Assembly: GCF_030384885.1 (NCBI RefSeq)
Contig: NZ_CP128613.1
Reading direction: 5' to 3' (one strand)
Origin: Escherichia coli
Lineage (GTDB): Bacteria > Pseudomonadota > Gammaproteobacteria > Enterobacterales > Enterobacteriaceae
DNA length: 64,000 nucleotides
In this document: positions 1 through 64,000 of the stretch, one piece after another
Layout of the letters: every line of letters begins with the position of its first letter
Numbering within the stretch: the first letter of the stretch is position 1
Notes under the pieces: generated by a model
Database searches by the model: none
What the model was told of the DNA's origin: nothing
Seen by the model: the letters and a program-made list of their open reading frames with translations, nothing else
Made by a program: the position numbers and the translations under genes

Positions 1-1979
1 ATATCATCCAGAACAGCGGTGCCGCTCTCCAGACGAGCACGGCTAACGGTATTGAAATCAGCGGTACTCACCAGTACGGCACCTTTTCCATTGCCGGAAA
101 TTTAGCGACCAATGCGTTGCTGGAAAATGGCGGTAATTTATTGGTATTAGCAGGTACCGAAGCTCGCGATTCCACGGTTGGCAACGGTGGGGCAATGCAA
201 AACCTGGGTCAGGACTTCGCCACAAAGGTTAATTCCGGTGGGCAATATACCCTTGGTCGGTCAAAAGATGAGTTTCAGGCTCTGGCCCGGGCAGAAGATC
301 TACAGGTCGCTGGCGGGACGGCAATCGTCTACGCAGGTACGCTGGCGGATGCATCGGTCAGTGGCGCGACAGGAAGCCTGTCGTTAATGACGCCACGGGA
401 TAATGTTACGCCAGTTAAACTTGAAGGGGTGGTCCGGATTACCGATAGCGCGACATTAACTATCGGAAATGGCGTCGATACGACGCTTGCCGACCTGACG
501 GCTGCCAGCCGGGGCAGTGTCTGGCTTAACAGCAATAATTCCTGTGCAGGCACCAGCAACTGCGAATATAGAGTAAACAGTTTGCTCCTCAACGACGGTG
601 ATGTTTATTTATCAGCACAAACAGCAGCGCCTGCCACAACTAACGGTATCTACAATACGCTGACCACCAGTGAACTTTCCGGCAGCGGTAATTTCTACCT
701 GCATACCAACGTTGCAGGCTCCCGGGGCGATCAACTGGTCGTCAACAACAACGCCACTGGCAATTTTAAAATCTTTGTTCAGGATACCGGCGTCAGCCCT
801 CAGTCTGACGACGCGATGACGCTGGTGAAAACAGGGGGAGGGGATGCTTCGTTTACGCTGGGTAATACCGGCGGTTTCGTTGATCTTGGGACCTATGAGT
901 ATGTCCTGAAAAGCGACGGCAACAGCAACTGGAACCTGACCAATGATGTCAAACCCAACCCGGATCCCAACCCAAATCCGAAACCGGATCCAAAACCAGA
1001 CCCAAAACCGGATCCGAAACCAGACCCGACTCCCGATCCAACGCCGACACCCGTCCCGGAGAAACGCATCACGCCTTCTACGGCAGCCGTACTCAATATG
1101 GCAGCAACATTACCGTTGGTCTTTGATGCTGAGCTAAACAGTATTCGCGAGCGGTTGAACATAATGAAAGCGAGTCCACACAACAATAATGTCTGGGGGA
1201 CGACGTATAACACCCGTAATAATGTCACCACCGATGCGGGTGCCGGGTTTGAGCAGACGCTGACCGGAATGACGGTGGGGATCGATAGCCGTAATGATAT
1301 TCCTGAGGGGATTGCGACGCTGGGCGCTTTTATGGGTTATTCCCATTCACATATCGGTTTTGATCGTGGAGGACATGGCAGTGTGGGCAGTTATTCTCTG
1401 GGGGGCTATGTCAGCTGGGAACATGAAAGTGGTTTCTATCTGGACGGTATCGTGAAGCTGAACCGCTTTGAAAGTAACGTAGCCGGTAAAATGAGCAGCG
1501 GTGGAGCCGCCAACGGCAGTTATCGCAGCAACGGGCTGGGTGGTCATCTTGAAACCGGGATGCGATTTACCGATGGTAACTGGAACCTGACGCCGTATGC
1601 ATCGTTAACGGGGTTCACCGCTGATAACCCCGAATATCATTTATCCAATGGTATGGAATCGAAATCAGTCGATACCCGCAGTATATATCGTGAACTGGGC
1701 GCAACGCTGAGTTACAACATGCGTCTGGGGAACGGCATGGAAGTTGAGCCGTGGCTGAAGGCGGCTGTGCGCAAAGAATTTGTCGATGATAACCGGGTGA
1801 AAGTGAATAATGACGGTAATTTTGTCAATGATTTGTCGGGCAGACGTGGAATATACCAGGCAGGTATTAAAGCCTCATTCAGCAGTTCGTTAAGCGGGCA
1901 TCTCGGGGTAGGGTATAGCAATGGTGCTGGTTTGGAATCCCCGTGGAACGCGGTGGCTGGTGTGAACTGGTCGTTCTGA
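1..1979 (+). CDS. AIDA-I/Ag43-type autotransporter adhesin, C-terminal part (5' end lies outside the window)
   Basis: Frame is open from position 3 with no upstream stop; Gly/Thr/Asn-rich passenger repeats, a Pro-rich linker (PNPNPKPDPKPDPKPDPTPDP), and a C-terminal beta-barrel domain ending in NWSF (aromatic terminal residue typical of autotransporters). Confidence 0.8.
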   Translation, partial: IIQNSGAALQTSTANGIEISGTHQYGTFSIAGNLATNALLENGGNLLVLAGTEARDSTVGNGGAMQNLGQDFATKVNSGGQYTLGRSKDEFQALARAEDLQVAGGTAIVYAGTLADASVSGATGSLSLMTPRDNVTPVKLEGVVRITDSATLTIGNGVDTTLADLTAASRGSVWLNSNNSCAGTSNCEYRVNSLLLNDGDVYLSAQTAAPATTNGIYNTLTTSELSGSGNFYLHTNVAGSRGDQLVVNNNATGNFKIFVQDTGVSPQSDDAMTLVKTGGGDASFTLGNTGGFVDLGTYEYVLKSDGNSNWNLTNDVKPNPDPNPNPKPDPKPDPKPDPKPDPTPDPTPTPVPEKRITPSTAAVLNMAATLPLVFDAELNSIRERLNIMKASPHNNNVWGTTYNTRNNVTTDAGAGFEQTLTGMTVGIDSRNDIPEGIATLGAFMGYSHSHIGFDRGGHGSVGSYSLGGYVSWEHESGFYLDGIVKLNRFESNVAGKMSSGGAANGSYRSNGLGGHLETGMRFTDGNWNLTPYASLTGFTADNPEYHLSNGMESKSVDTRSIYRELGATLSYNMRLGNGMEVEPWLKAAVRKEFVDDNRVKVNNDGNFVNDLSGRRGIYQAGIKASFSSSLSGHLGVGYSNGAGLESPWNAVAGVNWSF

Positions 1980-1991
1980 CCATCAACGAAA

Positions 1992-2016
1992 AAGCCCACA
2001 TCTGTGGGCTTTCATA
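1992..2016 (+). terminator. Rho-independent terminator downstream of autotransporter gene
   Basis: Hairpin gcccaca-tct-gtgggc followed by a short T-rich tract. Confidence 0.45.
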
Positions 2017-2139
2017 TCACCAGGAGCCGCGGCTCCTTTGCGTATCCTTTTATGTCTCCTCACCGTCTGGTCGGTGTCTTGCTGAGACTTCTAACTTCCT
2101 GTTTTTGTTGGTGTTGTCCTTACACCGTCCAATCATGAT

Positions 2140-2183
2140 TGGTGGGCTGGCGGGAGTTGAACCCGCGTCCGAAATTCCTACAT
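2140..2183. repeat. Direct repeat of the ssrA 3' end (att site of the ssrA-integrated island)
   Basis: tggtgggctggcgggagttgaacccgcgtccgaaattcctacat matches the terminal 44 nt of ssrA at 16498-16541 with one mismatch. Confidence 0.85.
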
Positions 2184-2310
2184 ACTAATAATATATCTTT
2201 AAAATCAAAATATTCTATTATTTATCAATGTATTATGTTTATGTGGTGTTAAGGGGTTTATATGGGTTTTAGTTCTCTGCCGCCAAAATGCCGCCAAAAA
2301 AATTGAATGG

Positions 2311-2336
2311 TAAAACGCCAGTTCGTTGAACTGGCG
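2311..2336 (-). terminator. Rho-independent terminator of the dcd-like/thyX-like operon
   Basis: Perfect 9-bp stem cgccagttc/gaactggcg with 3-nt loop, followed on the minus strand by a T run; lies just 3' of the thyX-like stop. Confidence 0.6.
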
Positions 2337-2346
2337 AGATCTTGTC

Positions 2347-3114
2347 TTATTGTTTTATTATCTTAACGTGCGCCGTTCCTCCATTGACTTTTTCGAAATC
2401 TTGGAACAAGGCAGGGGCATCTTGAGTTACAATATCGTAAAGTTTTTCTGAAACTGTTCTCATTTCATAGTCACCCTGTATTGCTCCTCTCATTTCGAAG
2501 AAGTGTCGAATTGCGCGAGCATTTGCTGTGACGATTATTTTTGTCTCGGTTGCATTAGGCAATATAGAGCGAGAAGCGCTTCTTAAGGCCCGCATTTTTT
2601 CTTTTTTGTTCTCATACGATTGGTTTTCACGGATTTTTTTCAAGGATTGCTTATAAAAATCCAGACTACTTTCAATATGTTGGCACCATGACTTAAACAA
2701 TTCTGGGTCATTTTTTACTTCTATAGGGGCTACGAATTCAGCATCGGATTCATCATGATACTGTTGGGATAACTGGCTATATGAAAAACCAGCTCTATGC
2801 CGAACTAGCTGGTGTGTAAATGCACGAGATACCCCAGTAATTAAAAAGGTCCAGTTCAAATGTTCTAAGACACTTTCATGCCCTTGAATAATTAAATTGT
2901 TGATATATTGACTTGTAGTCCGTGGAGACTGCTTATCCTCTCCAAAAGACATATAACATAGCCTGCCAGCGGCCTCTACCAGAAGCTCAGCTTCGGTCGC
3001 CTGCCCTTTGCGAACCCATTGCAATGATGATGTGTTTAAAAAATCATCAAAAACATTACTTTCAAATGAAGGGTGTGATATGCATTTTACTGATAAATCA
3101 GAGATTTTTATCAT
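2347..3114 (-). CDS. ThyX-like flavin-dependent thymidylate synthase homolog (divergent)
   Basis: 255 aa. Contains EHLNWTF...HQLVRHRAGFSYSQLSQQY, matching the ThyX signature (RHR followed by a conserved Ser) as recalled from Thermotoga ThyX, plus an N-terminal AAGRLCYMSF block. It has a one-residue insertion after RHR and Gln where the SxRY Arg is expected. Start codon lies 2 nt after the upstream gene's stop; SD gggag. Confidence 0.7.
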   Translation of the reverse strand: MIKISDLSVKCISHPSFESNVFDDFLNTSSLQWVRKGQATEAELLVEAAGRLCYMSFGEDKQSPRTTSQYINNLIIQGHESVLEHLNWTFLITGVSRAFTHQLVRHRAGFSYSQLSQQYHDESDAEFVAPIEVKNDPELFKSWCQHIESSLDFYKQSLKKIRENQSYENKKEKMRALRSASRSILPNATETKIIVTANARAIRHFFEMRGAIQGDYEMRTVSEKLYDIVTQDAPALFQDFEKVNGGTAHVKIIKQ

Positions 3115-3116
3115 TT

Positions 3117-3902
3117 TTACTCCCGTATAGCTTTTGGGGTGCTTACTTTAGCATCAACCTTTGGTTCGTTTGATTTAGCATTTTTTAGTAATTCAACGGT
3201 GCTTTTTAGGCTATTTATTTCATTTTGTTGAACTTTTATTGTTAATTCAAGATCTTTTGTACTACTGACATTACTGGATACTATTTGAAATAAGAAAGGA
3301 ATTGCTAGGGTTATCAACGTTAGCATTAAGGCTGCTATCGCAATTATAAAGCCAGTTTTTTTCGCAATGATTTTATTGATTTCTTTCGGAAGTCGTTTAT
3401 CAAGTCCTGCAAAATCCTTTCCCATTCTAGAAAGTTGATCATCATCCAATTTATTTACGATTTTTCCTTGGTAACCTTTAGTCGGTATTATTGTTTTAAA
3501 TAATAACATTCGGGCTACTGCTGAATTTTGTGTCAATGAGAATGGTTCTTTTGACATATTTACAAGATATATTGAAATTATGCCATTATATCCAGGGTCA
3601 ATATGCCCTGGATTCGTCATGATAATTCCATTTTTTGATAGTGTGTTTCTTGGAAATATTACACCAGCTAAATTTTTTGCAAGTTGGAATTTTTCATTTA
3701 ACTCTAATATTACAGTTTCCCCTGGCATCAGGATATGGTTGTTACGTGTTTTTTTATTGTCTTGACAGTCTGGTATATGTATTGTTTTTACAGAGAGATC
3801 AATGCTTGCAGATTGAACTTTAAATGTTCCATTTAATACCGTTAATGGATCAAAAATGTTGCCTCGCTGAATTTCATCATTGATTTCTATTTCAGACAGC
3901 AT
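3117..3902 (-). CDS. dCTP deaminase/dUTPase-fold protein with C-terminal transmembrane helix and coiled-coil tail
   Basis: 261 aa. N-terminal ~140 aa carry Dcd-family motifs (SIDLSV; LMPGETVILE; GHIDPGYNGIISIYLVN; LTQNSAVARMLLF), comparable to the E. coli Dcd IDPGW-G region. The C-terminal ~110 aa contain a 22-residue hydrophobic segment (GFIIAIAALMLTLITLAIPFLF) followed by a heptad-like polar stretch. Confidence 0.7.
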   Translation of the reverse strand: MLSEIEINDEIQRGNIFDPLTVLNGTFKVQSASIDLSVKTIHIPDCQDNKKTRNNHILMPGETVILELNEKFQLAKNLAGVIFPRNTLSKNGIIMTNPGHIDPGYNGIISIYLVNMSKEPFSLTQNSAVARMLLFKTIIPTKGYQGKIVNKLDDDQLSRMGKDFAGLDKRLPKEINKIIAKKTGFIIAIAALMLTLITLAIPFLFQIVSSNVSSTKDLELTIKVQQNEINSLKSTVELLKNAKSNEPKVDAKVSTPKAIRE

Positions 3903-3928
3903 ATCAAAATCCTATATTTGTAAAGTTA

Positions 3929-4942
3929 TTATAAATTAGCCAGAGGGTTTTTTATTACTGCATCTTCAAGATGCTCTGGGGAAAAATGTGCATAAATCAT
4001 AGTCATTTTTATATCAGAGTGGCCTAAAATATCTCGTAAAACCAAAATATTACCACCATTCATCATAAAATGGCTGGCGAATGTATGGCGCAGAACGTGA
4101 GTGCATTGGCCCTCTGGTAACTCAATGTCAGCTCGCTTTACTGCTCGTTCAAAGGCTTTTCTGCAAGGAGTGAATAACTTCCCTCTGTTCTTAGGGAGTT
4201 CGTCATACAGATCCTGAGATATCGGCACGGTACGGTTTTTCTTGCCCTTAGTCTTGGTATAGGTGATCCGGTATTTCGATAACTGATGGCCCTGCAGATT
4301 TTCGGCTTCACTCCAGCGCGCGCCGGTGGCCAGGCATATTTTTGTAATTAAAAGTAGACTGGGGCTTTGAGAATCAGCACAGGCATCCAGCAGACGTTTA
4401 ATTTCTTCCGGGGTCAGGAACGACAGTTCACCCTCAGCAATTTTAAATGTTGGCAGCCCGGCAAGCGGATTGGGGGCTGACCAGTGGCCCAACTTTTTCA
4501 GTGTGCCAAAAACAGATGATAGGTTGCGCTGTTCAAGGTTTACAGTGCGGGGCTTAACGGGCGACATAAGCGTGCCCTCTTCATTTCGCACTTCACCTTT
4601 TAGCCGCGCTTCTCGGTATTTAGTAAAATCACCGGCTGTCAGCTCTGAGGCGATGGGATCGCCTAGACCATTACAGATAATTCTAAGTTTCGCCATGAGG
4701 CGCTTGGGGTCTGCGAGTGTTTGACCATACAGGGAATACCACTGCTCAATTAATTCTGATAGGTGTCGCCGATCTTCCTTTTCCCCCAGCCATGGCTTTT
4801 TGTTCACTTCTTCCATTGTGAAGCTTTCAAAAGCAATGGCTTCGCCTTTCGTAGCAAATTGCTTACGCACGCGCTTGCCATTGCGTCCATGGGGATAGCA
4901 CTCGCACAACCATTTACCGTTTGGCTGTTTTCTGACAGTCAT
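3929..4942 (-). CDS. int: Phage integrase, tyrosine recombinase (P2/186-type)
   Basis: 337 aa. Catalytic residues in conserved context: ATGARWSE (Arg), HVLRHTF (His-x-x-Arg), MIYAHF (Tyr). Directly downstream of the cI-like gene as in the coliphage 186 lysogeny operon. Confidence 0.85.
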   Translation of the reverse strand: MTVRKQPNGKWLCECYPHGRNGKRVRKQFATKGEAIAFESFTMEEVNKKPWLGEKEDRRHLSELIEQWYSLYGQTLADPKRLMAKLRIICNGLGDPIASELTAGDFTKYREARLKGEVRNEEGTLMSPVKPRTVNLEQRNLSSVFGTLKKLGHWSAPNPLAGLPTFKIAEGELSFLTPEEIKRLLDACADSQSPSLLLITKICLATGARWSEAENLQGHQLSKYRITYTKTKGKKNRTVPISQDLYDELPKNRGKLFTPCRKAFERAVKRADIELPEGQCTHVLRHTFASHFMMNGGNILVLRDILGHSDIKMTMIYAHFSPEHLEDAVIKNPLANL

Positions 4943-4944
4943 GT

Positions 4945-5577
4945 TTAGATACTCTTTATTACTTTGACTGCACGCCCAATAACTTCCACATCATCAGTAG
5001 AGCACTCGAAAGACGCTTCATCTTGATTTACTACAATCTTATTGCCGGGAATCCGCATGATTTTTGCAACAATAATCATTCCATCAATATTGATAAGCCA
5101 GAATCCATTGCTGACCTGTTTAATTGATTTATCGATGAGATAACAATTAGTAGGGGTTTCTAAGAACATCAATTCTTCATAATCTGCAGGTAATATGCTG
5201 TGGTCTAGGAAAATCTCTTCATCAATACTGAGTTGTCCATTCTCCAGGGTTCCTTTAGGAATAGCTGGAGTTATGAGTTTGGATAACGGTTTAATTGCTT
5301 GTTTGTTCTCATTATGAGAACTTTTCTCAGGCTCAGCTCCTCCTTTCATGCTTCCCTGTCCTGTAGCTAACCAAAGCAACGAAACACCGGTTTCTAGTGC
5401 GCACTGAATTATCCAGTCAGCAGGAAAGCTGTCACGTAACACTCTGTTTGCCATAGTGCTTTTTGAGACATTCAGGTGCTCGCTTAATGCCTGCTTAGTT
5501 GTGAATCCATAAGCCTCAAGCAGCCTTTCAATAGCTGCCTTACCTCCCGTATCGGAACCCATTCTGATGTTTAACAT
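4945..5577 (-). CDS. cI: Phage CI-type repressor (186 cI-like)
   Basis: N-terminal HTH region (LEAYGF...CALETGVSLLWLATGQG) resembles the coliphage 186 CI N-terminal domain; divergent from the apl-like gene. Confidence 0.65.
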   Translation of the reverse strand: MLNIRMGSDTGGKAAIERLLEAYGFTTKQALSEHLNVSKSTMANRVLRDSFPADWIIQCALETGVSLLWLATGQGSMKGGAEPEKSSHNENKQAIKPLSKLITPAIPKGTLENGQLSIDEEIFLDHSILPADYEELMFLETPTNCYLIDKSIKQVSNGFWLINIDGMIIVAKIMRIPGNKIVVNQDEASFECSTDDVEVIGRAVKVIKSI

Positions 5578-5698
5578 TGGTGATCTCCATTTGACAATCT
5601 TGAATCAAGATCGTAATGTCTTCATGTCTCTTGATGTGAGAGTTTAAGAGACGGGCTAAAACGAACTAACACGCACACAAAGTAAGAGATACTGCACT

Positions 5699-5941
5699 AT
5701 GAGTACTGATATTTCAATTCGTGTACCAAAAGAGATGGCTACGCCTGCAGAGTTCGCAGAGTGGGAGGGTATTTCCCGCGGCTCTGTTTACCAAAAAATT
5801 CACCATGGTCAACTTGCTAAGTACATGGTCAAGAAAGAAAAAAACAAAGGCCGCGTAAGCCTGCGTTATCTGATGTACAAAACCGATCAGGTCCGTGAAT
5901 CCCTCGGTCATTCCAACTTCCGCGTCATTGTTGGTAAGTAA
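5699..5941 (+). CDS. Apl/Cox-like small DNA-binding protein (excisionase/early repressor)
   Basis: 80-aa basic protein, first gene of the rightward early operon divergent from cI, by synteny with 186 apl / P2 cox. Confidence 0.5.
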   Translation: MSTDISIRVPKEMATPAEFAEWEGISRGSVYQKIHHGQLAKYMVKKEKNKGRVSLRYLMYKTDQVRESLGHSNFRVIVGK

Positions 5942-5973
5942 GTTCAATTATGGGAACTTTCTAAGGGGGCACC

Positions 5974-6483
5974 ATGTTTGATTACAAGATTTCCAAACAT
6001 CCGCATTTCGATGAAGCCTGTAGGGCTTTTGCACTGCGCCACAACCTGGTGCAACTGGCAGAACGTGCAGGCATGAATGTGCAGATTCTGCGGAACAAGC
6101 TGAACCCAGCTCAACCTCATTTATTAACTGCACCAGAAATCTGGTTGCTTACCGATCTGACTGAAGATTCAACGCTGGTAGATGGTTTTCTGGCTCAGAT
6201 TCACTGCCTGCCATGTGTACCGATTAATGAGGTGGCAAAAGAGAAACTGCCACATTACGTCATGAGTGCAACCGCAGAGATCGGGCGTGTCGCGGCAGGT
6301 GCGGTTTCTGGCGATGTAAAAACCAGTGCAGGCCGTCGTGATGCGATCAGCAGCATTAACTCTGTTACACGACTGATGGCGCTGGCTGCTGTTTCATTGC
6401 AGGCCCGTTTACAGGCTAATCCTGCGATGGCGAGTGCGGTTGATACCGTGACTGGCCTCGGTGCTTCATTCGGTTTGCTGTGA
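5974..6483 (+). CDS. cII: CII-like lysogeny establishment regulator (186-type)
   Basis: 169 aa, positioned after the apl-like gene; size and position match 186 CII as recalled. Confidence 0.5.
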
Positions 6484-6490
6484 GGTGCTT

Positions 6491-6787
6491 ATGCTGATGA
6501 AAGAACCATCATTTGCATCGCTCCTGGTAAAACAAAGTCCGGCAATGCACTACGGTCACGGCTGGATCATGGGTGAGGATGGTAAACGCTGGCATCCGTA
6601 CCGTTCACAAGATGAATTGCTGTCTGAATTGACCACGAGGAAACGGAGAAAGTCCAAATGTATGCGGCAGAAAATAAAGTGGTTTATCACTTTCGTTACA
6701 GAGGGGAGAATTATTCAGTACCTGAAGATGATTTGCTCTGTTGCTATCCGTCGTTGTCGGGCGATGGTAGCTACTTTTTCACGCTAA
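6491..6787 (+). CDS. Hypothetical prophage early protein
   Basis: ORF with SD gaggtg 4 nt upstream of ATG at 6491; overlaps the next ORF out of frame, so one of the two may be spurious. Confidence 0.3.
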   Translation: MLMKEPSFASLLVKQSPAMHYGHGWIMGEDGKRWHPYRSQDELLSELTTRKRRKSKCMRQKIKWFITFVTEGRIIQYLKMICSVAIRRCRAMVATFSR

Positions 6788-6882
6788 AGGATGGAACCTT
6801 TATACGTGGTGAAAAAGTACAAGAAGTGATGCGTATAAAGACATCACCTCTTGAACGTTATCGGCGAAATATTTATCGGTAA
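6658..6882 (+). CDS. Hypothetical prophage early protein
   Basis: 74-aa ORF with SD ggag upstream. Confidence 0.35.
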   Translation: MYAAENKVVYHFRYRGENYSVPEDDLLCCYPSLSGDGSYFFTLKDGTFIRGEKVQEVMRIKTSPLERYRRNIYR

Positions 6883-7121
6883 CGATCTATCAGTGTCTGT
6901 ATCAGATGAGTGAATTCTTGTTGTTTAACCGAACCTAAAGGAAGTTTGTTTAATTCTTCGCGGAGGAGCTCAAAAAATGCTGATTGATTTGCTGAGTCAG
7001 TTCGAAATAAGGAGTGGATCAGACCTGAAACAAGAATTCGTTGAACAGCAACCTCATCGCGAAGACTGGAGATCTCGTTTTCAAGTTGCTCTATACGCTC
7101 TCTTTCAACCGGGTTCAACAT
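6873..7121 (-). CDS. Hypothetical small coiled-coil protein, antisense to the early operon
   Basis: 82-aa ORF with heptad-like ERIEQLENEISSLRDEVAVQR; its orientation is opposite to the surrounding early genes. Confidence 0.3.
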   Translation of the reverse strand: MLNPVERERIEQLENEISSLRDEVAVQRILVSGLIHSLFRTDSANQSAFFELLREELNKLPLGSVKQQEFTHLIQTLIDRYR

Positions 7122-7202
7122 TGATGATTCCTTCTAGCTATCAATATGTTGGTAATGGATCATATCAAAAATTTTTTAGTAGATGTGTTGTGGGATGCAT
7201 AA

Positions 7203-7544
7203 ATGGCTATTGAAGGCACTGCGGCGACTGTTCCATTAAGCCCCGGTGAACGCCTGAATGGACTTAATCACATTGCGGAGTTAAGGGCGAAAGTTTTTGG
7301 CCTGAATATTGAGTCAGAGCTTGAGCGGTTTATTAAAGATATGCGTGATTCACGGGATATTAATAGCGAACAAAATAAACGGGCACTGGCTGCCATATTC
7401 TTTATGGCAAAAATTCCAGCTGAACGTCATAGCATCAGCATTAATGAGCTGACCACTGACGAAAAGCGGGAGTTGATTAAAGCAATGAATCATTTTCGTG
7501 CAGTGGTGAGCTTATTTCCCAGACGGCTAACCATGCCGAATTAA
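7203..7544 (+). CDS. Hypothetical prophage early protein
   Basis: 113-aa ORF in the early operon. Confidence 0.4.
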   Translation: MAIEGTAATVPLSPGERLNGLNHIAELRAKVFGLNIESELERFIKDMRDSRDINSEQNKRALAAIFFMAKIPAERHSISINELTTDEKRELIKAMNHFRAVVSLFPRRLTMPN

Positions 7545-7611
7545 CCAACTAATGAAATTAATGGCGTAAACCCGCCGGGCATCCCTTTATCTAAATTCAG
7601 GAGAATTGATT

Positions 7612-7845
7612 ATGCGTAATATTGAAACCCTCTCGACCAAAACCGGACCGGATGACGCAGGGCTTAATATTTTACTGACAGAGGCTCGTCTGGAAGAACG
7701 CCGGGCAAGGGCTGAAGCAATGGCAGCTCGCCTTGATAGCCTGGCGTGTCATATCACATCCCGCCAGCTAACCCACGTCGAAGCGGCAGAACTGCTTCGT
7801 GTGACTGCTGAAGCAATCCAGAACGAAGCGCAGGAGATCCACTGA
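7612..7845 (+). CDS. Hypothetical prophage early protein
   Basis: ATG at 7612 preceded by SD aggaga; 77 aa. Confidence 0.4.
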   Translation: MRNIETLSTKTGPDDAGLNILLTEARLEERRARAEAMAARLDSLACHITSRQLTHVEAAELLRVTAEAIQNEAQEIH

Positions 7846-8072
7846 TGGCTGATGCAATGGATCTCGTACAGCAGCGCGTTGAAGAAGAACGCCAACGCCA
7901 TATCCGTGCTGCCCGTGCCAAAACGCCGGGCGTGTCCCGCGTGCTTTGCATTGAGTGTGAAGCGCCAATTCCGCCAGCACGCCGCCGTGCCATTCCGGGT
8001 GTGCAGCTTTGCATTACCTGTCAGGAAATCGCAGAGCTGAAAGGCAAACATTACAACGGAGGTGCTGTATGA
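7845..8072 (+). CDS. TraR/DksA-family C4 zinc-finger protein (phage)
   Basis: CIECEAPIPPARRRAIPGVQLCITC: two CxxC pairs with the spacing typical of TraR/DksA zinc fingers, common in P2/186-like early regions. Confidence 0.65.
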   Translation: MADAMDLVQQRVEEERQRHIRAARAKTPGVSRVLCIECEAPIPPARRRAIPGVQLCITCQEIAELKGKHYNGGAV

Positions 8073-8926
8073 GCACCATCCTGAAATGGGCGGGAAATAA
8101 AACTGCCATAATGTCCGAACTGAAAAAACATCTTCCTGCTGGCCCGCGACTGGTTGAACCTTTCGCGGGTTCCTGTGCTGTGATGATGGAGACGGATTAT
8201 CCCAGCTATCTGGTTGCGGATATTAATCCTGATTTAATCAACCTCTATAAAAAGGTTGCCGCTGATTGTGAATCGTTTATATCTCGCGCCAGAGTTTTAT
8301 TTGAGATCGCAAACAGGGAGGTGGCTTATTACAACATAAGGCAGGAGTTTAATTACTCAACTGAAATTACTGATTTCATGAAAGCGGTATATTTCCTGTA
8401 TCTCAATCGTCACGGTTACCGTGGTTTATGTCGCTATAACAAGAGCGGGCATTTCAACATTCCCTACGGTAATTATAAAAATCCGTATTTCCCTGAAAAA
8501 GAAATTCGCGCATTTGCAGAAAAGGCCCAGCGAGCAACGTTTATCTGCGCCAGCTTTGATGAAACGCTGGCGATGTTGAAGGCGGGGGATGTGGTGTATT
8601 GCGATCCGCCGTATGACGGTACGTTTTCCGGCTATCACACTGACGGCTTCACTGAAGATGACCAGTATCACCTGGCATCTGTTCTTGAACATCGGTCATC
8701 AGAAGGACATCCGGTCATTGTTTCTAACAGTGACACATCCCTGATCCGTTCGCTGTATCGCAATTTTACTCACCACTACATCAAGGCAAAACGCAGCATC
8801 GGTGTGGCAGCTGGCGAGGGTAAATCAGCAACAGAAATCATTGCTGTTTCCGGGCCGCGCTGCTGGGTGGGATTTGATTATTCGCGTGGCGTGGATAGTT
8901 CTGCCGTGTACGGAGTACGTGCATGA
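8069..8926 (+). CDS. dam: DNA adenine methyltransferase (Dam-like, phage-encoded)
   Basis: N-terminal [11 protein letters not shown]...EPFAGS (AdoMet-binding motif) and the catalytic DPPY motif (VYCDPPYDG); start overlaps the stop of the upstream ORF. Confidence 0.8.
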
Positions 8927-11337
8927 GTCATGCCGATATGAACAACTGCTGCGGCTTTAACGAAGCTGCCGCATCGTTCTCATGGAACAGCCCGAAAAAG
9001 GCCATTAACCCTTATCTGGACCCGGCGGAAGTTGCGCCGGTTTCTGCGCTTTCAAACCTGATCACTCTGTACGCTACTGATAACGAGCAGGAACAACTGC
9101 GCCGCGAGGCACTGAGTGATCAGGTCTGGGAGCGTTATTTCTTTAATGAATCCCGTGATCCTGTCCAACGCGAAATGGAGCAGGATAAGCTCATTAGCCG
9201 GGCAAAGATGGCGCATGAGCAGCAGCGTTTTAATCCAGACATGGTCATTCTGACTGACGTCAACGCCCAGCCTTCCCATATCAGCAAGCCGCTGATGCAA
9301 CGTATTGAATATTTCAGCAGCCTGGGCAGGCCAAAGGCTTATTCCCGCTATTTGCGTGAGACGATTAAGCCATGTCTGGAACGACTGGAGCATGTACGCG
9401 ACAGCCAGCTATCTGCATCTTTTCGTTTTATGGCAAGCCATGAAGGGCTGGACGGTCTGCTGATCCTGCCTGAAATGAGTCAGGATCAGGTGAAACGCCT
9501 GTCTACCCTTGTCGCTGCGCATATGAGCATGTGTCTTGATGCCGCTTGTGGTGATTTGTACGCCTCCGATGATGTTAAGCCAGAAGAAATCCGCAAGACA
9601 TGGGAAAAGGTGGCTGCAGAAACCCTGCGACTGGATGTCATACCGCCTGCGTTTGAGCAACTCCGCCGGAAAAGAAACCGCCGCAAACCTGTGCCTTATG
9701 AACTCATTCCGGGTTCGCTGGCGCGTATGCTGTGCGCCGACTGGTGGTATCGGAAATTATGGAAGATACGTTGCGAATGGCGGGAAGAGCAGTTGCGTGC
9801 TGTCTGCCTGGTCAGCAAAAAAGCATCTCCCTATGTCAGCTATGAAGCCGTGATGCATAAACGTGAGCAGCGCCGTAAGTCGCTGGAGTTTTTCCGTTCT
9901 CATGAACTGGTGAACGAAGACGGCGACACGCTGAACATGGAGGATGTGGTAAACACCAGCAGCAGCAACCCGGCGCATCGCCGCAACGAGATGATGGCCT
10001 GTGTTAAAGGCCTAGAGCTTATCGCGGAAATGCGTGGTGACTGCGCCGTTTTCTACACCATCACCTGTCCGTCACGTTTCCATTCCACGCTAAATAACGG
10101 CAGGCCAAACCCGACCTGGACCAACGCGACAGTAAGACAAAGCAGCGATTATCTGGTCGGCATGTTTGCTGCATTTCGTAAGGCTATGCACAAAGCCGGG
10201 TTGCGCTGGTATGGCGTGCGGGTGGCTGAGCCGCATCATGACGGCACAGTTCACTGGCACCTGTTGTGTTTCATGCGCAAAAAAGACCGCCGCGCCATTA
10301 CTGCATTGTTGCGTAAGTTTGCCATCCGTGAAGACCGCGAGGAGCTGGGCAATAACACGGGGCCACGCTTTAAGTCTGAGCTGATAAACCCGCGCAAAGG
10401 AACGCCGACAAGCTACATTGCGAAATATATCAGTAAGAATATTGACGGGCGTGGTCTGGCTGGCGAGATCAGTAAGGAAACGGGTAAATCCCTGCGTGAT
10501 AACGCTGAATACGTTAATGCCTGGGCGTCTCTGCATCGTGTTCAGCAATTCCGCTTCTTTGGCATTCCGGGGCGTCAGGCTTACCGTGAACTGCGATTGC
10601 TGGCTGGTCAGGCGGCAAGGCAACAGGGTGACAAAAAAGCAGGTGCGCCGGTACTGGATAACCCGCGCCTTGATGCCATCCTGGCTGCTGCTGATGCTGG
10701 TTGTTTTGCCTCCTACATCATGAAGCAGGGCGGCGTACTGGTTCCCCGCAAATATCACCTCATCAGAACCGCTTATGAAATCAACGAAGAGCCGACCGCC
10801 TATGGCGATCACGGTATTCGTATTTATGGCATCTGGTCACCCATTGCAGAGGGCAAGATCTGCACTCATGCAGTGAAGTGGAAAATGGTTCGTAAGGCCG
10901 TTGACGTTCAGGAGGCGGCAGCCGACCAGGGCGCTTGCGCCCCTTGGACTCGTGGCAATAACTGTCCCCTTGCTGAAAATTTGAACCAACAGGAGAAAGA
11001 TAAATCAGCTGATGGGGACACCAGAACGGACATTACCCGCATGGATGACAAGGAGTTGCACGATTACCTGCACAGTATGAGCAAAAAAGAGCGCCGGGAA
11101 CTGGCTGCAAGGTTACGCCAGGTGAAACCGAAACGGCGTAAAGACTACAAACAGCGAATTACAGACCATCAGCGACAGCAGCTCGTCTATGAACTGAAGT
11201 CCAGGGGATTTGATGGCAGTGAGAAAGAAGTCGATTTGCTCCTTCGCGGTGGCAGTATTCCGTCAGGAGCAGGCCTGCGTATTTTCTATCGGAACCAGCG
11301 TCTGAAGGAAGATGATAAGTGGCGGAACCTGTATTAA
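8923..11337 (+). CDS. Phage replication initiation protein (P2 gpA-like rolling-circle endonuclease)
   Basis: 804 aa. HUH-type motif VHWHLLCF and active-site Tyr block [12 protein letters not shown], as in P2/186 gene A. Confidence 0.8.
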
Positions 11338-11429
11338 TTACGCGGGTTAACAATTCGTGCCCTTAATAATACCAGGCATATCAGGCTGATGAATGTAAAA
11401 AAACGTTTTACATCAGTAAGATTATTATA

Positions 11430-11449
11430 TACTGTAAATATAAACAGTG
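11430..11449 (+). promoter_or_regulatory. LexA (SOS) box upstream of small ORF plus dinI-like gene
   Basis: tactgtaaatataaacagtg: CTGT-N8-ACAG with an AT-rich spacer, ~40 nt upstream of the ATG at 11490. Confidence 0.65.
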
Positions 11450-11489
11450 GTTATCTATACAGTATTGCTTTGGTGTCATAGGAGGAAAG

Positions 11490-11678
11490 ATGCAGGACTA
11501 TTTTTTGGAGTCTTTGAAGCTCCAGCGCATTGATTTTTTTCTTAAGCTTGTAGCGGCTAGTGAGTGTAGTGATGAAGAGAAGGGGCTGGCTCTGCAGTGG
11601 GTTTCTGAACTGACAGATGAACTCATGGCAAAAATCAGAACCCACGAATACAACCGCTCAATGGATGTCATCAGCTGA
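11490..11678 (+). CDS. Hypothetical SOS-regulated small protein (possible Tum-like antirepressor position)
   Basis: 62-aa ORF with SD aggagg, immediately downstream of the LexA box; position analogous to 186 tum, but no recognised sequence similarity. Confidence 0.4.
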   Translation: MQDYFLESLKLQRIDFFLKLVAASECSDEEKGLALQWVSELTDELMAKIRTHEYNRSMDVIS

Positions 11679-11688
11679 GGTGACTTTT

Positions 11689-11922
11689 ATGCGCATTGAA
11701 ATAATGATCGATAAAGAGCAGAAGATTAGCCAGTCTACCCTGGACGCCCTTGAATCCGAGCTTTACCGCAATCTGCGCCCCCTGTATCCCAAAACGGTAA
11801 TCCGTATCCGTAAAGGTAGCTCTAACGGTGTGGAACTGACCGGACTGCAACTGGACGAAGAAAGAAAACAAGTGATGAAAATTATGCAGAAGGTGTGGGA
11901 AGACGACAGCTGGCTGCATTGA
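11689..11922 (+). CDS. DinI-family protein
   Basis: 77 aa, MRIEIMIDK...LDALESEL...KVWEDDSWL parallels E. coli DinI (MRIEVTIAK...IDALAGEL...ETWESADDWF). Confidence 0.7.
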   Translation: MRIEIMIDKEQKISQSTLDALESELYRNLRPLYPKTVIRIRKGSSNGVELTGLQLDEERKQVMKIMQKVWEDDSWLH

Positions 11923-12035
11923 TTTTGTCAATAGACGCTTGTTTTTACTAATCAAAAAGGGTTACATATGAGTGAGAGGCGATGTCAATCAGATATCGCC
12001 TTGTTTTTTGTCAAGAAAAGAATAATAGGCTAAAA

Positions 12036-12713
12036 ATGAAAATTAATAATGTAGCGTTACCAATATCTCTTGCTGTAATCCTAACTGGTTGCGTGCCACA
12101 TGCTTCTAACCGAAATATCACTGCTATTGAAGTGGTGAAGCCTGCTATTGGGCAAAGTGCTACCGCCTACATGGGCGATCCCATTATCACATCTGCTACT
12201 GGATTTAAAACGGACGTACTAGAACTTGGTGCGGCTAATGGTGCATTGTCTTCTATCGCTGCTGGTACATATTGCAGTGAGGGGAATGGAATTTACCGCA
12301 ATTATCATAACCCTCAAGCTGTTGCGTTAAAAAATCTCTATGGGCAAATCGGTAACTATGTTGATTATGTTAGTTACGATGCTGCAAAAAATGAGATATC
12401 ACCGCCAAATGGTACTTCTTATACTGCATCAGAAATTTCTATCAAACGTGTTCCTGATGGGCTGTGTCGAGTTAGTAACTCATTGGTTAAGACTATCGAA
12501 TACAATGGAAATGCAGGCGGTGTAATGAAGTTCACCTATCGTGAATTTGCAAACGATATGGCTCGTGCAGCATTTACAACAGATTTTTCTGTAGATTCTA
12601 AGGGAAGTGACGTTATCGCTTACAAAGGTGCCAAGTTCAAAGTGAACAAGGCTGATAACTCGTCTATTTCTTATACAATTATTTCTGGCTTTGACAAGGC
12701 TGTCACGTTCTAG
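12036..12713 (+). CDS. Prophage-encoded lipoprotein (moron)
   Basis: Signal peptide MKINNVALPISLAVILTGC with lipobox LTGC; the remainder is Ser/Thr/Asn-rich with no recognised domain. Confidence 0.6.
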   Translation: MKINNVALPISLAVILTGCVPHASNRNITAIEVVKPAIGQSATAYMGDPIITSATGFKTDVLELGAANGALSSIAAGTYCSEGNGIYRNYHNPQAVALKNLYGQIGNYVDYVSYDAAKNEISPPNGTSYTASEISIKRVPDGLCRVSNSLVKTIEYNGNAGGVMKFTYREFANDMARAAFTTDFSVDSKGSDVIAYKGAKFKVNKADNSSISYTIISGFDKAVTF

Positions 12714-12805
12714 GTTTCACGCTTACTGAGTATGTTACGATTTTGCACATTCTGCATAAACGCGCATGTCTATGCTGCATGAGATCGCATGATCGTTTGA
12801 GGATC

Positions 12806-12833
12806 TTTTGTGTTAAGGCCCGCCAGTTCTGGC
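12806..12833 (+). terminator. Rho-independent terminator after lipoprotein gene
   Basis: GC-rich stem gcccgcc/ggcgggc followed by tttt. Confidence 0.6.
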
Positions 12834-13038
12834 GGGCTTTTGCGTAGATCATGCAGGTGCATGAAAACCACTACATAAAGCGGGCAGGCGTGGCGGGGAT
12901 ACGAGCGCGCGTTATGACAAATAGATGATTAGCCTGATTTATTCACAGCTGTATAAATGATCACCTTGTAATTAGGTAAGTAATGTCTTCTATTATCATT
13001 GATTTGATAGGATTAATCTGTTTTTTGAGGATTAGAGG

Positions 13039-15375
13039 ATGATTGAAGAGGTAGTTATTGACAAAGTAGGCTCATATAATGGCCCTACTCAGCTTTTACA
13101 TGGGCTTTCTAAATTTAACTATTTATATGGAGCTAATGGTGCAGGTAAAACAACTATAAGTAAAATTATTAATGACCCTGAACAATATCCAACATGTCCG
13201 ATTAAATGGAAAAATAATATATCTTTAATAAGCTACGTATATAATAAAGATTTTGTTGAAAGAAATTTTAGTCAAGATAAAATTAAAGGTGTATTTACCC
13301 TTGGTAGCGATCTTAAGGAGGATGAAGAGAAATTAATATCTCTTGAAGAAGAAAAAAATAAGCTAATAGAATCTATTATAGCAAAGGAAAAGCTAATAGA
13401 TGGTGGTGATAATATATTAGGCGTTGTTAAACAAATCGAAGACCATGAAAAATCTTTTAAAGATTCATGTTGGAAGCAAAAAGTAAAACATGATAATGTG
13501 TTCTCAAAGGCTTTTGAGGGATTAAGGAATAGTAGTGAAAAATTTAAAGCTAGAGTGTTGGCTGAGTATGAAAATAACACATCAGAAGTTTGCTCAATAG
13601 CAGAGCTAATTGAGAAAGCAAAAATTGTTTTTTCTACTGAATTGACATCACATGTATCAATTACAATTCCATCCTTCAATGGGATAGATGATATTTTGAG
13701 TAGGGAGATTTGGAGTGAGCGTATTCTAGGGAAAAAAGACGTTAGTGTTTCAGACTTAATTACAATGCTCAATAACAGTGATTGGGTTAAGGAAGGTTTA
13801 ACATATTTCAGTAAATCTAATCCCAAGTGCCCATTCTGCCAGCAGGATGTAAATGATAATATATTTGATAATCTATCATCATATTTTGATAAAACATATG
13901 AGTTAAAAAAAAGAGAAATCGATGCATTGGTTTTACAATATGAACATCAACTTAATAATATCTTGCAGGCGATAGATGATATAAGGGCGATTAAATCTCC
14001 ATTCATAAATTATGAAGTGTTTGAGGATAAGGCTAAGATAGTATTATCTGAATTAAACAAGAATTTTGAATTGGCAAAAAATAAACGCAATTTTTTAAGT
14101 GAATCAGTTCATTTTAGTGACTTAAGTGAAGTTGTTGATGATTTTATTTCTTTTTTGAATGATTCAAATCTATTGATAGATAATAATAACAAAATACACA
14201 GTAATAGAAAGGTAGAGGCTAGTAATCTTTCTAATCAGATATGGGCATATATCGTAAAGGTGGAGTTAAAGTCTGAAATAACTTCTTACCGTAGCGAATC
14301 TGATAAATTTAATAGGAAGTTACAAGGGCTTAAATCTGGGTTAGAGGAAGACAAAAAGAAGTTAATGTTAAATGCTTCGGCTATTGAGGCAATTGAGTCT
14401 AATAAAACCAGTACTCTTCCAACTATTACAAAAATTAACAAGATTCTGGATTCTTATGGCTTCAAAAATTTTTACTTAAAACCCTCCGAAGATAAAAAGC
14501 ATTATATGATAGTGAGAGATAGTGGAGATAATGCTCGTACAACCCTTAGCGAGGGAGAAAAGACATTTATCACTTTTTTGTATTTTTATAGCCTTGTTAG
14601 AGGGAGTGATAATGCATCAGGTGTTTTAGATGATCGTGTTGTAGTATTTGATGATCCAATTTCAAGTTTAGATAGTGATATTCTGTTTATTGTAAGTTCG
14701 TTGATTAAAGATTTAATGGAGGATGTTCGTAAGGATGAAGGAAATATTAAGCAAATTATATTCCTTACACATAATATTTATTTTCATAAAGAGTTGACTT
14801 TTAATACTAAAAGATCCGGTAATCAAGCAATGAAAGAGGAGACTTTTTGGATTGTAAGGAAAAAAGGGAAGGTCTCATATCTTGAAAAGTGCGAATCAAA
14901 CCCAATAAAAACGTCTTATGATTTGCTCTGGTGCGAATTGAGAAGAACAGATATTAATAATAATACTATACAAAATACAATGCGAAGGATTTTGGAGAAT
15001 TACTTTAAGATATTAGGTGGGATGGATATTAGGAAGCTTGAATGTCATTTTTATGGTGATGAAAAAATCATATTTAAATCTTTAGTGTCATGGATTAATG
15101 ATGGTTCTCATTTTGCAGGTGATGATCTTTATATGAATTTAGATACGGAGTCTGTGCAAAAATATTTAATTGTTTTTCAGAAGATATTTGAGTGTAGTGA
15201 GCATACTGCCCATTACAAAATGATGATGGGTGAGTTTTATAGACCGTTAAATGAGTCACTTCATCTACAAGATGAGTTTGATATTGATGATAGTGCGAAT
15301 GATGAGTATGCTTCGTCAAAAATTGAGATAGAAGATGGAATAAACACATCTCTACATAGTAATACATATTTGTAA
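13039..15375 (+). CDS. RloC/PrrC-like ATPase with CxxC zinc hook (putative anticodon nuclease / abortive-infection protein)
   Basis: 778 aa, very AT-rich. N-terminal Walker A GANGAGKTT; long coiled-coil region containing CPFC; D-loop/Walker B-like VVVFDDPISSLDSD; C-terminal region with RRILENYF and downstream His residues, reminiscent of the PrrC/RloC Arg-Glu-His nuclease motif as recalled. Confidence 0.55.
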   Translation: MIEEVVIDKVGSYNGPTQLLHGLSKFNYLYGANGAGKTTISKIINDPEQYPTCPIKWKNNISLISYVYNKDFVERNFSQDKIKGVFTLGSDLKEDEEKLISLEEEKNKLIESIIAKEKLIDGGDNILGVVKQIEDHEKSFKDSCWKQKVKHDNVFSKAFEGLRNSSEKFKARVLAEYENNTSEVCSIAELIEKAKIVFSTELTSHVSITIPSFNGIDDILSREIWSERILGKKDVSVSDLITMLNNSDWVKEGLTYFSKSNPKCPFCQQDVNDNIFDNLSSYFDKTYELKKREIDALVLQYEHQLNNILQAIDDIRAIKSPFINYEVFEDKAKIVLSELNKNFELAKNKRNFLSESVHFSDLSEVVDDFISFLNDSNLLIDNNNKIHSNRKVEASNLSNQIWAYIVKVELKSEITSYRSESDKFNRKLQGLKSGLEEDKKKLMLNASAIEAIESNKTSTLPTITKINKILDSYGFKNFYLKPSEDKKHYMIVRDSGDNARTTLSEGEKTFITFLYFYSLVRGSDNASGVLDDRVVVFDDPISSLDSDILFIVSSLIKDLMEDVRKDEGNIKQIIFLTHNIYFHKELTFNTKRSGNQAMKEETFWIVRKKGKVSYLEKCESNPIKTSYDLLWCELRRTDINNNTIQNTMRRILENYFKILGGMDIRKLECHFYGDEKIIFKSLVSWINDGSHFAGDDLYMNLDTESVQKYLIVFQKIFECSEHTAHYKMMMGEFYRPLNESLHLQDEFDIDDSANDEYASSKIEIEDGINTSLHSNTYL

Positions 15376-15382
15376 TTTTATT

Positions 15383-15413
15383 GCAATTGCCAGTAGCAAC
15401 AATACGGTACTGG
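15383..15413. terminator. Bidirectional hairpin between convergent ATPase and portal-fragment genes
   Basis: 9-bp perfect inverted repeat ttgccagta...tactggcaa. Confidence 0.4.
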
Positions 15414-15424
15414 CAACTAATATT

Positions 15425-15964
15425 TTAGTTAAGCTCATATGGAGAAAATTCTATAAGTTTCTCCCCGAGCCATGCGTTTATTTCCATAAATCGTTTTTGC
15501 AAAGGAATTAATTCATTTATCACAAAAACCTTACTAGCCTTCTCCACATCCCCAAACCCCCCAACATTATTAGGCATTATCCCCATCATTTGCGGCGGCA
15601 CACGGTGTGCCGCCATCATGTCGTCCCGGCTCACGTTCTTGATATTCAGAAACTCATCCTTCGCCGCGACTTCTGACAACGGGATAATCTGAAGCCCGTC
15701 CTTTTTGCCGTTAGGAGAGTACATAAACAGGTTGCGGAAGTTGCCTGGCCCTTTGGCACTTTTCATTGCGTTGCGGAGGTTGTTCACATCTTCTTGGTTC
15801 TGTGCGGCATCGGTCATGTACATGATGAAACCTGCATGGCTGCCGTTGATGTAATACTTACGGCGGAACAGTGTGGCGGACTCGTTGAGCAGGGCTGACG
15901 GGATGGCAGAGAGATAACCTGGCAGGCCGTAGATCTCCTGGTTGATGTCCGGTTCCGCCCTTAA
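15425..15964 (-). pseudogene. Phage portal-like (P2 gpQ-like) gene fragment, 5'-truncated
   Basis: The reading frame stays open upstream of the first Met to ~15964 and then hits a stop with no start. Orientation and position (leftward, after the replication/cargo region) match P2 Q; the family assignment is from synteny and is tentative. Confidence 0.4.
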
Positions 15965-16153
15965 TCATCTCAACCATGCGTTACAGCTCGATCCCCGCTG
16001 TGGCGTGAAAAAAGACAAACAGCAGCTGGAGCGCAGACTGCGCAATGACAGCCGCTGACAGAACGTGCCCCCGCGCACGGGCGGCACGGGGTGGCGAAAG
16101 GCACAGCCACATCAAAACCCCGTCCACCGCCCTTTATTTCAGGAGAAAGCAGC

Positions 16154-16354
16154 ATGAAGTTTGTTGCGCCAGAACAGGCACCGGAACAGGCGGAAATCAT
16201 CAGAAACACGCCGTTCTGGCCTGATGTGGACCTGTCGGAGTTTCGCAGTGTCATGCGCACTGACGGCACGGTGACGCAGCCGCGTTTAAAGCAGGTTGCG
16301 CTGTCGGCAATTTCGGAGGTCAACGCACCGATACGACCATTTGCATTGATGTAA
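16154..16354 (+). pseudogene. Phage head-completion-like (P2 gpL-like) N-terminal fragment
   Basis: 66-aa ORF with SD aggaga; IIRNTPFWPDVD...PRLKQ...ISEVNA resembles my recollection of the P2 gpL N-terminus; truncated relative to ~170 aa. Confidence 0.3.
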
Positions 16355-16497
16355 ACAAAGTGAAGTTCTTCCATGTGAAACCTCTTTGCATGATTTCAAG
16401 ATGGCGACAGGCAAGATGGACGCAAAAGTCTGTCGCCATTTTGCCGCCACTACCAAAGAAAAAGGGGCTACGCTTTCACGTAACCCCTTGATTTATT

Positions 16498-16860
16498 TGG
16501 TGGAGCTGGCGGGAGTTGAACCCGCGTCCGAAATTCCTACATCCTCGGTACTACATGCTTAGTCAGTCTTTACATTCGCTTGCCAGCTGCGGACGGACAC
16601 GCCACTAACAAACTAGCCTGATTAAGTTTTAACGCTTCAACCCCAGGCAGGGCTTCCACGCGATCTCTTTTGGGTTTGACCTCTCTTGATCCCCGTCCTA
16701 AGAGCGGAGGCTAGGGAGAGAGGGCTCTAAGCAGGTTATTAAGCTGCTAAAGCGTAGTTTTCGTCGTTTGCGACTATTTTTTGCGGCTTTTTACGAGGCC
16801 AACCGCCCCTCGGCATGCACCTTGGGTTTCGCAAATCCCGTCGAATCCAGAATCAGCCCC
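16498..16860 (-). ncRNA. ssrA: tmRNA (SsrA)
   Basis: The reverse complement reads ggggctgattctggattcgacggg...gttcaactcccgccagctccacca, the E. coli tmRNA sequence, 363 nt. Confidence 0.95.
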
Positions 16861-17074
16861 AATGTGTAACGGTAAGTATACCAGATTCATGAGTGCCATG
16901 ACCAGCCTCAATGGCGTTATCGTTAAAGATTTAGCACCCGTGTAGCCTGATATTTATTCGATTAAGCAATGGGATGGCAACATTTGGGTCGGATGTGATA
17001 GCCAATAAGATGTTCATTCGCGCCGCCGGAGAGGGTGGCGCGGTGAGGAACTGGTCAATAATTGGAGTGCAGAT

Positions 17075-17557
17075 TTAACGGTGGGCGTTTTTCATGATAC
17101 GCGCTTTATCCACCTGCCATTCGCGTTCTTTGATGTCTGAACGTTTATCGTGCTGTTTCTTACCTTTAGCGACGCCGATTTTCACTTTGCACCAGGCATT
17201 TTTCCAGTACAGGGAGAGCGCCACTACGGTATAGCCTTCTCGATTGACGCGACCGTACAATGAGTCCAGTTCGCGCTGGTTGAGAAGTAACTTGCGGGTA
17301 CGGGTAGGATCGCACACCACATGCGTGGATGCCACAGCCATTGGCGTGATGTTAGCGCCAAACAGAAATGCTTCTCCATCACGTAGAAGGACGTAGCTGT
17401 CGCTGATATTGGCTTTTCCTGCGCGCAGGGATTTAACCTCCCAGCCTTGCAGGGCAAGTCCCGCTTCGAACTCTTCTTCGATAAAGTATTCGTGACGGGC
17501 GCGCTTGTTAAGCGCGATGGTCGCTGAACCAGGTTTATGTGCTTTTTTCTTCGTCAT
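17075..17557 (-). CDS. smpB: SsrA-binding protein SmpB
   Basis: 160 aa, [28 protein letters not shown]... Confidence 0.95.
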
Positions 17558-17688
17558 AAGCGTCGTGAATCATCGGTAATCTGAAATCGAAAACACCCCA
17601 TATCAATCCTGCGGGGGACAAGGCTCTATCTTAGCATGAACCCGATGTTACCCAGCGCCGGGATAGCGTTTTTTTTACAGCAGGATAA

Positions 17689-18165
17689 ATGATATTATTT
17701 GTTGGATTTTTGTTGATGGAAATTGTTATGCCTCAGATTAGCCGGACCGCACTGGTACCCTACAGCGCGGAGCAAATGTATCAGTTAGTGAATGACGTTC
17801 AGTCTTATCCTCAGTTTTTGCCGGGTTGTACCGGAAGTCGGATTCTGGAGTCCACTCCTGGGCAGATGACCGCGGCGGTAGATGTCTCTAAGGCTGGGAT
17901 CAGCAAAACGTTTACTACCCGCAACCAGTTGACCAGTAACCAAAGTATTCTTATGAATCTGGTGGATGGGCCGTTCAAGAAATTGATCGGTGGATGGAAG
18001 TTTACGCCGCTGAGCCAGGAGGCGTGTCGTATCGAGTTTCATCTCGACTTTGAGTTTACCAATAAGTTGATTGAACTCGCCTTTGGCCGCGTGTTTAAAG
18101 AGCTGGCGGCTAATATGGTCCAGGCTTTTACGGTTCGTGCGAAAGAGGTTTACAGTGCCAGGTAA
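17689..18165 (+). CDS. ratA: Ribosome association toxin RatA (SRPBCC family)
   Basis: 158 aa matching E. coli RatA/YfjG; divergent from smpB. Confidence 0.85.
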
Positions 18166-18445
18166 AATTGCCGTTGAGGTGGCTTATGCTCTACCTGAGA
18201 AGCAGTACCTGCAGCGCGTGACGCTGCAGGAGGGCGCGACGGTTGAAGAAGCTATTCGCACCAGTGGCTTGCTGGAATTGCGTACCGATATCGATTTAAC
18301 TAAAAACAAAGTCGGCATTTACAGCCGTCCGGCAAAACTGAGCGATACCGTGCATGATGGCGATCGGGTGGAGATTTATCGTCCTCTCATTGCCGATCCG
18401 AAAGAGCTTCGCAGGCAACGAGCAGAAAAATCAGCGAATAAATAA
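18155..18445 (+). CDS. ratB: RatB (YfjF)
   Basis: 96 aa from GTG at 18155 with SD gaaagagg; the ORF-track extension upstream overlaps ratA. Confidence 0.7.
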
Positions 18446-18453
18446 CAGACAGA

Positions 18454-18482
18454 AAAAAGGTGCTCATTGAGCACCTTTTTTA
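18454..18482. terminator. Bidirectional terminator between ratB and bamE
   Basis: aaaaaaggtgctc-attg-agcaccttttt hairpin flanked by A and T runs. Confidence 0.7.
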
Positions 18483-18506
18483 ACGTCTTTGAGAGCAACT
18501 TTATTA

Positions 18507-18848
18507 TTAGTTACCACTCAGCGCAGGTTTGTTATCAATGTTGGTCAACACCCCGCTACTGTTAAAGGTCAGCGTCAGCGTTTGCTGCGTTACACCTTCA
18601 TGACCTGGTTGCTGGCGGAAGACATAGAACCAGGTATTCGTACCAAATGGATCGGACATCAGCGGTGTACCCAATGCGTACGCAACTTGTTGTTGCGTCA
18701 TGCCAACACGTATTTTGGATACGTCGTTAGCGGTCAGATAGTTCCCCTGGTTGATGTCAGGACGGTAAACCACTCGCTCCAGAGTGGAACAGCCTGCGGT
18801 CAACATCAATAGTACTGCTGCTGCAGCAGTCAGCGTTTTACAGCGCAT
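18507..18848 (-). CDS. bamE: Outer membrane protein assembly factor BamE (SmpA)
   Basis: 113 aa, lipobox LTAGC, matches E. coli BamE. Confidence 0.9.
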
Positions 18849-18996
18849 AGTGATTTGATTCCTTTTCGGGCCCGAGCAGTACGTGGCTCATCTGTAATAT
18901 GCCGATGATAATAGACCTTTCATCACTTTAAAACCTTTTGCTTTCCGGTCTTACGGCGTTTTGCTGTTTACTCTGACCGTGAAGCAGGAAAAAAGT

Positions 18997-20658
18997 TTAC
19001 GCCGCAAGCAGTTCTTTCGCATTCGCCAGTGTGTTACGTGTGACTTCACTGCCACCAAGCAGGCGCGCCAGCTCTTGTAACCGCGCTTTTTTGTCCAGCG
19101 ACTCCATATGCGTTTCTGTCATCGCACCATCGGTTTCTTTGCTGACAAAATAGTGTTGATGACCACATCCCGCGACTTGTGGCAGGTGGGTAACACACAT
19201 CACCTGAGTTGATTCGCCGAGTTGACGCAGCAGTTTGCCGACAACTGCCGCTGTTGGACCGCTAATCCCTACATCCACTTCATCAAAAATCAGTGCCGGG
19301 GTTTCCATTTTACGCGCTGTGATGACCTGAATTGCCAATGCGATGCGGGACAATTCACCACCAGATGCGACTTTGGCAATAGGCTGCATTGGCTGACCTG
19401 GGTTGGTGGTTACCCGAAACTCAATACGATCAGCGCCGTCAGCGCCCAGGTGATGCTCGTCAAATTTAACATCAATCGTAAACTGCCCATGCGGCATAGA
19501 GAGTGCATGCATACTGTCGGTGATCAGCTGTGCCAACTCATTTGCATAATGCTGGCGTTGCTGGTGTAACGCGCGCGCCGTTTCCAGTGCCTGCTGATGA
19601 TGTTTCGTTACCGCCAGCGCGAGCGTTTCTTGTGAGTCGGCCTGATCGTCCAGTTGCTGCTGTTCTTCCAGTAGCGACTGGTAATACTGTGGCAATACCT
19701 CAGGGCTGACGTGATGTTTACGTGCCAGCGAAATCTGTTTTGAGATGCGCTGTTCAAGTTCAAACAGTCGGTTGGGATCAAGATCCAGACGATCGCAGTA
19801 GTGGCGCAGTTCGTCGCTGGCTTCAGCAATCTGGATGGTAGCCTCTTCCAGCATATCAAGTACGCCGGACAGTTTGCTGTCCATGCCAATCAATTCGCTC
19901 ACCAGTTGTTTAGCCGTGTAAAGCTGGCTTTGCAGGTTTGCGTCTTCGCCGTCGGCCATTAATGCCAATGCATTCTGGCTGGTGGTCAGCAATTGACCGC
20001 TGTTCGCCAGACGTTTGTACTCTTCGTCGATTTGCTCAAACTCTCCGGGCTGCGGATTAAATTCGTTCAGTTCTTTTAATTGGTATTGCAGCAGCTCCGC
20101 ACGAGCGGCGCGTTCCTGACTTAACTGTTGATGATGCGCGAGGTCGCGGCAGCTTTGATGCCACAACTGATAACGTGCGGTCATTTCCTGAAGCAGAGAG
20201 GTTTCATTGGCATAGCCATCAAGCAGGAATTTTTGGTGCTCGGGTTTGGTGAGTAATTGATGGGCGTGCTGACCATGGATCTGAATGAGCAACTGGCCCA
20301 GTTCGCGCAGTTGTGACAGTGGAACAGCTGTACCGTTGATAAAACCACGAGAGCGACCATCGCTACTGATTACGCGACGAAGCAGGCATTCACGGCCATC
20401 TTCCAGTTGGTTTTCTTCCAGCCAGCGCAGTGCTGCGGGTGTATCTTTCAGAGAAAAACGGGCGCACAGATCTGCGCGAGCAGCGCCGGTACGCACCATG
20501 TCGGCTTCAGCGCGACCGCCGAGACAAAGGCCCAGGGCATCTATTGCAATAGATTTACCCGCGCCGGTCTCGCCGGTGATTACGGTCATGCCGCTGTGAA
20601 AATCAATCTCAAGCTCACGAACGATAGCAAAGTTGCTGATGGTCAGTTGTGCCAACAT
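18997..20658 (-). CDS. recN: DNA repair protein RecN
   Basis: 553 aa, SMC-like with Walker A GETGAGKS. Confidence 0.95.
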
Positions 20659-20684
20659 AGTTGTTTTCCTGTATGAAAAACCAT

Positions 20685-20726
20685 TACTGTTATTGTGTAC
20701 AGTATAAACTGGTTTTATATACAGTA
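20685..20726. promoter_or_regulatory. LexA boxes in recN promoter
   Basis: tactgttattgtgtacagta (perfect CTGT-N8-ACAG) and an adjacent imperfect box ctggttttatatacag. Confidence 0.7.
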
Positions 20727-20743
20727 AAGAGGCTGGCGTAAAA

Positions 20744-22336
<1,593 letters not shown>

Positions 22337-22345
22337 ATGTCTGAT

Positions 22346-22372
22346 GGCCGACGTGAAGTCGGCCATTTTTTT
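22346..22372 (+). terminator. grpE terminator
   Basis: ggccgac-gtgaa-gtcggcc hairpin followed by attttttt. Confidence 0.7.
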
Positions 22373-23012
22373 AGCTTAAAAAATCCTGTACTTCCAGCCA
22401 CGGCGTGTTGAAATCATCTATTTTTTTATAGTCGTTCATTGGCAGAACGACCACGTTATAGGTGTCAGAACCTTCATTCAGATCAAAAATCTGAAAGCCT
22501 CTCTTATTGAGTTCGGTCTGGATGCGTTCAAAGATCTCGTCAAGGTAGCGGTCTCCGGCTTCACAGACATCGGAGATTTCATCCTCTTGGGTTATTTCGA
22601 CAAGAAGATTCCTTAATTCCTCAGAAGCTGTCAGGTTTTTTGTGAGTTCATAAAAGCGATCTGCAGCAAAATTAGCCAGCTCACCTTCTTCATCTTCACC
22701 TTTCCAGTCAACGAGTTGAATTAATCCTTCACTGCGTAGAACCTGTAAAAATGCCTGCGCCAGGTCATGATTTCCGAGATCGCCTCCACTGCAATCGAGA
22801 ACGTCTTGCAATCCATATTCGTCTTCATCTTCGTCTTCAAAGATTTCAGGTTGCGTCGAAAGTTGAGAGAAAATAGTGGGCCATAAGGTTGGGGTGTGCT
22901 GTAAAAAAACGCTGGCGACGACGTTGAGGTCGTCGGAAAAATCCTTATCCCATTCAATTACATAATCTTCTGACATAACATCAATATCCTTTCCGAATGC
23001 TTGAAAAGACAT
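22371..23012 (-). CDS. Hypothetical acidic protein (possible accessory insertion between grpE and corE)
   Basis: 213-aa ORF, strongly acidic ([15 protein letters not shown]), AT-rich relative to its neighbours; I do not recognise it as a K-12 gene at this position. Confidence 0.5.
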
Positions 23013-23063
23013 TATTACATTGCTAAGTAAATGACAGGAATTGATGGAATCCTAAAAGATGGC

Positions 23064-23090
23064 GATAAAAAAGGCGAACCGGAGTTCGCC
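23064..23090 (-). terminator. corE (yfjD) terminator
   Basis: ggcgaac-cgga-gttcgcc hairpin with a T run on the minus strand. Confidence 0.6.
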
Positions 23091-23096
23091 ATTGTG

Positions 23097-24359
23097 TTAC
23101 TCCGCCACACTCTCGCGCAGCGGTTTCACAGGAAAAACTTTTACCTGCTTAATCATATTGTCCTGTACATCGAGAATATCGATATCGTACTCGCCAATAC
23201 GCACGCGAGTTCCTGCGACAGGAATCTCTTCCAGTGCCTCAAGAATGACGCCATTAACCGTTCGTGCATCATCTTCCGGTAGATGCCAGTTAAAGGCTTT
23301 GTTGATTTCCCGCACGTTGGCAGTGCCATCGATAATCACCGAACCGTCGTTTTGCGGCGTGACCTCTTCGGCGAGCGTTGGCGACATCGACGTGGTGAAA
23401 TCACCAACAATCTCTTCGAGAATATCTTCGACCGTCACCAGACCCTGAATATCTCCATACTCGTTGACGACCAGGCCGACTTTCTTTTTGTTGCGCTGAA
23501 ACTTCACCAGCTGCGTGCTGAGCGGCGTACCTTCCGGGACAAAATAGATTTCGTCCGCGGCGCGTAGCATGGTTTCTTTGGTGAACTCTTTTTTCTCCGA
23601 CATCAACCGCCAGGCTTCACGCACACGCAGCATACTGATGGCGTCGTCCAGCGAGTCACGGTAGAGCACGATGCGTCCGTGAGGTGAGTGGGAGAGTTGG
23701 CGGAGAATCGATTTCCAGTCATCGTTGATATCAATACCGATAATTTCACTGCGCGGCACCATGATGTCATCGACAGTCATTTTTTCCAGATCGAGTACCG
23801 ACAACAGCATATCCTGATTGCGACGGGAAATTTGTGACCTCGATTCGTGCACAATGGTGCGTAATTCTTCTTTGCTTAAAGAGCCACTGACCACAATATC
23901 GGTTTTGATGCCCATCATGCGCATTAACATGCGGGTAATAGCGTTCAGCAACCAGACCAGCGGCATCATCAAAATTTGCAGCGGCGCCAGCAGAAAACTA
24001 CTTGGATAGGCGACTTTTTCCGGGTACAGCGCGGCAATGGTTTTCGGCAATACTTCAGCAAAAACCAGTACGACAAAAGTAAGCACACCAGTCGCAATTG
24101 CCACGCCCGCATCCCCGTACAAACGCATCCCCACAATAGTGCCGAGCGCGGAGGCAAGAATATTGACCAGGTTATTGCCGATTAACACCAGGCTTATCAG
24201 GCGGTCTGGCTTACGCAGCAATTTTTCGACACGTTTGGCCGAGCGATTACCCTGTTTCGCCATATGCCGCAGACGATAGCGGTTGAGGGTCATCATTCCG
24301 GTTTCGGACCCGGAAAAATAGGCTGAAATGACCACCATGATGATCAGAATAATGATCAA
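23097..24359 (-). CDS. corE: HlyC/CorC-family transporter (YfjD/CorE), CNNM + CBS + CorC domains
   Basis: 420 aa, N-terminal membrane domain and CBS pair. Confidence 0.85.
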   Translation of the reverse strand: MIIILIIMVVISAYFSGSETGMMTLNRYRLRHMAKQGNRSAKRVEKLLRKPDRLISLVLIGNNLVNILASALGTIVGMRLYGDAGVAIATGVLTFVVLVFAEVLPKTIAALYPEKVAYPSSFLLAPLQILMMPLVWLLNAITRMLMRMMGIKTDIVVSGSLSKEELRTIVHESRSQISRRNQDMLLSVLDLEKMTVDDIMVPRSEIIGIDINDDWKSILRQLSHSPHGRIVLYRDSLDDAISMLRVREAWRLMSEKKEFTKETMLRAADEIYFVPEGTPLSTQLVKFQRNKKKVGLVVNEYGDIQGLVTVEDILEEIVGDFTTSMSPTLAEEVTPQNDGSVIIDGTANVREINKAFNWHLPEDDARTVNGVILEALEEIPVAGTRVRIGEYDIDILDVQDNMIKQVKVFPVKPLRESVAE

Positions 24360-24403
24360 CGTGGTAGTAGATATGTGTTCCAGGGGAAACTCCTTTTCTG
24401 GGG

Positions 24404-25270
24404 TTAGCTGATTAACTGCTGGACAATTCGGCTACCGAAGTAGGCCAGTGTCAGAATGACCGCACCCGCAACGTTAAACCAGACGACGCGGCGTCCACGC
24501 CATCCTTCATGATAATGTCCCCACAGCAGCACAATATAGACAAACCACGCCACGATAGAGAGCACGGCCTTGTCGATATTTTCCATGCTAAATAAGTTGT
24601 GCATGTAGAAGAGACCAGTGCAAAGAGTGAGCGTTAACAGCACCACGCCAATCTGCGTGATGTGGAACATTTTACGCTCGATACTCATCAACGGCGGCAT
24701 TTCCTGGTTAAACGCCAGCTTCTTGTTCTTCAGTTGGTAATCAATCCACGCCAGTTGTAATGCATACAGAGCGGCGATAATCAGCGTGGCATAGGAAAAG
24801 AGCGATAAGCCAATGTGAACCAGCATCCCAGGCGTTGCTTCCAGATGGGTGATGTATTCATTGGGCATAAAGGTGGCCAGCGCCAGGTTGATAAGCGCAA
24901 AGGCATAGACAATGGGTAGCAGCAACCAGCCACGATTGCGAGAAGCCACGATGGTCATTACCGTACAGATCATCAAACTGACCAGCGAACCAACGTTCAG
25001 CAGGCTGAGGTTTTGTCCGCTATCACCGTCGGGCAAGATACGGGCTTCCAGAGCGATTGCGTGGCAGACCAGCGCGATGACCGCAGAAATAATAGCCATG
25101 CGCCGCCAGCCGCCGTTTTTTTGCAGCAGACCGGGAACAATCAGCGCAAGACTGACGGAGTAGGCGACAAGCGCGAGCAGAGCAAAAACGGGCATAGTAA
25201 TGTCGACAGTTTGAGCAATAAGAAAGAGAAGCAGTATAGCGTCAGGTGAACGCTGCTCCAACCGTTGCAT
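24404..25270 (-). CDS. ypjD: Inner membrane protein YpjD (cytochrome c assembly-like)
   Basis: Polytopic membrane protein; the true start is probably an internal Met. Confidence 0.75.
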   Translation of the reverse strand: MQRLEQRSPDAILLLFLIAQTVDITMPVFALLALVAYSVSLALIVPGLLQKNGGWRRMAIISAVIALVCHAIALEARILPDGDSGQNLSLLNVGSLVSLMICTVMTIVASRNRGWLLLPIVYAFALINLALATFMPNEYITHLEATPGMLVHIGLSLFSYATLIIAALYALQLAWIDYQLKNKKLAFNQEMPPLMSIERKMFHITQIGVVLLTLTLCTGLFYMHNLFSMENIDKAVLSIVAWFVYIVLLWGHYHEGWRGRRVVWFNVAGAVILTLAYFGSRIVQQLIS

Positions 25271-25361
25271 AACAACAAAGACGCCTTCATGTTATACTGC
25301 GGCAAAATACTGATGATGTGTCGCGATTGCGGCCAACCGTTTCCACCCCAGGCGAGAGACA

Positions 25362-26723
25362 ATGTTTGATAATTTAACCGATCGTTTGTCGCGCACGCTG
25401 CGCAATATCAGTGGCCGTGGACGCCTCACTGAAGACAACGTAAAAGATACGCTGCGCGAAGTGCGCATGGCGCTGCTGGAGGCGGACGTCGCCCTGCCGG
25501 TAGTGCGTGAGTTTATCAATCGCGTAAAAGAGAAAGCGGTTGGTCATGAAGTTAATAAGAGCCTGACGCCGGGGCAGGAGTTCGTCAAAATCGTCCGTAA
25601 CGAACTGGTTGCGGCGATGGGCGAAGAGAACCAGACCCTGAATCTGGCTGCGCAACCGCCAGCGGTGGTACTGATGGCGGGCCTGCAAGGTGCCGGTAAA
25701 ACAACCAGCGTGGGCAAGCTCGGTAAGTTCCTGCGTGAGAAGCACAAGAAAAAAGTGCTGGTGGTTTCTGCCGACGTTTATCGTCCGGCGGCAATCAAAC
25801 AGCTGGAGACGCTGGCAGAGCAGGTGGGTGTCGACTTCTTCCCTTCAGATGTTGGTCAGAAGCCGGTTGATATCGTTAACGCGGCGCTGAAAGAAGCCAA
25901 ACTGAAATTCTACGACGTGTTGCTGGTGGATACCGCCGGTCGTTTGCACGTTGACGAAGCGATGATGGACGAGATCAAACAGGTCCATGCATCGATTAAT
26001 CCGGTTGAAACCCTGTTTGTGGTTGATGCCATGACTGGTCAGGATGCGGCCAATACGGCAAAAGCATTCAATGAAGCGTTACCGCTGACCGGTGTGGTAC
26101 TGACTAAAGTCGACGGCGATGCTCGTGGCGGTGCGGCGCTCTCGATTCGTCACATCACTGGCAAACCGATCAAATTCCTCGGCGTTGGCGAGAAAACCGA
26201 GGCGCTGGAGCCGTTCCATCCGGACCGTATCGCTTCCCGTATTCTCGGCATGGGCGACGTACTGTCGCTGATCGAAGATATCGAAAGCAAAGTTGACCGC
26301 GCGCAGGCAGAGAAATTAGCCAGCAAGCTGAAAAAAGGCGACGGCTTCGATCTCAACGACTTCCTTGAGCAACTGCGCCAGATGAAAAATATGGGCGGCA
26401 TGGCTAGCCTGATGGGCAAACTGCCGGGTATGGGGCAGATCCCGGATAACGTCAAGTCGCAGATGGACGATAAAGTGCTGGTGCGTATGGAAGCCATCAT
26501 CAACTCGATGACGATGAAAGAGCGCGCTAAGCCAGAAATCATCAAAGGTTCGCGTAAACGCCGTATCGCTGCCGGTTGCGGTATGCAGGTGCAGGACGTT
26601 AACCGTCTTCTGAAACAGTTCGACGACATGCAGCGCATGATGAAGAAAATGAAGAAGGGCGGAATGGCGAAGATGATGAGAAGCATGAAAGGGATGATGC
26701 CGCCGGGATTTCCTGGTCGCTAA
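25362..26723 (+). CDS. ffh: Signal recognition particle protein Ffh
   Basis: 453 aa, GTPase motifs GLQGAGKTT and DTAGR, Met-rich C-terminal domain. Confidence 0.95.
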   Translation: MFDNLTDRLSRTLRNISGRGRLTEDNVKDTLREVRMALLEADVALPVVREFINRVKEKAVGHEVNKSLTPGQEFVKIVRNELVAAMGEENQTLNLAAQPPAVVLMAGLQGAGKTTSVGKLGKFLREKHKKKVLVVSADVYRPAAIKQLETLAEQVGVDFFPSDVGQKPVDIVNAALKEAKLKFYDVLLVDTAGRLHVDEAMMDEIKQVHASINPVETLFVVDAMTGQDAANTAKAFNEALPLTGVVLTKVDGDARGGAALSIRHITGKPIKFLGVGEKTEALEPFHPDRIASRILGMGDVLSLIEDIESKVDRAQAEKLASKLKKGDGFDLNDFLEQLRQMKNMGGMASLMGKLPGMGQIPDNVKSQMDDKVLVRMEAIINSMTMKERAKPEIIKGSRKRRIAAGCGMQVQDVNRLLKQFDDMQRMMKKMKKGGMAKMMRSMKGMMPPGFPGR

Positions 26724-26781
26724 ATGACCTTATGCGACAGAGTTATTAACTGCTGATTGCATTTTCTCCAGAAATCAGTAA

Positions 26782-27108
<327 letters not shown>

Positions 27109-27126
27109 TCTGTCACGGTGGTCATG

Positions 27127-27675
27127 ATGAGCAAACAACTCACCGCGCAAGCACCTGTTGATCCCATCGTTTTGGGAAAAATGGGTTCGTCTTACGGTAT
27201 TCGTGGGTGGCTCAGAGTGTTTTCTTCCACCGAAGACGCCGAAAGCATTTTTGACTATCAGCCCTGGTTTATCCAGAAGGCGGGTCAGTGGCAGCAAGTC
27301 CAGCTGGAAAGCTGGAAGCACCACAATCAGGACATGATCATCAAGCTGAAAGGCGTTGACGATCGTGATGCGGCGAACCTGCTGACGAATTGTGAAATTG
27401 TCGTGGATTCATCGCAGTTGCCTCAGCTTGAAGAGGGTGACTACTACTGGAAAGACCTGATGGGCTGCCAGGTAGTAACCACTGAAGGCTACGATCTCGG
27501 TAAAGTCGTCGATATGATGGAAACCGGATCTAATGACGTTCTCGTCATTAAGGCAAACCTGAAAGATGCGTTTGGTATCAAGGAACGTCTCGTACCGTTC
27601 CTCGATGGGCAGGTTATCAAGAAAGTCGATCTCACTACTCGTTCAATCGAAGTAGATTGGGATCCTGGTTTTTAA
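27127..27675 (+). CDS. rimM: Ribosome maturation factor RimM
   Basis: 182 aa from [19 protein letters not shown]. Confidence 0.9.
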
Positions 27676-27705
27676 ACCACCGGATAAACGGTAAAAGACG
27701 GCGCT

Positions 27706-28473
27706 ATGTGGATTGGCATAATTAGCCTGTTTCCTGAAATGTTCCGCGCAATTACCGATTACGGGGTAACTGGCCGGGCAGTTAAAAATGGCCTGCTGAG
27801 CATCCAGAGCTGGAGTCCTCGTGACTTCACGCATGACCGGCACCGTACCGTGGACGATCGTCCTTACGGCGGCGGACCGGGGATGTTAATGATGGTGCAA
27901 CCTTTACGGGACGCCATTCATGCAGCAAAAGCCGCGGCGGGTGAAGGCGCAAAGGTGATTTATCTGTCACCGCAGGGGCGCAAGCTTGATCAAGCAGGCG
28001 TCAGCGAACTGGCAACGAATCAAAAATTGATTCTGGTGTGCGGTCGCTACGAAGGTATAGATGAGCGCGTGATCCAAACCGAAATTGACGAAGAATGGTC
28101 AATCGGCGATTACGTTCTCAGTGGTGGTGAGTTACCAGCAATGACGCTGATTGACTCCGTTTCCCGGTTTATTCCGGGAGTACTGGGACATGAAGCTTCG
28201 GCAACGGAAGATTCCTTTGCTGAAGGATTGCTGGATTGCCCGCACTATACGCGGCCTGAGGTGTTAGAAGGGATGGAAGTTCCGTCAGTGTTACTGTCGG
28301 GCAACCATGCTGAGATACGTCGCTGGCGTTTGAAACAGTCGCTGGGCCGTACCTGGCTTAGAAGACCTGAACTTCTGGAAAACCTGGCTCTGACTGAAGA
28401 GCAAGCAAGGTTGCTGGCGGAGTTCAAAACGGAACACGCACAACAGCAACATAAACATGATGGGATGGCGTAA
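27706..28473 (+). CDS. trmD: tRNA (guanine37-N1)-methyltransferase TrmD
   Basis: 255 aa, [13 protein letters not shown]... Confidence 0.95.
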
Positions 28474-28511
28474 GCCCCCGAGATATCAGTTTACCCAGGA
28501 TAAGAGATTAA

Positions 28512-28862
<351 letters not shown>

Positions 28863-28938
28863 GATTTCGCTTAAGCGACATCCTGTTAAGAAGGGCTGGC
28901 CAATTGGCTGGCCCTTTTTTTATCTGTTTGATCGTGTT

Positions 28939-29421
28939 TTAAGGTGTAGTAATCACCACTGCGACGCGGCGGTTCTCGGCTCTGCCCTGAGCGGTCTTGT
29001 TACTGGCGATGGGATATTTTTTTCCTAAACCCTGTGTGGTGAGGTTGCTGCGCGGAATTTGTCCACCTATAGCCCATGCATCGGCCACAACATTCGCCCG
29101 TTTCAATGATAAGGCTTCGTTGTAACTGTCTTCACCATAGTTGTCGGTGTGTCCATCCATACGGGCATGCGTTAGCCCTGTCGAGGCCAATTTGGCTGCC
29201 ATGGTTTGGATCTGTTGCTGGCTTTCCGGGAGCAATTTGTAGTCATTTTTTGCGAACAGAATGGCATCTGATAATCCCAGCGACCAGTCGCCGGCGGATT
29301 CAGTAAATCCATAAGATTGCATAGCGGCAACTTGCTCAGGAGTAAACTTTCCCTGAGGGGACTGGCAGCCAGTCAGTACTAGCGAGGTGAAAATCAGGGG
29401 TGCTACCAAGTGCTTTATCAT
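28939..29421 (-). CDS. yfiB: OmpA-family lipoprotein YfiB
   Basis: 160 aa, lipobox LTGC, OmpA-like C-terminal domain. Confidence 0.85.
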   Translation of the reverse strand: MIKHLVAPLIFTSLVLTGCQSPQGKFTPEQVAAMQSYGFTESAGDWSLGLSDAILFAKNDYKLLPESQQQIQTMAAKLASTGLTHARMDGHTDNYGEDSYNEALSLKRANVVADAWAIGGQIPRSNLTTQGLGKKYPIASNKTAQGRAENRRVAVVITTP

Positions 29422-29436
29422 ATCGATATATCCTTG

Positions 29437-30663
29437 TTATCTCACCAGCTTTTCGGCACGCTGGTGTTTGGCCTGATACATATTGTGATCGGCCAGCTCT
29501 TGTAATTTTTCCGCAGAGGCATGCTCAATGGTCATCGCGTAACCAATGCTTAATGTCATGGTGGTCTGATGACCATTATGAAGATCAAACGGGCGATTAA
29601 AGATTTGTGTCAGTGCTGAGCAAATCCGATGTACTTCGGATTCCGACTGTACACCAAAGAGGACCATCGCAAATTCATCGCCGCCTATGCGGTATGCTTT
29701 ATGTTGCAGCCCGCCAAATTCAGCTAACCGTTTTGCTACCTCAATCAAGACACGATCGCCCGTCGCATGACCCCAGGTATCATTGATATATTTGAAATTA
29801 TCGCCATCAAGAAATAGTAACGCCGACGTTTTTCGGGCGTCGGAACTGCTCATCAACGTGTTGATGCCGCTACGAAACGCAGCCCGGTTCGCCAGCCCGG
29901 TTAATGGGTCATGTAGCGCGGTACGTAGAAGCTGCGCATTTTTGGCCTGTAAACGAAGCTGCCACTCTTCCATTTCATCCAGCAGACTGTTGAAGTCGAG
30001 AGCGAAGCGGTGAAACTCAGCGATACGTTCTTCCGAAACTCGTCGGGAAAAATTGCGGTTGGAACGCACATCATGTACGACATCGGTGATATTTTTCAGC
30101 GCTTCCACCAGGCCATTGTGCAAATGGCGGGTGAGGGTAATTGCGATGCCTGATGCCAGCAGAATACAACCGGTCAGGACAGCGAGCGAAAACCAGATAA
30201 AATGGCTGATTGAACTGTCGCGAGCGGTTAAGCGTACTTCGCCAATGGTTTCACCATTGTGACGAATCGGCTGAGTGATGGGGGCAGGGAAGAGCCAGTG
30301 GCTTATGAAATTGCTGAAAGTATCGCCTGGATCCTTACGGGTGTAATGCCAGGATGCCAGAATATTTTGCTGCTTATCACGCACTTCTGCAGTTGAAAAT
30401 TGCCCTTGCTTCCCCAGCGCTGCCAGTGTTTGAGTTGCTGCAGGGCCATCGGCAAAAACGACCGCTGCTTCCAGACTGTAAGTCATTGTTGCTGCTGTCA
30501 GTGCCAGGTTTTTTTGCGCGTACTGTTTCAGGGTCAGCACCGAGGTCACGGAAAGCAGCAACCAGATCAGCATCATAGTGATAAATATGCTGGTCATACT
30601 GATGTTGCGTAATGCTCTTTTAAACGTGGGGCGCTTATTAAGAGAATTATCGTTATCCATCAT
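29437..30663 (-). CDS. dgcN: Diguanylate cyclase DgcN (YfiN)
   Basis: 408 aa, two TM helices plus HAMP-like region, GGDEF domain (RIGGDEF). Confidence 0.9.
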
Positions 30664-31171
30664 TTTTCTTCCGTGCGAGCATTAAGACATCTGGGTTCAC
30701 CTTTACACCGCTACGCGATAAGGCATCCAGGTTTACGGCAAATCTGACGTCATTATTGTGGATGATCAGACAAAAGGCGCTGCCAATAATGCACTCGGCA
30801 TTTTGTTCGGCAATTAATAATAACGCCTTTGACGGATATTGTTCGGTTAATTCCATCTGGAATGTTGGTGACTCGTTGCCAAAATAAAAACCATTGCAGC
30901 CTGATATCATCGCCTCTTGTTGAGAGTGAATGATGACAGGCAGATAAGGCAAAGATGTCGCGCCATTCTCTTGTAGGGCGGTACTAAAACGTGAAGATGA
31001 AAAGATACATAACTTTGGTAGGCCTGATAGCGCAGGCCAGCGAGTGTAACTGACAATACCGGAAACCATCGTACGCACGTTTTTCGCAACGTCTGAAGGT
31101 TCCTGAGCGAGTATTGGTGCTCCCGTCAGGAGGAGAATCAGCAGTAAGAACAGACGATGAGAAAAACGCAT
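30653..31171 (-). CDS. yfiR: Periplasmic DgcN inhibitor YfiR
   Basis: 172 aa with signal peptide; the first gene of the yfiR-dgcN-yfiB operon. Confidence 0.85.
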
Positions 31172-31320
31172 TCAGGGATCCTCACCATCTTCGCTTGCAA
31201 TGCATCGATAATTTTTCAGAATGCTCATTAAAATATCATTCTTTCATGCGGTCGTCATCAATGTGAGAAATAAAACACAATGAGTAGAATCTCATGTTTA
31301 ATTTATTTGTGGGGGGGTAA

Positions 31321-31686
31321 TTAATTTAATCGTATTGTGCTGGCATTTTCATCAGCCCCTTTTTGCCATACTTCATGCAGTTGGCTGGCATTTTCAACAT
31401 TGTTGCAGCTGGCAGGAAAGCTTTTACCGGAAAGTCCTCGGGCATAAGTAAAATCGGTCTGGCAAGTTTTCTTTTGTCCTTCGGCATATCCTTTAAGGTA
31501 TAGACCGCGATCCGCCTGTGAATCGCTAAATGCATCGTCATCTTTTATGGCGTTGCCCGATATCGCATCTTCCATACCAACATCATACCAGTCGGTGCTG
31601 GTCAAGGTTGGCGCGTGAGTATAAGGATCAATCTGACATCCGCTAACCAGTAAAGCCAACAAGGGGGCGATAAACTTTTTCATCAT
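31321..31686 (-). CDS. yfiL: Lipoprotein YfiL
   Basis: Start taken at MMKKFIAPLLALLVSGCQ (lipobox). Confidence 0.75.
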   Translation of the reverse strand: MMKKFIAPLLALLVSGCQIDPYTHAPTLTSTDWYDVGMEDAISGNAIKDDDAFSDSQADRGLYLKGYAEGQKKTCQTDFTYARGLSGKSFPASCNNVENASQLHEVWQKGADENASTIRLN

Positions 31687-31731
31687 TTCTTTCTCCTTTT
31701 TCAAAGCATAGCGGATTGTTTTCAAAGGAGG

Positions 31732-31801
31732 TGTAAATTTATTTATACATAAACAAGGGTTAAAAGCGCGAATAAATTGCCTGTGTAAAGAAAAATGTAC
31801 G
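31732..31801 (+). promoter_or_regulatory. aroF promoter region with TyrR boxes
   Basis: tgtaaatttatttataca fits TGTAAA-N6-TTTACA with one mismatch; a second partial box tgtaaagaaaaatgtacg lies downstream. Confidence 0.5.
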
Positions 31802-31895
31802 AAATATGGATTGAAAACTTTACTTTATGTGTTATCGTTACGTCATCCTCGCTGAGGATCAACTATCGCAAACGAGCATAAACAGGATCGCCATC

Positions 31896-32966
31896 ATGCA
31901 AAAAGACGCGCTGAATAACGTACATATTACCGACGAACAAGTTTTAATGACTCCGGAACAACTGAAGGCCGCTTTTCCATTAAGCCTGCAACAGGAAGCC
32001 CAGATTGCTGACTCGCGTAAAACCATTTCAGATATTATCGCCGGGCGCGATCCTCGTCTGTTGGTAGTATGTGGTCCTTGTTCCATTCATGATCCGGAAA
32101 CTGCTCTGGAATATGCTCGTCGATTTAAAGCCCTTGCCGCAGAGGTCAGCGATAGCCTCTATCTGGTAATGCGCGTCTATTTTGAAAAACCCCGTACCAC
32201 TGTCGGCTGGAAAGGGTTAATTAACGATCCCCATATGGATGGCTCTTTTGATGTAGAAGCCGGGCTGCAGATCGCGCGTAAATTGCTGCTTGAGCTGGTG
32301 AATATGGGACTGCCACTGGCGACGGAAGCGTTAGATCCTAATAGCCCGCAATACCTGGGCGATCTGTTTAGCTGGTCAGCAATTGGTGCTCGTACAACGG
32401 AATCGCAAACACACCGTGAAATGGCCTCCGGGCTTTCCATGCCGGTTGGTTTTAAAAACGGCACCGATGGCAGTCTGGCAACGGCAATTAACGCTATGCG
32501 CGCCGCCGCCCAGCCGCACCGTTTTGTTGGCATTAACCAGGCAGGGCAGGTTGCGTTGCTACAAACTCAGGGGAATCCGGACGGGCATGTGATCCTGCGC
32601 GGTGGTAAAGCGCCAAACTATAGCCCTGCGGATGTTGCGCAATGTGAAAAAGAGATGGAACAGGCGGGACTGCGCCCGTCTCTGATGGTAGATTGCAGCC
32701 ACGGTAATTCCAATAAAGATTATCGCCGTCAGCCTGCGGTGGCAGAATCCGTGGTTGCTCAAATCAAAGATGGAAATCGCTCAATTATTGGTCTGATGAT
32801 CGAAAGTAATATCCACGAGGGCAATCAGTCTTCCGAGCAACCGCGCAGTGAAATGAAATACGGTGTATCCGTAACCGATGCCTGCATTAGCTGGGAAATG
32901 ACCGATGCCTTGCTGCGTGAAATTCATCAGGATCTGAACGGGCAGCTGACGGCTCGCGTGGCTTAA
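31896..32966 (+). CDS. aroF: DAHP synthase, Tyr-sensitive
   Basis: 356 aa from [24 protein letters not shown]. Confidence 0.95.
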
Positions 32967-32976
32967 GAGGTTTATT

Positions 32977-34098
32977 ATGGTTGCTGAGTTGACCGCATTA
33001 CGCGATCAAATTGATGAAGTCGATAAAGCGCTGCTGAATTTATTAGCGAAGCGTCTGGAACTGGTTGCTGAAGTTGGCGAGGTGAAAAGCCGCTTTGGAC
33101 TGCCTATTTATGTTCCGGAGCGCGAGGCATCTATGTTGGCCTCGCGTCGTGCAGAGGCGGAAGCTCTGGGTGTACCGCCAGATCTGATTGAGGATGTTTT
33201 GCGTCGGGTGATGCGTGAATCTTACTCCAGTGAAAACGACAAAGGATTTAAAACACTTTGTCCGTCACTGCGTCCGGTGGTTATCGTCGGCGGTGGCGGT
33301 CAGATGGGACGCCTGTTCGAGAAGATGCTGACGCTCTCGGGTTATCAGGTGCGGATTCTGGAGCAACATGACTGGGATCGAGCGGCTGATATTGTTGCCG
33401 ATGCCGGAATGGTGATTGTTAGTGTGCCCATCCACGTTACTGAGCAAGTTATCGGCAAATTACCGCCTTTACCGAAAGATTGTATTCTGGTTGATCTGGC
33501 ATCAGTGAAAAATGGACCATTACAGGCCATGCTGGCGGCGCACGATGGCCCGGTGCTGGGGTTACACCCGATGTTCGGCCCGGACGGCGGTAGCCTGGCA
33601 AAGCAAGTTGTGGTCTGGTGTGATGGACGTAAGCCCGAAGCATACCAATGGTTTCTGGAGCAAATTCAGGTCTGGGGCGCTCGGTTGCATCGTATTAGCG
33701 CTGTCGAGCACGATCAGAATATGGCGTTTATTCAGGCACTGCGCCACTTTGCTACTTTTGCTTATGGGCTGCACCTGGCAGAAGAAAATGTTCAGCTTGA
33801 GCAACTTCTGGCGCTTTCTTCGCCGATTTACCGCCTTGAGCTGGCGATGGTTGGGCGACTGTTTGCCCAGGATCCGCAACTGTATGCCGACATTATTATG
33901 TCGTCAGAGCGTAATCTGGCGTTAATCAAACGTTACTATAAGCGTTTCGGCGAGGCGATTGAGTTGCTGGAGCAGGGCGATAAGCAGGCGTTTATTGATA
34001 GTTTCCGCAAGGTGGAGCACTGGTTCGGCGATTACGCACAGCGTTTTCAGCATGAAAGCCGTGTGTTATTGCGTCAGGCGAATGACAGTCGCCAGTAA
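32977..34098 (+). CDS. tyrA: Chorismate mutase / prephenate dehydrogenase (T-protein)
   Basis: 373 aa. Confidence 0.95.
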
Positions 34099-34140
34099 TC
34101 ATCTTGTGCCGGGTGGAATATTTCACCCGGCTCGATTTCA

Positions 34141-35301
34141 TTATGCCGGATCGACAGGCACTACATTCTCACTTGGGTAACAACCTAATACCTTCATCGA
34201 ACGGGTGATTTCCCCTAACTCTTTCAATGCTTTTTGCATTTCCGCTGATTCAAGATTGGCCTGAATATCCAGATAAAACATCTCTTCCCACGGATTACCG
34301 TGAATCGGGCGTGATTCCAGACGGGTCATAATCAGATTGTGGTTGCGCAGTACCAACAACGCTTCAACCAGTGCACCAGCTTGTTGTCCGGTCGCCATTA
34401 ACAACGTCGTTTTCGCCGGAACCTGGTCAGACACGTTAATGGCTTTACGTGCCAGCACCACAAATCGGGTGAAGTTTTGGCGCTGATTCGCTTCAATACG
34501 CTCGAGCACCTGCAAACCGTACAATGTGCCGCCTGCTTCGCTTCCCAGCGCAGCAACATGCGGTGATTTTGCCTGTGCAACCTTTTCCATTGCCGCAGAC
34601 GTACTTTCGGTATATTCAATCTTCCAGTGCGGATAACGATTAAGGAATTTACTGCATTGCTGGAATGGCTGCGGATGGCTGTAGACCGTGTTGATGTTGG
34701 ATAAATCAGTAGTGCCGGAAACCAGCAGGCAGTGGTCGATGGTCAGCGTCATTTCGCCAACAATCGACAAACTGGTATGTTGCAGTAAATCGTAAACGTC
34801 GTTTATGGCCCCGGAGCTGGTGTTTTCGATCGGTACTACTGCATAGTCGGCCTGGCCGGTTTCCACTTGATTAAAAATATCCGCAAATTTCGCACAACCA
34901 CTTTCAATAAATTGTTCGAAGTGGCGAGCCGCGTACTGACGAGCGGCAAGATGTGAATAGGAGCCTTTGGGGCCGAGAAAAGCAATGCGAGCAGAGTGAG
35001 GATTAATTTTATTGAGATGTTGCTGGAGCAGTGCCTGCTGAGTTAATACGGAATCTTCAATGATGAGCTGGAACAGGCGAGTAATGTAATGGGCGTCCAG
35101 ATGGTGCGCTTTACCGAGCGTAATTAATCTTTCCAGCAAATCGCGTTCACGATCAATATCACGTACCGGGCGATGCGAGAGCAGTTTGGCTTTTCCCACC
35201 TCGACGGCCAGTTCGCGTCGCTCTGCCAGTAATGCTAATAATTTTTCATCCAGCGCGCTGATTTTCTCTCGCAGCGCCAGTAACGGGTTTTCCGATGTCA
35301 T
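34141..35301 (-). CDS. pheA: Chorismate mutase / prephenate dehydratase (P-protein)
   Basis: 386 aa, [22 protein letters not shown]. Confidence 0.95.
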
Positions 35302-35319
35302 AGTGTTGCCTTTTTGTTA

Positions 35320-35399
35320 TCAATAAAAAAGGCCCCCCGATTTGGGAGGCCTTATTGTTCGTCTTCGCATTCTGTTTCACACGACGAAACGCCTCCCAT
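35320..35399 (-). promoter_or_regulatory. pheA attenuator (leader terminator/antiterminator)
   Basis: On the minus strand: ggcctcccaaatcggggggcc hairpin followed by a T run, between pheL and pheA. Confidence 0.8.
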
Positions 35400-35447
35400 T
35401 CAGGGGAAGGTAAAAAAGAATGCGAAGAAAAACGGTGTGTGTTTCAT
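35400..35447 (-). CDS. pheL: pheA leader peptide
   Basis: Translates to MKHTPFFFAFFFTFP followed by a stop; Phe-rich leader. Confidence 0.85.
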   Translation of the reverse strand: MKHTPFFFAFFFTFP

Positions 35448-35550
35448 GTTTGTTTCCTTAAGTGACTTTAGTACAGTACCCGTACTGTTTTCACGCTGTC
35501 AACAAAAAACGCGCCCGAAGGCGCGTTGGCGATACACTCAATATAAAGGA

Positions 35551-35946
<396 letters not shown>

Positions 35947-36138
35947 TCAAAATGTGTGATGGAAATCTCATAATTTTGTCACTTTTTGTCAACGAATCTT
36001 TTTTGTGAGAAATCGCAGGAAGAGGTGTTTTTTTACTTGAGGAATATCTCAAAGCGAGCCATATTTGATGAGATCGATAGTGACTAAATCGCTTCAGTTT
36101 CACAACTAACAGAATAAAAAAACGGCAGCTCAAGGCTG

Positions 36139-36947
36139 TAATGCCAGTCAGTTAAGCAACTGACTGGCTCTTTTTCGGGGCTGTGGGGTATTTCCAGGGC
36201 CTCTCCTTTACCACTCTCGGGAAGGCCCTTTCCCTTCTTGTCGGTAATTTCACTGGTTGTCCCATACTTGCAAGATCGCGCATCAGCTCCGGTATACGTC
36301 CCGGTGAAGCGCATGGCGTCCGTCATCGACGTCAGCAGATGGCTGGTCAGTTCCATCTGGCAGACCATTTTGACCTGCGGGTAGAGCGCCGGGTTCTCGG
36401 CATGTGTCTGGCGGGGGAAGGCTGCATCGTTCTCTGGTGTATCCGGTGTGCGCCAGAACACACCATCGATGGCCAGCAGGGTCAGGCCGCACCAGTGCGG
36501 ATGCAGCGTGGCGTTATGCCAGAGCTGCGCTGTTTTCGTGAACACGCGTCGGACAGCCTCACTTCCCAGGCGCTGGCGGGCCTGAATAACGGCACTGGGG
36601 GCAACGAAGGGGCGATTGCCCGGCAGCATGATGTCCAGGCGATTCACAATCTGGTGAAGAGGTTCTTTACGCTCAAGCGCCATGCCAACAATACACCAGA
36701 CCATCATTTCGAGGGGAAGACGGCGCTTGCGTAGCGTTACAGTACCTGATTCGGCAAGGCAACGAGAGATGAGTTCGGGGTCGAGGTAATCCCCCAGAGA
36801 AGTCAGTGGGTTACGCAGAGAATCGTAACGGGATACCAAATCAAGGGCCTGTCCAATGAGCATAAAAAAATCCGGAAACGAGTGAGCGTTTCCGGATTCT
36901 TACACAGGCACTGGATCGGTCAACTGATCCTTAACTGATCGGCATTA
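36139..36947 (-). mobile_element. IS4 copy with internal deletion (non-autonomous), inserted in the bamD terminator
   Basis: Imperfect terminal inverted repeats taatgcc(a/g)(g/a)tcagttaag at both ends; flanked by identical 13-bp direct repeats cagctcaaggctg (36126-36138 and 36948-36960). The internal ORF (from 36863, minus strand) starts MLIGQALDLVSRYDSLRNPLTSLGDYLD..., which I recall as the IS4 transposase N-terminus, but the element is ~0.8 kb and the ORF loses frame after ~200 aa. Confidence 0.75.
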
Positions 36948-36983
36948 CAGCTCAAGGCTGCCGTTTTGTGTTTCAGGTTTCTG

Positions 36984-37721
36984 TTATGTATTGCTGCTGT
37001 TTGCGGCGATGATTTTCGCTACTTTTTCAGCTTGCGCATTCATCTGCATCTGACGGTATGCATTTTCCATCAGCGGCAGCGCATCACGCGTAGCCTGGGT
37101 ATCCGGGTAGTCGCGCAACATGCCTTCTACGCGGTTAACGACGGCAACCCATGCGCCACGTTCTGTATAGTACTCGGCAACGGAGTATTCATATTTCGCC
37201 AGACGATCTTTCAGGAATACCAGACGTTTGGTGGCATCGGTGGTGTACTGACTGTTCGGATAGCCGCGCACCAGTTTGGAAAAGTCACTAAACGCAGCTC
37301 GTGCATGTTGAGGATCGCGATCGCTACGATCGACGCCAAAGAACCCTTGCAGTGCACTGTCATCGAGCGCCATATTGGTCAGGCCACGCATGTACATGAC
37401 ATAATCGATATTCGGATGGGTCGGGTTAAGGCGAATAAAACGATCGATGGCAGCCTGTGCTAACGGCAAATCGGCGTTTTTATAGTAGGCGTAGATGAGA
37501 TCCAGCTGCACCTGCTGCGAATACGGACCAAACGGATAGCGATTATCTAACGCTTCCAGTTGCGTTATTGCCTGTCTCCAGTTACCGTCCTGCAGCTTTT
37601 GTTGTGCAGTCGCGTAAATTTCATTTGGCGGATTATCAGGTACTTCTTCCTTTGACCCCGAGCAACCCGCCAAAAACAGGCTTAGTGTGGCGGCTGCCAC
37701 CAGATATTTCATGCGCGTCAT
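36984..37721 (-). CDS. bamD: Outer membrane protein assembly factor BamD (YfiO)
   Basis: 245 aa, lipobox LAGCS, TPR-like. Confidence 0.95.
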
Positions 37722-37855
37722 GACGTTTTGACTTTCCTCAAAATGTAATACGGGAGATTCTCTGTTCCTGCTCCCGGTTAAGACCAGCTACAATAGCACA
37801 CTATATTAAACGGCAAAGCCGTAAAACCCCAACGATAAACGAAGAAGCAGTATAT

Positions 37856-38836
37856 ATGGCACAACGAGTACAGCTCACTGCAACGGTGTCCGAAAACCAA
37901 CTCGGTCAACGCTTAGATCAGGCTTTGGCCGAAATGTTCCCGGATTATTCACGTTCGCGAATAAAAGAATGGATCCTCGACCAGCGCGTGCTGGTTAACG
38001 GCAAAGTTTGCGATAAGCCGAAAGAAAAAGTATTGGGTGGCGAGCAGGTGGCCATCAACGCTGAGATTGAAGAAGAAGCGCGTTTTGAACCGCAGGATAT
38101 CCCGCTGGATATCGTCTATGAAGATGAAGATATCATCGTCATTAATAAACCACGCGACCTGGTGGTACATCCTGGCGCGGGTAACCCGGATGGCACGGTA
38201 CTGAATGCGTTGCTTCATTATTATCCGCCCATTGCCGATGTACCGCGTGCGGGCATCGTCCATCGTCTGGATAAAGACACCACCGGCCTGATGGTTGTGG
38301 CAAAAACCGTTCCGGCTCAGACGCGTTTAGTCGAATCTTTGCAACGGCGTGAAATTACTCGTGAGTATGAAGCGGTGGCAATTGGTCATATGACCGCTGG
38401 CGGTACAGTAGATGAACCAATCAGCCGCCACCCGACCAAACGTACTCACATGGCGGTGCATCCGATGGGTAAACCGGCGGTCACTCACTATCGCATCATG
38501 GAACACTTCCGTGTGCACACGCGTCTGCGGTTGCGTCTGGAAACCGGACGTACGCACCAGATCCGCGTGCATATGGCCCATATCACTCATCCGCTGGTGG
38601 GCGATCCGGTTTATGGCGGCCGTCCGCGTCCGCCAAAAGGTGCTTCGGAAGCGTTTATCTCCACGCTGCGTAAGTTTGACCGCCAGGCGCTTCATGCAAC
38701 CATGCTGCGTCTTTATCACCCGATCTCCGGCATCGAAATGGAATGGCATGCGCCTATTCCACAAGATATGGTGGAGCTGATTGAGGTGATGCGCGCCGAT
38801 TTCGAAGAGCATAAGGATGAAGTGGACTGGTTATGA
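37856..38836 (+). CDS. rluD: 23S rRNA pseudouridine synthase RluD
   Basis: 326 aa, S4 domain plus RluA-family catalytic motif HRLDKDTTG. Confidence 0.95.
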   Translation: MAQRVQLTATVSENQLGQRLDQALAEMFPDYSRSRIKEWILDQRVLVNGKVCDKPKEKVLGGEQVAINAEIEEEARFEPQDIPLDIVYEDEDIIVINKPRDLVVHPGAGNPDGTVLNALLHYYPPIADVPRAGIVHRLDKDTTGLMVVAKTVPAQTRLVESLQRREITREYEAVAIGHMTAGGTVDEPISRHPTKRTHMAVHPMGKPAVTHYRIMEHFRVHTRLRLRLETGRTHQIRVHMAHITHPLVGDPVYGGRPRPPKGASEAFISTLRKFDRQALHATMLRLYHPISGIEMEWHAPIPQDMVELIEVMRADFEEHKDEVDWL

Positions 38837-39564
38837 GTAAGCTGATTGTCCCGCAGTGGCCGCTGCCAAAAGGTGTTGCGGCCTGTAGCTCTACCCGTAT
38901 CGGCGGCGTGAGCTTGCCGCCGTATGACTCGCTCAACCTCGGTGCCCATTGTGGCGATAACCCGGATCACGTCGAGGAAAATCGTAAGCGACTTTTTGCT
39001 GCGGGCAATTTGCCTTCAAAACCGGTCTGGCTTGAGCAGGTACACGGCAAAGATGTGCTTAAGCTTACTGGCGAACCTTATGCCTCAAAACGAGCGGATG
39101 CCTCTTATAGCAATACGCCCGGCACGGTTTGCGCCGTGATGACGGCTGACTGCCTCCCTGTGCTGTTTTGCAATCGAGCGGGAACGGAAGTCGCCGCCGC
39201 TCATGCTGGCTGGCGTGGACTGTGCGCAGGCGTGCTGGAAGAGACGGTTTCCTGTTTTGCTGATAATCCCGAAAACATTCTCGCCTGGTTAGGGCCGGCA
39301 ATTGGTCCACGCGCGTTTGAAGTGGGAGCGGAGGTTCGCGAGGCGTTTATGGCAGTAGACGCCAAAGCGAGTGCAGCTTTCATTCAGCATGGAGATAAAT
39401 ATCTGGCGGATATTTATCAGCTTGCCCGGCAGCGTCTGGCGAACGTTGGTGTTGAGCAAATTTTCGGCGGCGACCGTTGTACATATACGGAAAATGAGAC
39501 ATTCTTCTCTTATCGTCGCGACAAGACCACCGGTCGTATGGCAAGTTTCATTTGGCTGATATAA
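38833..39564 (+). CDS. yfiH: Purine nucleoside phosphorylase/laccase-like YfiH (PgeF)
   Basis: 243 aa; overlaps the rluD stop. Confidence 0.9.
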   Translation: MSKLIVPQWPLPKGVAACSSTRIGGVSLPPYDSLNLGAHCGDNPDHVEENRKRLFAAGNLPSKPVWLEQVHGKDVLKLTGEPYASKRADASYSNTPGTVCAVMTADCLPVLFCNRAGTEVAAAHAGWRGLCAGVLEETVSCFADNPENILAWLGPAIGPRAFEVGAEVREAFMAVDAKASAAFIQHGDKYLADIYQLARQRLANVGVEQIFGGDRCTYTENETFFSYRRDKTTGRMASFIWLI

Positions 39565-39693
39565 CCTAAAGAATCAAGACGATCCGGTACGCGTGATTTT
39601 CTTTTCACATTAATCTGGTCAATAACCTTGAATAATTGAGGGATGACCTCATTTAATCTCCAGTAGCAACTTTGATCCGTTATGGGAGGAGTT

Positions 39694-42267
39694 ATGCGTC
39701 TGGATCGTCTTACTAATAAATTCCAGCTTGCTCTTGCCGATGCCCAATCACTTGCACTCGGGCACGACAACCAATTCATCGAACCACTTCATTTAATGAG
39801 CGCCCTGCTGAATCAGGAAGGGGGTTCGGTTAGTCCTTTATTAACATCCGCCGGCATCAATGCTGGTCAGTTGCGCACAGATATCAATCAGGCATTAAAT
39901 CGTTTACCGCAGGTTGAAGGCACTGGTGGCGATGTCCAGCCCTCACAGGATCTGGTGCGCGTTCTTAATCTTTGCGACAAGCTGGCGCAAAAACGTGGTG
40001 ATAATTTTATCTCGTCAGAACTGTTCGTTCTGGCGGCACTTGAGTCTCGCGGCACGCTGGCCGACATCCTGAAAGCAGCAGGGGCGACCACCGCCAACAT
40101 TACTCAAGCGATTGAACAAATGCGTGGAGGTGAAAGCGTGAACGATCAAGGAGCTGAAGACCAACGTCAGGCTTTGAAAAAATACACTATCGACCTCACC
40201 GAACGAGCCGAACAAGGCAAACTCGATCCGGTGATTGGCCGTGATGAAGAAATTCGCCGTACCATTCAGGTACTGCAACGTCGTACTAAAAATAACCCGG
40301 TGCTGATTGGTGAACCAGGCGTTGGTAAAACAGCCATCGTTGAAGGTCTGGCTCAGCGTATTATCAATGGCGAAGTGCCGGAAGGGTTGAAAGGCCGCCG
40401 CGTACTGGCGCTGGATATGGGCGCGCTGGTGGCTGGGGCGAAATATCGCGGTGAGTTTGAAGAGCGTTTAAAAGGCGTACTTAACGATCTTGCCAAACAG
40501 GAAGGCAACGTCATCCTGTTTATCGACGAATTACATACCATGGTCGGCGCGGGTAAAGCCGATGGCGCAATGGATGCCGGCAACATGCTGAAACCGGCGC
40601 TGGCGCGTGGTGAATTGCACTGCGTAGGTGCCACGACACTGGACGAATATCGCCAGTACATCGAAAAAGATGCTGCGCTGGAACGTCGTTTCCAGAAAGT
40701 GTTTGTTGCCGAGCCAACCGTGGAAGACACCATTGCTATTCTGCGTGGCCTGAAAGAACGTTATGAACTGCACCACCATGTGCAAATTACTGACCCGGCA
40801 ATTGTTGCAGCGGCGACGTTGTCTCATCGCTACATTGCTGACCGTCAGCTGCCGGATAAAGCCATCGACCTAATCGATGAAGCAGCATCCAGCATTCGTA
40901 TGCAGATTGACTCAAAACCAGAGGAACTCGACCGACTCGATCGTCGTATCATCCAGCTCAAACTGGAACAACAGGCGCTAATGAAAGAGTCTGATGAAGC
41001 CAGTAAAAAACGCCTGGATATGCTCAACGAAGAACTGAGCGACAAAGAACGTCAGTATTCCGAGTTAGAAGAAGAGTGGAAAGCTGAGAAAGCATCGCTC
41101 TCTGGTACGCAGACCATTAAAGCGGAACTGGAGCAGGCGAAAATCGCCATTGAACAGGCTCGCCGTGTTGGGGATCTGGCGCGGATGTCTGAACTGCAAT
41201 ACGGCAAAATTCCAGAACTGGAAAAGCAACTGGAAGCCGCTACGCAGCTCGAAGGCAAAACTATGCGTCTCTTGCGTAATAAAGTGACCGACGCCGAAAT
41301 TGCTGAAGTGCTGGCGCGTTGGACGGGGATTCCGGTTTCTCGCATGATGGAAAGCGAGCGCGAAAAACTGCTGCGTATGGAGCAAGAACTGCACCATCGC
41401 GTTATTGGTCAGAACGAAGCGGTTGATGCGGTATCTAACGCTATTCGTCGTAGCCGTGCGGGGCTTGCGGATCCAAATCGCCCGATTGGTTCATTTCTGT
41501 TCCTTGGGCCAACTGGTGTGGGTAAAACTGAACTTTGTAAGGCGCTGGCGAACTTTATGTTCGATAGCGACGAGGCGATGGTTCGTATCGATATGTCCGA
41601 ATTTATGGAGAAACACTCGGTGTCTCGTCTGGTTGGTGCGCCTCCGGGATATGTCGGTTATGAAGAAGGTGGCTACCTGACCGAAGCGGTGCGTCGTCGT
41701 CCGTATTCCGTCATCCTGCTGGATGAAGTGGAAAAAGCGCATCCGGATGTCTTCAACATTCTGTTGCAGGTACTGGATGATGGGCGTCTGACTGACGGGC
41801 AGGGGAGAACGGTCGACTTCCGTAATACGGTTGTCATTATGACCTCTAACCTCGGTTCCGATTTGATTCAGGAACGCTTCGGTGAACTGGATTATGCGCA
41901 CATGAAAGAGCTGGTACTCGGTGTGGTAAGCCATAACTTCCGTCCGGAATTCATTAACCGTATCGATGAAGTGGTGGTCTTCCATCCGCTGGGTGAACAG
42001 CACATTGCGTCGATTGCGCAGATTCAGTTGAAACGTCTGTACAAACGTCTGGAAGAACGTGGTTATGAAATCCACATTTCTGACGAGGCGCTGAAACTGC
42101 TGAGCGAGAACGGTTACGATCCGGTCTATGGTGCACGTCCTCTGAAACGTGCTATCCAGCAGCAGATCGAAAACCCGCTGGCACAGCAAATACTGTCTGG
42201 TGAATTGGTTCCGGGTAAAGTTATTCGCCTGGAAGTTAATGAAGACAGGATTGTCGCCGTCCAGTAA
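39694..42267 (+). CDS. clpB: Chaperone ClpB
   Basis: 857 aa from [11 protein letters not shown]; two AAA+ modules ([16 protein letters not shown]). Confidence 0.95.
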
Positions 42268-42272
42268 TGATA

Positions 42273-42299
42273 AAACGAGCCCTTTGGGGCTCGTTTTTG
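42273..42299 (+). terminator. clpB terminator
   Basis: aaacgagccctttggggctcgttttt. Confidence 0.75.
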
Positions 42300-42381
42300 T
42301 CTATAAATTAGACGGAAAAGACTATATTCAAGATGTTTTGCCTGAAAAATGAGCGAACGATAAAGTTTTTATATTTTTCGC

Positions 42382-42409
42382 TTGTCAGGCCGGAATAACT
42401 CCCTATAAT
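42382..42409 (+). promoter_or_regulatory. rrn P1 promoter
   Basis: -35 ttgtca, 16-bp spacer, -10 tataat. Confidence 0.7.
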
Positions 42410-42500
42410 GCGCCACCACTGACACGGAACAACGGCAAACACGCCGCCGGGTCAGCGGGGTTCTCCTGAGAATCTCAACAGAGAAAAGCAAAAAAAACGC

Positions 42501-42528
42501 TTGACTCTGTAGCGGGAAAGCGTATTAT
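42501..42528 (+). promoter_or_regulatory. rrn P2 promoter
   Basis: -35 ttgact, 16-bp spacer, -10 tattat. Confidence 0.7.
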
Positions 42529-42565
42529 GCACACCCCGCGCCGCTGAGAAAAAGCGAAGCGGCAC

Positions 42566-42578
42566 TGCTCTTTAACAA
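42566..42578 (+). promoter_or_regulatory. rrn leader boxA antitermination element
   Basis: tgctctttaacaa. Confidence 0.7.
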
Positions 42579-42709
42579 TTTATCAGACAATCTGTGTGGG
42601 CACTCGAAGATACGGATTCTTAACGTCGCAAGACGAAAAATGAATACCAAGTCTCAAGAGTGAACACGTAATTCATTACGAAGTTTAATTCTTTGAGCAT
42701 CAAACTTTT

Positions 42710-44251
<1,542 letters not shown>

Positions 44252-44336
44252 CCTTAAAGAACTGTGCTTTGCAGTGCTCACACAGATTGTCTGATGAAAA
44301 GTGAAAAGCAAGGCGTCTTGCGAAGCAGACTGATAC

Positions 44337-44412
44337 GTCCCCTTCGTCTAGAGGCCCAGGACACCGCCCTTTCACGGCGGTAACAGGGGTTCGAATCCCC
44401 TAGGGGACGCCA
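44337..44412 (+). tRNA. gltW: tRNA-Glu (spacer tRNA)
   Basis: gtccccttcgtctagaggcccaggacaccgccctttcacggcggtaacaggggttcgaatcccctaggggacgcca. Confidence 0.9.
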
Positions 44413-44606
44413 CTTGCTGGTTTGTGAGTGAAAGTCGCCGACCTTGATATCGTTAAAGATGACTTACGAGTCATGTTTAAGATATTTGCTCTTTAAAAAT
44501 CTGGATCAAGCTGAAAATTGAAACACTGAACAACGAAAGTTGTTCGTGAGTCTCTCAAATTTTCGCAACACGATGATGAATCGCAAGAAACATCTTCGGG
44601 TTGTGA

Positions 44607-47511
<2,905 letters not shown>

Positions 47512-47606
47512 ACAACGCCGAAGGTGTTTTGGCGGAAGAGACATCGATAAGTAAGCTTGATAACAGATTAAATCAGAACGCAGAAGCGGTCTGATGAAAC
47601 AGAATT

Positions 47607-47726
47607 TGCCTGGCGGCCTTAGCGCGGTGGTCCCACCTGACCCCATGCCGAACTCAGAAGTGAAACGCCGTAGCGCCGATGGTAGTGTGGGGTCTCCCCA
47701 TGCGAGAGTAGGGAACTGCCAGGCAT
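47607..47726 (+). rRNA. rrf: 5S ribosomal RNA
   Basis: tgcctggcggc...gggaactgccaggcat, 120 nt. Confidence 0.95.
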
Positions 47727-47738
47727 CAAATTAAGCAG

Positions 47739-47766
47739 AAGGCCATCCGTCAGGATGGCCTTTTTG
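47739..47766 (+). terminator. rrn operon terminator
   Basis: aaggccatcc-gtca-ggatggcctt hairpin followed by ttttt. Confidence 0.8.
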
Positions 47767-48050
47767 CGCTGGTGCGGAAAAAATGCCGGATGCGACGCTG
47801 GCTGCATCTTATCCGTCCTACGCTCCCACATAAGCCAGATTTAACAGCGAATACGGCTTCCCCAACTTGCCCACTTCTATACGTCCTTCATACCTGAATT
47901 CTATACTGAAGATCCTCAATAACTATTCCCCTGCTAACTAAATTCATGGTTAAGGTTGCATAATTGCATGAAACAAATGTATAACATTTTCTTTGCTAAA
48001 AAATAACGATAACCGATAAAGCATCGGATTACGGCAGGAGACATAATGGC

Positions 48051-49349
48051 ATGACTGAAAGTACTGTAACGGCAGACAGCAAACTGACAAGTAGTGATAC
48101 TCGTCGCCGCATCTGGGCAATTGTGGGGGCCTCTTCAGGTAATTTGGTCGAGTGGTTCGATTTCTATGTCTACTCGTTCTGTTCACTCTACTTCGCCCAC
48201 ATCTTCTTCCCTTCCGGGAACACGACGACTCAACTACTGCAAACAGCAGGTGTTTTTGCTGCGGGATTTCTGATGCGCCCAATAGGCGGTTGGCTATTTG
48301 GCCGGATAGCCGATAAACATGGTCGCAAAAAATCGATGCTGTTATCGGTGTGTATGATGTGTTTCGGCTCACTGGTTATCGCCTGTTTGCCAGGCTACGA
48401 AACAATCGGTACCTGGGCTCCGGCATTATTGCTTCTTGCTCGTTTATTCCAGGGATTATCCGTTGGCGGAGAATATGGCACCAGCGCCACCTATATGAGT
48501 GAAGTTGCCGTTGAAGGGCGCAAAGGTTTTTACGCATCATTTCAGTATGTGACGTTGATCGGCGGGCAACTGCTAGCTCTACTGGTTGTCGTGGTTTTAC
48601 AACACACCATGGAAGACGCTGCACTCAGAGAGTGGGGATGGCGTATTCCTTTCGCGTTAGGAGCTGTGTTAGCTGTTGTGGCGTTGTGGTTACGTCGTCA
48701 GTTAGATGAAACTTCACAACAAGAAACACGCGCTTTAAAAGAAGCTGGATCTCTAAAAGGATTATGGCGCAATCGCCGTGCATTCATCATGGTTCTCGGT
48801 TTTACCGCTGCGGGCTCCCTTTGTTTCTATACCTTCACCACTTATATGCAGAAGTATCTGGTAAATACTGCGGGAATGCATGCCAACGTGGCGAGTGGCA
48901 TTATGACTGCCGCATTGTTTGTATTCATGCTTATTCAACCACTTATTGGCGCGCTGTCGGATAAGATTGGTCGTCGTACCTCAATGTTATGTTTCGGTTC
49001 TCTGGCAACCATTTTTACCGTTCCTATTCTCTCAGCATTGCAGAACGTTTCTTCGCCTTATGCCGCTTTTGGTCTAGTGATGTGCGCCCTGCTGATAGTG
49101 AGTTTTTATACTTCAATCAGTGGAATACTGAAGGCTGAAATGTTCCCGGCCCAGGTTCGCGCATTAGGTGTTGGTCTGTCGTATGCCGTCGCTAATGCGA
49201 TATTTGGTGGCTCAGCAGAGTACGTAGCGTTGTCGCTGAAATCAATAGGAATGGAAACAGCCTTCTTCTGGTATGTGACCTTGATGGCCGTGGTGGCGTT
49301 TCTGGTTTCTTTGATGCTACATCGCAAAGGGAAGGGGATGCGCCTTTAA
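48051..49349 (+). CDS. kgtP: Alpha-ketoglutarate permease (MFS)
   Basis: 432 aa, [26 protein letters not shown]. Confidence 0.9.
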
Positions 49350-49669
49350 TTATGCGCCAACTGCCAGACGGTATAGCCAGTAGTTGCACCGGCGACATCC
49401 CAGGTAAAATCTTTCCAGCTCCAGCCGCTCCCCTCGGGGCGGCTATCCCAAAGTTCTTTTGACGCGCCCAGCCCAACAGAGAACATCAGCCCGAAAGTGG
49501 CACTGCGATCGCGACTCATTCCCTGATGCTGTGAATATTCATTTCCGGCAGCGGAAAGCATCGCCGAGGCGATAAAGTGTTGAGCTTTATCCTGCCCGCT
49601 CCAGCTATCGTTAGCCATATGGCTGCATCCAGAAAGTAACAATAGCGAACAGACAAAAAGAATACGCAA
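49346..49669 (-). CDS. yfiM: Lipoprotein YfiM
   Basis: 107 aa, lipobox LLSGCS. Confidence 0.8.
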
Positions 49670-49713
49670 AACGTGGCCTCCAAAAACAAACCCCGTACAG
49701 GACGGGGTTGTGA

Positions 49714-51072
49714 TTACAGGATGCGGCTAATTAATCGGTCGATGCGGATACGGCGCAAACGGCGAATGAGTTTACGAACCTTCACCGGATAATCGGCAAT
49801 ACTTTGCAGATCGCGATAGTGCTTAACGATGGTGGTATGCTCGCGGATCAGCTCCAGTTCTTTCTCTCGCTGTGGCGCAAGCTCCAGTTGCGGATCGTGA
49901 ATCAAAATAGCGTTTTCCAGATCCAGACGCCAGGCGCGCGGGTTCAGGTTATTGCCGGTGATCAGCATCCACTTATCATCAACCCACATCCCTTTCAGGT
50001 GATAGGTGTTGTCGTCGTCTTTCCATAACCGAACCACTAACTGGTCAGTATTGACGTAATACTGCAAACGGCTCAGGAAACGACGCAGATTGATCTCATA
50101 GAGATAAGGCAATGCGCCAATTATCTTGAAAGGTTCATCTTCCGGAATAAAGAAGTCATTCGCAGTTTTATCGCCAACAATAATTTCGACCTTTTTCCCT
50201 TCGCGCAGTAACTGGATGATATTACGCACAAGGATTGCTGGCAGGTTGAAATATGGTGTACAAATGGTTAGTTTCTGCTCGGCACAAGGCATAAGATGGA
50301 AAATGGTCTTGTTCAACAGACTCGATTTCCCCAGACCTACCAACGGCGTTACGGAAAGCTGATCGTTGTCAGCATCGCCCTGGAAATGATAAGCGGCATC
50401 ACGCAGCTCCTGGCGGAACAGACGAATATCGTTCTTGATTTCCGGGCTTTTTGGCCGATTAACATCATCCAGACGATTAACTCCGCGGCCATTCATAATA
50501 TTCTGTGTAACCCATTCAAACATAATGTCTGACATCTTACGGTTACGGATCAGATGATAACGGTCGTAGCGATATTTATCGTGCTGATGCAGGTAAACAT
50601 CGTTCAGGCTGGCACCGCTATAAAGTACGCTATCGTCGATGATAAAGCCTTTAAAGTGCAGAACACCAAGGGCCTCACGGGTATTGATTGGAACGCCATA
50701 AACTGGAACATCTACGCCCGGATTTTCCTGTGCCATGCGGCAGTACCAGTCAGCGTTAGTGTTAGATGCCGCAGCGCCAATGCGTCCACGTTGTGCACGA
50801 TGCCAGTCGACCAGCACCCGTACATCCAGTTCCGGACGCTGCCTTTTAGCCTCATACAACGCGTTCAGAATGCCTTTGCCACCGTCATCCTGTTCGAGAT
50901 ACAGGGCGACAATGCAAATGCGCTGCTTCGCGCTGGCTATTTTTTCCAGCAGCGTCTCCCGGAAGTCGGCGGGAGCGTAAAAGAAATCGACATCATCAAC
51001 TGATTGAGAAATCTTGGGTAGTTGGGCAAGGTGTTGTTGATGTTTATTACGCTTAAATTTTGACAACATCAC
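49714..51072 (-). CDS. pssA: CDP-diacylglycerol-serine O-phosphatidyltransferase
   Basis: PLD-family HKD motifs ([19 protein letters not shown]); the start may be the second Met. Confidence 0.9.
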
Positions 51073-51182
51073 AGTGCATTTCTTCTCTGTTCATTGAAGG
51101 GTCCTCTGTGCAATGCAGACGACATAAGCGGGCAATAATAACACCAGTCCCGATTAAGTGGTCAACATTTCCAGTACCTTAC

Positions 51183-53843
51183 TCATGATTCCTCGCGCTG
51201 GGCAAGATTTAGCGTAAGCCCAACGATCCCCTCTTCGAGCTGGATATCAACGTTAAACCCGAGCTTGCGGGCCAGCGCCACCATGCCACGATTGTTTGGC
51301 ATCGTAATACCATTCAGACGTTGCAGTCCGTGATCTCGCGTATAGGTAATCAACTTTTCCATTAAGCGTCGACCTAAGCCTAACCCTTTGAGATCCGAGC
51401 GAACCAGCACGGCAAATTCGGCATCGATGTTATCAGGATCGGAGATCGCACGCGTGACGCCGAGGATCTCTTCCGTTTGATCAATACGTCGTACCGCTAC
51501 AAACGCCATTTCCCGATCGTAGTCGATCTGCGTCATGTTGGCTAAATCTTCATGGGTAAATTCGTTGATCTCGCTAAAGTAGCGGTAATAAAGATCTTCT
51601 TTGGTGACTCGCGAAATGAATTGCTGAAGCTGTGGCTCATCTTCCGGCAAAATCGGGCGGAACAAGCAACGTTCGCCGTTTTTCAATTCTACCCATTCTT
51701 CCAGCTGATGAGGATAAGGGCGGACAGCCAGGCGACTCTCGTTATCGCCTTCAAACGGCGTGATATCCAGCGTGACATCAAGCGCGGTAAATTCATTGCC
51801 AGAAGCCAGCAAAGGATGAATATCCAGCCTCTGAATCTCCGGACAATCGACAATCAAGTTAGAAACCTGCACCAGTAACTGGCTTAATCCCGCCACATCC
51901 AGCGGGCGTAGCGCACTACGCGCACGAATCTTTTTACTTTTGATCCCCTGAATGACCAGATAACGTGCCAGGTTCATGTTCAGCGGCGGTAGTGCGACGA
52001 CGGCTTGATCTTCAGGACGCCACTTCACACCGCCTTCGCCCAGCATGATCAACGGTCCGAAAACCGGATCGTGCTCAACCACTACTCGCAACTCCTGAGC
52101 GCCAGCACGGTTAGCCATACTTTGTACCAGCAGGCCGTGGATACGCGCCTGCGGCCAGGCCATTTTTACGCGATCGAAAATAGCATTTGCGGCTTGCTGG
52201 ACTTCATTGGCTGTACGCAAGTAGAGCATGACGCCCTGAACTTCTGATTTATGTGGAATATCCGGCGAGCGTAATTTTAGTGCCACCGGATAACCAATCT
52301 GTTCGGCAATATGCACAGCCTCGGTGCTGTCAGTGGCAATCCAGGTGGGAAGTGTGTTCATGCCGTACGCTTGCAGGATAGGCTGAACTTCATGGGTATC
52401 GAGCGACGTTGCCCCTTCGACAATGGCCTGTTGCAACAGAAGATGCGCTTCTGCGGTATTAGAGGTCAGATTGCTGGGCAACGCCGGCGTTTCGCGTAGT
52501 TGCTTCTGATTACGCCGGTACTCCACCATATGCATAAAAGCGGTGATGGTTCCTTCCGGGGTGCGGTAGGTCGGCAGCCCGGCTTCGCTGAATAAACGTC
52601 GTGCCTCTTGCGAGGAGTGCTCGCCGCACCAGTTCGTCAGCAGAGAAACATACTTGCTGCGGGGATGATGCTTTACCGCTTCAATTAATGCATGTGCGCT
52701 TTCTGTTGCGGGAGCAGCGGCGCTGGGCGAATGAATAACCATCAGCGCATCAAAATCCTGACTGTGGAGCAGAATATCCAGCGTTTTAATATAATGCTCA
52801 CTACTGGCGTCATCACGAAGATCGAGCGGGTTAGAGATTGCCACATGTTCTGGCAGTGCATCGCGCAATTTCTGGCAGGTTTCTTCACTGAGCGTAGCCA
52901 GCTTGCCATTGCGTGACCATAAGGCATCCAGCGCCAGTGCGGCAGGTGCTGCACCGTTGCTGATAATCATCAGCCGCTCTCCACGTAGCGGGCGCATATG
53001 GCTAAGGGTTTCGACTGCCGAAAACAGCTCGTGGGTATCCTGTACTCGCAACAAACCGGCGCGCTGAATAGCTGCATCCCAGGCAGGATCCATTCCTGCA
53101 GTGGTGTTCAGTAGTCGTTGCGCAGCCGGGCTGCGTCCACTTTTAATCACCAGAATAGGTTTATTACGTGAGGCGCTACGTGCAGCCGAAACAAAACGTC
53201 GCGCATCACTTAATTGTTCGAGGTAGAGCAGGATTGCACTGGTTTTGCTGTCGCGCGCCAGATAATCGAGCAATTCATCAACGTCGATATCCAGGCTGTC
53301 GCCGAGAGCAATAAAGTAGGAAAAGCCCATTTCCCGCTGTTGTGCCCAGTCGAGGATGGTATTGGAGACGGCGGCAGACTGCGAAATAAACGCCAGTTTG
53401 CCGCGTTTAATCGGTACAGGCGAAAAGCTGGCATTCAGGCCTTGCCAGGGGGCCAGTAATCCCAGACTGTTTGGCCCCAGCAGACGCATGTTATGGCGCA
53501 GGGCACAGGCACGGAGATCTTCGTGCTGCGATGCCGGGGCGGAAAGAATAATGCAGGTTTTACAGCCTTTCTCGCCGAGCTCTTCCAGAAGAGCAAGATT
53601 GCGGCTGGCATTGGTACATAAAACCGCAAGATCGGGTGTAAAGGGCAGGCTGGCAATATCCGGCCAGGCCAACACACCCAACACCGCTTTCCAGGCAGGC
53701 GTCACCGGGAGTACCGGCCCGTTAAATCCCCCCGCCAGCAGGTTACGCATCATCAGATAACCTGCGCGATTGGGTTTCATCGATGCGCCAATTACCGCAA
53801 TCGATTTTGGTCGCAGTAATGCTTCCAGTCCTCGCTGACTCAT
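51183..53843 (-). CDS. patZ: Protein lysine acetyltransferase PatZ/Pka (YfiQ)
   Basis: 886 aa, NDP-forming acyl-CoA synthetase-like N-terminal region plus C-terminal GNAT domain. Confidence 0.9.
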   Translation of the reverse strand: MSQRGLEALLRPKSIAVIGASMKPNRAGYLMMRNLLAGGFNGPVLPVTPAWKAVLGVLAWPDIASLPFTPDLAVLCTNASRNLALLEELGEKGCKTCIILSAPASQHEDLRACALRHNMRLLGPNSLGLLAPWQGLNASFSPVPIKRGKLAFISQSAAVSNTILDWAQQREMGFSYFIALGDSLDIDVDELLDYLARDSKTSAILLYLEQLSDARRFVSAARSASRNKPILVIKSGRSPAAQRLLNTTAGMDPAWDAAIQRAGLLRVQDTHELFSAVETLSHMRPLRGERLMIISNGAAPAALALDALWSRNGKLATLSEETCQKLRDALPEHVAISNPLDLRDDASSEHYIKTLDILLHSQDFDALMVIHSPSAAAPATESAHALIEAVKHHPRSKYVSLLTNWCGEHSSQEARRLFSEAGLPTYRTPEGTITAFMHMVEYRRNQKQLRETPALPSNLTSNTAEAHLLLQQAIVEGATSLDTHEVQPILQAYGMNTLPTWIATDSTEAVHIAEQIGYPVALKLRSPDIPHKSEVQGVMLYLRTANEVQQAANAIFDRVKMAWPQARIHGLLVQSMANRAGAQELRVVVEHDPVFGPLIMLGEGGVKWRPEDQAVVALPPLNMNLARYLVIQGIKSKKIRARSALRPLDVAGLSQLLVQVSNLIVDCPEIQRLDIHPLLASGNEFTALDVTLDITPFEGDNESRLAVRPYPHQLEEWVELKNGERCLFRPILPEDEPQLQQFISRVTKEDLYYRYFSEINEFTHEDLANMTQIDYDREMAFVAVRRIDQTEEILGVTRAISDPDNIDAEFAVLVRSDLKGLGLGRRLMEKLITYTRDHGLQRLNGITMPNNRGMVALARKLGFNVDIQLEEGIVGLTLNLAQREES

Positions 53844-53874
53844 ATCGGTCTCCCGCAGAAGTGACCGAATGATT

Positions 53875-54573
53875 TTAAACGCTTTCTAACTGTTCTGCTG
53901 TGATGCTACCCAGATGTTGCGTTTTTCCTGCCAGATAGCGTGTTTTAAAGCGGGTGAAATGCTCGCCTAGACCTGCCGCCGCTCCGGTATCGCCGGCCAT
54001 ATCTAACAGTGCGATGGCAACTTCGGCAGTGCAGTATTGGCCTTCAGCCTGGGCTTCACGCAGGCGATAGGCAGATAGCCGGGAAAGATCGACGGAAATG
54101 ACGGGAAGATTATCCAGATACGGACTTTTACGAAACATCTTGCGAGCTTCCGGCCAGGTACCATCGAGCATGATAAATAGCGGAGGCTTACCGGCAGGTG
54201 GTGTGAAGATCACTTCCCGTTGCTCATCAGCATACGAGGCGGGAAAGACCACCATTGGCTGATAGTCCGGGTTTTGTACCAGAGCTAGCAAATCCTGCGA
54301 GGGTTCGGTACGGGACCATTGAAACGCGACGGTATTTGGCAAGATATCGGCAATCAGACGCCCGGTGTTACTGGGCTTCATTGGCTCGGTGTCGAACATC
54401 AGCAAACAAAAGCGACTTTTAGCTTCCGCTGGAGTAATTGTCGAACAGAGACATAATTTCTCTGGCAAAAGACAGCGTTGGCAGCGACGAACGCGATTAC
54501 CGCGGGCAAGAAAAGGACGTGTTGCGCGCGCAATACGCTCGGCGCGTAACTGGAGAACAGCGTTTTCGGTCAT
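53875..54573 (-). CDS. yfiP: DTW-domain tRNA-modifying protein YfiP (TapT)
   Basis: Cys cluster CQRCLLPEKLCLC and DGTW motif; start set at MTENAVLQL. Confidence 0.8.
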   Translation of the reverse strand: MTENAVLQLRAERIARATRPFLARGNRVRRCQRCLLPEKLCLCSTITPAEAKSRFCLLMFDTEPMKPSNTGRLIADILPNTVAFQWSRTEPSQDLLALVQNPDYQPMVVFPASYADEQREVIFTPPAGKPPLFIMLDGTWPEARKMFRKSPYLDNLPVISVDLSRLSAYRLREAQAEGQYCTAEVAIALLDMAGDTGAAAGLGEHFTRFKTRYLAGKTQHLGSITAEQLESV

Positions 54574-54641
54574 AAGAGAGCGTCGAAAAAACGCCATTGT
54601 CGCAGAGGAGAAAACGGGGCACAAGATGCACCCCGACAAGA

Positions 54642-55061
54642 TTAAAGCGATTCGTTCAGCCAGCTATCGAAAGGTGCTTTTGGTACTGCGCCATTAAGCA
54701 TGTCGACAACCTGACCGTTTTTGAAAATCATGATTGTCGGAATGCTACGAATACCAAAGCGGCTGCTTAATTCACGTTCAGCTTCGGTATTCACTTTCAC
54801 AAAGCGCACTTTACCGCTACGCTCTTGCGCAACATCTTCAAAAATTGGTGCGAAATTACGGCAGGGGCCGCACCACGGCGCCCAGAAGTCGATCACCACA
54901 GGCAGATCATCTTTCAGCAATTTGTCGAGCGTTTCACCGGTCGCATTAATCACCTCTCCGTCAAACAAGTCGTGACCGCAGCGTCCGCATTTTGCCGCAT
55001 CTTCGATCCGATCGTCGGGAATGCGATTGATGGCCTGACAATGGGTACAAACGGTATTCAT
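54642..55061 (-). CDS. trxC: Thioredoxin 2
   Basis: 139 aa, N-terminal zinc-finger CxxC pairs plus WCGPC active site. Confidence 0.95.
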
Positions 55062-55267
55062 AACTAACCTCGGGATGAGTAAGGAGACTTATCGGCAACG
55101 ACGCCGGTATGTTTCTAATATGTTACATATTATCGGGGACATTGTTCCAGACAACAATCTGTTTTATTCAATAGGTATGATAGTCGCAGGCTTTGGTACG
55201 AAATCATGGCGAACCGCGCGCACTTCGGGTAATCTGCGCGCTTCGCGCAGCGCTGGTGGAGAAAAGC

Positions 55268-56305
55268 ATGAACGATGAGATGAAAGGTAAAAGCGGCAAG
55301 GTCAAAGTGATGTATGTCCGCAGTGATGATGATTCTGATAAACGTACCCATAACCCGCGTACCGGGAAAGGGGGCGGGCGTCCAGGAAAATCTCGTGCCG
55401 ACGGTGGCCGTCGCCCCGCCCGCGATGACAAACAAAGTCAGCCCCGTGACCGCAAGTGGGAAGAGTCTCCGTGGCGCACGGTTTCCCGCGCGCCGGGTGA
55501 TGAGACGCCGGAAAAGGCCGATCACGGTGGCATCAGTGGTAAAAGTTTTATTGATCCGGAAGTGTTGCGTCGTCAGCGTGCGGAAGAAACCCGCGTCTAC
55601 GGCGAAAACGCCTGTCAGGCACTGTTCCAGAGCCGCCCCGAAGCGATTGTTCGCGCCTGGTTTATTCAGAGCGTAACGCCACGTTTTAAAGAAGCATTGC
55701 GCTGGATGGCGGCAAACCGCAAAGCGTATCATGTGGTGGATGAAGCGGAACTGACCAAAGCGTCAGGCACGGAACATCACGGCGGCGTTTGCTTCCTGAT
55801 CAAAAAGCGTAACGGTACAACCGTGCAGCAGTGGGTAAGTCAGGCAGGTGCGCAGGATTGTGTACTGGCACTGGAAAACGAATCTAACCCGCATAACCTG
55901 GGTGGCATGATGCGCAGTTGCGCGCACTTCGGCGTGAAAGGCGTTGTGGTGCAGGATGCGGCGTTGCTGGAATCCGGTGCGGCTATCCGTACCGCAGAAG
56001 GCGGTGCAGAGCATGTTCAGCCGATTACTGGCGACAACATTGTTAACGTGCTGGATGACTTCCGCCAGGCGGGTTACACCGTAGTGACCACCTCCAGCGA
56101 GCAGGGTAAACCGCTGTTCAAAACCAGTCTGCCAGAGAAAATGGTGCTAGTGCTGGGTCAGGAATATGAAGGGTTACCGGATGCCGCACGCGATCCGAAC
56201 GATTTGCGCGTGAAGATTGACGGAACTGGCAATGTTGCCGGGCTGAATATCTCTGTTGCAACCGGCGTTTTGCTTGGCGAATGGTGGCGTCAGAACAAAG
56301 CCTGA
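55268..56305 (+). CDS. yfiF: SpoU-family rRNA methyltransferase YfiF
   Basis: Start at [10 protein letters not shown]; basic N-terminal region, SpoU MTase C-terminal domain. Confidence 0.85.
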
Positions 56306-56352
56306 TAAATCAGCCGGGTGGCAATTCTGCCATCCGGCGTTTTCCCTCAAAT

Positions 56353-57042
56353 TTACTCACTCTCTGCCGGTAATACTGGCATCCAGTCAATCGGTTTCTC
56401 GCCACGTTGTTCCAGCCACTGATTTGCCAGCACAAAATGATTGCAGCCAAAGAATCCACGATGTGCAGAAAGCGGCGATGGATGCGGCGCTTTCAGTACG
56501 TGGTGGCGTTGCTTATCTATAATCGCCCCTTTCTTTTGCGCATGTGATCCCCACAACAAAAACACCACGCCTTCGCGGTGCTGGTTAATCAGGCTGATGA
56601 CTTTGTCGGTGAAGGTCTCCCAACCGAGGCTGGCGTGGGAATGCGCCTGACCTGCGCGAACCGTCAAGACGGTATTGAGCAGCAGAACGCCCTGACGCGC
56701 CCAGCTTTCAAGATAACCATGATTAGGGCGGGTGAAGCCGGGAATAGTATTTTCGAGCTCTTTATACATATTCAGCAGTGACGGCGGTGTCGCAATGCCG
56801 GGGCGAACGGAAAATGCCAGACCATGCGCCTGTCCCGGTCCGTGATAAGGATCCTGACCGAGGATCACCACTTTAACGTCACCCAACTCTGTAAAGCGGA
56901 AGGCGTTAAAGACATCTTTTTGTGGTGGATAGATAGTGACGCCGGACTGCCGCTCGCTGGCGAGGGTCTGAAGGGTATTAAGAAAATAGGGTTGCTGCTT
57001 TTCTTCAGCCAGCACATCATGCCAGGTTAATTCGTTAGCCAT
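56353..57042 (-). CDS. ung: Uracil-DNA glycosylase
   Basis: 229 aa, [33 protein letters not shown]. Confidence 0.95.
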
Positions 57043-57346
57043 CTCGCTCTCCTGCGAATCTTCAATCCGCCTAGCTTAACTGCTTCTTTCTACAGAACAA
57101 AATCATGCTCATTTTATAGACAAAAAGACATGCAAAAAAATGTAAATTGGTAAAATTTCACACCTGCATAAGTTGATGTAAAACAATAAAATCCATTTGT
57201 GACCACATTCGATATGTGGTTTTTATTGATTTAAATCAAGGAATCAAGGGTGTTTGAGGAGTATATATACACTCAAGCAACAATGGTTTTACCAATTGGC
57301 CGCGACAGGCTGAACAAATCAAATAATTTTGCCGGGGAGGCATCAC

Positions 57347-57730
57347 ATGATTACAGGTATCCAGATTACTAAAGCCGCTAATGACGATCTGCTGAACTCT
57401 TTCTGGCTGCTGGACAGCGAAAAAGGCGAAGCGCGTTGCATCGTTGCGAAAGCAGGTTTTGCAGAAGACGAAGTGGTTGCAGTAAGCAAACTGGGTGACA
57501 TTGAATACCGTGAAGTTCCAGTAGAAGTTAAACCAGAAGTTCGCGTTGAAGGTGGTCAGCACCTGAACGTAAACGTTCTGCGTCGTGAAACTCTGGAAGA
57601 TGCAGTTAAGCATCCGGAAAAATATCCGCAGCTGACCATCCGTGTATCCGGTTATGCAGTTCGCTTTAACTCTCTGACTCCGGAACAGCAGCGCGATGTT
57701 ATCGCTCGTACCTTTACTGAAAGCCTGTAA
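57347..57730 (+). CDS. grcA: Autonomous glycyl radical cofactor GrcA (YfiD)
   Basis: 127 aa from [20 protein letters not shown]; glycyl radical motif RVSGYAV. Confidence 0.95.
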
Positions 57731-57785
57731 GGTTTAAGTAGCAAGTTACTAAGCGGAAGAGGGCGACCTCTTCCGCTTTTTTTCA

Positions 57786-58373
57786 TTAACAGAAAATGCG
57801 CACCGCGCAATAGACCAGCAACAACGCCAGCACGATATTTAACTGGCGACCATACTGGCGAAACAATCGCTGAAACAGATGCCCCGCCAGCGCCCAGCAC
57901 ACATTGCCAAAGGTCCCAATCATTGCCAGCAAAACGCTGACGCCAATCACCCAGCTTAACGCCTGCGTTTGTGGCAGGACAAATGTCGACAGTGCTGTAA
58001 TGCCGTACAAAATAATTTTGACGTTCACAAACTGCAAAGCAAAGCTGGCCCAGAAGCTGATCGGTTTGGCCTGAAGTCCGTCTTCCTTGGTTGGACTGGT
58101 AGCGATTTTCCACGCCAGCCAGACAATATATGCCGCTCCTGCCCAACTCAAAAGGTGCACCGCTGCCGGGTCAATAACAGCCAGTGAAAATGAAATTCCT
58201 GCACACAGTAACATCACAATCAAAAATCCCAGACTCATCCCTGCCAGTACGCGGGTACTCTGGCGAAAGCCGTGCGTTGTGGCTGAGCTAAGGGCGAGAA
58301 TGTTGTTCGGTCCGGGCGTCAGAGCGGTAATCAGGGTGTAAGTCCAAAAAGCACTTAAAAGGGTCGGTGTCAC
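57786..58373 (-). CDS. eamB: Cysteine/O-acetylserine exporter EamB (YfiK), LysE family
   Basis: 195 aa, MTPTLLSAFWTYTLITALTPGPNN. Confidence 0.9.
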   Translation of the reverse strand: MTPTLLSAFWTYTLITALTPGPNNILALSSATTHGFRQSTRVLAGMSLGFLIVMLLCAGISFSLAVIDPAAVHLLSWAGAAYIVWLAWKIATSPTKEDGLQAKPISFWASFALQFVNVKIILYGITALSTFVLPQTQALSWVIGVSVLLAMIGTFGNVCWALAGHLFQRLFRQYGRQLNIVLALLLVYCAVRIFC

Positions 58374-58475
58374 TTGTTATCTCCTCTGTTTTGATAGACA
58401 GTACCCGACACGGAACATTTAAAAAAATGAATGTTTTTACATTCTAAATTCGATATTTTCGATAGGTTTGGGGTT

Positions 58476-59357
58476 ATGGATCTGCGCCGTTTTATTACGC
58501 TTAAAACCGTGGTGGAAGAGGGTTCCTTTTTGCGAGCTTCGCAAAAGTTATGCTGTACACAATCGACGGTGACTTTTCATATTCAGCAGCTTGAACAGGA
58601 GTTCTCAGTACAATTGTTTGAGAAAATTGGCCGACGGATGTGCCTCACTCGCGAAGGCAAAAAGTTGCTGCCGCACATCTATGAACTCACCAGAGTGATG
58701 GATACGCTTCGTGAGGCTGCCAAAAAAGAGTCGGAACCGGACGGGGAACTACGCGTTGTTTCGGGCGAAACGTTGCTCTCTTACCGAATGCCGCAGGTGT
58801 TGCAGCGTTTTCGGCAACGTGCACCAAAAGTGCGTTTATCGCTGCAGTCGCTGAACTGTTACGTGATCCGTGATGCTCTACTGAATGATGAGGCCGATGT
58901 CGGTGTTTTTTATCGCGTAGGAAATGATGATGCTCTGAATCGACGAGAATTGGGTGAACAATCGCTGGTGCTGGTGGCTTCACCGCAAATTGCAGATATC
59001 GATTTTACCCAGCCGGGAAGACATAACGCCTGTAGTTTTATTATCAACGAACCGCAATGTGTCTTCCGGCAGATATTTGAGAGCACGCTGCGCCAGCGGC
59101 GGATCACGGTGGAAAATACCATTGAGCTTATAAGTATCGAAAGCATAAAGCGTTGTGTCGCGGCGAATATCGGAGTTAGCTATCTGCCGCGTTTTGCGGT
59201 GGCAAAAGAGTTGGAGTGCGGAGAATTAATCGAATTGCCTTTTGGCGAACAGTCGCAGACCATTACGGCAATGTGCGCTCACCATGCCGGGAAAGCGGTT
59301 AGCCCGGCGATGCACACTTTTATTCAGTGTGTTGAAGAGTGTTTTTTGCCGGGATAA
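58476..59357 (+). CDS. yfiE: LysR-family transcriptional regulator YfiE
   Basis: Start at MDLRRFITLKTVVEEGSFLRASQKL (HTH). Confidence 0.85.
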   Translation: MDLRRFITLKTVVEEGSFLRASQKLCCTQSTVTFHIQQLEQEFSVQLFEKIGRRMCLTREGKKLLPHIYELTRVMDTLREAAKKESEPDGELRVVSGETLLSYRMPQVLQRFRQRAPKVRLSLQSLNCYVIRDALLNDEADVGVFYRVGNDDALNRRELGEQSLVLVASPQIADIDFTQPGRHNACSFIINEPQCVFRQIFESTLRQRRITVENTIELISIESIKRCVAANIGVSYLPRFAVAKELECGELIELPFGEQSQTITAMCAHHAGKAVSPAMHTFIQCVEECFLPG

Positions 59358-59359
59358 AA

Positions 59360-59570
59360 ATAATGCCGGGCTTAAACCCGGCACCCAACTTGTCGACGAA
59401 GTGCGTTTTGTTCATGCCGGATGCGGCGTGAACGCCTTATCCGGCCTATAAGATCGTGCAAATTCAATATATTGCATGAGCCATGTAGGCCTGATAAGCG
59501 TAGCGCATCAGGCAGTTTTGCGTTTGCCAGCACTTTTAATTCCGGGCTTAAACCCGGAATTAAGATCACT
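59360..59570. repeat. REP/BIME-type palindromic repeat cluster between yfiE and srmB
   Basis: gccggatgcggcgtgaacgccttatccggcctat and aggcctgataagcgtagcgcatcaggc units, flanked by two ccgggcttaaacccgg hairpins. Confidence 0.7.
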
Positions 59571-60900
59571 CTTCTGTCGTTTGCGGTGGCACGCCCGTTC
59601 CGCTTGGTTTACGGCGCTTACCAATATTTTTGGTGTCGCGATGGCGTTTTTTCACCCGCGGCTTCTCTTTCTCTTTAGCTTTTTTCTTCTCGGCACGTTT
59701 AGCCAGTACTTTCTTCGATGGCTTGCCGGTCTGCTTTTCGCTTGGCGCACGCGTTTTCGGGCGTAACTCATCAATAACGCGAGCTTTAATTGGCTCTTCA
59801 ATATAGCGGCCTACTTTGCCCAGCAGCAGATGGTCATGAGCTTCAACCAGCGAAATCGCGGTTCCCTTACGACCGGCGCGCGCGGTACGTCCGATACGGT
59901 GTAAATAAGTATCGCCACTGCGTGGCATATCGAAGTTAAAGACATGGCTGACATCCGGAATGTCGATACCGCGCGCGGCAACATCGGTGGCAACCAGTAC
60001 GTTAACGCGACCTTCGGTCAGACGCTTGATCGCTTCGTTACGCTTGCCTTGTACCATCTCACCTTCGAGATAGCAGTTGTTGATGCCCGCTTCGCGCAGC
60101 CAGTTTGCCAACTCATGCACACGCTCACGCTTACGCACAAATACAATTGAGCGGGTCGCTTCCGGTTGTTTTAACAGATGCACCAGTAATGCGGTTTTAT
60201 GCTCAAGATCATCAGCGCGGTAATACCACTGATGAATCTTTTTGCGCTCACGGGTGGATGGATTCGCAGAAACTTCCACCGGATCTTCAAGCAGACGCTC
60301 GGCAAAATCCTGAATGGCATCGCCTTCAAGCGTTGCCGAGAAGAGCAGGGTCTGTTTACGCCAGCGCGTTTCGCCTGCAATATGTTCGATATCCTGAGCA
60401 AAACCCATATCCAGCATACGGTCTGCTTCGTCGAGGATCAGCGTTTCAACCGCGCGGCAATCGAAGTTCTCTTCTTTTATGTATTGCAGCAGACGTCCGG
60501 TCGTGGCAACCACGATATCCTGGTTTTCGCTGAATACTTCCGCGTGGTTCATATAGGCTACGCCGCCGGTGATGGTGGCGATATCCAGATGCGTATGTTT
60601 CGCCAGTTCGCGGGCATGATCGGCCACCTGCATCGCCAGTTCGCGAGTCGGGGTGAGGATCAAAATACGCGGCGGACCGGATTTCTTACGGGGGAAATCG
60701 AGCAGGTGCTGCAACGCTGGCAGCAGATACGCCGCCGTTTTACCGGTGCCTGTCGGCGCAGAACCGAGTACATCACGGCCATCGAGCGCAGGCGGAATGG
60801 CGGCAGCCTGAATGGCGGTCGGGCGAGTGAAACCTTTATCCTGGAGGGCTTCCAGCAGGCTTTCGTCGAGTTCAAGTTCGGAAAAAGTCGTTACAGTCAT
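59566..60900 (-). CDS. srmB: ATP-dependent DEAD-box RNA helicase SrmB
   Basis: 444 aa, motifs [17 protein letters not shown]. Confidence 0.95.
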
Positions 60901-61031
60901 GTTCTACCTCTGTGTGGGGCGCTGATTATAGACGTTACGGCTGCAATCTTCATCTGTTTGTATGGATATCGCTTCTCGGGTATTGTTCACACCCGGTGCT
61001 ATCGCCGTTTTTCCTGCAAGGTTTTATTTTC

Positions 61032-61769
61032 ATGTCACAGTCTACATCCGTGCTTCGTCGTAATGGATTTACTTTTAAACAGTTTTTTGTTGCTCACGAT
61101 CGCTGTGCGATGAAAGTGGGAACGGATGGCATTTTGCTGGGCGCATGGGCACCGGTGGCTGGGGTAAAACGTTGCCTTGATATCGGCGCGGGTAGCGGGT
61201 TGCTGGCATTAATGCTGGCGCAGCGAACCGATGACAGCGTGATGATTGATGCCGTTGAACTGGAAAGTGAAGCTGCGACTCAGGCGCAGGAAAATATCAA
61301 CCAGTCCCCGTGGGCAGAGCGGATTAATATCTATCCGGCGGATATTCAGCAGTGGATCACACAGCAGACAGCACGCTTTGATTTAATCATCAGTAACCCG
61401 CCTTATTATCAGCAGGGCGTTGAGTGCGCTACGCCGCAGAGGGAACAGGCACGCTATACCACTACGCTTGATCATCAATCGTTGCTAACCTGCGCGGCGG
61501 AGTGCATTACTGAAGAGGGATTTTTTTGCGTGGTGTTGCCAGAGCAGATTGGTAATGGTTTTACTGAACTGGCATTAAGAATGGGCTGGCATTTACGTTT
61601 ACGGACGGATGTGGCGGAAAACGAAACGCGACAGCCGCATCGGGTGCTGCTGGCATTCTCCCCACAGGCGGGAGAATGCTATAGCGATCGCTTAGTGATT
61701 CGTGGGCCAGACCAGAGCTATTCCGAAGCGTACACTGCGCTGACCCAGGCTTTTTATTTGTTTATGTAA
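61032..61769 (+). CDS. yfiC: tRNA (adenine37-N6)-methyltransferase YfiC (TrmN6)
   Basis: Start at [13 protein letters not shown]; MTase motifs DIGAGSG and NPPY. Confidence 0.85.
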
Positions 61770-63376
61770 AGGTTGTCGGGGGAAAGGATCGATGGGCCAG
61801 AGTGAGTGAGCAACTCCGGGTAATCCAGCGTGAAATGCAGCCCCCGGCTCTCCTTGCGCACCATCGCACAGCGAACAATCAACTCGGCAACCTGTACCAG
61901 ATTACGCAGCTCCAGCAAATTATTTGATACGCGGAAATGGGCGTAATATTCGTCTATTTCCTGCTGAAGCATATTGATCCGCCGCAGGGCGCGTTCCAGA
62001 CGTTTCGTTGTGCGCACAATGCCGACGTAATCCCACATAAACAGACGTAGCTCGTGCCAGTTATGTTGAATCACCACCAGTTCGTCAGGGTTCTCAACAC
62101 GGCTTTCATCCCACGGCGGTAACGTACTGACGTCGTGGGCATAAGGCATACGCCTGGTAATATCCTCCGCCGCCGACCAGCCGTAAACCAGACACTCCAG
62201 TAATGAATTTGAGGCCATGCGGTTAGCGCCGTGTAAGCCGGTATAACTCACTTCGCCAATGGCGTACAAACCTTCGACGTCCGTACGCCCATGATCATCA
62301 ACCATTACACCACCGCAGGTATAGTGTGCAGCAGGCACAATCGGCACAGGGCCTTTCGTGAGATCAATCCCCAGTCCCAATAACTTTTCATAAATCATCG
62401 GGAAATGCTGACGAATAAAATCGGCAGGCTTATGGCTGATGTCGAGATACATACAATCCGCACCGAGGCGTTTCATTTCATGATCAATAGCGCGGGCGAC
62501 AATATCGCGCGGGGCCAGTTCGCCGCGCTCATCGAAATCGGGCATAAAACGCGTGCCATCCGGGCGCTTGAGATAAGCACCTTCGCCGCGCAGTGCTTCC
62601 GTTAACAGGAAATTTCGTGCCTGTGGGTGATAGAGCGCGGTAGGGTGAAACTGATTAAATTCGAGATTGGCGACCCGGCAGCCCGCGCGCCACGCCATAG
62701 CAATGCCATCGCCAGAAGAAATATCCGGATTGGTGGTGTACTGATAAACCTTCGACGCACCGCCGGTTGCCAGCACAACCGCTTTTGCGTGGCAGGTTTC
62801 AACCGTTTCTTTATTTCGGTTCCATACCCACGCGCCTACAACTCGTCGCGTGCCCGGCAGGCCAATTTTGTCAGAGACAATCAGATCAACCGCGTTGCTG
62901 CGCTCCAGCACGCGAATATTCGGATGGTTCTGCGCCTTGCTCACTAGTGTGGTTTCTACTTCTTTACCGGTGGCGTCCGCAGCATGAAGAATTCGTCGGT
63001 GACTATGTCCACCTTCACGGGTCAAATGGTAGCTTTCTTCGCCATTCGATTGAACGTGGGTATCAAACAACACCCCCTGGTCGATTAACCATTGCACACA
63101 AGAACGCGCATTGCTGGCGACAAATTCAACTGCATGGCGATCACAAATACCAGCACCGGCAATCATTGTGTCTTCCACATGCGAATCAATGCTGTCAGTT
63201 TCATCAAACACGGCGGCAATTCCGCCCTGGGCATAAAATGTTGAACCTTCCGTTACTGGGCCTTTACTTAGAACGATGACATGATGCCGGTCAGCCAGAC
63301 GTAGCGCCAGTGAAAGCCCGGCTGCGCCGCTACCGATAATCAACACGTCACATGAATGTTCAGGGAGAGTATTCAT
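61754..63376 (-). CDS. nadB: L-aspartate oxidase
   Basis: 540 aa, FAD-binding [24 protein letters not shown]. Confidence 0.95.
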
Positions 63377-63783
63377 TTTCTTTGTTTAATTTACTAAACA
63401 CGGTTTGGTCAGCATAGCATCATGTTGTGCGATTAAACACCTGCTATTTTGATTTTTGTTACAGGGGCTAAACAGACCGAATCACGGCGACGAGAAAACG
63501 AGAAGTTACTGGCTGGCGAAGGATTAGGTGGTGAAATAAAAAGGCCGTTGGGTTACTCTTCAGGCAGTTAAATGGGCATTTCTACACAGATAATGCGATG
63601 TTCAGATTCTGTAGACTTATAATGATAGATAATGATCCGTCTACAGCATGACAAACAAAAACAGATGCGTTACGGAACTTTACAAAAACGAGACACTCTA
63701 ACCCTTTGCTTGCTCAAATTGCAGCTAATGGAGTGGCGTTTCGATAGCGCGTGGAAATTTGGTTTGGGGAGACTTTACCTCGG

Positions 63784-64000
63784 ATGAGCGAGCAGTTAAC
63801 GGACCAGGTCCTGGTTGAACGGGTCCAGAAGGGAGATCAGAAAGCCTTTAACTTACTGGTAGTGCGCTATCAGCATAAAGTGGCGAGTCTGGTTTCCCGC
63901 TATGTGCCGTCGGGTGATGTTCCCGATGTGGTACAAGAAGCTTTTATTAAAGCCTATCGTGCGCTGGATTCGTTCCGGGGAGATAGCGCTTTTTATACAT
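63784..64000 (+). CDS. rpoE: RNA polymerase sigma-E factor, N-terminal part (3' end outside the window)
   Basis: MSEQLTDQVLVERVQKGDQKAFNLLVVRYQHKVASLVSRY... Confidence 0.9.
   Translation, partial: MSEQLTDQVLVERVQKGDQKAFNLLVVRYQHKVASLVSRYVPSGDVPDVVQEAFIKAYRALDSFRGDSAFYT

Follow-up and report, generated by a model that had tools for sequence, protein, structure and literature searches.

Probable remains of a decayed tandem ssrA array beyond the outer att repeat of a P2/186-like prophage in Escherichia coli

The first 2183 positions of the 64,000-nt stretch of E. coli DNA analyzed here (hereafter the window; contig NZ_CP128613.1) hold the 3′ part of the adhesin gene ypjA, a spacer called F that is probably phage derived, and the outer att scar of a P2/186-like element, and we consider it probable (about 0.65) that the DNA beyond this scar is a fixed and decayed stack of older elements that had integrated in ssrA. 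The DNA beyond the att repeat is usually treated as backbone in K-12. If our reading holds, att repeats delimit only the youngest layer, and the backbone-like DNA beyond bears the scars of at least three older integrations at the same site. The locus would thus be a detailed worked example, which leaves the basic understanding of tmRNA-gene islands unchanged. The features on which the argument rests are collected in table 1.

Table 1. Features of the ssrA locus, in window coordinates
Feature	Position	Strand	Description
ypjA/ehaD, 3′ part	1..1979	+	1,979 nt = 658 codons + stop; AIDA-I-type (type Va) autotransporter, predicted
Passenger-domain end	60..941	+	AIDA repeat at ~nt 60–242; pertactin-like autochaperone region at ~nt 573–941
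Pro-rich linker (PNPD/PKPD/PTPD)	951..1052 (about)	+	Translation KPNPDPNPNPKPDPKPDPKPDPKPDPTPDPTPTP, between the pertactin-like region and the β-barrel
Outer-membrane β-barrel translocator	1191..1910	+	PF03797, residues 397–636, E 3e-46, whole profile covered
ypjA cassette, right end	1635..1988	+	Last 345 nt of ypjA + 9–10 nt; 95% identical to minE-adjacent autotransporter remnant
F spacer	1989..2139		151 nt abutting the ssrA 3′ end; last part of the 160-nt ypjA–ssrA spacer
Candidate intrinsic terminator hairpin	1989..2013	-	GCCCAC/GTGGGC stem; T5 after the stem on the minus strand
attR, displaced ssrA 3′ fragment	2140..2183	-	44 nt; one-base deletion equivalent to tmRNA ΔU357
Defective P2/186-like prophage in ssrA	2184..16497		14.3 kb; ORFs, Pfam, PADLOC, phage matches
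ssrA-proximal arm of the P2-like element	16436..16497		91–96% identical 62-nt copy fused to decayed ssrA core, left of ypjA
ssrA (tmRNA), intact	16498..16860	-	Tag ANDENYALAA; ARAGORN + sequence

The initial annotation had placed an AIDA-type autotransporter with a proline-rich linker to the left of the att repeat, and Pfam domains, the translation, and identity to ypjA/ehaD all bear this out. An open frame crosses the left edge of the window and ends at a stop codon at 1977–1979 (ORF list and sequence); the window holds the 3′ 43% of the gene, whose 5′ 2.6 kb lie outside (the full-length gene has 4,569 nt in strain 2013C-4282). Over 2139 nt, the sequence is 98.8–100% identical at the nucleotide level to genes that complete E. 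coli genomes list as "adhesin-like autotransporter YpjA/EhaD", and the neighbors of ypjA, namely pinH/ypjCB on one side and ssrA on the other, are the same in 2013C-4282, F1005, K-12, and UID2309220033. Identity and position together point to a ypjA/ehaD ortholog. In the translation of 3–1976, the AIDA profile (PF16168) matches residues 20–80 (E 2e-19) and the Pertactin profile (PF03212) residues 191–313 (E 2e-45), and the sole Pfam match of the linker is Trypan_PARP, a low-complexity hit below threshold. The AIDA repeats and autochaperone region of the passenger, together with the C-terminal β-barrel, suggest a type Va (AIDA-I-type) autotransporter. The order of domains (AIDA repeats, pertactin-like region, Pro-rich linker, and β-barrel) is the same in AIDA-I/Ag43-type adhesins and in EhaD of EHEC O157:H7, and a comparison with AIDA-I/Ag43-type adhesins, resting on the C-terminal 43% of the gene, detected nothing unusual. 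YpjA should be a classical autotransporter of this type, whose barrel in the outer membrane would export a β-helical passenger. The gene is an often-scored E. coli adhesin gene with a patchy distribution, and EhaD/YpjA has been reported as a biofilm-promoting adhesin (PMC12547504).

The att repeat that had been noted next to this gene is real as well: 2146–2183 is an exact copy of the 38 nt at 16505–16542, and 100 shuffles produced no match. The TGGTGG ahead of the repeat is also shared, minus one base (TGGTGG-GCTGG vs. TGGTGGAGCTGG). Because ssrA lies on the minus strand, the repeat has the orientation expected of a displaced ssrA 3′ fragment, and its terminal 13–14 nt are identical to the K-12 scar psaA. 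The P2-like element itself combines the features required by Islander, that is, an intact tDNA, a 3′ fragment in the same orientation, and an integrase gene (3929–4942) between the two. Besides int, its genes include thyX, a dCTP-deaminase-like gene, cI, an apl-like gene, cII, dam, and gpA, as well as a PDC-S06 ATPase and fragments of portal and head genes; the thyX and dCTP-deaminase-like pair had no PADLOC match. Related annotated elements are found in TUM12355 and F1005. TUM12355 provides the best match to the island, and ypjA does not adjoin the island there; 2013C-4282 provides the best match to the flank, but with a CP4-57-like island. The exact ypjA/P2-like junction of the window was present in none of the complete E. 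coli genomes searched.

With Fels-2 and SopEΦ, which are P2-integrase prophages in ssrA, the element shares a P2-type integrase, 186-like cI/cII, and 44–45 nt of ssrA identity. According to PMC10107115 (Table 1), prophages of the Fels-2/SopEΦ type leave a perfect CGCCAGCTCCACCA copy behind, and CP4-57 is among the P4-integrase islands with the ΔT357 scar. The window element differs from Fels-2 and SopEΦ in that its displaced copy has the ΔT scar typical of P4-integrase islands. Excision of CP4-57 has been shown to switch off tmRNA. Excision of the P2-like element would likewise, if this comparison is valid, install the ΔU357 end in the window strain and switch off its tmRNA, and a ΔT357 scar beside a P2-type element thus predicts that elements other than those of the CP4-57 type can also shut off tmRNA on excision in E. 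coli.

To the left of the repeat, the chromosome is polymorphic. Of 5426 complete E. coli genomes, 2796 (~52%) carry a block of 10.7 kb (ygaQ–ileY–ypjCB–pinH′–ypjA), another 1100 (~20%) have 333 bp in its place, and ~1500 match neither haplotype at 80% coverage. The two haplotypes part at window position ~1989, not at att. The 333 bp are similar neither to the ypjA block nor to phage LLS (blastn and tblastx). In 1388 of the same 5426 genomes the site is contiguous and free of any island (ypjA, the 160-nt spacer, intact ssrA, and smpB), and the repeat is therefore the outer end of everything that is now integrated. The GC content is 35% in ypjCB, 38% in ygaQ, and, near the genomic value, 49% in ypjA, which fits a chromosomal duplicate and equally a plain chromosomal gene. 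Relatives of ypjB in IMG/VR were limited to E. coli host flanks at contig edges, and our reading leaves the origin of ygaQ–ileY–ypjCB unexplained. An outgroup for ypjA was sought by a YpjA protein search of GTDB genomes, which yielded nothing beyond a contaminated MAG contig (L007) and an E. albertii sequence that was rejected, since it proved to be the minE-adjacent paralog. Two outgroups chosen by SmpB relationship, one without ssrA beside smpB and one with a P2-like prophage there, had no native trailer.

Phage homology begins at about the haplotype break. F is 86–87% identical over 151 nt to positions 26314–26465 of phage LLS (PQ299149.1), with a shared left boundary, and in LLS this arm is followed by a 39-nt tmRNA pseudogene, the annotated attP, and the integrase gene, an excisionase gene being also nearby. 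Partial matches were found in phages Ayreon and phiNP. In IMG/VR, at least 120 contigs contain a conserved 21-mer of F, more than 35 different neighbors adjoin it on the left, F falls into 43 sequence types at 97%, and what lies to its right is either E. coli ssrA, the ssrA of another species (94–97% identity), or a core followed by an integrase. F adjoins ssrA in the ypjA-less haplotype too, so that it predates the ypjA block or is independent of it. The host versions of F in the two haplotypes share only 86.7% identity, less than either has with its nearest phage-borne variants (up to 93% and 88.7%), a pattern from which we infer that F has a phage origin rather than being a host trailer captured by phages. 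A simple terminator scan missed the hairpin at the left end of F, which appeared on folding: the minus strand of 1975–2145 forms a 10-bp hairpin followed by UUUUU (overall z = -4.0 vs. shuffles). Given the T5 behind the hairpin, the ssrA precursor is probably terminated there in island-free genomes, and the case for a plus-strand ypjA terminator, which the hairpin might also form, is weaker. This suggests that phages may act as suppliers of the ssrA 3′ trailer and terminator.

The DNA to the left of F has the layout of the same phages. The pinH fragment, which lies 5.0 kb left of F and abuts an IS3 fragment, is 83–84% identical over 149 nt to the invertase genes of LLS-like phages, and F-bearing prophages have full-length Fin-type invertase genes 2.0–4.5 kb left of F on the same strand. 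Between the two pieces lies the ypjA cassette (4.96 kb), whose homology to the minE-adjacent locus starts 38 nt past the invertase fragment and ends at the first base of F. At its right end, L001 31635–31989 aligns with L165 4885–5238, in the minE-adjacent locus, at 95.2% identity (blastn), and the cassette's upstream 352 nt are 88.9% identical. In extant phages, the interval between invertase and F holds unrelated cargo (EcoRII R-M, UmuC, and an ImmA-like protein), and no extant phage with ypjA in this slot was found. Judged by these alignments, ypjA duplicates the autotransporter locus beside minE and occupies the variable cargo slot of LLS-like phages, and this offers a plausible origin for the adhesin gene ypjA/ehaD. 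An attP arm (F) beside the ssrA core and an upstream Fin-type invertase on the same strand are both features of LLS-like prophages. The ypjA block contains no integrase, excisionase, or structural genes of such a prophage, hence we call the ypjA-bearing DNA an LLS-like remnant and not a member; the far-end ssrA fragment of this remnant was not found.

Farther out, ~5.5 kb left of the att repeat and thus outside the window, a degenerate ssrA-end repeat lies to the left of pinH, in the order P2-like arm, ΔT357-type ssrA core, and CP4-57-type arm. On the P2-like side, window 16436–16512 aligns with L001 26592–26667 at 91% identity (blastn). The same relic is found in K-12, F1005, TUM12355, and 25 IMG/VR host flanks; its core in K-12, TGGTGGGCTGGCAG, is identical to psaA at 13 of 14 positions, and the decayed 14-nt core matches the ΔT scar at 11–13 of 14. 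Past the core, ~60 nt are collinear with the CP4-57 attR arm (z = 5.0, a score reached in 0 of 2000 shuffles). From its two arms, the core can be read as the junction of two older elements, one P2-like and the other P4-type. The junction came to light only via its phage arm, not via the ssrA query.

From the observed homologies, positions, and population frequencies we infer an order of events, in which each newcomer would have recombined with the 3′ end of ssrA and rebuilt the gene from its own attP copy, shifting older elements outward. Counting from ssrA, the first layer would be F, as the ssrA-proximal attP arm of an LLS-like phage, which put its terminator behind ssrA; the second would be ypjA, copied from the minE-adjacent locus into the slot between the tail-fiber invertase and the att arm; and the third would be the 150-nt invertase fragment pinH, abutting the IS3 fragment. 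In the fourth, the ΔT357-type ssrA core would link the ssrA-proximal arm of an older P2-like prophage to a CP4-57-type (P4-integrase) element, of which the far-end arm is left, and the fifth would hold the low-GC pseudogenes ypjCB and ygaQ with the tRNA gene ileY, reaching to ~200 bp from glaH. Later deletions, at least one of them associated with the IS3 fragment, would have taken out the integrases and most of the phage genes.

The opposite direction of transfer, in which LLS-like phages took the ssrA 3′ end with F, its native trailer and terminator, into their attP, would make ypjA a non-universal chromosomal neighbor, the block an unrelated indel outside the att array, and the junction a product of IS-mediated rearrangement; we regard it as unlikely, though worth serious consideration. 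It is consistent with the contact of F with intact ssrA in island-free genomes of both haplotypes, with a right edge of the block that lies 151 nt off att rather than at att, and with a ypjA gene of native-like GC that duplicates a chromosomal locus. An IS3 fragment also adjoins the relic, and IS3-mediated rearrangement of the same region can be seen today in TUM12355. However, a native F requires an extra, unobserved translocation to bring an ssrA array junction to the left of ypjA, and leaves unexplained the 84% (nt) match of pinH to the invertases of F-carrying phages, with order and orientation preserved, the position of the ypjA cassette, which spans the gap between two phage-derived pieces, and the interleaving of host and phage variants of F.

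The initial annotation had instead suggested that the repeat may join two tandem elements; taken literally, with a discrete second island comparable to CP4-57 that has the autotransporter as cargo and a further intact ssrA repeat, this is very improbable in our view and is refuted for this genome type. True tandem arrays do exist at this site, as in TUM12355, where a perfect 45-nt ssrA copy lies between the same P2-like remnant and a further integrase gene that directly adjoins the copy. In contrast, the annotation of four genomes shows no integrase from glaH to the att repeat (the serine-invertase fragment alone is present), and blastn-short with the 363-nt ssrA query detected no ssrA fragment of 15 nt or more in the 30 kb left of ypjA, where the decayed 14-nt core alone survives. 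The supposed precedent fails too, since ypjA is not CP4-57 cargo in K-12: CP4-57 is annotated at 2755941–2777971 of NC_000913.3 and psaA, the 14-nt pseudo-ssrA, at 2777972–85, and ypjA (2778146–2782726) lies beyond psaA, outside the interval from attL (ssrA) to attR (psaA). What stands is that the sequence left of the repeat is not conserved core, and that the leftward search for a further ssrA end does encounter, upstream of ypjA, a degenerate copy along with pseudogenes and mobile-element relics, and no housekeeping genes. The view that the repeat is not the end of the accessory region is right insofar as the flank is not universal, but the genomes with ypjA beside ssrA and no island speak against it. 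We therefore take tandem accretion at ssrA to be real, though of an ancient, decayed, and fixed kind, with no second island in the working sense. An island integrated into ileY rather than ssrA is hardly credible: ileY does lie within the block, amid low-GC DNA and with its 3′ end towards ypjCB and ypjA, but this low GC extends on both sides of it, the block holds no direct repeat of the ileY 3′ end (the best, 14 nt with a mismatch, is at chance level; blastn-short), and ileY is missing from the ypjA-less haplotype, which makes it a component of the variable block rather than the target.

The decayed ssrA array, if extended to K-12-type E. coli in general, would make the whole glaH–ssrA interval (ygaQ, ileY, ypjCB, pinH, ypjA, and the trailer) a fixed multi-layer ssrA fossil, with YpjA/EhaD a chromosomal paralog left from a phage cargo slot and the ssrA trailer and terminator a phage attP arm, a generalization for which we see even odds. 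The order in K-12 is ssrA, CP4-57, psaA, ypjA, pinH, ypjB/ypjC, and ileY. K-12 and the window have in common ypjA, the 160-nt spacer, and a ΔT357 pseudo-ssrA end abutting it, and the pinH fragment and the fossil junction, which lies between pinH and ypjB, recur in K-12 as well. They differ in the island between scar and ssrA, a 14.3-kb P2/186-like remnant in the window and the 22-kb P4-integrase island CP4-57 in K-12, and in the att identity, 44 nt against 14 nt.

The temperate phages LLS, Ayreon, and Citrobacter phiNP, which integrate in ssrA, share with the window the 151-nt arm beside an ssrA-like core, including the terminator hairpin, and LLS-like phages share with the ypjA locus a Fin-type invertase that lies some kb upstream on the same strand and is separated from the arm by variable cargo. 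Only the arm survives in the window, the invertase being reduced to a 150-nt fragment outside it, and the cargo is a 4.6-kb autotransporter gene seen in no extant relative examined. As in Islander-type tandem arrays, successive elements would have used one ssrA 3′ end, each newcomer rebuilding the gene and displacing a fragment, so that the older elements lie farther from the gene. [quoted passage not shown] An autotransporter gene on DNA inserted at ssrA is also known from the EspC pathogenicity island of EPEC (PMC7545054), but that island, 15 kb long, is discrete and has an integrase and a SPATE protease, whereas ypjA encodes an AIDA-type adhesin on what appears to be an integrase-less fossil.

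Left of the att repeat (2140-2183), the window ends an autotransporter gene, as the initial annotation had recognized: a reading frame open at the left edge runs to a stop codon at 1977-1979, its 658-residue translation contains three Pfam domains (see table), and its DNA shares 98.8-100% identity with genes annotated "adhesin-like autotransporter YpjA/EhaD", 4,569 nt long when complete in the closest genome. A 97% identical YpjA fragment encoded on a 2.5-kb contig of a MAG labelled Collinsella sp. (actinobacterial) almost certainly reflects E. coli DNA contaminating the bin. The repeat is indeed a copy of the ssrA end, because 2146-2183 repeats 16505-16542 exactly, a match not expected by chance, and the preceding TGGTGG also agrees with ssrA bar one missing base (ΔT357). 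The same annotation had placed the K-12 autotransporter within CP4-57; K-12 ypjA actually lies beyond psaA, a pseudo-ssrA, and is thus the same gene, outside CP4-57.

Positions of the features discussed, in the window unless another sequence is named
Feature	Position	Strand	Remarks
AIDA repeat	residues 20-80 of 658-residue translation		Pfam
Pertactin	residues 191-313 of 658-residue translation		Pfam
Autotransporter beta-domain	residues 397-636		full length; Pfam, E 3e-46
Pro-rich linker KPNPDPNPNPKPDPKPDPKPDPKPDPTPDPTPTP	between passenger and barrel		translation
ypjA-minE paralogy	1635-1988; minE-adjacent locus L165 4536-5238		ypjA and upstream leader region duplicate minE-adjacent locus
Defective P2/186-like prophage	2184-16497		between att repeat and ssrA
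ThyX thymidylate synthase and 261-aa dCTP-deaminase/dUTPase-fold protein	2347-3902	minus	part of P2/186-like remnant, between att repeat and int
P2-type integrase	3929-4942		part of remnant
cI, apl-like gene, cII			part of remnant
Dam methylase, replication protein gpA			part of remnant
PDC-S06 AAA_13 ATPase	13039-15375	plus	778 aa; PADLOC candidate defence family PDC-S06, E 1e-266; in remnant
Portal and head genes			fragments only, in remnant
ssrA (tmRNA gene)	16498-16860	minus	
CP4-57	NC_000913.3 2755941-2777971		cryptic prophage; K-12 annotation
psaA	NC_000913.3 2777972-85		14-nt pseudo-ssrA directly after CP4-57
ypjA (K-12)	NC_000913.3 2778146-2782726		beyond psaA
TUM12355 tandem array	L002 18606-20046; L005 40512-44632		second island with own integrase, type I R-M system and ParB genes

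An island-free site assembled in silico from four window pieces (ypjA 3' end, spacer, ssrA, and smpB) aligned contiguously in 1388 of 5426 complete E. coli genomes, one of which reads ypjA stop codon, 160 nt, and intact ssrA with T357. Leftward from ypjA, four genomes show a short ORF, the serine-recombinase fragment pinH, ypjCB, tRNA ileY, a ygaQ-like pseudogene, glaH, and the gab genes, and no integrase was found in them as far as glaH/gab. A true tandem array exists in TUM12355: past the same P2-like remnant come a perfect 45-nt ssrA copy and, at once, another integrase, ypjA at the far end being cut by IS3 copies to its first 441 nt. The best-supported reading is that the att repeat forms the outer boundary of the element now in place.

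Elements related to the P2-like remnant occupy the same site in TUM12355 and F1005. Strain 2013C-4282 (NZ_CP027579.1) is 99.8-99.95% identical to window 1-2162 and 16495-52947, with 14 mismatches in 36 kb, and carries a 26-kb CP4-57-like island in place of the 14-kb remnant; this comparison indicates that, within a single lineage, one island has very recently replaced another at ssrA. The ΔT357 scar is typical of P4-integrase islands, and P2-integrase prophages are listed as leaving perfect ssrA copies (PMC10107115, Table 1); a ΔT357 scar with a P2-integrase prophage is listed just once, in Shewanella (PMC10107115). In the window, the ΔT357-bearing end (2140-2183 compared with 16498-16542) adjoins a P2-type element retaining int and the apl-like gene. 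Because the scar is P4-type and a CP4-57-like island occupies the site in the sister strain, a CP4-57-type element probably resided there before or alongside the present remnant. Excision of CP4-57 inactivates tmRNA (PMC10107115); since crossing over at any point of the 38-nt identity would leave ssrA with the defective ΔT357 end, excision of the P2-like remnant should do the same. Within the remnant, the 261-aa protein encoded beside thyX has a hydrophobic/coiled tail at its C-terminus, and F1005 carries an annotated "anti-phage dCTP deaminase" in the same slot; PADLOC gave no match for the pair, which may represent an undescribed system that manipulates nucleotides for defence or counter-defence.

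In line with the initial annotation, the flank beyond the repeat is not core shared by all genomes. In AVS0542, glaH and ssrA are separated by only 683 bp, of which the 151 nt adjoining ssrA align with window 1989-2139 (about 90% identity), the glaH side matches to ~200 bp upstream of glaH, and the middle 333 bp are unique. Genomes therefore differ in whether they carry the 10.7-kb block ygaQ-ileY-ypjCB-pinH'-ypjA, whose right edge lies at ~1989, ten bases past the ypjA stop, and not at att. The ypjA end and spacer are present in 2796 of 5426 complete genomes, and the short haplotype, without the block, in 1100. GC content is 49% in ypjA, 35% in ypjCB, and 38% in ygaQ, against 52-58% in adjoining core genes. 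Between ypjA-bearing and ypjA-less groups, the ssrA-smpB flank (window 16543-17560 compared with B2-type genomes such as CFT073 and AVS0542) is 94.3-94.6% identical and the glaH side 91.5-93%, a divergence unusually deep for E. coli core DNA, which suggests long-standing haplotypes around the hotspot. Elsewhere, a "DUF6630 family protein" ORF (22371-23012, minus strand) lies between grpE and yfjD in the window lineage, including 2013C-4282; K-12-type layouts, F1005 and TUM12355 among them, lack it. In another enterobacterial assembly with a 96% identical SmpB (L011, 10001-20528), ssrA was not detectable beside smpB, where 600 AT-rich nt precede a BapA-like adhesin gene of >4,300 aa.

Comparison with 2013C-4282 (99.95% identity over 36 kb of core) also gave an unexpected 77-nt match: 16436-16512, which joins the P2-like ssrA-proximal arm to the first 15 nt of ssrA, has a 91% identical counterpart ~5.5 kb to the left of the att repeat, in the interval that separates ypjCB from pinH. 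The relic recurs in K-12 (between pinH and ypjB), F1005, TUM12355 (96%), and all 25 IMG/VR host flanks containing ypjB. Its K-12 core, TGGTGGGCTGGCAG, is identical to psaA at 13 of 14 positions, and the ~60 nt directly past the core are collinear with the far-end (attR-side) arm of CP4-57-type islands (z = 5.0, a score reached by none of 2000 shuffles); an IS3-family fragment and then pinH follow. A CP4-57-type element entering an ssrA with a resident P2-like prophage would leave a P2-like arm, a ΔT-type core, and a P4-type far arm. Leftward of ypjA, where the initial annotation had suggested looking, there is a further, decayed ssrA end, but no integrase as far as glaH.

Because DNA abutting ssrA is the youngest layer in a simple array, we searched the 151-nt spacer against phage genomes. 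It is 86-87% identical to an arm of the temperate Escherichia phage LLS, which is followed by a 39-nt "tmRNA pseudogene", an annotated attP, integrase, and excisionase; phages Ayreon and phiNP match partially. A conserved 21-mer of the spacer occurs in at least 120 IMG/VR contigs, and the spacer-bearing contigs form 43 sequence types at 97% identity, with >35 different left neighbours and, to the right, ssrA of E. coli, ssrA of other species (94-97% identical), or core plus integrase. The host spacers of the two E. coli haplotypes are only 86.7% identical, each resembling phage-borne variants more closely than it resembles the other. The spacer is probably a phage attP arm. The main alternative, that the spacer is a native ssrA trailer taken up by phages and that the P2-arm relic was relocated by rearrangement, appears unlikely.

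Many spacer-bearing prophages encode a full-length Fin-type invertase on the same strand, 2.0-4.5 kb left of the spacer, the interval holding unrelated cargo (an EcoRII restriction-modification pair, UmuC, an ImmA-like protein). The pinH fragment, 5.0 kb left of the spacer, is 83-84% identical in nucleotide sequence to these invertase genes. The 4.96-kb ypjA cassette extends from 38 nt past this fragment to the first base of the spacer, and thus fills the slot between the two phage-derived pieces. The last 345 nt of ypjA and 10 nt downstream are 95% identical to an autotransporter remnant beside minE. That locus also matches the 352 nt upstream of ypjA (89% identity), and the two matches are contiguous there. 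The minE-adjacent gene is intact in E. albertii and cut down to a ~350-nt remnant in many E. coli. The 95% 3'-end identity suggests that the two loci underwent gene conversion recently.

Overall, the best-supported reading is that ypjA and all DNA to ~200 bp from glaH are what is left, in decayed and fixed form, of older elements that had integrated in ssrA. The oldest layer would be a P2-like prophage in ssrA, the second a CP4-57-type element, and the youngest of the fossils an LLS-like prophage with a copy of the minE-adjacent autotransporter in its cargo slot; the ΔT357 scar (2140-2183) would represent one further layer. The tandem accretion initially proposed is supported for older ssrA layers (fossil junction, spacer, and pinH) but not for a working second island.

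YpjA/EhaD, psaA, CP4-57, and tandem arrays at the tmRNA gene have already been described. A literature search of incomplete coverage returned no description of this interval as a fossil array, and an earlier account is possible. Islander requires every array member to have an integrase and a tDNA fragment; the older layers here lack this combination and are fossils, not islands. The interval is a new, well-resolved example of a known phenomenon.

Follow-up and report, generated by a model that had tools for sequence, protein, structure and literature searches.

A Fels-2/RE-2010-like prophage remnant with AT-rich cargo in the ssrA gene of Escherichia coli

The element and its attachment site

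The 64,000-nucleotide stretch of the Escherichia coli chromosome analysed here, hereafter the window (contig NZ_CP128613.1), carries in the 3' end of the tmRNA gene ssrA a prophage remnant of about 14.4 kb (2140-16542) that belongs to Felsduovirus, the Fels-2/RE-2010-like phages of the P2 family (Peduoviridae). It combines a P2-type tyrosine integrase beside an attachment site made by duplication of the tmRNA 3' end with gpA, a replication endonuclease of the rolling-circle type, and a cos core of the P2 type. The nucleotide identity to RE-2010 is 94-97% across int-cII and DUF5347-cos, and the segment from cos through the ATPase gene to the truncated portal gene is 99.7% identical to the intact E. 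coli prophage MINF_1D. Attachment site, orientation, the gene order int-cI-apl-cII-fil...dam-A-SOS operon-cos and cos itself are shared with the Felsduovirus prophages at ssrA (Salmonella Fels-2 and RE-2010/ELPhiS, and MINF_1D), with 94-100% nucleotide identity in core segments. The original prediction, made from the sequence alone, had described a degraded P2/186-like prophage in ssrA bounded by a 44-bp direct repeat of the 3' end of that gene; this description holds, refined to Felsduovirus and with the repeat copies measuring 44 and 45 nt.

ssrA (16498-16860, minus strand) was identified by ARAGORN and by a full-length Rfam match of 295.8 bits. Its last 45 nt (16498-16542, minus strand) constitute the proximal att copy and were supplied by the phage attP, while the distal copy (2140-2183) is the displaced ssrA 3' end, 44 nt long, reading tggtgg-gctgg where the proximal copy reads tggtggagctgg. 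The missing base is the acceptor-stem U that pairs with G3, and an identical deletion is present in psaA of strain K-12, by ypjA. Homology to K-12 covers positions 1-2153 on the ypjA side and resumes from 16496 onward on the smpB side; both flanks thus restart at the repeats, which confirms 2140-2183 as a true att boundary. Comparison with relatives assigns the DNA abutting ssrA (16328-16497, minus strand) to the right end of the phage, and the rho-independent terminator of ssrA (16462-16489, minus strand) lies inside it and is phage-supplied. The int gene lies distal to ssrA, as the original prediction had remarked; this is no anomaly, being the orientation of intact family members, unlike that of phage 186 and CP4-57. 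The latter element, at the same ssrA site in E. coli K-12, is likewise defective, bounded by ssrA 3' repeats (the distal one, psaA, with the same 1-nt deletion), adjacent to ypjA and equipped with defence and toxin genes (abpAB and rnlAB), but it has a P4-type integrase beside ssrA, an unrelated gene content and a length of 22 kb rather than 14.4 kb.

The lysogeny and early region

The integrase gene int (3929-4942, minus strand) encodes a full-length P2-type enzyme of 337 aa (phrog_1, E 6e-84), free of internal stops and 94% and 94.7% identical at the amino acid level to those of RE-2010 and MINF_1D, respectively. The adjacent cI (4945-5577, minus strand) specifies a 186-type CI immunity repressor of 210 aa (phrog_4 and phrog_34054; Pfam Phage_CI_repr and CI_C on a homologue), 100% identical to that of L021, a relative known from a viral contig, and heads the co-directional chain cI-int-DCD-thyX. 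On the plus strand follow apl/cox-like (5699-5941), cII (5974-6483) and fil (6491-6787), each recognized by a PHROG match and in an order that parallels the map of phage 186. Relative to RE-2010, an insertion of 540 bp (6660-7201) places two small convergent ORFs (6658-6882, plus strand; 6873-7121, minus strand) between fil and the DUF5347 gene. The genes for DUF5347, DUF2732, a DksA/TraR-like protein, dam and A (7203-11337, plus strand) were assigned from PHROG matches, relatives and the 186 map; among them are the 285-aa Dam methylase (8069-8926, plus strand) and the 804-aa gpA replication endonuclease (8923-11337, plus strand; phrog_91, E 7e-290), whose gene is expected to contain the origin of replication, as in P2 and 186.

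A LexA box, CTGTAAATATAAACAG (11432-11447, plus strand), stands 43 bp upstream of an SOS operon (11490-11922, plus strand), at the position of p95/LexA in phage 186. The operon comprises a 62-aa ORF (phrog_698) and a DinI-like ORF (11692-11922, plus strand), both full length; the latter shares 42% identity with the C-terminal half of Tum, the antirepressor of 186 (E 4e-24), and for the former no similarity to the N-terminus of Tum could be detected. It is followed by a gene for a putative lipoprotein of 243 aa (11982-12713, plus strand; phrog_1353), a terminator hairpin (12818-12841) and cos. The cohesive end is inferred to be the 19-nt GGCGTGGCGGGGATACGAG (12887-12905, plus strand), within the conserved P2/P4 core (about 12855-12911). 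This region aligns collinearly with the cos cores of P2 and P4. It does not differ between the remnant, MINF_1D, RE-2010 and the element of E. coli TUM12355, agrees at 100% with Fels-2 across 148 nt and, in phage Cartapus, bears the annotation cos.

Int, CI, Apl, CII, Fil, Dam and A are all full length, and the lengths of int (337 aa), cI (210), apl (80), cII (169), dam (285) and A (804) equal those in the intact relatives RE-2010 and MINF_1D, in agreement with the earlier view that the int-cI and apl/cII/dam/A regions are intact. By its sequence, then, the element retains a complete 186-type genetic switch, early region and cos. Coliphage 186 (Eganvirus) has the same CI/Apl switch, CII, Fil, gpA and LexA-controlled tum-type SOS operon just before cos, as well as room for a small cargo between its attP and int. 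It differs in integrating in a tRNA-Ile gene, where, from the 186 attP map, int would be expected next to the intact tRNA gene, in an undivided Tum, here split over the two ORFs of the SOS operon, and in orf97, whose position is taken in the remnant by the non-homologous lipoprotein gene.

By analogy with the annotated map of 186, CI would maintain repression and confer immunity to homoimmune phages, and cI, int and the two cargo genes downstream are probably co-transcribed from the lysogenic promoter. DNA damage would lift repression through the LexA-controlled Tum/DinI-like operon, whereupon Apl and Int would excise the element and gpA would replicate it. A consensus promoter scan performed no better than shuffled sequences (28 sites found and 31.6 expected), and our putative promoter assignments follow phage 186.

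Loss of the late genes

Only three fragments, Q', M' and L', stand for the Q-P and O-N-M-L head operons, the tail operons and ogr of a functional phage. About the last 177 codons of the portal gene (gpQ) remain at 15425-15956 (minus strand; PHROG 68 positions 165-339 of 344; TIGR01540, E 6.6e-70), next to a 3' fragment of the small terminase gene for gpM (15957-16059, plus strand), recognized by comparison with relatives, and a 5' fragment of about 58 codons of the head completion gene for gpL (16154-16327, plus strand; phrog_71 positions 3-64 of 158). The original prediction had listed the portal and gpL fragments as the only two and had overlooked the gpM end.

Comparison with intact MINF_1D shows that the decay took the form of two illegitimate deletions, one of 5.6 kb and one of 17.8 kb, each at a short microhomology. 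The first (junction 15948-15956; 5,572 bp) joins TCCGGTTCC and TCCGGCTTCC. The second (junction 16326-16327; 17,803 bp) removed the rest of L through the lysis and tail genes, D and ogr into the last phage ORF, and the gpL-fragment ORF runs through it to a stop at 16354. Altogether 23.4 kb, from the middle of the portal gene to next to ssrA, is missing, and with it one half of the portal gene, the genes for capsid, scaffold and the two terminase subunits, every tail gene, the lysis genes and the late activator ogr. The element can therefore neither form particles, as the original prediction had supposed, nor bring about lysis, and no full set of late genes lies elsewhere in the island.

The prediction had also taken as a sign of degradation that the stop codons of the ATPase gene (15375) and the portal fragment (15425) lie only 49 bp apart, with no cos in between. 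The 49-bp gap is real and holds no cos, but the inference was wrong: cos lies 135 bp upstream of the ATPase gene, and intact MINF_1D has the same ATPase cargo with an identical gap. Since cargo normally sits between cos and the portal gene, the short spacing is no sign of decay.

Cargo genes

The AT-rich cargo (29-35% GC, against about 50-54% in the phage core) is intact, as originally proposed, and occupies three known variable loci of the P2 family, namely cos-portal, att-int and fil-DUF5347; cos-proximal and att-int positions are published cargo hotspots.

At cos-portal, the ATPase gene (13039-15375, plus strand) encodes an AT-rich-coded protein of 778 aa that matches PADLOC PDC-S06 (E 1.5e-266), Pfam AAA_13 over its full length and, over residues 459-703, PrrC (E 2.5e-11). 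RloC proteins are defined by ABC motifs split by a coiled coil with a CX2C zinc hook and by a C-terminal Arg-X3-Glu-X36-52-His triad, often with Ser before the His (Davidov & Kaufmann 2008). The protein has the Walker A motif (G31-T38), signature (LSEGE, 503-507) and Walker B motif (VVVFDDP, 534-540), a putative zinc hook (C264-C267) in a predicted coiled-coil insert, and the triad R649, E653 and S690-H691 with a spacing of X37. On these sequence features it is an RloC-family anticodon nuclease in a known hotspot. It shares with Geobacillus kaustophilus RloC the Walker A motif, the CX2C hook in a long helical insert, the ABC signature, the Walker B motif and the Arg-X3-Glu-X37-(Ser)His triad; it differs in being a gene of the phage cos-portal hotspot, known as a sequence and only as the PADLOC candidate PDC-S06. 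A nuclease of this type would cut tRNA and abort infection upon sensing DNA damage or phage.

The att-int locus holds a rare pair of genes, at a site where RE-2010 and MINF_1D carry other single genes. The first (2347-3114, minus strand) encodes a ThyX-like flavin-dependent thymidylate synthase, well above the family cut-off (TIGR02170, 154.8 bits against 87.9) and with the RHRx7S motif. In the motif RHRAGFSYSQLSQQY, alignment to M. tuberculosis ThyX (3gwc) reveals Gln where the canonical Arg stands: the conserved closing Arg (S-x-R-Y; SQRY in M. tuberculosis) is absent from the protein, which has SQQY, as does every recovered ThyX partner whose motif region is present. The second (3117-3902, minus strand) encodes a protein of dCTP-deaminase/dUTPase fold (Pfam DCD/dUTPase, phrog_1663 and alignments) that also has a C-terminal transmembrane helix and a coiled coil. 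Tyr stands in place of the catalytic Glu that follows the IDPG motif in Dcd (E138 of the E. coli enzyme), and this Glu is absent from all 48 of 48 aligned homologues, which have Tyr, Cys or Thr; the deaminase model TIGR02274 reaches 56 bits against a cut-off of 92.8.

The DCD-like family comprises about 476 clusters at 50% identity. The two genes co-occur in 24 of approximately 27 informative loci from Proteobacteria, Acidobacteria, Verrucomicrobia and Mycobacterium, with an invariant partner ThyX motif, RHR(A/V/I)GF(S/A)(Y/F)SQLSQQY. Conserved across phyla and often found among defence or mobile-element genes, the pair turns up repeatedly at the att-int sites of prophages, within an ICE, and beside restriction-modification, GmrSD, UvrD/GajB-like and nSTAND genes. 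It matches none of the PADLOC models, and no description of it was found in the literature. Nucleotide depletion by dCTP deaminase is an established defence (Tal et al. 2022), and the DCD/dUTPase fold and ThyX-family partner, which link the pair to this defence and to canonical Dcd/ThyX metabolism, suggest that it presumably acts on pyrimidine deoxynucleotides. It differs from both in the PADLOC result, the family-wide loss of the catalytic Glu, the membrane anchor and the obligate ThyX partner with Gln for the motif Arg. We tentatively propose, as something short of probable, that a membrane-anchored, Glu-less DCD-fold protein and its dedicated ThyX paralogue form an undescribed, widespread two-gene system, new to anti-phage defence or to the rewiring of the pyrimidine deoxynucleotide pool.

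Age and persistence of the remnant

The decay appears young, to judge from the amino acid identities and the distribution of the junctions. At 100% identity, RloC matches its counterpart in intact MINF_1D, CII that in RE-2010 and CI that in L021, and the retained proteins compared are identical or nearly so to those of close relatives, intact phages included. None of 5426 complete E. coli genomes shares the two deletion junctions; both were observed only in the window, the matching metagenome contig spanning no more than 1781-9902. The closest relative, TUM12355, is an independently decayed sister with a different decay and the same cargo (thyX, DCD-like and RloC): it has a frameshift in apl and a shortened fil, and has lost dam together with the 5' part of A. 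We thus consider it very likely that the element is a young, strain-specific Fels-2/RE-2010-like remnant that lost its late genes through two deletions and kept the switch, early region and cos. Such decay is a common and already described fate of Fels-2/P2-family phages.

Among the alternatives, a possible but rather unlikely one attributes the persistence of the remnant chiefly to the fact that the host now depends on the phage for a functional tmRNA 3' end and terminator, clean loss being counter-selected whatever the cargo. The distal att copy lacks the acceptor-stem U, like psaA of K-12, and excision would for this reason most likely leave a defective ssrA and so disfavour clean loss; inward of the indel the repeats agree over 38 nt, outward over only 6 nt, so the crossover should fall on the inner side; and the terminator is phage DNA. 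In K-12, CP4-57 excision reportedly inactivates ssrA. Against this, tmRNA is dispensable in E. coli, the argument presumes a particular position of the Int crossover in this phage family, and it accounts for the kept att ends rather than the internal genes, internal DNA being, as the deletions show, freely lost.

We regard as unlikely the earlier suggestion of a domesticated defence island, in which selection after the defect kept the lysogeny module and cargo for the benefit of the host. Every cargo ORF is intact while the late genes are gone, the sister in TUM12355 keeps thyX, DCD-like and RloC, and defective P2-like elements in which defence genes are conserved are described in a 2026 preprint as a general pattern; two examples, however, cannot tell selection from chance. 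The same degraded architecture across diverged strains, the mark of domestication, is found at the locus in none of the 5426 complete genomes, of which only one has the thyX cassette, and the early module is itself decaying in TUM12355. Because the retained proteins compared are so close to those of relatives, no time has elapsed in which a signal of post-decay selection could be read, and the suggestion finds no support here.

Spread of the defence cargo as a satellite, with the remnant excising and replicating and a co-infecting Felsduovirus lending terminase and capsids for its packaging, is very improbable. In favour of it, all functions up to packaging (int, apl, gpA with its origin, and cos) are present at full length, intact phages have exactly the same cos and 100 bp of its upstream arm, and the unrelated satellite P4 is packaged by terminases of the P2 family through the common cos core. 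Against it, PHROG searches of the tested ORFs revealed no helper-manipulating genes of the sid, psu, delta or epsilon type, resident CI would repress a homoimmune helper, spread predicts copies elsewhere (0 of 5426 complete genomes), and 14.4 kb amounts to about 40% of a full genome, a length at which a head would be expected to be filled by multimers only. All PHROG assignments of the tested ORFs are either standard early genes of the P2 family or families of unknown function; helper-exploitation genes (for capsid-size redirection, helper derepression or late-gene transactivation) and a primase-type replicon are absent among them, and cos is the sole feature in common with P4-like and PICI satellites.

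Implications

As a defective P2-family prophage with defence cargo, the young remnant adds a further case, of little weight alone, to a pattern surveyed at scale. It corrects the location of cos and of the hypervariable hotspot in Fels-2-like phages. The rare DCD-like/ThyX(SQQY) cassette offers a concrete candidate, cheap to test, for a nucleotide-directed system of defence or auxiliary function that would be new. Having kept cos and the predicted functions for SOS-induced excision and replication, the remnant may also serve as a natural test case for the mobilisation of defective prophages by their relatives, and for whether excision breaks ssrA.

Prophage identity and deletions

The element at ssrA (window 2140-16542) is a Fels-2-like prophage of an ordinary kind that decayed recently. 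By megablast it groups with the Fels-2/RE-2010-like phages of the P2 family (Felsduovirus), and two stretches are continuous and collinear with RE-2010, an intact Salmonella relative: int-cI-apl-cII-fil (94% identity) and the region running from the DUF5347 gene through dam, A and the SOS operon to cos (97%). Each phage gene was confirmed by PHROG, NCBIfam and Pfam, and in intact relatives the genes are annotated with the same lengths.

The most suitable intact reference is a 36.4-kb prophage that E. coli MINF_1D carries at ssrA. Over window 12764-15956 the remnant shares 99.7% identity with this prophage, 15948-16327 matches its gpM-3'/gpL-5' region at 98.7%, and the sequence from 16326 onward corresponds to its last phage ORF, which adjoins ssrA. 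The remnant is therefore such a phage minus two deletions. Relative to MINF_1D, the first (5,572 bp) used the microhomology TCCGG(C)TTCC and fused the middle of the portal gene to the gpM end, and the second (17,803 bp) joined gpL, at about codon 58, to the right end with 2-4 nt of microhomology. The original prediction of a degraded P2/186-like prophage at ssrA was sound. Its portal and gpL fragments were also correctly placed, but a third stub, gpM (15957-16059), had been overlooked.

Attachment site and excision

A full-length tmRNA gene is called by both ARAGORN and Rfam at 16498-16860 on the minus strand. Its terminal 45 nt (16498-16542) are repeated at 2140-2183, the distal copy being one base shorter (tggtgg-gctgg vs tggtggagctgg) and otherwise identical. 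Window 1-2153 matches the ypjA side of the K-12 ssrA locus (95.7%), the match ending at psaA, the 14-nt ssrA remnant of K-12, and window 16496-20000 matches K-12 ssrA-smpB-ratA-bamE-recN (98.1%). A tandem or longer duplicated region, the alternative to an att boundary, is ruled out since K-12 sequence picks up again right at the repeats; the 44-bp repeat originally proposed as the boundary is genuine.

Elsewhere the window and K-12 are collinear, which makes the host E. coli. Between grpE and yfjD, a segment of about 750 bp that K-12 does not have contains a highly acidic 213-aa ORF (22371-23012, minus strand) without an NCBIfam match. Between bamD and raiA, an insertion of about 810 bp relative to K-12 includes a truncated IS4-family transposase (36084-36863, minus strand; NF033592, E 6.6e-35, first half only).

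The single-nucleotide deletion of the distal repeat, which removes an acceptor-stem U (2140-2153 vs 16498-16512), is common to K-12 psaA (25973-25986 of the K-12 locus L011), likewise adjoining ypjA, which implies that another element occupied the ssrA site before. The functional ssrA 3' end and the terminator at 16462-16489 are both supplied by the phage. Around the indel, the repeats are identical over 38 nt on the inside and only 6 nt on the outside. Because of this asymmetry and the missing acceptor-stem U of the distal copy, we infer that excision of the remnant should leave a defective tmRNA gene.

The integrase gene had been noted as lying distal to ssrA. This is true and is the norm of the family: in RE-2010, MINF_1D and TUM12355, an independently decayed E. 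coli sister element, int likewise occupies the ssrA-far end and ogr abuts ssrA. In contrast, the attP map of phage 186 implies the opposite orientation, and intA adjoins ssrA in CP4-57 of K-12.

The cos site and particle formation

The exact P2 cos pattern, with as many as 3 mismatches allowed, matched nowhere in the window or in RE-2010. The site was located by reading the gap between A and the cargo, followed by alignment with the ends of P2 and P4. It lies at 12887-12905 (GGCGTGGCGGGGATACGAG), upstream of the RloC cargo gene, and is collinear with the common core of P2 and P4, of about 55 bp: TGCAT(T/G)AAAACC...AAGCGGGC(G/A)|GGCG(A/T)GGCGGGGA...|CGCGC. The site is identical in MINF_1D, RE-2010 and TUM12355. 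Over 148 nt, the cos region has 100% identity to Fels-2, and 58 phage records contain it; the record of phage Cartapus opens with it and labels it as the cos site. In all 58, homology ends 6-9 nt past cos, where a hypervariable hotspot starts. It is the cos-proximal hotspot of Rousset et al., and the RloC cargo occupies it.

The 49 bp between the ATPase and portal stop codons indeed contain no cos, as originally observed, but the reasoning drawn from this gap was wrong, given the position of cos and an identical 49-bp spacing in the intact MINF_1D prophage. Most of the gap, which separates the convergent RloC and portal genes, is occupied by a 9-bp inverted repeat at 15387-15416 (TTGCCAGTA ... 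TACTGGCAA), also kept in MINF_1D; it may be a bidirectional terminator. The remnant owes its inability to form particles to the loss of its structural genes, and not to any lack of cos.

Regulation

The regulatory anatomy was read against the annotated map of phage 186. cI (4945-5577), int and the DCD-like and thyX-like genes all point the same way, with junctions or gaps of 2, 26 and 2 nt, and by analogy with the 186 lysogenic operon this chain would be expected to be transcribed from the lysogenic promoter. The genes apl, cII, fil ... dam and A run in the opposite direction from the switch region. A promoter consensus scan found 28 sites, no more than the 31.6 expected from shuffled sequence.

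A 62-aa ORF and a DinI-like ORF follow 43 bp after a perfect LexA box (CTGTAAATATAAACAG, 11432-11447); in this part of the window, the sole further LexA box is just upstream of recN. The DinI-like ORF is 42% identical (E 4e-24) to the C-terminal half of Tum, the antirepressor of phage 186, and the 62-aa ORF gave no alignment with the Tum N-terminus. On paper, and by analogy with 186, the remnant could still be SOS-induced, excise and replicate, while lysis and particle assembly are beyond it.

The LexA-controlled operon ends, just before cos, with the gene for a putative lipoprotein of 243 aa (11982-12713; phrog_1353) with no match among Pfam, PADLOC or NCBIfam families. It shares position and length with orf97 of phage 186, which blocks 186 infection, but homology was ruled out since the two have no sequence similarity. 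The homologous stretch of RE-2010 carries no annotation.

Cargo and decay

Three AT-rich cargo blocks (29-40% GC vs about 50-54% in the phage core) are found at variable loci. The first encodes a protein of 778 aa (13039-15375) of the RloC family (PADLOC PDC-S06, E 1.5e-266), with a Pfam AAA_13 match from end to end and a PrrC match on its C-terminal third. All the sequence features defining RloC were found, namely Walker A, the CPFC zinc hook, LSEGE, Walker B and R649-X3-E653-X37-S690-H691, and the protein is 100% identical to the copy in intact MINF_1D. A second block is a 540-bp insert relative to RE-2010, between fil and the DUF5347 gene (6660-7201), with two small convergent ORFs of 74 aa (phrog_4312) and 82 aa (phrog_26925). 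Its position coincides with the minor "integrase-primase" hotspot of a 2026 preprint.

Between the remnant and its close relatives, the retained proteins that were compared are identical or nearly so (for example RloC in MINF_1D, cII in RE-2010 and cI in a relative on a viral contig); decay is therefore recent, and selection after decay unreadable. The domestication of the island suggested in the original prediction is a possibility, and an unsupported one. Defective P2-like elements in which defence genes are conserved have already been described as a general pattern in a 2026 preprint.

A 591-bp probe spanning both deletion junctions was covered to at least 80% in none of 5426 complete E. 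coli genomes, and the thyX cassette occurs in one of the 5426, TUM12355. The left arm of the TUM12355 element (NZ_CP134376.1 1223938-1252027) is 99.7% identical to that of the remnant and its deletions are different: dam is gone, as is the 5' part of A, the portal gene is fused to the tape-measure gene, and T', U, D and ogr are kept, with apl frameshifted and fil shortened. Past a middle att copy, the element is in tandem with a second island that carries P4-type integrase, recombinase and ParB genes. This shows that elements at ssrA have repeatedly decayed independently and have been stacked there. In addition, a 9.9-kb IMG/VR metagenome contig (3300028453_000039), which ends short of the deletion junctions, is 99.99% identical to window 1781-9902, ypjA flank included; this lineage has therefore turned up in an independent sample.

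The DCD-like/ThyX-like pair

The third block, at the att-int position (2347-3902, minus strand), encodes a DCD-like and a ThyX-like protein; this position is a minor hotspot in a 2026 preprint. The ThyX homologue scores above the TIGR02170 cut-off and has the motif SQQY vs SQRY in M. tuberculosis ThyX. Its partner (261 aa) has a DCD/dUTPase fold in which the catalytic Glu of Dcd is replaced by Tyr, together with a transmembrane helix and a coiled-coil tail. The entire DCD-like family is devoid of the Dcd Glu, and its invariant motifs are TNPGH-DPG, NM and DF...R.

Homologues of the DCD-like protein are present in many Enterobacterales, Shewanella and Pseudomonas, the profile search returning 476 clusters (50% identity) at E <= 1e-30. 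A nucleotide search of INPHARED phages with the thyX cassette gave no match; relatives were found instead by protein-pattern scans. Several diverged Felsduoviruses carry the DCD-like gene at att-int, one of them with an intact portal gene. Among the related loci gathered (L004-L010, L015-L047), the ThyX gene follows the DCD-like gene in every neighbourhood read (among them a C. koseri ICE, a GmrSD/AAA_15 locus, P. aeruginosa and the Felsduovirus att-int position); in P. aeruginosa, the DCD-like gene has a 1708-aa helicase on one side and an nSTAND protein on the other. Species-representative genomes contributed 23 further loci, from Proteobacteria, Acidobacteria, Verrucomicrobia, Mycobacterium and others; conservation of the pair extends over several phyla. 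Where enough sequence was available (about 27 loci), 24 have a ThyX partner, each with RHR(A/V/I)GF(S/A)(Y/F)SQLSQQY. One candidate ThyX-DCD fusion, P0186 (611 aa), was rejected, its N-terminal 345 residues being of low complexity and without the ThyX motif.

Genes next to the pair include those for a type II methyl-directed restriction enzyme, for a type III methyltransferase accompanied by a UvrD/GajB-like helicase, and for conjugation; other neighbours are ordinary housekeeping genes. Neither protein matches a PADLOC model, and no description of a ThyX/DCD defence pair was found in PADLOC, NCBIfam 2026 or the searchable literature. Between phage lineages, both genes are under strong purifying selection (dN/dS 0.05). 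By association only, a role in defence or in the nucleotide pool is suggested, and the att-int cassette is the part of the element that deserves experiment.

What the first reader, a model, noticed from the sequence alone, without database searches (positions are those of the whole stretch)
2347..3902. Two-gene AT-rich operon between the att repeat and int: membrane-anchored dCTP-deaminase-fold protein plus divergent ThyX-like protein
Two translationally coupled genes (stop of the first and start of the second are 2 nt apart) with their own terminator hairpin are wedged between the ssrA-derived att repeat and the prophage integrase. Phages of this type normally have int next to att, so this is a cargo position. 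Both genes are visibly more AT-rich than the flanking core (by eye, not computed). One encodes a Dcd/dUTPase-fold protein, the other a ThyX-family protein. I do not know a described system with this composition: the nucleotide-depletion defence proteins I recall use a zinc-dependent cytidine-deaminase fold fused to a kinase or NTPase, not a Dcd fold with a ThyX partner. Possible roles are dCTP or dUTP pool manipulation on infection, a pyrimidine-modification pathway, or a mundane dCTP-to-dTMP salvage module carried as a prophage auxiliary gene set.
Basis: partly seen in the sequence, partly recalled or inferred. Interest (0 to 1): 0.85.

Follow-up and report, generated by a model that had tools for sequence, protein, structure and literature searches.

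The report
Membrane Dcd-like plus ThyX prophage cargo pair
A defective P2/186-like prophage carries, between its integrase and its attachment site, a conserved mobile two-gene module that looks like an undescribed anti-phage system acting on pyrimidine DNA precursors: a membrane-anchored dCTP-deaminase-fold protein without the deaminase residue, and an unusual ThyX thymidylate synthase.

Summary
On the minus strand lie a 261-aa Dcd/dUTPase-fold protein with one transmembrane helix and a C-terminal helical tail (3902..3117) and a 255-aa ThyX (3114..2347). They are 2 nt apart, 32% and 39% GC, followed by a hairpin, and sit between int and a 38-bp ssrA-derived att repeat.

The pair is not housekeeping. 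Only 1 of 5,426 complete E. coli genomes has it. The Dcd-like family is large (480 clusters at E<=1e-30). ThyX is adjacent in nearly every locus from Proteobacteria, Acidobacteria, Mycobacterium and Verrucomicrobia.

The module sits in P2 and P4 hotspots, ICEs and defence islands, next to viperin, restriction enzymes, GmrSD and STAND-type genes.

No family member has the Dcd catalytic Glu; all share a TNPGH-IDPGY motif. The partner ThyX clade always has Gln in place of the conserved Arg of the S-x-R-Y motif.

PADLOC and the searchable literature describe no such system.

Best reading: a new candidate defence module that manipulates pyrimidine deoxynucleotides and is probably expressed with the lysogenic cI-int genes. 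The mechanism is inferred and no phenotype has been tested.

The parts
3117..3902 (-). Gene for a 261-aa membrane-anchored Dcd/dUTPase-fold protein, the first gene of the pair.
   Evidence: ORF. Pfam DCD and dUTPase. NCBIfam dCTP_deam scores 56 bits, below the 92.8 cut-off. phrog_1663 hits at 4.7e-28 over residues 2-241. The AF2 model has pLDDT above 90 for residues 1-150. The best PDB neighbours are bifunctional dCTP deaminase-dUTPases.
3453..3902 (-). Cytoplasmic Dcd-like beta-barrel domain (residues 1-150). It carries the family motif T96-N97-P98-G99-H100-I-D102-P-G-Y105 and has Tyr112 where Dcd has the catalytic Glu138.
   Evidence: Family alignment invariants. Alignment to E. coli Dcd, Mtb and B. 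halodurans DCD-DUT. Of 182 motif-bearing family members none has Glu at this position, and 171 have TNPGH.
3285..3353 (-). Single transmembrane helix (residues about 184-206).
   Evidence: Hydrophobic 19-mer with KD 2.65 starting at residue 186, with 4 K/R before it and 1 after. It lies within the predicted long helix 154-244. A comparable segment is present in 177 of 189 family members.
3120..3284 (-). C-terminal tail (residues 207-261), predicted helical or coiled-coil and inferred to be periplasmic. It is the fastest-diverging part of the protein.
   Evidence: Helix continues to residue 244. Weak similarity to Rz-like spanin PHROGs. Only 29-38% identity between alleles whose neighbouring Int is 91% identical. 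Homologs were labelled FtsL or Lpp by a source.
2347..3114 (-). Gene for a 255-aa flavin-dependent thymidylate synthase of a distinct ThyX-Q clade, with motif RHR-AGFSYSQL-S-Q-Q-Y.
   Evidence: TIGR02170 154.8 bits, above the 87.9 cut-off. Pfam Thy1 3e-48. 147 bits to M. tuberculosis ThyX. Gln replaces Arg of S-x-R-Y in 23 of 23 partner sequences and in 120 of 120 best database hits.
2312..2336 (-). Hairpin (2316-2336) plus UUUU. Likely an intrinsic terminator ending the transcription unit.
   Evidence: RNA fold -14.1 kcal/mol, z = -2.0. Sequence read.
2146..2183 (.). Distal att core: an exact 38-bp direct repeat of the 3' end of ssrA.
   Evidence: Identical to 16505-16542. Sub-threshold tmRNA match at 2140-2410. 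ssrA lies at 16498-16860.
3929..4942 (-). P2/186-type tyrosine integrase, immediately upstream on the same strand.
   Evidence: ORF. Annotated as site-specific integrase in the near-identical E. coli TUM12355 locus. The arrangement is conserved in 8 IMG/VR contigs.
4945..5577 (-). CI-type prophage repressor, first gene of the putative cI-int-DcdTM-thyX unit.
   Evidence: ORF. Annotated as phage repressor protein CI. Gaps between the genes are 2, 26 and 2 nt, and no promoter-like site lies between int and the pair.

Best explanation
The pair is a self-contained, horizontally mobile accessory module. It is most likely an undescribed anti-phage or inter-element conflict system that acts on pyrimidine deoxynucleotide metabolism.

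Shown by the data:
- The first protein has a Dcd/DCD-DUT-type fold, which is trimeric in its solved relatives. It keeps the sugar-binding Asp and Tyr of the I-D-P-G-Y motif.
- It lacks the deaminase Glu and the canonical phosphate motifs, and it is tethered to the inner membrane by one helix.
- The second protein is a ThyX with nearly all catalytic residues intact and an invariant Gln in place of Arg90 (T. maritima numbering).
- The two genes travel together across phyla and land in defence hotspots.

Inferred mechanism:
- The Dcd-like domain faces the cytoplasm and the helical tail faces the periplasm.
- The Dcd-like subunit binds a pyrimidine dNTP (dUTP, dCTP or a phage-modified analogue) and probably hydrolyses it to the monophosphate.
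- ThyX-Q then methylates the resulting dUMP using CH2-THF and NADPH. The flux is pulled irreversibly into thymidylate.
- This skews or depletes the pyrimidine pools and one-carbon supply that an infecting phage needs for replication or for making modified bases.
- The transmembrane helix and fast-evolving periplasmic tail plausibly gate this activity in response to events at the envelope.
- In this prophage the genes are expressed in the lysogen with cI and int.
For: Co-conservation:
- ThyX lies immediately downstream of the Dcd-like gene in Citrobacter, P. aeruginosa, Shewanella, Morganella, Pantoea, Brenneria, Serratia and metagenomic loci.
- It is found beside or near the Dcd-like gene in 16 of the 23 species-representative genome loci: adjacent on the same strand in 13, and 1-2 kb away on the opposite strand in 3 acidobacterial-type loci. 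Five of the other seven loci end at or just after the Dcd-like gene, so their downstream DNA is missing.

Mobility and rarity:
- Only 1 of 5,426 E. coli genomes carries the pair.
- No full-length homolog exists in 50,697 phage records or 72,556 plasmid records.

Hotspot and defence-island locations:
- P2 int-att interval in the window and in 8 IMG/VR contigs. This interval is a documented minor P2 defence hotspot.
- A P4-like satellite, next to Beta_protein and P4 cII.
- ICE cargo, and positions next to GmrSD plus AAA_15/21 and nSTAND1 plus a 1,708-aa helicase.
- Viperin, REase, methyl-directed REase, CARF6, a type III MTase plus GajB-like helicase, PDC-M16A and HsdR within about 6 kb.

Protein features:
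- 0 of 182 motif-bearing family members have Glu at the Dcd E138 position, 171 of 182 have TNPGH, and 177 of 189 have a TM-like segment.
- The fold matches DCD-DUT enzymes at E = 4e-12.
- The ThyX-Q signature is invariant. Arg90 is described as conserved and catalytically important (PMC8316439, PMC11940539).

Functional coupling to nucleotide chemistry:
- Acidobacterial versions add a MutT-like NUDIX protein.
- One prophage contig replaces ThyX with a ThyA-type enzyme plus a PfkB kinase.

Faster divergence than the flanking int: 50-65% identity for the Dcd-like protein against 91% for Int.
Against: - No phenotype has been tested. The defence role rests on genomic association alone.
- There are no PADLOC hits, and the pair is not among the transcription units tested in the DefensePredictor study.
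- ThyX passes the equivalog cut-off for an ordinary thymidylate synthase, so a purely metabolic role is not excluded.
- The Dcd-like domain has degenerate phosphate-binding motifs (PRN or PPN in place of GRSS or PRS, no motif-4 Gln, no motif 5). Hydrolytic activity is therefore uncertain and it may only bind nucleotide.
- Several loci are bare two-gene inserts among core genes with no defence neighbours.
- It is unclear why converting dUMP to dTMP would harm a phage, and the membrane anchor is not explained by a simple pool-draining model.
Confidence: 0.5

Rival explanations
1. Auxiliary thymidylate-supply module. The pair is a dUTPase-like enzyme plus ThyX that simply boosts or secures dTMP synthesis for the element or host. 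It would serve prophage replication after induction, or provide a ThyA/DHFR-independent route under folate stress or trimethoprim.
For: ThyX scores above the curated equivalog cut-off and keeps the RHR motif, the Ser, the Tyr and the Arg147- and Arg174-equivalent residues. PHROGs file both proteins under nucleotide metabolism. Archaeal Dcd-like proteins that act as dUTPases are among the structural neighbours (9ln3, 8y1w). The pair is stably carried by a lineage of apparently full-length (34-36 kb) P2/186-like phage contigs.
Against: A soluble metabolic enzyme has no need of a conserved TM helix and periplasmic tail, yet 177 of 189 family members have one. The phosphate motifs of Dut and Dcd are degenerate. 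The conserved catalytic Arg of ThyX is always Gln. The pair is absent from all 50,697 sequenced phage genomes as a full-length homolog. It sits in the lysogenic operon and in cargo hotspots, not in a replication module, and it recurs in ICEs and defence islands.
Confidence: 0.17
2. Sensor-effector abortive-infection pair. The Dcd-like domain is a catalytically dead nucleotide sensor fused to a membrane effector. ThyX-Q makes or removes the ligand, for example from a phage-specific pyrimidine nucleotide. Ligand binding triggers membrane disruption by the TM/coiled-coil part, in the manner of the nucleotide-gated TM effectors of CBASS or Pycsar.
For: The deaminase Glu is lost and the phosphate motifs are degenerate, while a new invariant base-pocket motif (TNPGH) is under strong constraint. 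The TM helix is obligatory. The periplasmic tail evolves fast. The genes are translationally coupled, which suggests a complex.
Against: There is only one TM helix per protomer and no recognisable pore-forming or lytic domain. The ordinary product of ThyX, dTMP, is abundant in uninfected cells and cannot serve as an alarm signal. There is no evidence for toxicity.
Confidence: 0.15
3. Modified-nucleotide pathway. The module mimics the first two steps of phage base-modification routes, such as T4 dCTPase followed by dCMP hydroxymethylase. It would make a C5-modified pyrimidine nucleotide such as 5-methyl-dCMP, 5-hm-dCMP or 5-hm-dUMP. This product would either protect the element's own DNA or poison or mark invading DNA for modification-dependent restriction.
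For: In one prophage contig ThyX is replaced by a ThyA-type enzyme with Cys146 kept and Asn177 changed to Asp, plus a PfkB kinase. From my own knowledge, Asp at this position is the residue associated with dCMP specificity in T4 dCMP hydroxymethylase and in N177D thymidylate synthase mutants. The ThyX-Q clade alters a catalytic-site Arg. Neighbours include methyl-directed REase, GmrSD and Dcm-Vsr. The validated DS-3 system also uses phage-type nucleotide-modifying enzymes.
Against: The Arg174 equivalent, which activates uracil, is retained in ThyX-Q, which argues for dUMP as substrate and dTMP as product. The two-gene form has no kinase or glycosyl- or other transferase. The ThyA-type variant is a single locus.
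Confidence: 0.1

Closest known systems
Bifunctional dCTP deaminase-dUTPase (DCD-DUT) of M. tuberculosis, B. halodurans and M. jannaschii, and E. coli Dcd
   Same: Same fold; these are the best Foldseek hits at E = 4e-12 to 1e-8. The I-D-P-G-(Y/F/W)-x-G sugar-binding motif and the overall topology of the N-terminal 150 residues are shared.
   Different: The catalytic Glu (E138 in E. coli) is Tyr here and Thr, Cys or Tyr across the family. The GRSS motif is replaced by P-(R/K/P)-N. A new invariant TNPGH motif is present. A TM helix and extracytoplasmic tail are added. The protein scores below the NCBIfam cut-off.
Trimeric dUTPase (Dut), including archaeal Dcd-like dUTPases (PDB 9ln3, 8y1w)
   Same: Motif-3 Asp and Tyr are present. 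The absence of deaminase chemistry would fit a pyrophosphatase-only enzyme. These are structural neighbours.
   Different: The motif-2 Ser, the motif-4 Gln and the glycine-rich C-terminal motif 5 are missing. A conserved D-F...R segment leads into a TM helix in their place.
Housekeeping ThyX (M. tuberculosis, C. glutamicum, T. maritima)
   Same: Pfam Thy1 and TIGR02170 both score above threshold. The RHR motif, Ser88, Tyr91 and the Arg147- and Arg174-equivalent residues are conserved.
   Different: A one-residue insertion follows RHR, and Gln is invariant where Arg90 (Tm) or Arg107 (Mtb) stands. The best database hits come from Enterobacterales, Pseudomonas, Shewanella and Alteromonas genomes, where the gene is always linked to the Dcd-TM gene. 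From my own knowledge these bacteria normally rely on ThyA, so here ThyX would be an accessory gene.
Nucleotide-depletion defences (dCTP deaminase and dGTPase systems; AvcID)
   Same: They would act on the same target, the deoxynucleotide pools, and are likewise found on mobile elements and defence islands.
   Different: The proteins are unrelated. Here there are no PADLOC hits, no deaminase residue, a ThyX partner and a membrane anchor.
DefensePredictor system DS-3 (ThyA-type thymidylate synthase + dNMP kinase + 5-hmdU kinase + TIR)
   Same: It is an experimentally validated E. coli defence built from thymidylate-synthase-type and other nucleotide-modifying enzymes. This shows that such enzymes can be defence components.
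   Different: Its TS is ThyA-type (PF00303), not ThyX. It has a TIR effector and kinases and no Dcd-fold or TM protein. The pair studied here was not among the tested units.
T4 dCTPase/dUTPase (gp56) plus dCMP hydroxymethylase (gp42) pathway
   Same: The two-step logic is the same: a dNTP pyrophosphatase followed by folate-dependent C5 modification of the dNMP. This comparison rests on my own knowledge.
   Different: The proteins are not homologous to these. That pathway serves phage DNA modification, not host or prophage cargo, and it has no membrane anchor.

Membership tests
dCTP deaminase (Dcd, TIGR02274) | Score at or above the curated family cut-off (92.8 bits). | tested here: not met
   56.2 bits.
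dCTP deaminase (Dcd, TIGR02274) | dUTPase-like beta-barrel fold shared with solved Dcd and DCD-DUT enzymes. | tested here: met
   AF2 model with pLDDT above 90 in residues 1-150. Foldseek best hits are 4xjc, 2qlp, 2qxx, 1xs1 and 1ogh. The oligomeric state itself was not modelled.
dCTP deaminase (Dcd, TIGR02274) | Catalytic Glu (E138 in E. coli, E145 in M. jannaschii) that activates the deaminating water. | tested here: not met
   Aligned residue is Tyr112. 0 of 182 motif-bearing family members have Glu at this position.
dCTP deaminase (Dcd, TIGR02274) | The G-R-S-S/R115 phosphate- and substrate-binding motif. | tested here: not met
   P-R-N-T...K in the window protein and P-P-N-S in most relatives.
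Trimeric dUTPase (Dut) | Motif 3, G-x-I-D-x-x-Y-x-G, with the catalytic Asp and the sugar-gating Tyr. | tested here: met
   G-H-I-D102-P-G-Y105-N-G. D102 is invariant and Y/F is nearly invariant.
Trimeric dUTPase (Dut) | Motif 2 (P/G-R-S), the motif-4 Gln, and the glycine-rich C-terminal motif 5. | tested here: not met
   The Ser is Asn, the Gln position holds Arg, Thr, Ser or Val, and there is no motif 5. All Dut models score below their cut-offs.
Trimeric dUTPase (Dut) | dUTP pyrophosphatase activity. | not testable with these tools
   Needs an enzyme assay on the soluble domain.
ThyX, flavin-dependent thymidylate synthase (TIGR02170 / PF02511) | Score at or above the curated equivalog cut-off (87.9 bits). 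| tested here: met
   154.8 bits. Pfam Thy1 3.2e-48.
ThyX, flavin-dependent thymidylate synthase (TIGR02170 / PF02511) | ThyX motif R-H-R-x7-S with the conserved Ser and Tyr (Ser88, Tyr91 in T. maritima). | tested here: inconclusive
   R-H-R, Ser and Tyr are present, but the spacing is x8 because of a one-residue insertion. This holds in 120 of 120 clade members.
ThyX, flavin-dependent thymidylate synthase (TIGR02170 / PF02511) | Conserved Arg90 (Tm) / Arg107 (Mtb) in the S-x-R-Y motif. | tested here: not met
   S-Q-Q-Y in the window protein, in 23 of 23 partner sequences and in 120 of 120 best hits. The role of this Arg is described in PMC8316439 and PMC11940539.
ThyX, flavin-dependent thymidylate synthase (TIGR02170 / PF02511) | Arg147- and Arg174-equivalent substrate-binding and activating residues. 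| tested here: met
   R-S-x-L-P-N-A-T-E and A-N-A-R-A-x-R-H-F align with the Mtb and C. glutamicum ThyX sequences.
Known nucleotide-depletion defence systems (dCTP deaminase/dGTPase type, AvcID) and all PADLOC v2 systems | Homology of at least one protein to a system HMM. | tested here: not met
   Zero PADLOC families for either protein at E<=1.
P2-like prophage accessory (hotspot) cargo | Located in a recognised variable interval of a P2/186-like element, between conserved core genes and att. | tested here: met
   Lies between int and the att core. The same position is occupied in 8 IMG/VR contigs. The int-att interval is listed as a P2 defence hotspot.
Anti-phage defence system (generic) | Confers protection against phage when expressed. 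| not testable with these tools
   Only association evidence is available.

The most novel reading that the evidence does not exclude
The pair is a new class of immune module in which folate- and flavin-dependent pyrimidine C5 chemistry is the core of defence. A deaminase-dead, membrane-tethered Dcd-fold trimer senses or processes a pyrimidine dNTP at the membrane. A specialised ThyX, with Gln in place of Arg90, produces or consumes a non-standard nucleotide; in some relatives a ThyA-type enzyme with the dCMP-type Asp takes its place. The product could be a C5-modified dUMP or dCMP. The module would then either signal through the membrane protein or sabotage phage base-modification pathways.
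Probability: 0.2. Interest if true: 0.9.

Novelty: new variant of a known kind. Interest (0 to 1): 0.72.

Why it matters
If the pair protects against phage, it would add a widespread and so far unannotated system to the nucleotide-targeting branch of bacterial immunity. The Dcd-like family has at least 480 clusters at 50% identity and spans several phyla.

The system would be built from two enzymes that databases currently label as ordinary dCTP deaminase and thymidylate synthase. It would show that a thymidylate synthase can be a defence component, and it would assign a function to a large family of membrane-anchored pseudo-Dcd proteins.

It would also correct a systematic mis-annotation, because these proteins cannot be canonical dCTP deaminases.

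The module is small at 1.55 kb, has clear point-mutation targets (D102, H100, Y112; RHR, Q in SQQY), and occurs in E. coli. The question is therefore directly testable.

Tried and rejected
1. Housekeeping or vertical inheritance: rejected. Only 1 of 5,426 E. coli genomes has the pair, its GC is 32-39%, and its contexts are scattered.
2. Known defence system: PADLOC gave no hit for either protein.
3. Already described: eight literature searches found no description. The DefensePredictor system with a thymidylate synthase (DS-3) is ThyA-type with TIR and kinases, so it is not this pair. Reading that paper's Table S3 gave only model features and was uninformative.
4. Generic phage nucleotide-metabolism genes: no full-length homolog in phage or plasmid collections. 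Only the bare dUTPase or Dcd domain matches, at 35% identity or less.
5. Genuine dCTP deaminase: rejected on the missing Glu. My first by-eye guess that the dUTPase catalytic Asp was also missing was wrong. The Asp of I-D-P-G-Y is present and invariant.
6. An RNA partner such as an AvcI-like antitoxin: Rfam found only the ssrA-derived att arm.
7. An independent promoter for the pair: none found by the consensus scan.
8. The unknown ~310-aa acidobacterial partner: no NCBIfam hit and only an insignificant MazG match.
Full report
**The feature**

Two minus-strand ORFs occupy 3902..3117 (261 aa) and 3114..2347 (255 aa), with 2 nt between the stop and the next start. Their GC content is 32.2% and 38.7%. 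For comparison, int is 46.8%, the replication gene gpA is 52.8% and the window overall is 48.9%.

A 9-bp hairpin at 2316-2336 followed by UUUU lies 10 nt after the thyX stop (dG -14.1 kcal/mol, z = -2.0). Thirty-eight bases at 2146-2183 are an exact repeat of 16505-16542, inside the tmRNA gene at 16498-16860. Rfam gives a sub-threshold tmRNA match over 2140-2410.

The element bounded by these repeats is a remnant of about 14.3 kb of a P2/186-like prophage. It contains:
- cI (4945-5577) and int (3929-4942);
- a Cox-like excisionase and CII;
- a Dam-like methyltransferase (8009-8926);
- gpA (8923-11337) and a DinI-like gene;
- a PADLOC candidate defence ATPase, PDC-S06 (13039-15375);
- only the C-terminal fragment of a portal gene (15425-15823).

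No sigma-70-like site lies between int and the pair. The four genes cI, int, Dcd-like and thyX are separated by 2, 26 and 2 nt. The pair therefore probably rides on the lysogenic cI-int transcript and shares its terminator. This is an inference.

**The first protein**

Pfam finds DCD (1.7e-13) and dUTPase (2.1e-12) over residues 52-137. NCBIfam's dCTP_deam model scores 56 bits against a cut-off of 92.8, and all dUTPase models also score below their cut-offs.

An AlphaFold2 model built on 35 homologs has pLDDT above 90 for residues 1-150. It then shows one continuous helix over residues 154-244.

Foldseek places the domain closest to the bifunctional dCTP deaminase-dUTPases of B. halodurans and M. 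tuberculosis. The next neighbours are archaeal Dcd-like dUTPases and E. coli Dcd (E = 4e-12 to 1e-8).

Alignments were made to those enzymes and to E. coli Dcd. The E. coli sequence was recalled from memory and checked by the positions of S111, R115, H121, D128, W131 and E138. They show the following:
- The sugar-binding Asp and aromatic residue are kept (I-D102-P-G-Y105).
- The catalytic Glu138 is Tyr112.
- The G-R-S-S motif is P-R-N-T.
- The Gln of dUTPase motif 4 and the C-terminal motif 5 are absent.

Across 189 family sequences, 182 carry the core motif. None of them has Glu at the Glu138 position (Thr 125, Cys 26, Tyr 22, Ala 5, Ser 2, Val 2). TNPGH precedes the Asp in 171 sequences. A TM-like hydrophobic segment follows the domain in 177.

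Lysine and arginine are enriched on the N-terminal side of that segment. This points to a cytoplasmic Dcd-like domain and an extracytoplasmic helical tail of 50-80 residues. The topology is inferred.

The "dCTP deaminase" label is therefore not supported. The domain is either a divergent pyrimidine-dNTP pyrophosphatase or a nucleotide-binding pseudo-enzyme.

**The second protein**

It is a bona fide member of the ThyX family by score: TIGR02170 154.8 bits against a cut-off of 87.9, Pfam Thy1 3e-48, and 147 bits to M. tuberculosis ThyX. The RHR triad, the Ser and Tyr of the ThyX motif, and the Arg147- and Arg174-equivalent residues align.

Two changes are invariant in 23 of 23 partner proteins and in all 120 best database hits:
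- an extra residue after RHR;
- Gln in place of the Arg of S-x-R-Y, so the motif reads S-Q-Q-Y.

Arg90 (T. maritima numbering) is described as conserved. It lies next to Tyr91, and the R90A mutant strongly slows the dUMP-triggered step (PMC8316439, PMC11940539).

The clade is found in Serratia, Klebsiella, Yersinia, Pectobacterium, Pseudomonas, Shewanella and Alteromonas. From my own knowledge, these bacteria normally rely on ThyA. This is therefore an accessory ThyX clade, not a housekeeping one.

**Co-occurrence**

The Dcd-TM family has 11,218 representatives at E<=1e-3 and 480 at E<=1e-30 in a library clustered at 50% identity. The best 150 almost all match nearly full length.

ThyX-Q lies immediately downstream, often overlapping, in every locus with complete context retrieved by exact-protein look-up. 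These are Citrobacter, P. aeruginosa, Shewanella, Morganella, Pantoea, Brenneria, Serratia and two metagenomic lineages.

A pattern scan of one genome per species returned 23 loci. They come from Gamma- and Alphaproteobacteria, Acidobacteria, Mycobacterium, Verrucomicrobia and Myxococcota. The outcome was as follows:
- ThyX-Q is adjacent on the same strand in 13 loci.
- In 3 acidobacterial-type loci it lies 1-2 kb away on the opposite strand.
- Five further loci end at or just after the Dcd-like gene, so their downstream DNA is missing.
- Two loci with downstream sequence lack ThyX-Q: a Myxococcota locus that has a HAD phosphatase, Vsr and Dcm next to the gene, and a gene fragment.

Three acidobacterial loci insert a MutT-like NUDIX-WGR protein and an unannotated protein of about 310 aa into the module.

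One high-GC prophage contig has a different partner set. In place of ThyX it carries a ThyA-type thymidylate-synthase homolog. That protein keeps Cys146 and has Asp for Asn177. From my own knowledge, this is the residue change associated with dCMP specificity. A PfkB-family kinase follows it.

These variants tie the Dcd-TM protein functionally to dNTP/dNMP chemistry at pyrimidine C5.

**Context**

Only one of 5,426 complete E. coli genomes (strain TUM12355) has the pair, in the same place in a similar defective prophage. No sequenced phage or plasmid record has a full-length homolog.

IMG/VR holds eight contigs with the same cI-int-DcdTM-ThyX order. In at least five of them the pair lies within about 1.8 kb of the contig end. 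Three of the contigs are 34-36 kb, the size of a complete P2/186-like phage.

In those contigs Int is about 91% identical to the window's Int. ThyX is 77-80% identical and the Dcd-like protein only 50-65%. Its extracytoplasmic tail is 29-38% identical.

A 2026 preprint on P2 and P4 defence hotspots lists the int-att interval of P2 as a minor hotspot holding 3% of P2-borne systems.

Other locations of the pair:
- In Brenneria it sits in a P4-like satellite between a Beta_protein/M78 pair and P4 cII.
- In Pantoea it is at the ogr end of a P2-like prophage.
- In Citrobacter it is beside ICE transfer genes, or beside GmrSD and an AAA_15/21 ATPase.
- In P. aeruginosa it lies between a 1,708-aa helicase and an nSTAND1 protein.

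In more distant taxa the following lie within about 6 kb: a viperin, a type II REase, a methyl-directed REase, a CARF6 protein, a type III methyltransferase with a GajB-like helicase, a PDC-M16A/RecD-like protein and HsdR.

Several loci are bare two-gene inserts among core genes.

This distribution is what is expected of a mobile defence or conflict module. It is not what is expected of a salvage pathway. It remains association evidence only.

**Mechanism**

What is shown is the fold, the missing deaminase residue, the membrane anchor, the intact-but-altered ThyX, the linkage and the locations.

What I infer as most likely is this. The Dcd-like subunit binds a pyrimidine dNTP at the inner face of the membrane and probably hydrolyses it to the monophosphate. 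ThyX-Q methylates the resulting dUMP. The module thereby skews pyrimidine dNTP and one-carbon pools to the detriment of an infecting phage. The fast-evolving tail may act as a gate or sensor.

My confidence estimates:
- About 0.6 that it is a defence or conflict module of some mechanism.
- About 0.5 that it is a module acting on pyrimidine nucleotides.
- About 0.25 for the specific drain model.

Rivals are a plain thymidylate-supply module (0.17), a nucleotide-gated membrane effector pair (0.15) and a modified-nucleotide pathway (0.10).

The main weaknesses are the absence of any phenotype, the degenerate phosphate motifs, and the lack of an obvious reason why making dTMP should hurt a phage.

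**Comparison with known systems**

The pair is not a member of Dcd (Glu and cut-off not met). It is not a member of Dut (motifs 2, 4 and 5 not met).

It is not a member of any PADLOC system. It is not the ThyA-containing DS-3 system of the DefensePredictor study.

The second protein is a ThyX by profile score but fails one conserved catalytic-motif residue.

Functionally the nearest concepts are nucleotide-depletion defences and the phage dCTPase-plus-hydroxymethylase logic. I rate it a new variant of a known kind (nucleotide-targeting defence). There is a real chance, about 0.2, that it is something categorically different.

Noticed in passing
window 13039-15375 (+): A 778-aa AAA-type ATPase matches the PADLOC candidate defence family PDC-S06 at 885 bits over its full length. 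It sits between the DinI-like gene and the portal remnant, which is the classical P2 tin/old hotspot. The remnant prophage therefore carries at least two cargo loci.
   Followed up: partly
window 2146-16542: The ssrA-integrated P2/186-like element is a remnant of about 14.3 kb. The early region and cargo are kept. Late genes are deleted except for a 132-aa C-terminal portal fragment at 15425-15823. An unannotated 134-aa ORF (15970-16374) lies next to ssrA.
   Followed up: partly
window 8009-8926 (+): A Dam-like orphan DNA methyltransferase (PADLOC oMTase, 369 bits) overlaps the start of the replication gene gpA (8923-11337).
   Followed up: no
window 117-1979 (+): This is the C-terminal part of a large autotransporter-like ORF with PNPDP/KPDP repeats and a beta-barrel-like end, judged by eye from the translation and not searched. 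It ends just outside the distal att repeat. This suggests that another island or accessory region abuts the prophage at the ssrA locus.
   Followed up: no
L054 7865-10508 (IMG/VR UViG_2585428058_000004): A Dcd-TM homolog is paired not with ThyX but with a ThyA-type thymidylate-synthase homolog (Cys146 kept, Asn177 changed to Asp, with a 13-residue insertion) and a PfkB-family kinase. The cluster lies among phage structural genes. It is a non-homologous replacement of the partner enzyme.
   Followed up: partly
L020 779-4304; L022 9800-13557; L031 9995-13748: Acidobacterial versions of the module include a MutT-like NUDIX protein with a C-terminal WGR domain and an unannotated protein of about 310 aa. 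The latter has only an insignificant MazG match.
   Followed up: partly
L033 9995-13402: A Myxococcota Dcd-TM homolog lacks a ThyX neighbour. It is flanked by a HAD-family phosphatase, a Vsr mismatch endonuclease and a Dcm cytosine methyltransferase.
   Followed up: no
L048-L052 (IMG/VR P2-like contigs), positions about 8300-11560: Behind a 91%-identical integrase, the Dcd-like gene is only 50-65% identical and its extracytoplasmic tail 29-38%, while ThyX is 77-80%. This indicates either allele swapping at this position or accelerated divergence of the membrane protein.
   Followed up: partly
AFDB50 hit D1JI88: A 418-aa protein annotated as containing a guanylate kinase-like domain matches the Dcd-like fold. 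This hints at other architectures of this pseudo-Dcd domain fused to nucleotide kinases.
   Followed up: no
window 42710-47724, 35323-35448, 39575-39713: An rRNA operon (16S, tRNA-Glu, 23S, 5S), the Phe leader and the RyfD sRNA lie further along the window. This is ordinary enterobacterial chromosomal context, unrelated to the finding.
   Followed up: no

What the first reader, a model, noticed from the sequence alone, without database searches (positions are those of the whole stretch)
2347..3114. ThyX homolog with altered signature: one-residue insertion after RHR and Gln in place of the conserved SxRY Arg
The protein aligns by eye to the ThyX core (EH...FTF...Q-VRHR...SY-x-x-LS-x-x-Y). The substrate-binding motif reads RHRAGFSYSQLSQQY, versus RHRIASYNELSGRY as I recall it from Thermotoga. 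The extra residue and the Arg-to-Gln change at a position expected to contact the dUMP phosphate suggest altered substrate specificity (a different pyrimidine nucleotide or a modification reaction) or a non-catalytic sensor role.
Basis: partly seen in the sequence, partly recalled or inferred. Interest (0 to 1): 0.6.

Follow-up and report, generated by a model that had tools for sequence, protein, structure and literature searches.

The report
Altered ThyX–Dcd-like pair in prophage
A degraded prophage in this E. coli carries two coupled genes, a thymidylate-synthase (ThyX) look-alike whose key arginine is always glutamine and a membrane-anchored dCTP-deaminase look-alike without its catalytic glutamate; the pair travels together through many bacteria inside mobile elements and defence islands, so it is probably an undescribed nucleotide-based anti-phage module, not an ordinary thymidylate synthase.

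Summary
ORF 2347..3114 (-) is a ThyX-family protein reading RHRAGFSYSQLSQQY, with Gln118 where T. maritima has Arg90 and M. tuberculosis has Arg107. The extra residue after RHR is not special: 50 of 54 Firmicutes ThyX sampled have the same 8-residue spacer and keep the Arg.

The Gln is not decay. It is invariant in 147/147 members of a clade spread over at least six phyla. Every other FAD, dUMP and folate residue checked is retained.

ORF 3117..3902 (-) lies 2 nt upstream. It has a Dcd/dUTPase fold, a C-terminal transmembrane helix and a coiled coil, and it lacks the deaminase Glu in 67/67 homologs.

Gln-type ThyX and this partner co-occur in 33/33 evaluable loci. None of 125 Arg-type ThyX loci has the partner.

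The pair sits in the att–int cargo slot of P2-like prophages and at the end of an ICE. Elsewhere it lies next to Menshen, Iet, GmrSD, SIR2 and type IV restriction genes. It matches no PADLOC model, and I found no paper on it.

Best reading (confidence ~0.5): an undescribed two-gene module acting on deoxypyrimidine nucleotides, probably anti-phage. The chemistry is untested.

The parts
2347..3114 (-). ThyX-like gene (255 aa), Gln-type clade of the Thy1/FDTS family
   Evidence: It keeps H79, E84, H85, R97, R105-H106-R107, S116, Y119, R182, N198, R200 and R209, which correspond to Tm H53, E58, H59, R74, R78-H79-R80, S88, Y91, R147, N163, R165 and R174.
2758..2802 (-). ThyX motif RHRAGFSYSQLSQQY (residues 105-119); the Gln118 codon CAG is at 2761..2763
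   Evidence: Read directly from the sequence and aligned to Mtb ThyX. RHRxG[FWTI][SA][YF]SQLSQQY is present in all 120 closest homologs. Q is invariant in 147/147 clade members, against R in 56/56 canonical ThyX.
3117..3902 (-). Partner gene (261 aa): Dcd/dUTPase-fold domain, then a TM helix, then a coiled coil
   Evidence: It scores below threshold on TIGR02274 dCTP_deam (56.2 bits against a cut-off of 92.8) and matches phrog_1663 over its full length. The AF2 model has pLDDT 82.8. Its best fold matches are bifunctional Dcd-dUTPases and archaeal Dcd-family dUTPases. Its stop codon is 2 nt from the ThyX-like ATG (TAAAAATG).
3453..3902 (-). Cytoplasmic Dcd/dUTPase-fold domain (residues ~1-150), including the invariant MTNPGHIDPGY motif at 3588..3620
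   Evidence: pLDDT exceeds 90 over most of residues 1-150. Invariant residues are D35, G61, E70, P84, T96-N97-P98-G99-H100, D102, P103, G107 and N115. At the column of E. coli Dcd Glu138 the family has T/Y/C/A/V, never E or D, in 67/67 sequences (Glu aligned to Tyr in the HMMER alignment to 4xjc).
3279..3353 (-). Predicted transmembrane helix of the partner (residues ~184-208), followed by a coiled-coil tail to residue ~244
   Evidence: The best 19-residue Kyte-Doolittle window scores 2.65 in the query. A comparable segment is present in 65/67 family members. AF2 predicts one continuous helix over residues 167-244.
2316..2336 (-). Terminator-like hairpin (CGCCAGTT / AACTGGCG) followed by a T-rich tail, 11 nt after the ThyX-like stop codon
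   Evidence: Read by eye. The consensus scan did not flag it, so treat it as weak.
3929..5577 (-). P2/186-type integrase (3929..4942) and CI repressor (4945..5577), co-oriented directly upstream of the cassette with a 26-nt gap
   Evidence: annotated as integrase and CI in the 99.7% identical locus of strain TUM12355. No promoter-like site was found in the int-partner gap.
2139..2183 (.). Prophage attachment repeat; its copy at 16497..16542 is the 3' end of ssrA
   Evidence: A 46-bp alignment at 97.8% identity. The tmRNA gene lies at 16498..16860. The cassette therefore lies inside the prophage, 164 bp from its end.

Best explanation
The two genes form one accessory module that moves horizontally on prophages, ICEs and defence islands. 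It most likely acts on deoxypyrimidine nucleotides to interfere with phage replication.

Proposed working:
- The partner forms a dUTPase-fold trimer tethered to the inner membrane by its C-terminal helix and coiled coil. It binds a dCTP/dUTP-type nucleotide. It cannot deaminate it. It may hydrolyse it to the monophosphate, as archaeal Dcd-family dUTPases do, or it may only sense it.
- The ThyX-like protein is an FAD enzyme that still binds a dUMP-like nucleotide and folate. With Gln in place of the Arg that assists methylene transfer, its chemistry is diverted or gated. It might stall, yield a different C5 product, or burn NADPH and folate instead of making housekeeping dTMP.
- In the P2-like prophage the pair is probably expressed in the lysogen as the tail of the cI-int transcript.

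Shown here: obligate pairing, the residue patterns, the membrane anchor and the genomic contexts. Inferred: the ligands, the catalysis, any physical complex, the expression pattern and the anti-phage role.
For: Pairing. Gln-type ThyX has the partner in 33/33 evaluable loci, usually directly upstream with a 4-bp overlap. None of 125 Arg-type ThyX loci has it. Fisher p is 9e-35, but the loci are not phylogenetically independent. Two partner homologs chosen without reference to ThyX were both followed by a Thy1 gene carrying SQLSQQY.

Purifying selection on a distinct function. Q118 and about 60 other columns are invariant at 51-96% identity across Gamma-, Alpha-, Beta- and Deltaproteobacteria, Acidobacteria, Verrucomicrobia, Bacteroidales and a Mycobacterium.

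Active-site logic. All FAD, dUMP and folate residues are kept except the Arg. R90A cripples the dUMP-triggered carbinolamine step (PMC8316439).

The partner. No deaminase Glu in 67/67 sequences. It keeps Asp102, equivalent to Dcd Asp128 and to the motif-3 catalytic Asp of dUTPases, and it keeps an aromatic residue at 105. Dcd-family dUTPases are among its top fold matches. The TM anchor is present in 65/67.

Context.
- The att-int slot of P2-like prophages in E. coli and Klebsiella.
- The end of an ICE.
- Next to a complete Menshen NsnABC system plus an R-M system.
- In P. aeruginosa, between Iet, a DpdF/GajB-like helicase, PD-Lambda-3_B and a STAND protein.
- Next to a type IV restriction enzyme and a NERD protein on an integrase-bearing element.
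- Between a SIR2 protein and two GmrSD proteins.

Other points. The cassette is AT-rich, at 32-39% GC against 49% for the window. It is present in only 1 of 5426 complete E. coli genomes at near-identical DNA level. ThyX in a thyA organism runs against the strongest negative phyletic coupling among the Pfam domain pairs analysed in that study (PMC6822775). A ThyA-type thymidylate synthase has already been validated inside a defence system (NTTI, PMC13092281), so nucleotide C5-transferases in immunity have a precedent.
Against: There is no experimental evidence of phage protection. Neither protein hits any PADLOC model. Co-localisation is guilt by association, judged on about ten hand-inspected contexts and not on a genome-wide enrichment statistic. 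In Pseudomonas L005 the pair sits among housekeeping genes with no defence neighbour.

The protein passes NCBI's thyX equivalog cut-off and keeps nearly all catalytic residues, so it may simply be an active thymidylate synthase. Gln might substitute adequately for Arg.

The membrane anchor has no place in any nucleotide-pool mechanism I can name. A ThyX tetramer and a dUTPase-fold trimer are symmetry-mismatched if they form a complex.

The alternative cargo genes in the same att-int slot of sister prophages have no known defence annotation.
Confidence: 0.5

Rival explanations
1. It is a working thymidylate-supply module for the mobile element. The partner turns dCTP or dUTP into dUMP, and the ThyX-like enzyme makes dTMP without consuming DHFR capacity. 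This would boost replication of the prophage or ICE, or the fitness of the host. Gln is a tolerated variant of Arg.
For: The protein scores 154.8 bits on the TIGR02170 equivalog, above the cut-off. Every catalytic residue except one is conserved. dCTP/dUTP to dUMP to dTMP is a coherent textbook pathway. Bifunctional Dcd-dUTPases and Dcd-family dUTPases are the partner's closest folds. Many phages carry ThyX.
Against: The partner lacks the deaminase Glu in 67/67 sequences, and the Dcd Ser111/Arg115 equivalents are not conserved. It scores far below the dCTP-deaminase and dut cut-offs. A membrane anchor is pointless for a soluble pathway. R90A is strongly impaired in T. maritima ThyX.

In IMG/VR the Gln clade occurs in only 7 contigs. 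The six that could be judged sit near the end of the contig, like the window's att-side cargo slot. By contrast, 71 phage ThyX keep Arg and have no partner. No close homolog of the partner exists in 50,697 sequenced phage records.

The cassette is oriented with cI-int, the lysogenic direction, and not with the replication genes. The enterobacterial and Pseudomonas hosts already have ThyA (established knowledge).
Confidence: 0.2
2. It is an abortive-infection sensor-effector pair built from pseudoenzymes. The ThyX-like and Dcd-like domains only bind nucleotides, for example a phage-made or phage-depleted deoxypyrimidine. The output is membrane damage or signalling through the partner's TM helix and coiled coil.
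For: The membrane anchor and coiled coil are conserved in 65/67 partners. Both proteins have lost residues needed for their ancestral reaction. Single-pass TM effectors are common in defence systems (general knowledge). The defence-island context fits.
Against: The ThyX-like protein keeps the whole FAD site, the folate His, Ser116, Tyr119 and Arg209 as invariant residues. That is more conservation than ligand sensing alone should need. One TM helix per chain, without a recognisable pore or lytic domain, is a weak effector. The acidobacterial versions add NUDIX and MazG-like hydrolase genes, which points towards nucleotide chemistry.
Confidence: 0.15
3. It is a synthase of a non-canonical C5-modified pyrimidine nucleotide, for example 5-hydroxymethyl-dUMP in place of dTMP. 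The product would be used either to poison replicating DNA or to modify the element's own DNA.
For: The changed residue flanks Tyr119. The equivalent Tyr is described as a lid that shields C5 of dUMP and N5 of the flavin from solvent (PMC6514825). The Arg-Tyr pair is proposed to assist departure of the carbinolamine hydroxyl (PMC8316439). The ThyX family has already diverged to other substrates: PolB is a UMP/dUMP methylase (PDB 4p5b). A divergent Thy1 protein was hypothesised to be the hmdUMP synthase of phage SP-15 (PMC5977210). Linkage with NUDIX and MazG-like genes resembles phage base-replacement pathways.
Against: This is entirely inferential. The module contains no kinase, glycosylase or DNA-modification gene. 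Arg209, the uracil O4/N3 contact, is unchanged, so the base specificity is probably still uracil. The MazG assignment is not significant (E 5.2).
Confidence: 0.1
4. It is an ordinary thyX, and the R-to-Q change and the gene neighbour are incidental.
For: RefSeq/PGAP annotates it as thyX, FAD-dependent thymidylate synthase.
Against: Q is invariant in 147/147 clade members and R in 56/56 canonical ThyX. The coupling between Gln and the partner is perfect, at 33/33 against 0/125. These patterns are not what incidental features look like.
Confidence: 0.05

Closest known systems
Flavin-dependent thymidylate synthase ThyX (M. tuberculosis Rv2754c type; PDB 2af6/3gwc/3hzg)
   Same: Same fold (TM 0.85-0.89) at 37% identity in the MAFFT alignment. 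It shares the N-terminal extension seen in the actinobacterial type. The RHR motif, Ser, Tyr, the two other dUMP arginines, the flavin-site residues and the folate His are all the same.
   Different: Gln replaces Arg107. One extra residue follows RHR. The gene is always coupled to a membrane Dcd-like gene, is carried on mobile elements, and is found in organisms that already have ThyA.
Atypical ThyX of Corynebacterium glutamicum (PDB 3ge9/3fnn)
   Same: A close relative (E 4e-39). The PDB titles say it is 'not required for thymidylate biosynthesis' and that the strain 'depends on ThyA'. This is a precedent for a ThyX homolog that coexists with ThyA and has a substitution in the same SxRY motif.
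   Different: There the change is Tyr to Phe (SQRF), with the Arg kept. I know of no Dcd-like membrane partner for it.
PolB, UMP/dUMP C5-methylase of polyoxin biosynthesis (PDB 4p5a/4p5b)
   Same: A ThyX-family enzyme repurposed for another nucleotide substrate.
   Different: It is a distant relative (E ~1e-6) in a biosynthetic gene-cluster context. I did not check its motif state.
dCTP deaminase, bifunctional dCTP deaminase-dUTPase, and archaeal Dcd-family dUTPase (PDB 1xs1, 4xjc, 2qlp, 8y1w, 9ln0)
   Same: The partner's N-terminal domain has this fold (Foldseek E 1e-11, TMt 0.6-0.8). It keeps the IDPG[YF]xG motif with the Asp and the aromatic residue.
   Different: The catalytic Glu138 is absent, the Ser111/Arg115 equivalents are not conserved, and there is no C-terminal lid. 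Instead it has a KDF motif, a TM helix and a coiled coil.
Nucleotide-depletion defences (dCTP deaminase and dGTPase systems of Tal et al. 2022; AvcD)
   Same: The idea is the same: an immune module that alters the deoxynucleotide pool in infected cells. The mobile, defence-island lifestyle is the same.
   Different: The known defensive dCTP/dCMP deaminases belong to the zinc cytidine-deaminase fold (from my own knowledge), not the dUTPase fold. No PADLOC model, including those, matches either protein.
DefensePredictor system DS-3/NTTI (thymidylate synthase + adenylate kinase + base-hypermodification protein + TIR)
   Same: An experimentally validated E. coli defence system that contains a thymidylate-synthase-type C5-transferase (PMC13092281).
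   Different: That thymidylate synthase is ThyA-type (PF00303), which is unrelated in fold to ThyX (PF02511). The partner genes are different.
P2/P4 prophage defence hotspots (Rousset et al.)
   Same: Variable, AT-rich cargo in a P2-like prophage. The same prophage carries a PDC-S06 candidate in the cos-adjacent hotspot.
   Different: The described E. coli hotspots lie next to cos. This cassette is in the att-int slot. The nearest described analogue is the cI-int hotspot of Vibrio P2-related phages.

Membership tests
ThyX / FDTS (Pfam Thy1 PF02511; TIGR02170) | Thy1 domain and fold | tested here: met
   Pfam E 3.2e-48. TIGR02170 154.8 bits, above the 87.9 cut-off. TM 0.85-0.89 to Mtb ThyX.
ThyX / FDTS (Pfam Thy1 PF02511; TIGR02170) | RHR of the ThyX motif (Tm R78-H79-R80) | tested here: met
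   R105-H106-R107 are invariant in both the clade and canonical ThyX.
ThyX / FDTS (Pfam Thy1 PF02511; TIGR02170) | Ser and Tyr of SxRY (Tm S88, Y91) | tested here: met
   S116 and Y119 are invariant.
ThyX / FDTS (Pfam Thy1 PF02511; TIGR02170) | Arg of SxRY (Tm R90 / Mtb R107) | tested here: not met
   Q118 in 147/147 clade members, against R in 56/56 canonical ThyX. A regex check found SxRY in a further 71 phage ThyX.
ThyX / FDTS (Pfam Thy1 PF02511; TIGR02170) | The other dUMP, FAD and folate contacts (Tm H53, E58, R74, R147, N163, R165, R174) | tested here: met
   H79, E84, R97, R182, N198, R200 and R209 are all invariant.
ThyX / FDTS (Pfam Thy1 PF02511; TIGR02170) | Spacer of 7-8 residues between RHR and Ser | tested here: met
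   The spacer here is 8 residues. Canonical Firmicutes ThyX show both 8 and 7.
ThyX / FDTS (Pfam Thy1 PF02511; TIGR02170) | Thymidylate synthase activity (dUMP to dTMP; complements a thyA deletion) | not testable with these tools
   This needs complementation and enzyme assays.
ThyX / FDTS (Pfam Thy1 PF02511; TIGR02170) | Serves in place of ThyA (phyletic anticorrelation with PF00303 and DHFR) | not tested
   The anticorrelation is documented (PMC6822775). That E. coli, Klebsiella and Pseudomonas have thyA is established knowledge. The host genomes were not scanned here.
dCTP deaminase Dcd (TIGR02274) | dUTPase-like beta fold | tested here: met
   AF2 pLDDT exceeds 90 over most of residues 1-150. 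Foldseek matches 4xjc, 2qlp and 1xs1.
dCTP deaminase Dcd (TIGR02274) | Score above the curated family cut-off | tested here: not met
   56.2 bits against a cut-off of 92.8.
dCTP deaminase Dcd (TIGR02274) | Catalytic Glu (E. coli Glu138) | tested here: not met
   T25/Y22/C18/A1/V1 at that column in 67 partner sequences. Glu aligns to Tyr in the HMMER alignment to 4xjc. The reference sequence matched 1xs1 over its full length (E 4e-129).
dCTP deaminase Dcd (TIGR02274) | Ser111 / Arg115 of the deaminase site | tested here: not met
   These columns read N/S/A and K/R/S/F/L/V, so they are not conserved.
Trimeric dUTPase (TIGR00576 / NF001862) | Motif-3 Asp and the sugar-stacking aromatic residue | tested here: met
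   D102 is invariant, and Y/F/W occupies position 105 in 67/67 sequences. The equivalence to Dut Asp90/Tyr93 rests on my own knowledge of the motif.
Trimeric dUTPase (TIGR00576 / NF001862) | Score above the curated cut-offs, and a C-terminal Gly-rich motif 5 | tested here: not met
   45.5 and 40.7 bits against cut-offs of about 103. Beyond residue 150 the protein is mostly helical: two short structured elements, then one long helix over residues 167-244, with no Gly-rich motif.
Known or candidate anti-phage systems (PADLOC-DB 2.0.0) | Match to a defence-protein HMM | tested here: not met
   Zero families for either protein at E <= 0.01.
Known or candidate anti-phage systems (PADLOC-DB 2.0.0) | Recurrent co-localisation with known defence genes or mobile elements | tested here: met
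   Neighbours include Menshen NsnABC, IetA, a DpdF/GajB-like helicase, PD-Lambda-3_B and a type IV restriction enzyme, and SIR2 plus GmrSD. The pair also sits in a prophage att-int slot and at an ICE end. This is qualitative, not a genome-wide statistic.
Known or candidate anti-phage systems (PADLOC-DB 2.0.0) | Measured protection against phage | not testable with these tools
   This needs plaque assays.

The most novel reading that the evidence does not exclude
A previously unrecognised, widespread two-gene immune system in which a flavin-dependent thymidylate synthase has been repurposed. A strictly conserved Arg-to-Gln switch in the SxRY motif diverts its flavin-methylene chemistry. The outcome could be an aberrant C5-modified deoxyuridylate, or a dUMP-gated drain of NADPH and folate. 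The enzyme would work under the control of, or be fed by, a membrane-tethered pseudo-dCTP-deaminase trimer that reads the deoxypyrimidine pool or the state of the envelope during infection.
Probability: 0.3. Interest if true: 0.85.

Novelty: new variant of a known kind. Interest (0 to 1): 0.65.

Why it matters
Public annotation calls this protein thyX, FAD-dependent thymidylate synthase, and calls its neighbour a dCTP-deaminase-domain protein. The evidence here suggests that both names mislead for a whole family. The partner alone has at least 472 clusters at 50% identity (E <= 1e-30).

If the module is defensive, it would add a new enzymatic principle to bacterial immunity, namely flavin/folate C5 chemistry on deoxyuridylate. 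It would also show how a core metabolic enzyme is converted by a single conserved active-site substitution.

For ThyX enzymology, the clade is a natural experiment on the role of Arg90/Arg107. ThyX is a drug target in M. tuberculosis and H. pylori.

The system is directly testable because it occurs natively in E. coli on a 1.6-kb cassette.

Tried and rejected
PADLOC scan of both proteins and the integrase: no hit.

Literature searches:
- ThyX with anti-phage or defence terms, 'ThyX-like', PF02511, and dUTPase-like/TM/thymidylate terms found no paper on this pair.
- The one promising lead, 'thymidylate synthase' in DefensePredictor, turned out to be a ThyA-type enzyme in a different five-gene system. 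'FAD-dependent thymidylate synthase' does appear in its Table S3, but in a sheet whose columns I could not identify, so I draw nothing from it.
- A search with R90/R174/R147 returned only reference-number noise. Several mechanistic ThyX papers are not held.

A possible third gene: the 325-aa genes flanking the pair in Terriglobia and in a marine element are unrelated to each other. The acidobacterial one has only a non-significant MazG hit.

Long N-terminal extensions on some partner homologs look like mis-called starts and not fusions.

Sequenced phages (INPHARED) hold no close partner homolog.

The alternative cargo genes in the att-int slot of sister E. coli prophages have no PADLOC hit, so the slot is not demonstrably a defence hotspot.

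Rfam found no regulatory RNA near the cassette in five loci.

The promoter and terminator scan gave nothing above shuffle expectation near the cassette.

I considered and rejected the idea that the one-residue insertion is meaningful. I also rejected the idea that the Gln reflects pseudogenisation.
Full report
THE OBSERVATION

The minus-strand ORF 2347..3114 encodes a 255-aa protein. It is a clear member of the flavin-dependent thymidylate synthase family.
- Pfam Thy1 scores E 3.2e-48.
- NCBIfam TIGR02170 scores 154.8 bits, above its curated cut-off of 87.9.
- The best solved relative is M. tuberculosis ThyX at E 7e-42.
- An AlphaFold model (pLDDT 89.5) superposes on Mtb ThyX with TM 0.85-0.89.

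HMMER aligns LVRHRAGFSYSQLSQQYH with Mtb LIRHR-HFSYSQLSQRYV. The one-residue insertion and the Arg-to-Gln replacement are therefore real. Gln118 (codon 2761..2763) corresponds to Mtb Arg107 and T. maritima Arg90.

WHICH PART OF THE OBSERVATION MATTERS

I compared 147 relatives that carry the Gln with 56 canonical ThyX (54 from Firmicutes, plus Mtb and T. maritima), column by column.

Residues identical in both sets, with T. maritima numbering in brackets:
- H79 (H53), E84 (E58), H85 (H59) and R97 (R74)
- R105-H106-R107 (the RHR motif)
- S116 (S88) and Y119 (Y91)
- R182 (R147), N198 (N163), R200 (R165) and R209 (R174)

The one universal active-site difference is position 118: Gln in 147/147 against Arg in 56/56.

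The insertion carries no information. Fifty of the 54 Firmicutes enzymes read RHR[IV]G[CSA]S[YF]SQxSQRY, with the same 8-residue spacer, and keep the Arg. The other four have 7 residues.

The Gln is not decay. RHRxG[FWTI][SA][YF]SQLSQQY is intact in all 120 closest database homologs, down to 51% identity. These come from Serratia, Klebsiella, Pectobacterium, Pseudomonas, Shewanella, Pseudoalteromonas and others. In species-representative genomes the same motif is found in Acidobacteria, Verrucomicrobia, Alpha-, Beta- and Deltaproteobacteria, Bacteroidales and one Mycobacterium.

The literature says the residue matters.
- Arg107 is one of the residues that stabilise dUMP in Mtb ThyX (PMC6514825).
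- In T. maritima ThyX the Arg90 guanidinium hydrogen-bonds the Tyr91 hydroxyl.
- S88A, R90A or Y91A mutants greatly slow the dUMP-triggered consumption of the flavin carbinolamine, which is the methylene-transfer step (PMC8316439).

Two nucleotides upstream (TAAAAATG) ends ORF 3117..3902 (-), 261 aa.
- Its first ~150 residues have the Dcd/dUTPase fold. It scores below threshold on TIGR02274 (56.2 against 92.8 bits) and on the dut models.
- AF2 gives pLDDT above 90 over most of this domain.
- The best Foldseek matches are bifunctional dCTP deaminase-dUTPases and archaeal Dcd-family dUTPases.
- A short linker follows, carrying a conserved KDF motif. Then comes one long helix over residues 167-244, which contains a strongly hydrophobic segment (residues ~184-208) and a coiled-coil tail.

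In 67 family members:
- The column of the E. coli Dcd catalytic Glu138 holds Thr, Tyr, Cys, Ala or Val, and never an acid. The Ser111 and Arg115 columns are not conserved. The E. coli reference sequence matched 1xs1 over its full length (E 4e-129), and the same Glu-to-Tyr mismatch appears in HMMER's own alignment to 4xjc.
- MTNPGH-IDPG[YF]xG is invariant. This includes Asp102, which is equivalent to Dcd Asp128 and to the motif-3 Asp of dUTPases, and the aromatic residue that follows it.
- The hydrophobic anchor is present in 65/67.

So the partner is a membrane-tethered, probably trimeric, deoxynucleotide-binding protein. It cannot be a canonical dCTP deaminase. It could still be a pyrophosphatase or a sensor.

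The family is large. A profile search of 1.84 billion cluster representatives returned 472 at E <= 1e-30, nearly all of them 250-320 aa and matched over their full length.

THE TWO GENES ARE ONE UNIT

Every Gln-type ThyX whose surroundings could be read has the partner.
- Klebsiella, Pseudomonas, Shewanella, Terriglobia and a marine gammaproteobacterium all have it directly upstream, mostly with a 4-bp overlap.
- Of 26 species-representative loci, 23 have it. The other three end within 330 bp upstream of the ThyX gene.
- Six of seven viral-contig loci have it, and the seventh begins at the contig edge.

The test also works in the other direction. Four partner proteins used as queries (P0131, P0155, P0171, P0181) were each followed by a Thy1 gene carrying SQLSQQY.

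None of 125 Arg-type ThyX loci (54 Firmicutes, 71 phage) has the partner within the flanks held. That gives 33/33 against 0/125. Fisher p is 9e-35, with the caveat that related loci are not independent events.

In six Acidobacteria the unit grows to four genes by adding a NUDIX hydrolase and a 325-aa protein. The latter has only a faint, non-significant MazG resemblance. Gene order is shuffled, but the linkage is kept.

WHERE THE PAIR LIVES

In the window, the cassette is the last cargo of a P2/186-like prophage remnant. A 46-bp repeat bounds the prophage: 2139..2183 and 16497..16542, the latter being the 3' end of ssrA. The cassette lies 164 bp inside the att repeat, 26 nt downstream of int, and is co-oriented with cI-int. 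Its GC content is 32-39%, against 47% for int and 49% for the window. No promoter-like site lies in the int-partner gap, so read-through from the lysogenic cI-int transcript is likely. That is an inference.

Only one of 5426 complete E. coli genomes carries the cassette at near-identical DNA level. Sister prophages at the same site carry other, unrelated single genes in this slot.

Elsewhere the pair is found:
- in the same slot of Klebsiella P2-like prophages;
- at the end of an ICE;
- beside a complete Menshen system (NsnA/B/C, E 1e-83 to 1e-115) and an R-M system;
- in P. aeruginosa, between IetA with its S8 protease, a 1708-aa DpdF/GajB-like helicase, PD-Lambda-3_B and a STAND protein;
- on a small integrase-bearing marine element, next to a type IV restriction enzyme and a NERD protein;
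- between a 1260-aa SIR2 protein and two GmrSD proteins.

One Pseudomonas context is a bare two-gene island among housekeeping genes.

In 2.9 million viral contigs the Gln clade appears only seven times. The six that could be judged lie near the end of the contig, like the window's att-side slot. Canonical Arg-type ThyX are common there, many on contigs over 100 kb. No sequenced phage has a close partner homolog.

Finally, ThyA (PF00303) and ThyX (PF02511) show the strongest negative phyletic coupling of all the Pfam domain pairs analysed in that study (PMC6822775). A ThyX-family gene riding into thyA-bearing enterobacteria is therefore against the rule for a housekeeping enzyme.

HOW IT MOST LIKELY WORKS

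Shown here:
- an obligately paired, horizontally mobile module under strong purifying selection;
- a ThyX-like protein that keeps its flavin, dUMP and folate sites except for one charged residue needed for efficient methylene transfer;
- a Dcd-fold partner that keeps its deoxyribose-recognition motif but has lost the deaminase machinery and gained a membrane anchor;
- repeated residence in prophage cargo slots and defence islands.

Inferred (confidence about 0.5): the module acts on deoxypyrimidine nucleotides and serves against phages.
- The partner would bind dCTP or dUTP. It would either hydrolyse it to the monophosphate, as Dcd-family dUTPases do, or report its level.
- The ThyX-like enzyme would carry out a diverted or gated version of the flavin-methylene reaction on dUMP.

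I cannot decide between three outputs: pool depletion, an aberrant C5 product, or a drain of NADPH and folate.

The membrane anchor, and the strictness of Gln as opposed to any other residue, remain unexplained. Both proteins have lost phosphate-contacting arginines, which may mean the true ligand is not simply dUMP or dCTP.

RIVALS
- A genuine dTMP-supply pathway for the mobile element (0.2). It is chemically coherent. Against it stand the dead deaminase site, the membrane anchor, the R90A data, the lysogenic orientation, and the near-absence of the clade from phage genomes.
- A pseudoenzyme sensor coupled to a membrane effector (0.15). This explains the anchor, but not the full conservation of the flavin chemistry residues.
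- A synthase of a modified nucleotide such as 5-hmdUMP (0.1). Only hypothetical precedents exist: phage SP-15 (PMC5977210) and PolB.
- An ordinary thyX with incidental features (0.05). This is contradicted by the invariant Gln and the perfect pairing.

COMPARISON WITH WHAT IS KNOWN
- By fold and by database cut-off, the protein is a ThyX-family member. It fails one defining motif residue, so I would not file it as a thymidylate synthase without an assay.
- The partner is not a member of Dcd or Dut by score or by catalytic residues, although it shares their fold.
- Neither protein matches any of the 5027 PADLOC models.
- Full-text searches of 8 million papers and preprints found nothing on a ThyX-containing defence system.
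- The nearest conceptual relatives are the nucleotide-depletion defences and the validated DefensePredictor system NTTI. NTTI uses an unrelated ThyA-type thymidylate synthase.
- C. glutamicum's 'atypical ThyX not required for thymidylate biosynthesis' (PDB titles) carries SQRF in the same motif. This shows that variants of this motif can coexist with ThyA.

VERDICT

Novelty: a new variant of a known kind. Interest: 0.65.

Noticed in passing
window 13039..15375 (+): A 778-aa AAA-type ATPase matches the PADLOC candidate defence family PDC-S06 over its full length (E 1.5e-266). Its GC content is 30.6%. It sits in the cos-adjacent old/tin hotspot of the same P2-like prophage, so this remnant prophage carries two AT-rich cargo loci.
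   Followed up: partly
window 2139..16542: The P2/186-like prophage is a ~14.4-kb remnant bounded by a 46-bp ssrA-derived repeat. It keeps cI, int, cII, replication and Dam-like genes. It has only a portal fragment (15425..15823) and no tail or head genes. It looks domesticated, retaining mainly the cargo.
   Followed up: partly
L104 471..1139, L105 502..1725, L106 502..1533 (sister E. coli prophages at ssrA): The att-int slot that holds the cassette here is filled in other strains by unrelated single 'hypothetical' genes of 222, 407 and 343 aa. All are co-oriented with int. None has a PADLOC hit. This may be an unrecognised variable cargo slot of P2-like phages.
   Followed up: partly
L012 1012..4534; also L023, L025, L026, L029, L031: In Acidobacteria the pair is linked to a NUDIX hydrolase gene and a 325-aa gene with a faint MazG-like stretch (E 5.2). 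Gene order is rearranged between genomes, but the four genes stay together.
   Followed up: partly
L035 9133..10753 (Mycobacterium sp. 1100029.7): A Gln-type ThyX and its partner occur in a Mycobacterium, a genus whose members normally carry a canonical, essential thyX. The two types may therefore coexist in one genome. The rest of that genome was not examined.
   Followed up: no
window 117..1979 (+): This is the C-terminal part of a YpjA/EhaD-like autotransporter adhesin, with a Pro-Asp-Lys/Thr repeat linker (PNPDPNPNPKPDPKPDPKPDPKPDPTPDPTPTP), directly abutting the prophage att site.
   Followed up: no
L015 12075..15523 (-): The marine integrative element that carries the pair also has a three-gene cluster of an AAA_23 ATPase plus MC2 and CTD6 domain proteins (Pfam names from conflict-system surveys), next to a Phage_GPA replication gene.
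   Followed up: no
window 2922..3173 (+): An 83-aa ORF lies antisense to the ThyX-like/partner junction. It has no support and is probably spurious.
   Followed up: no
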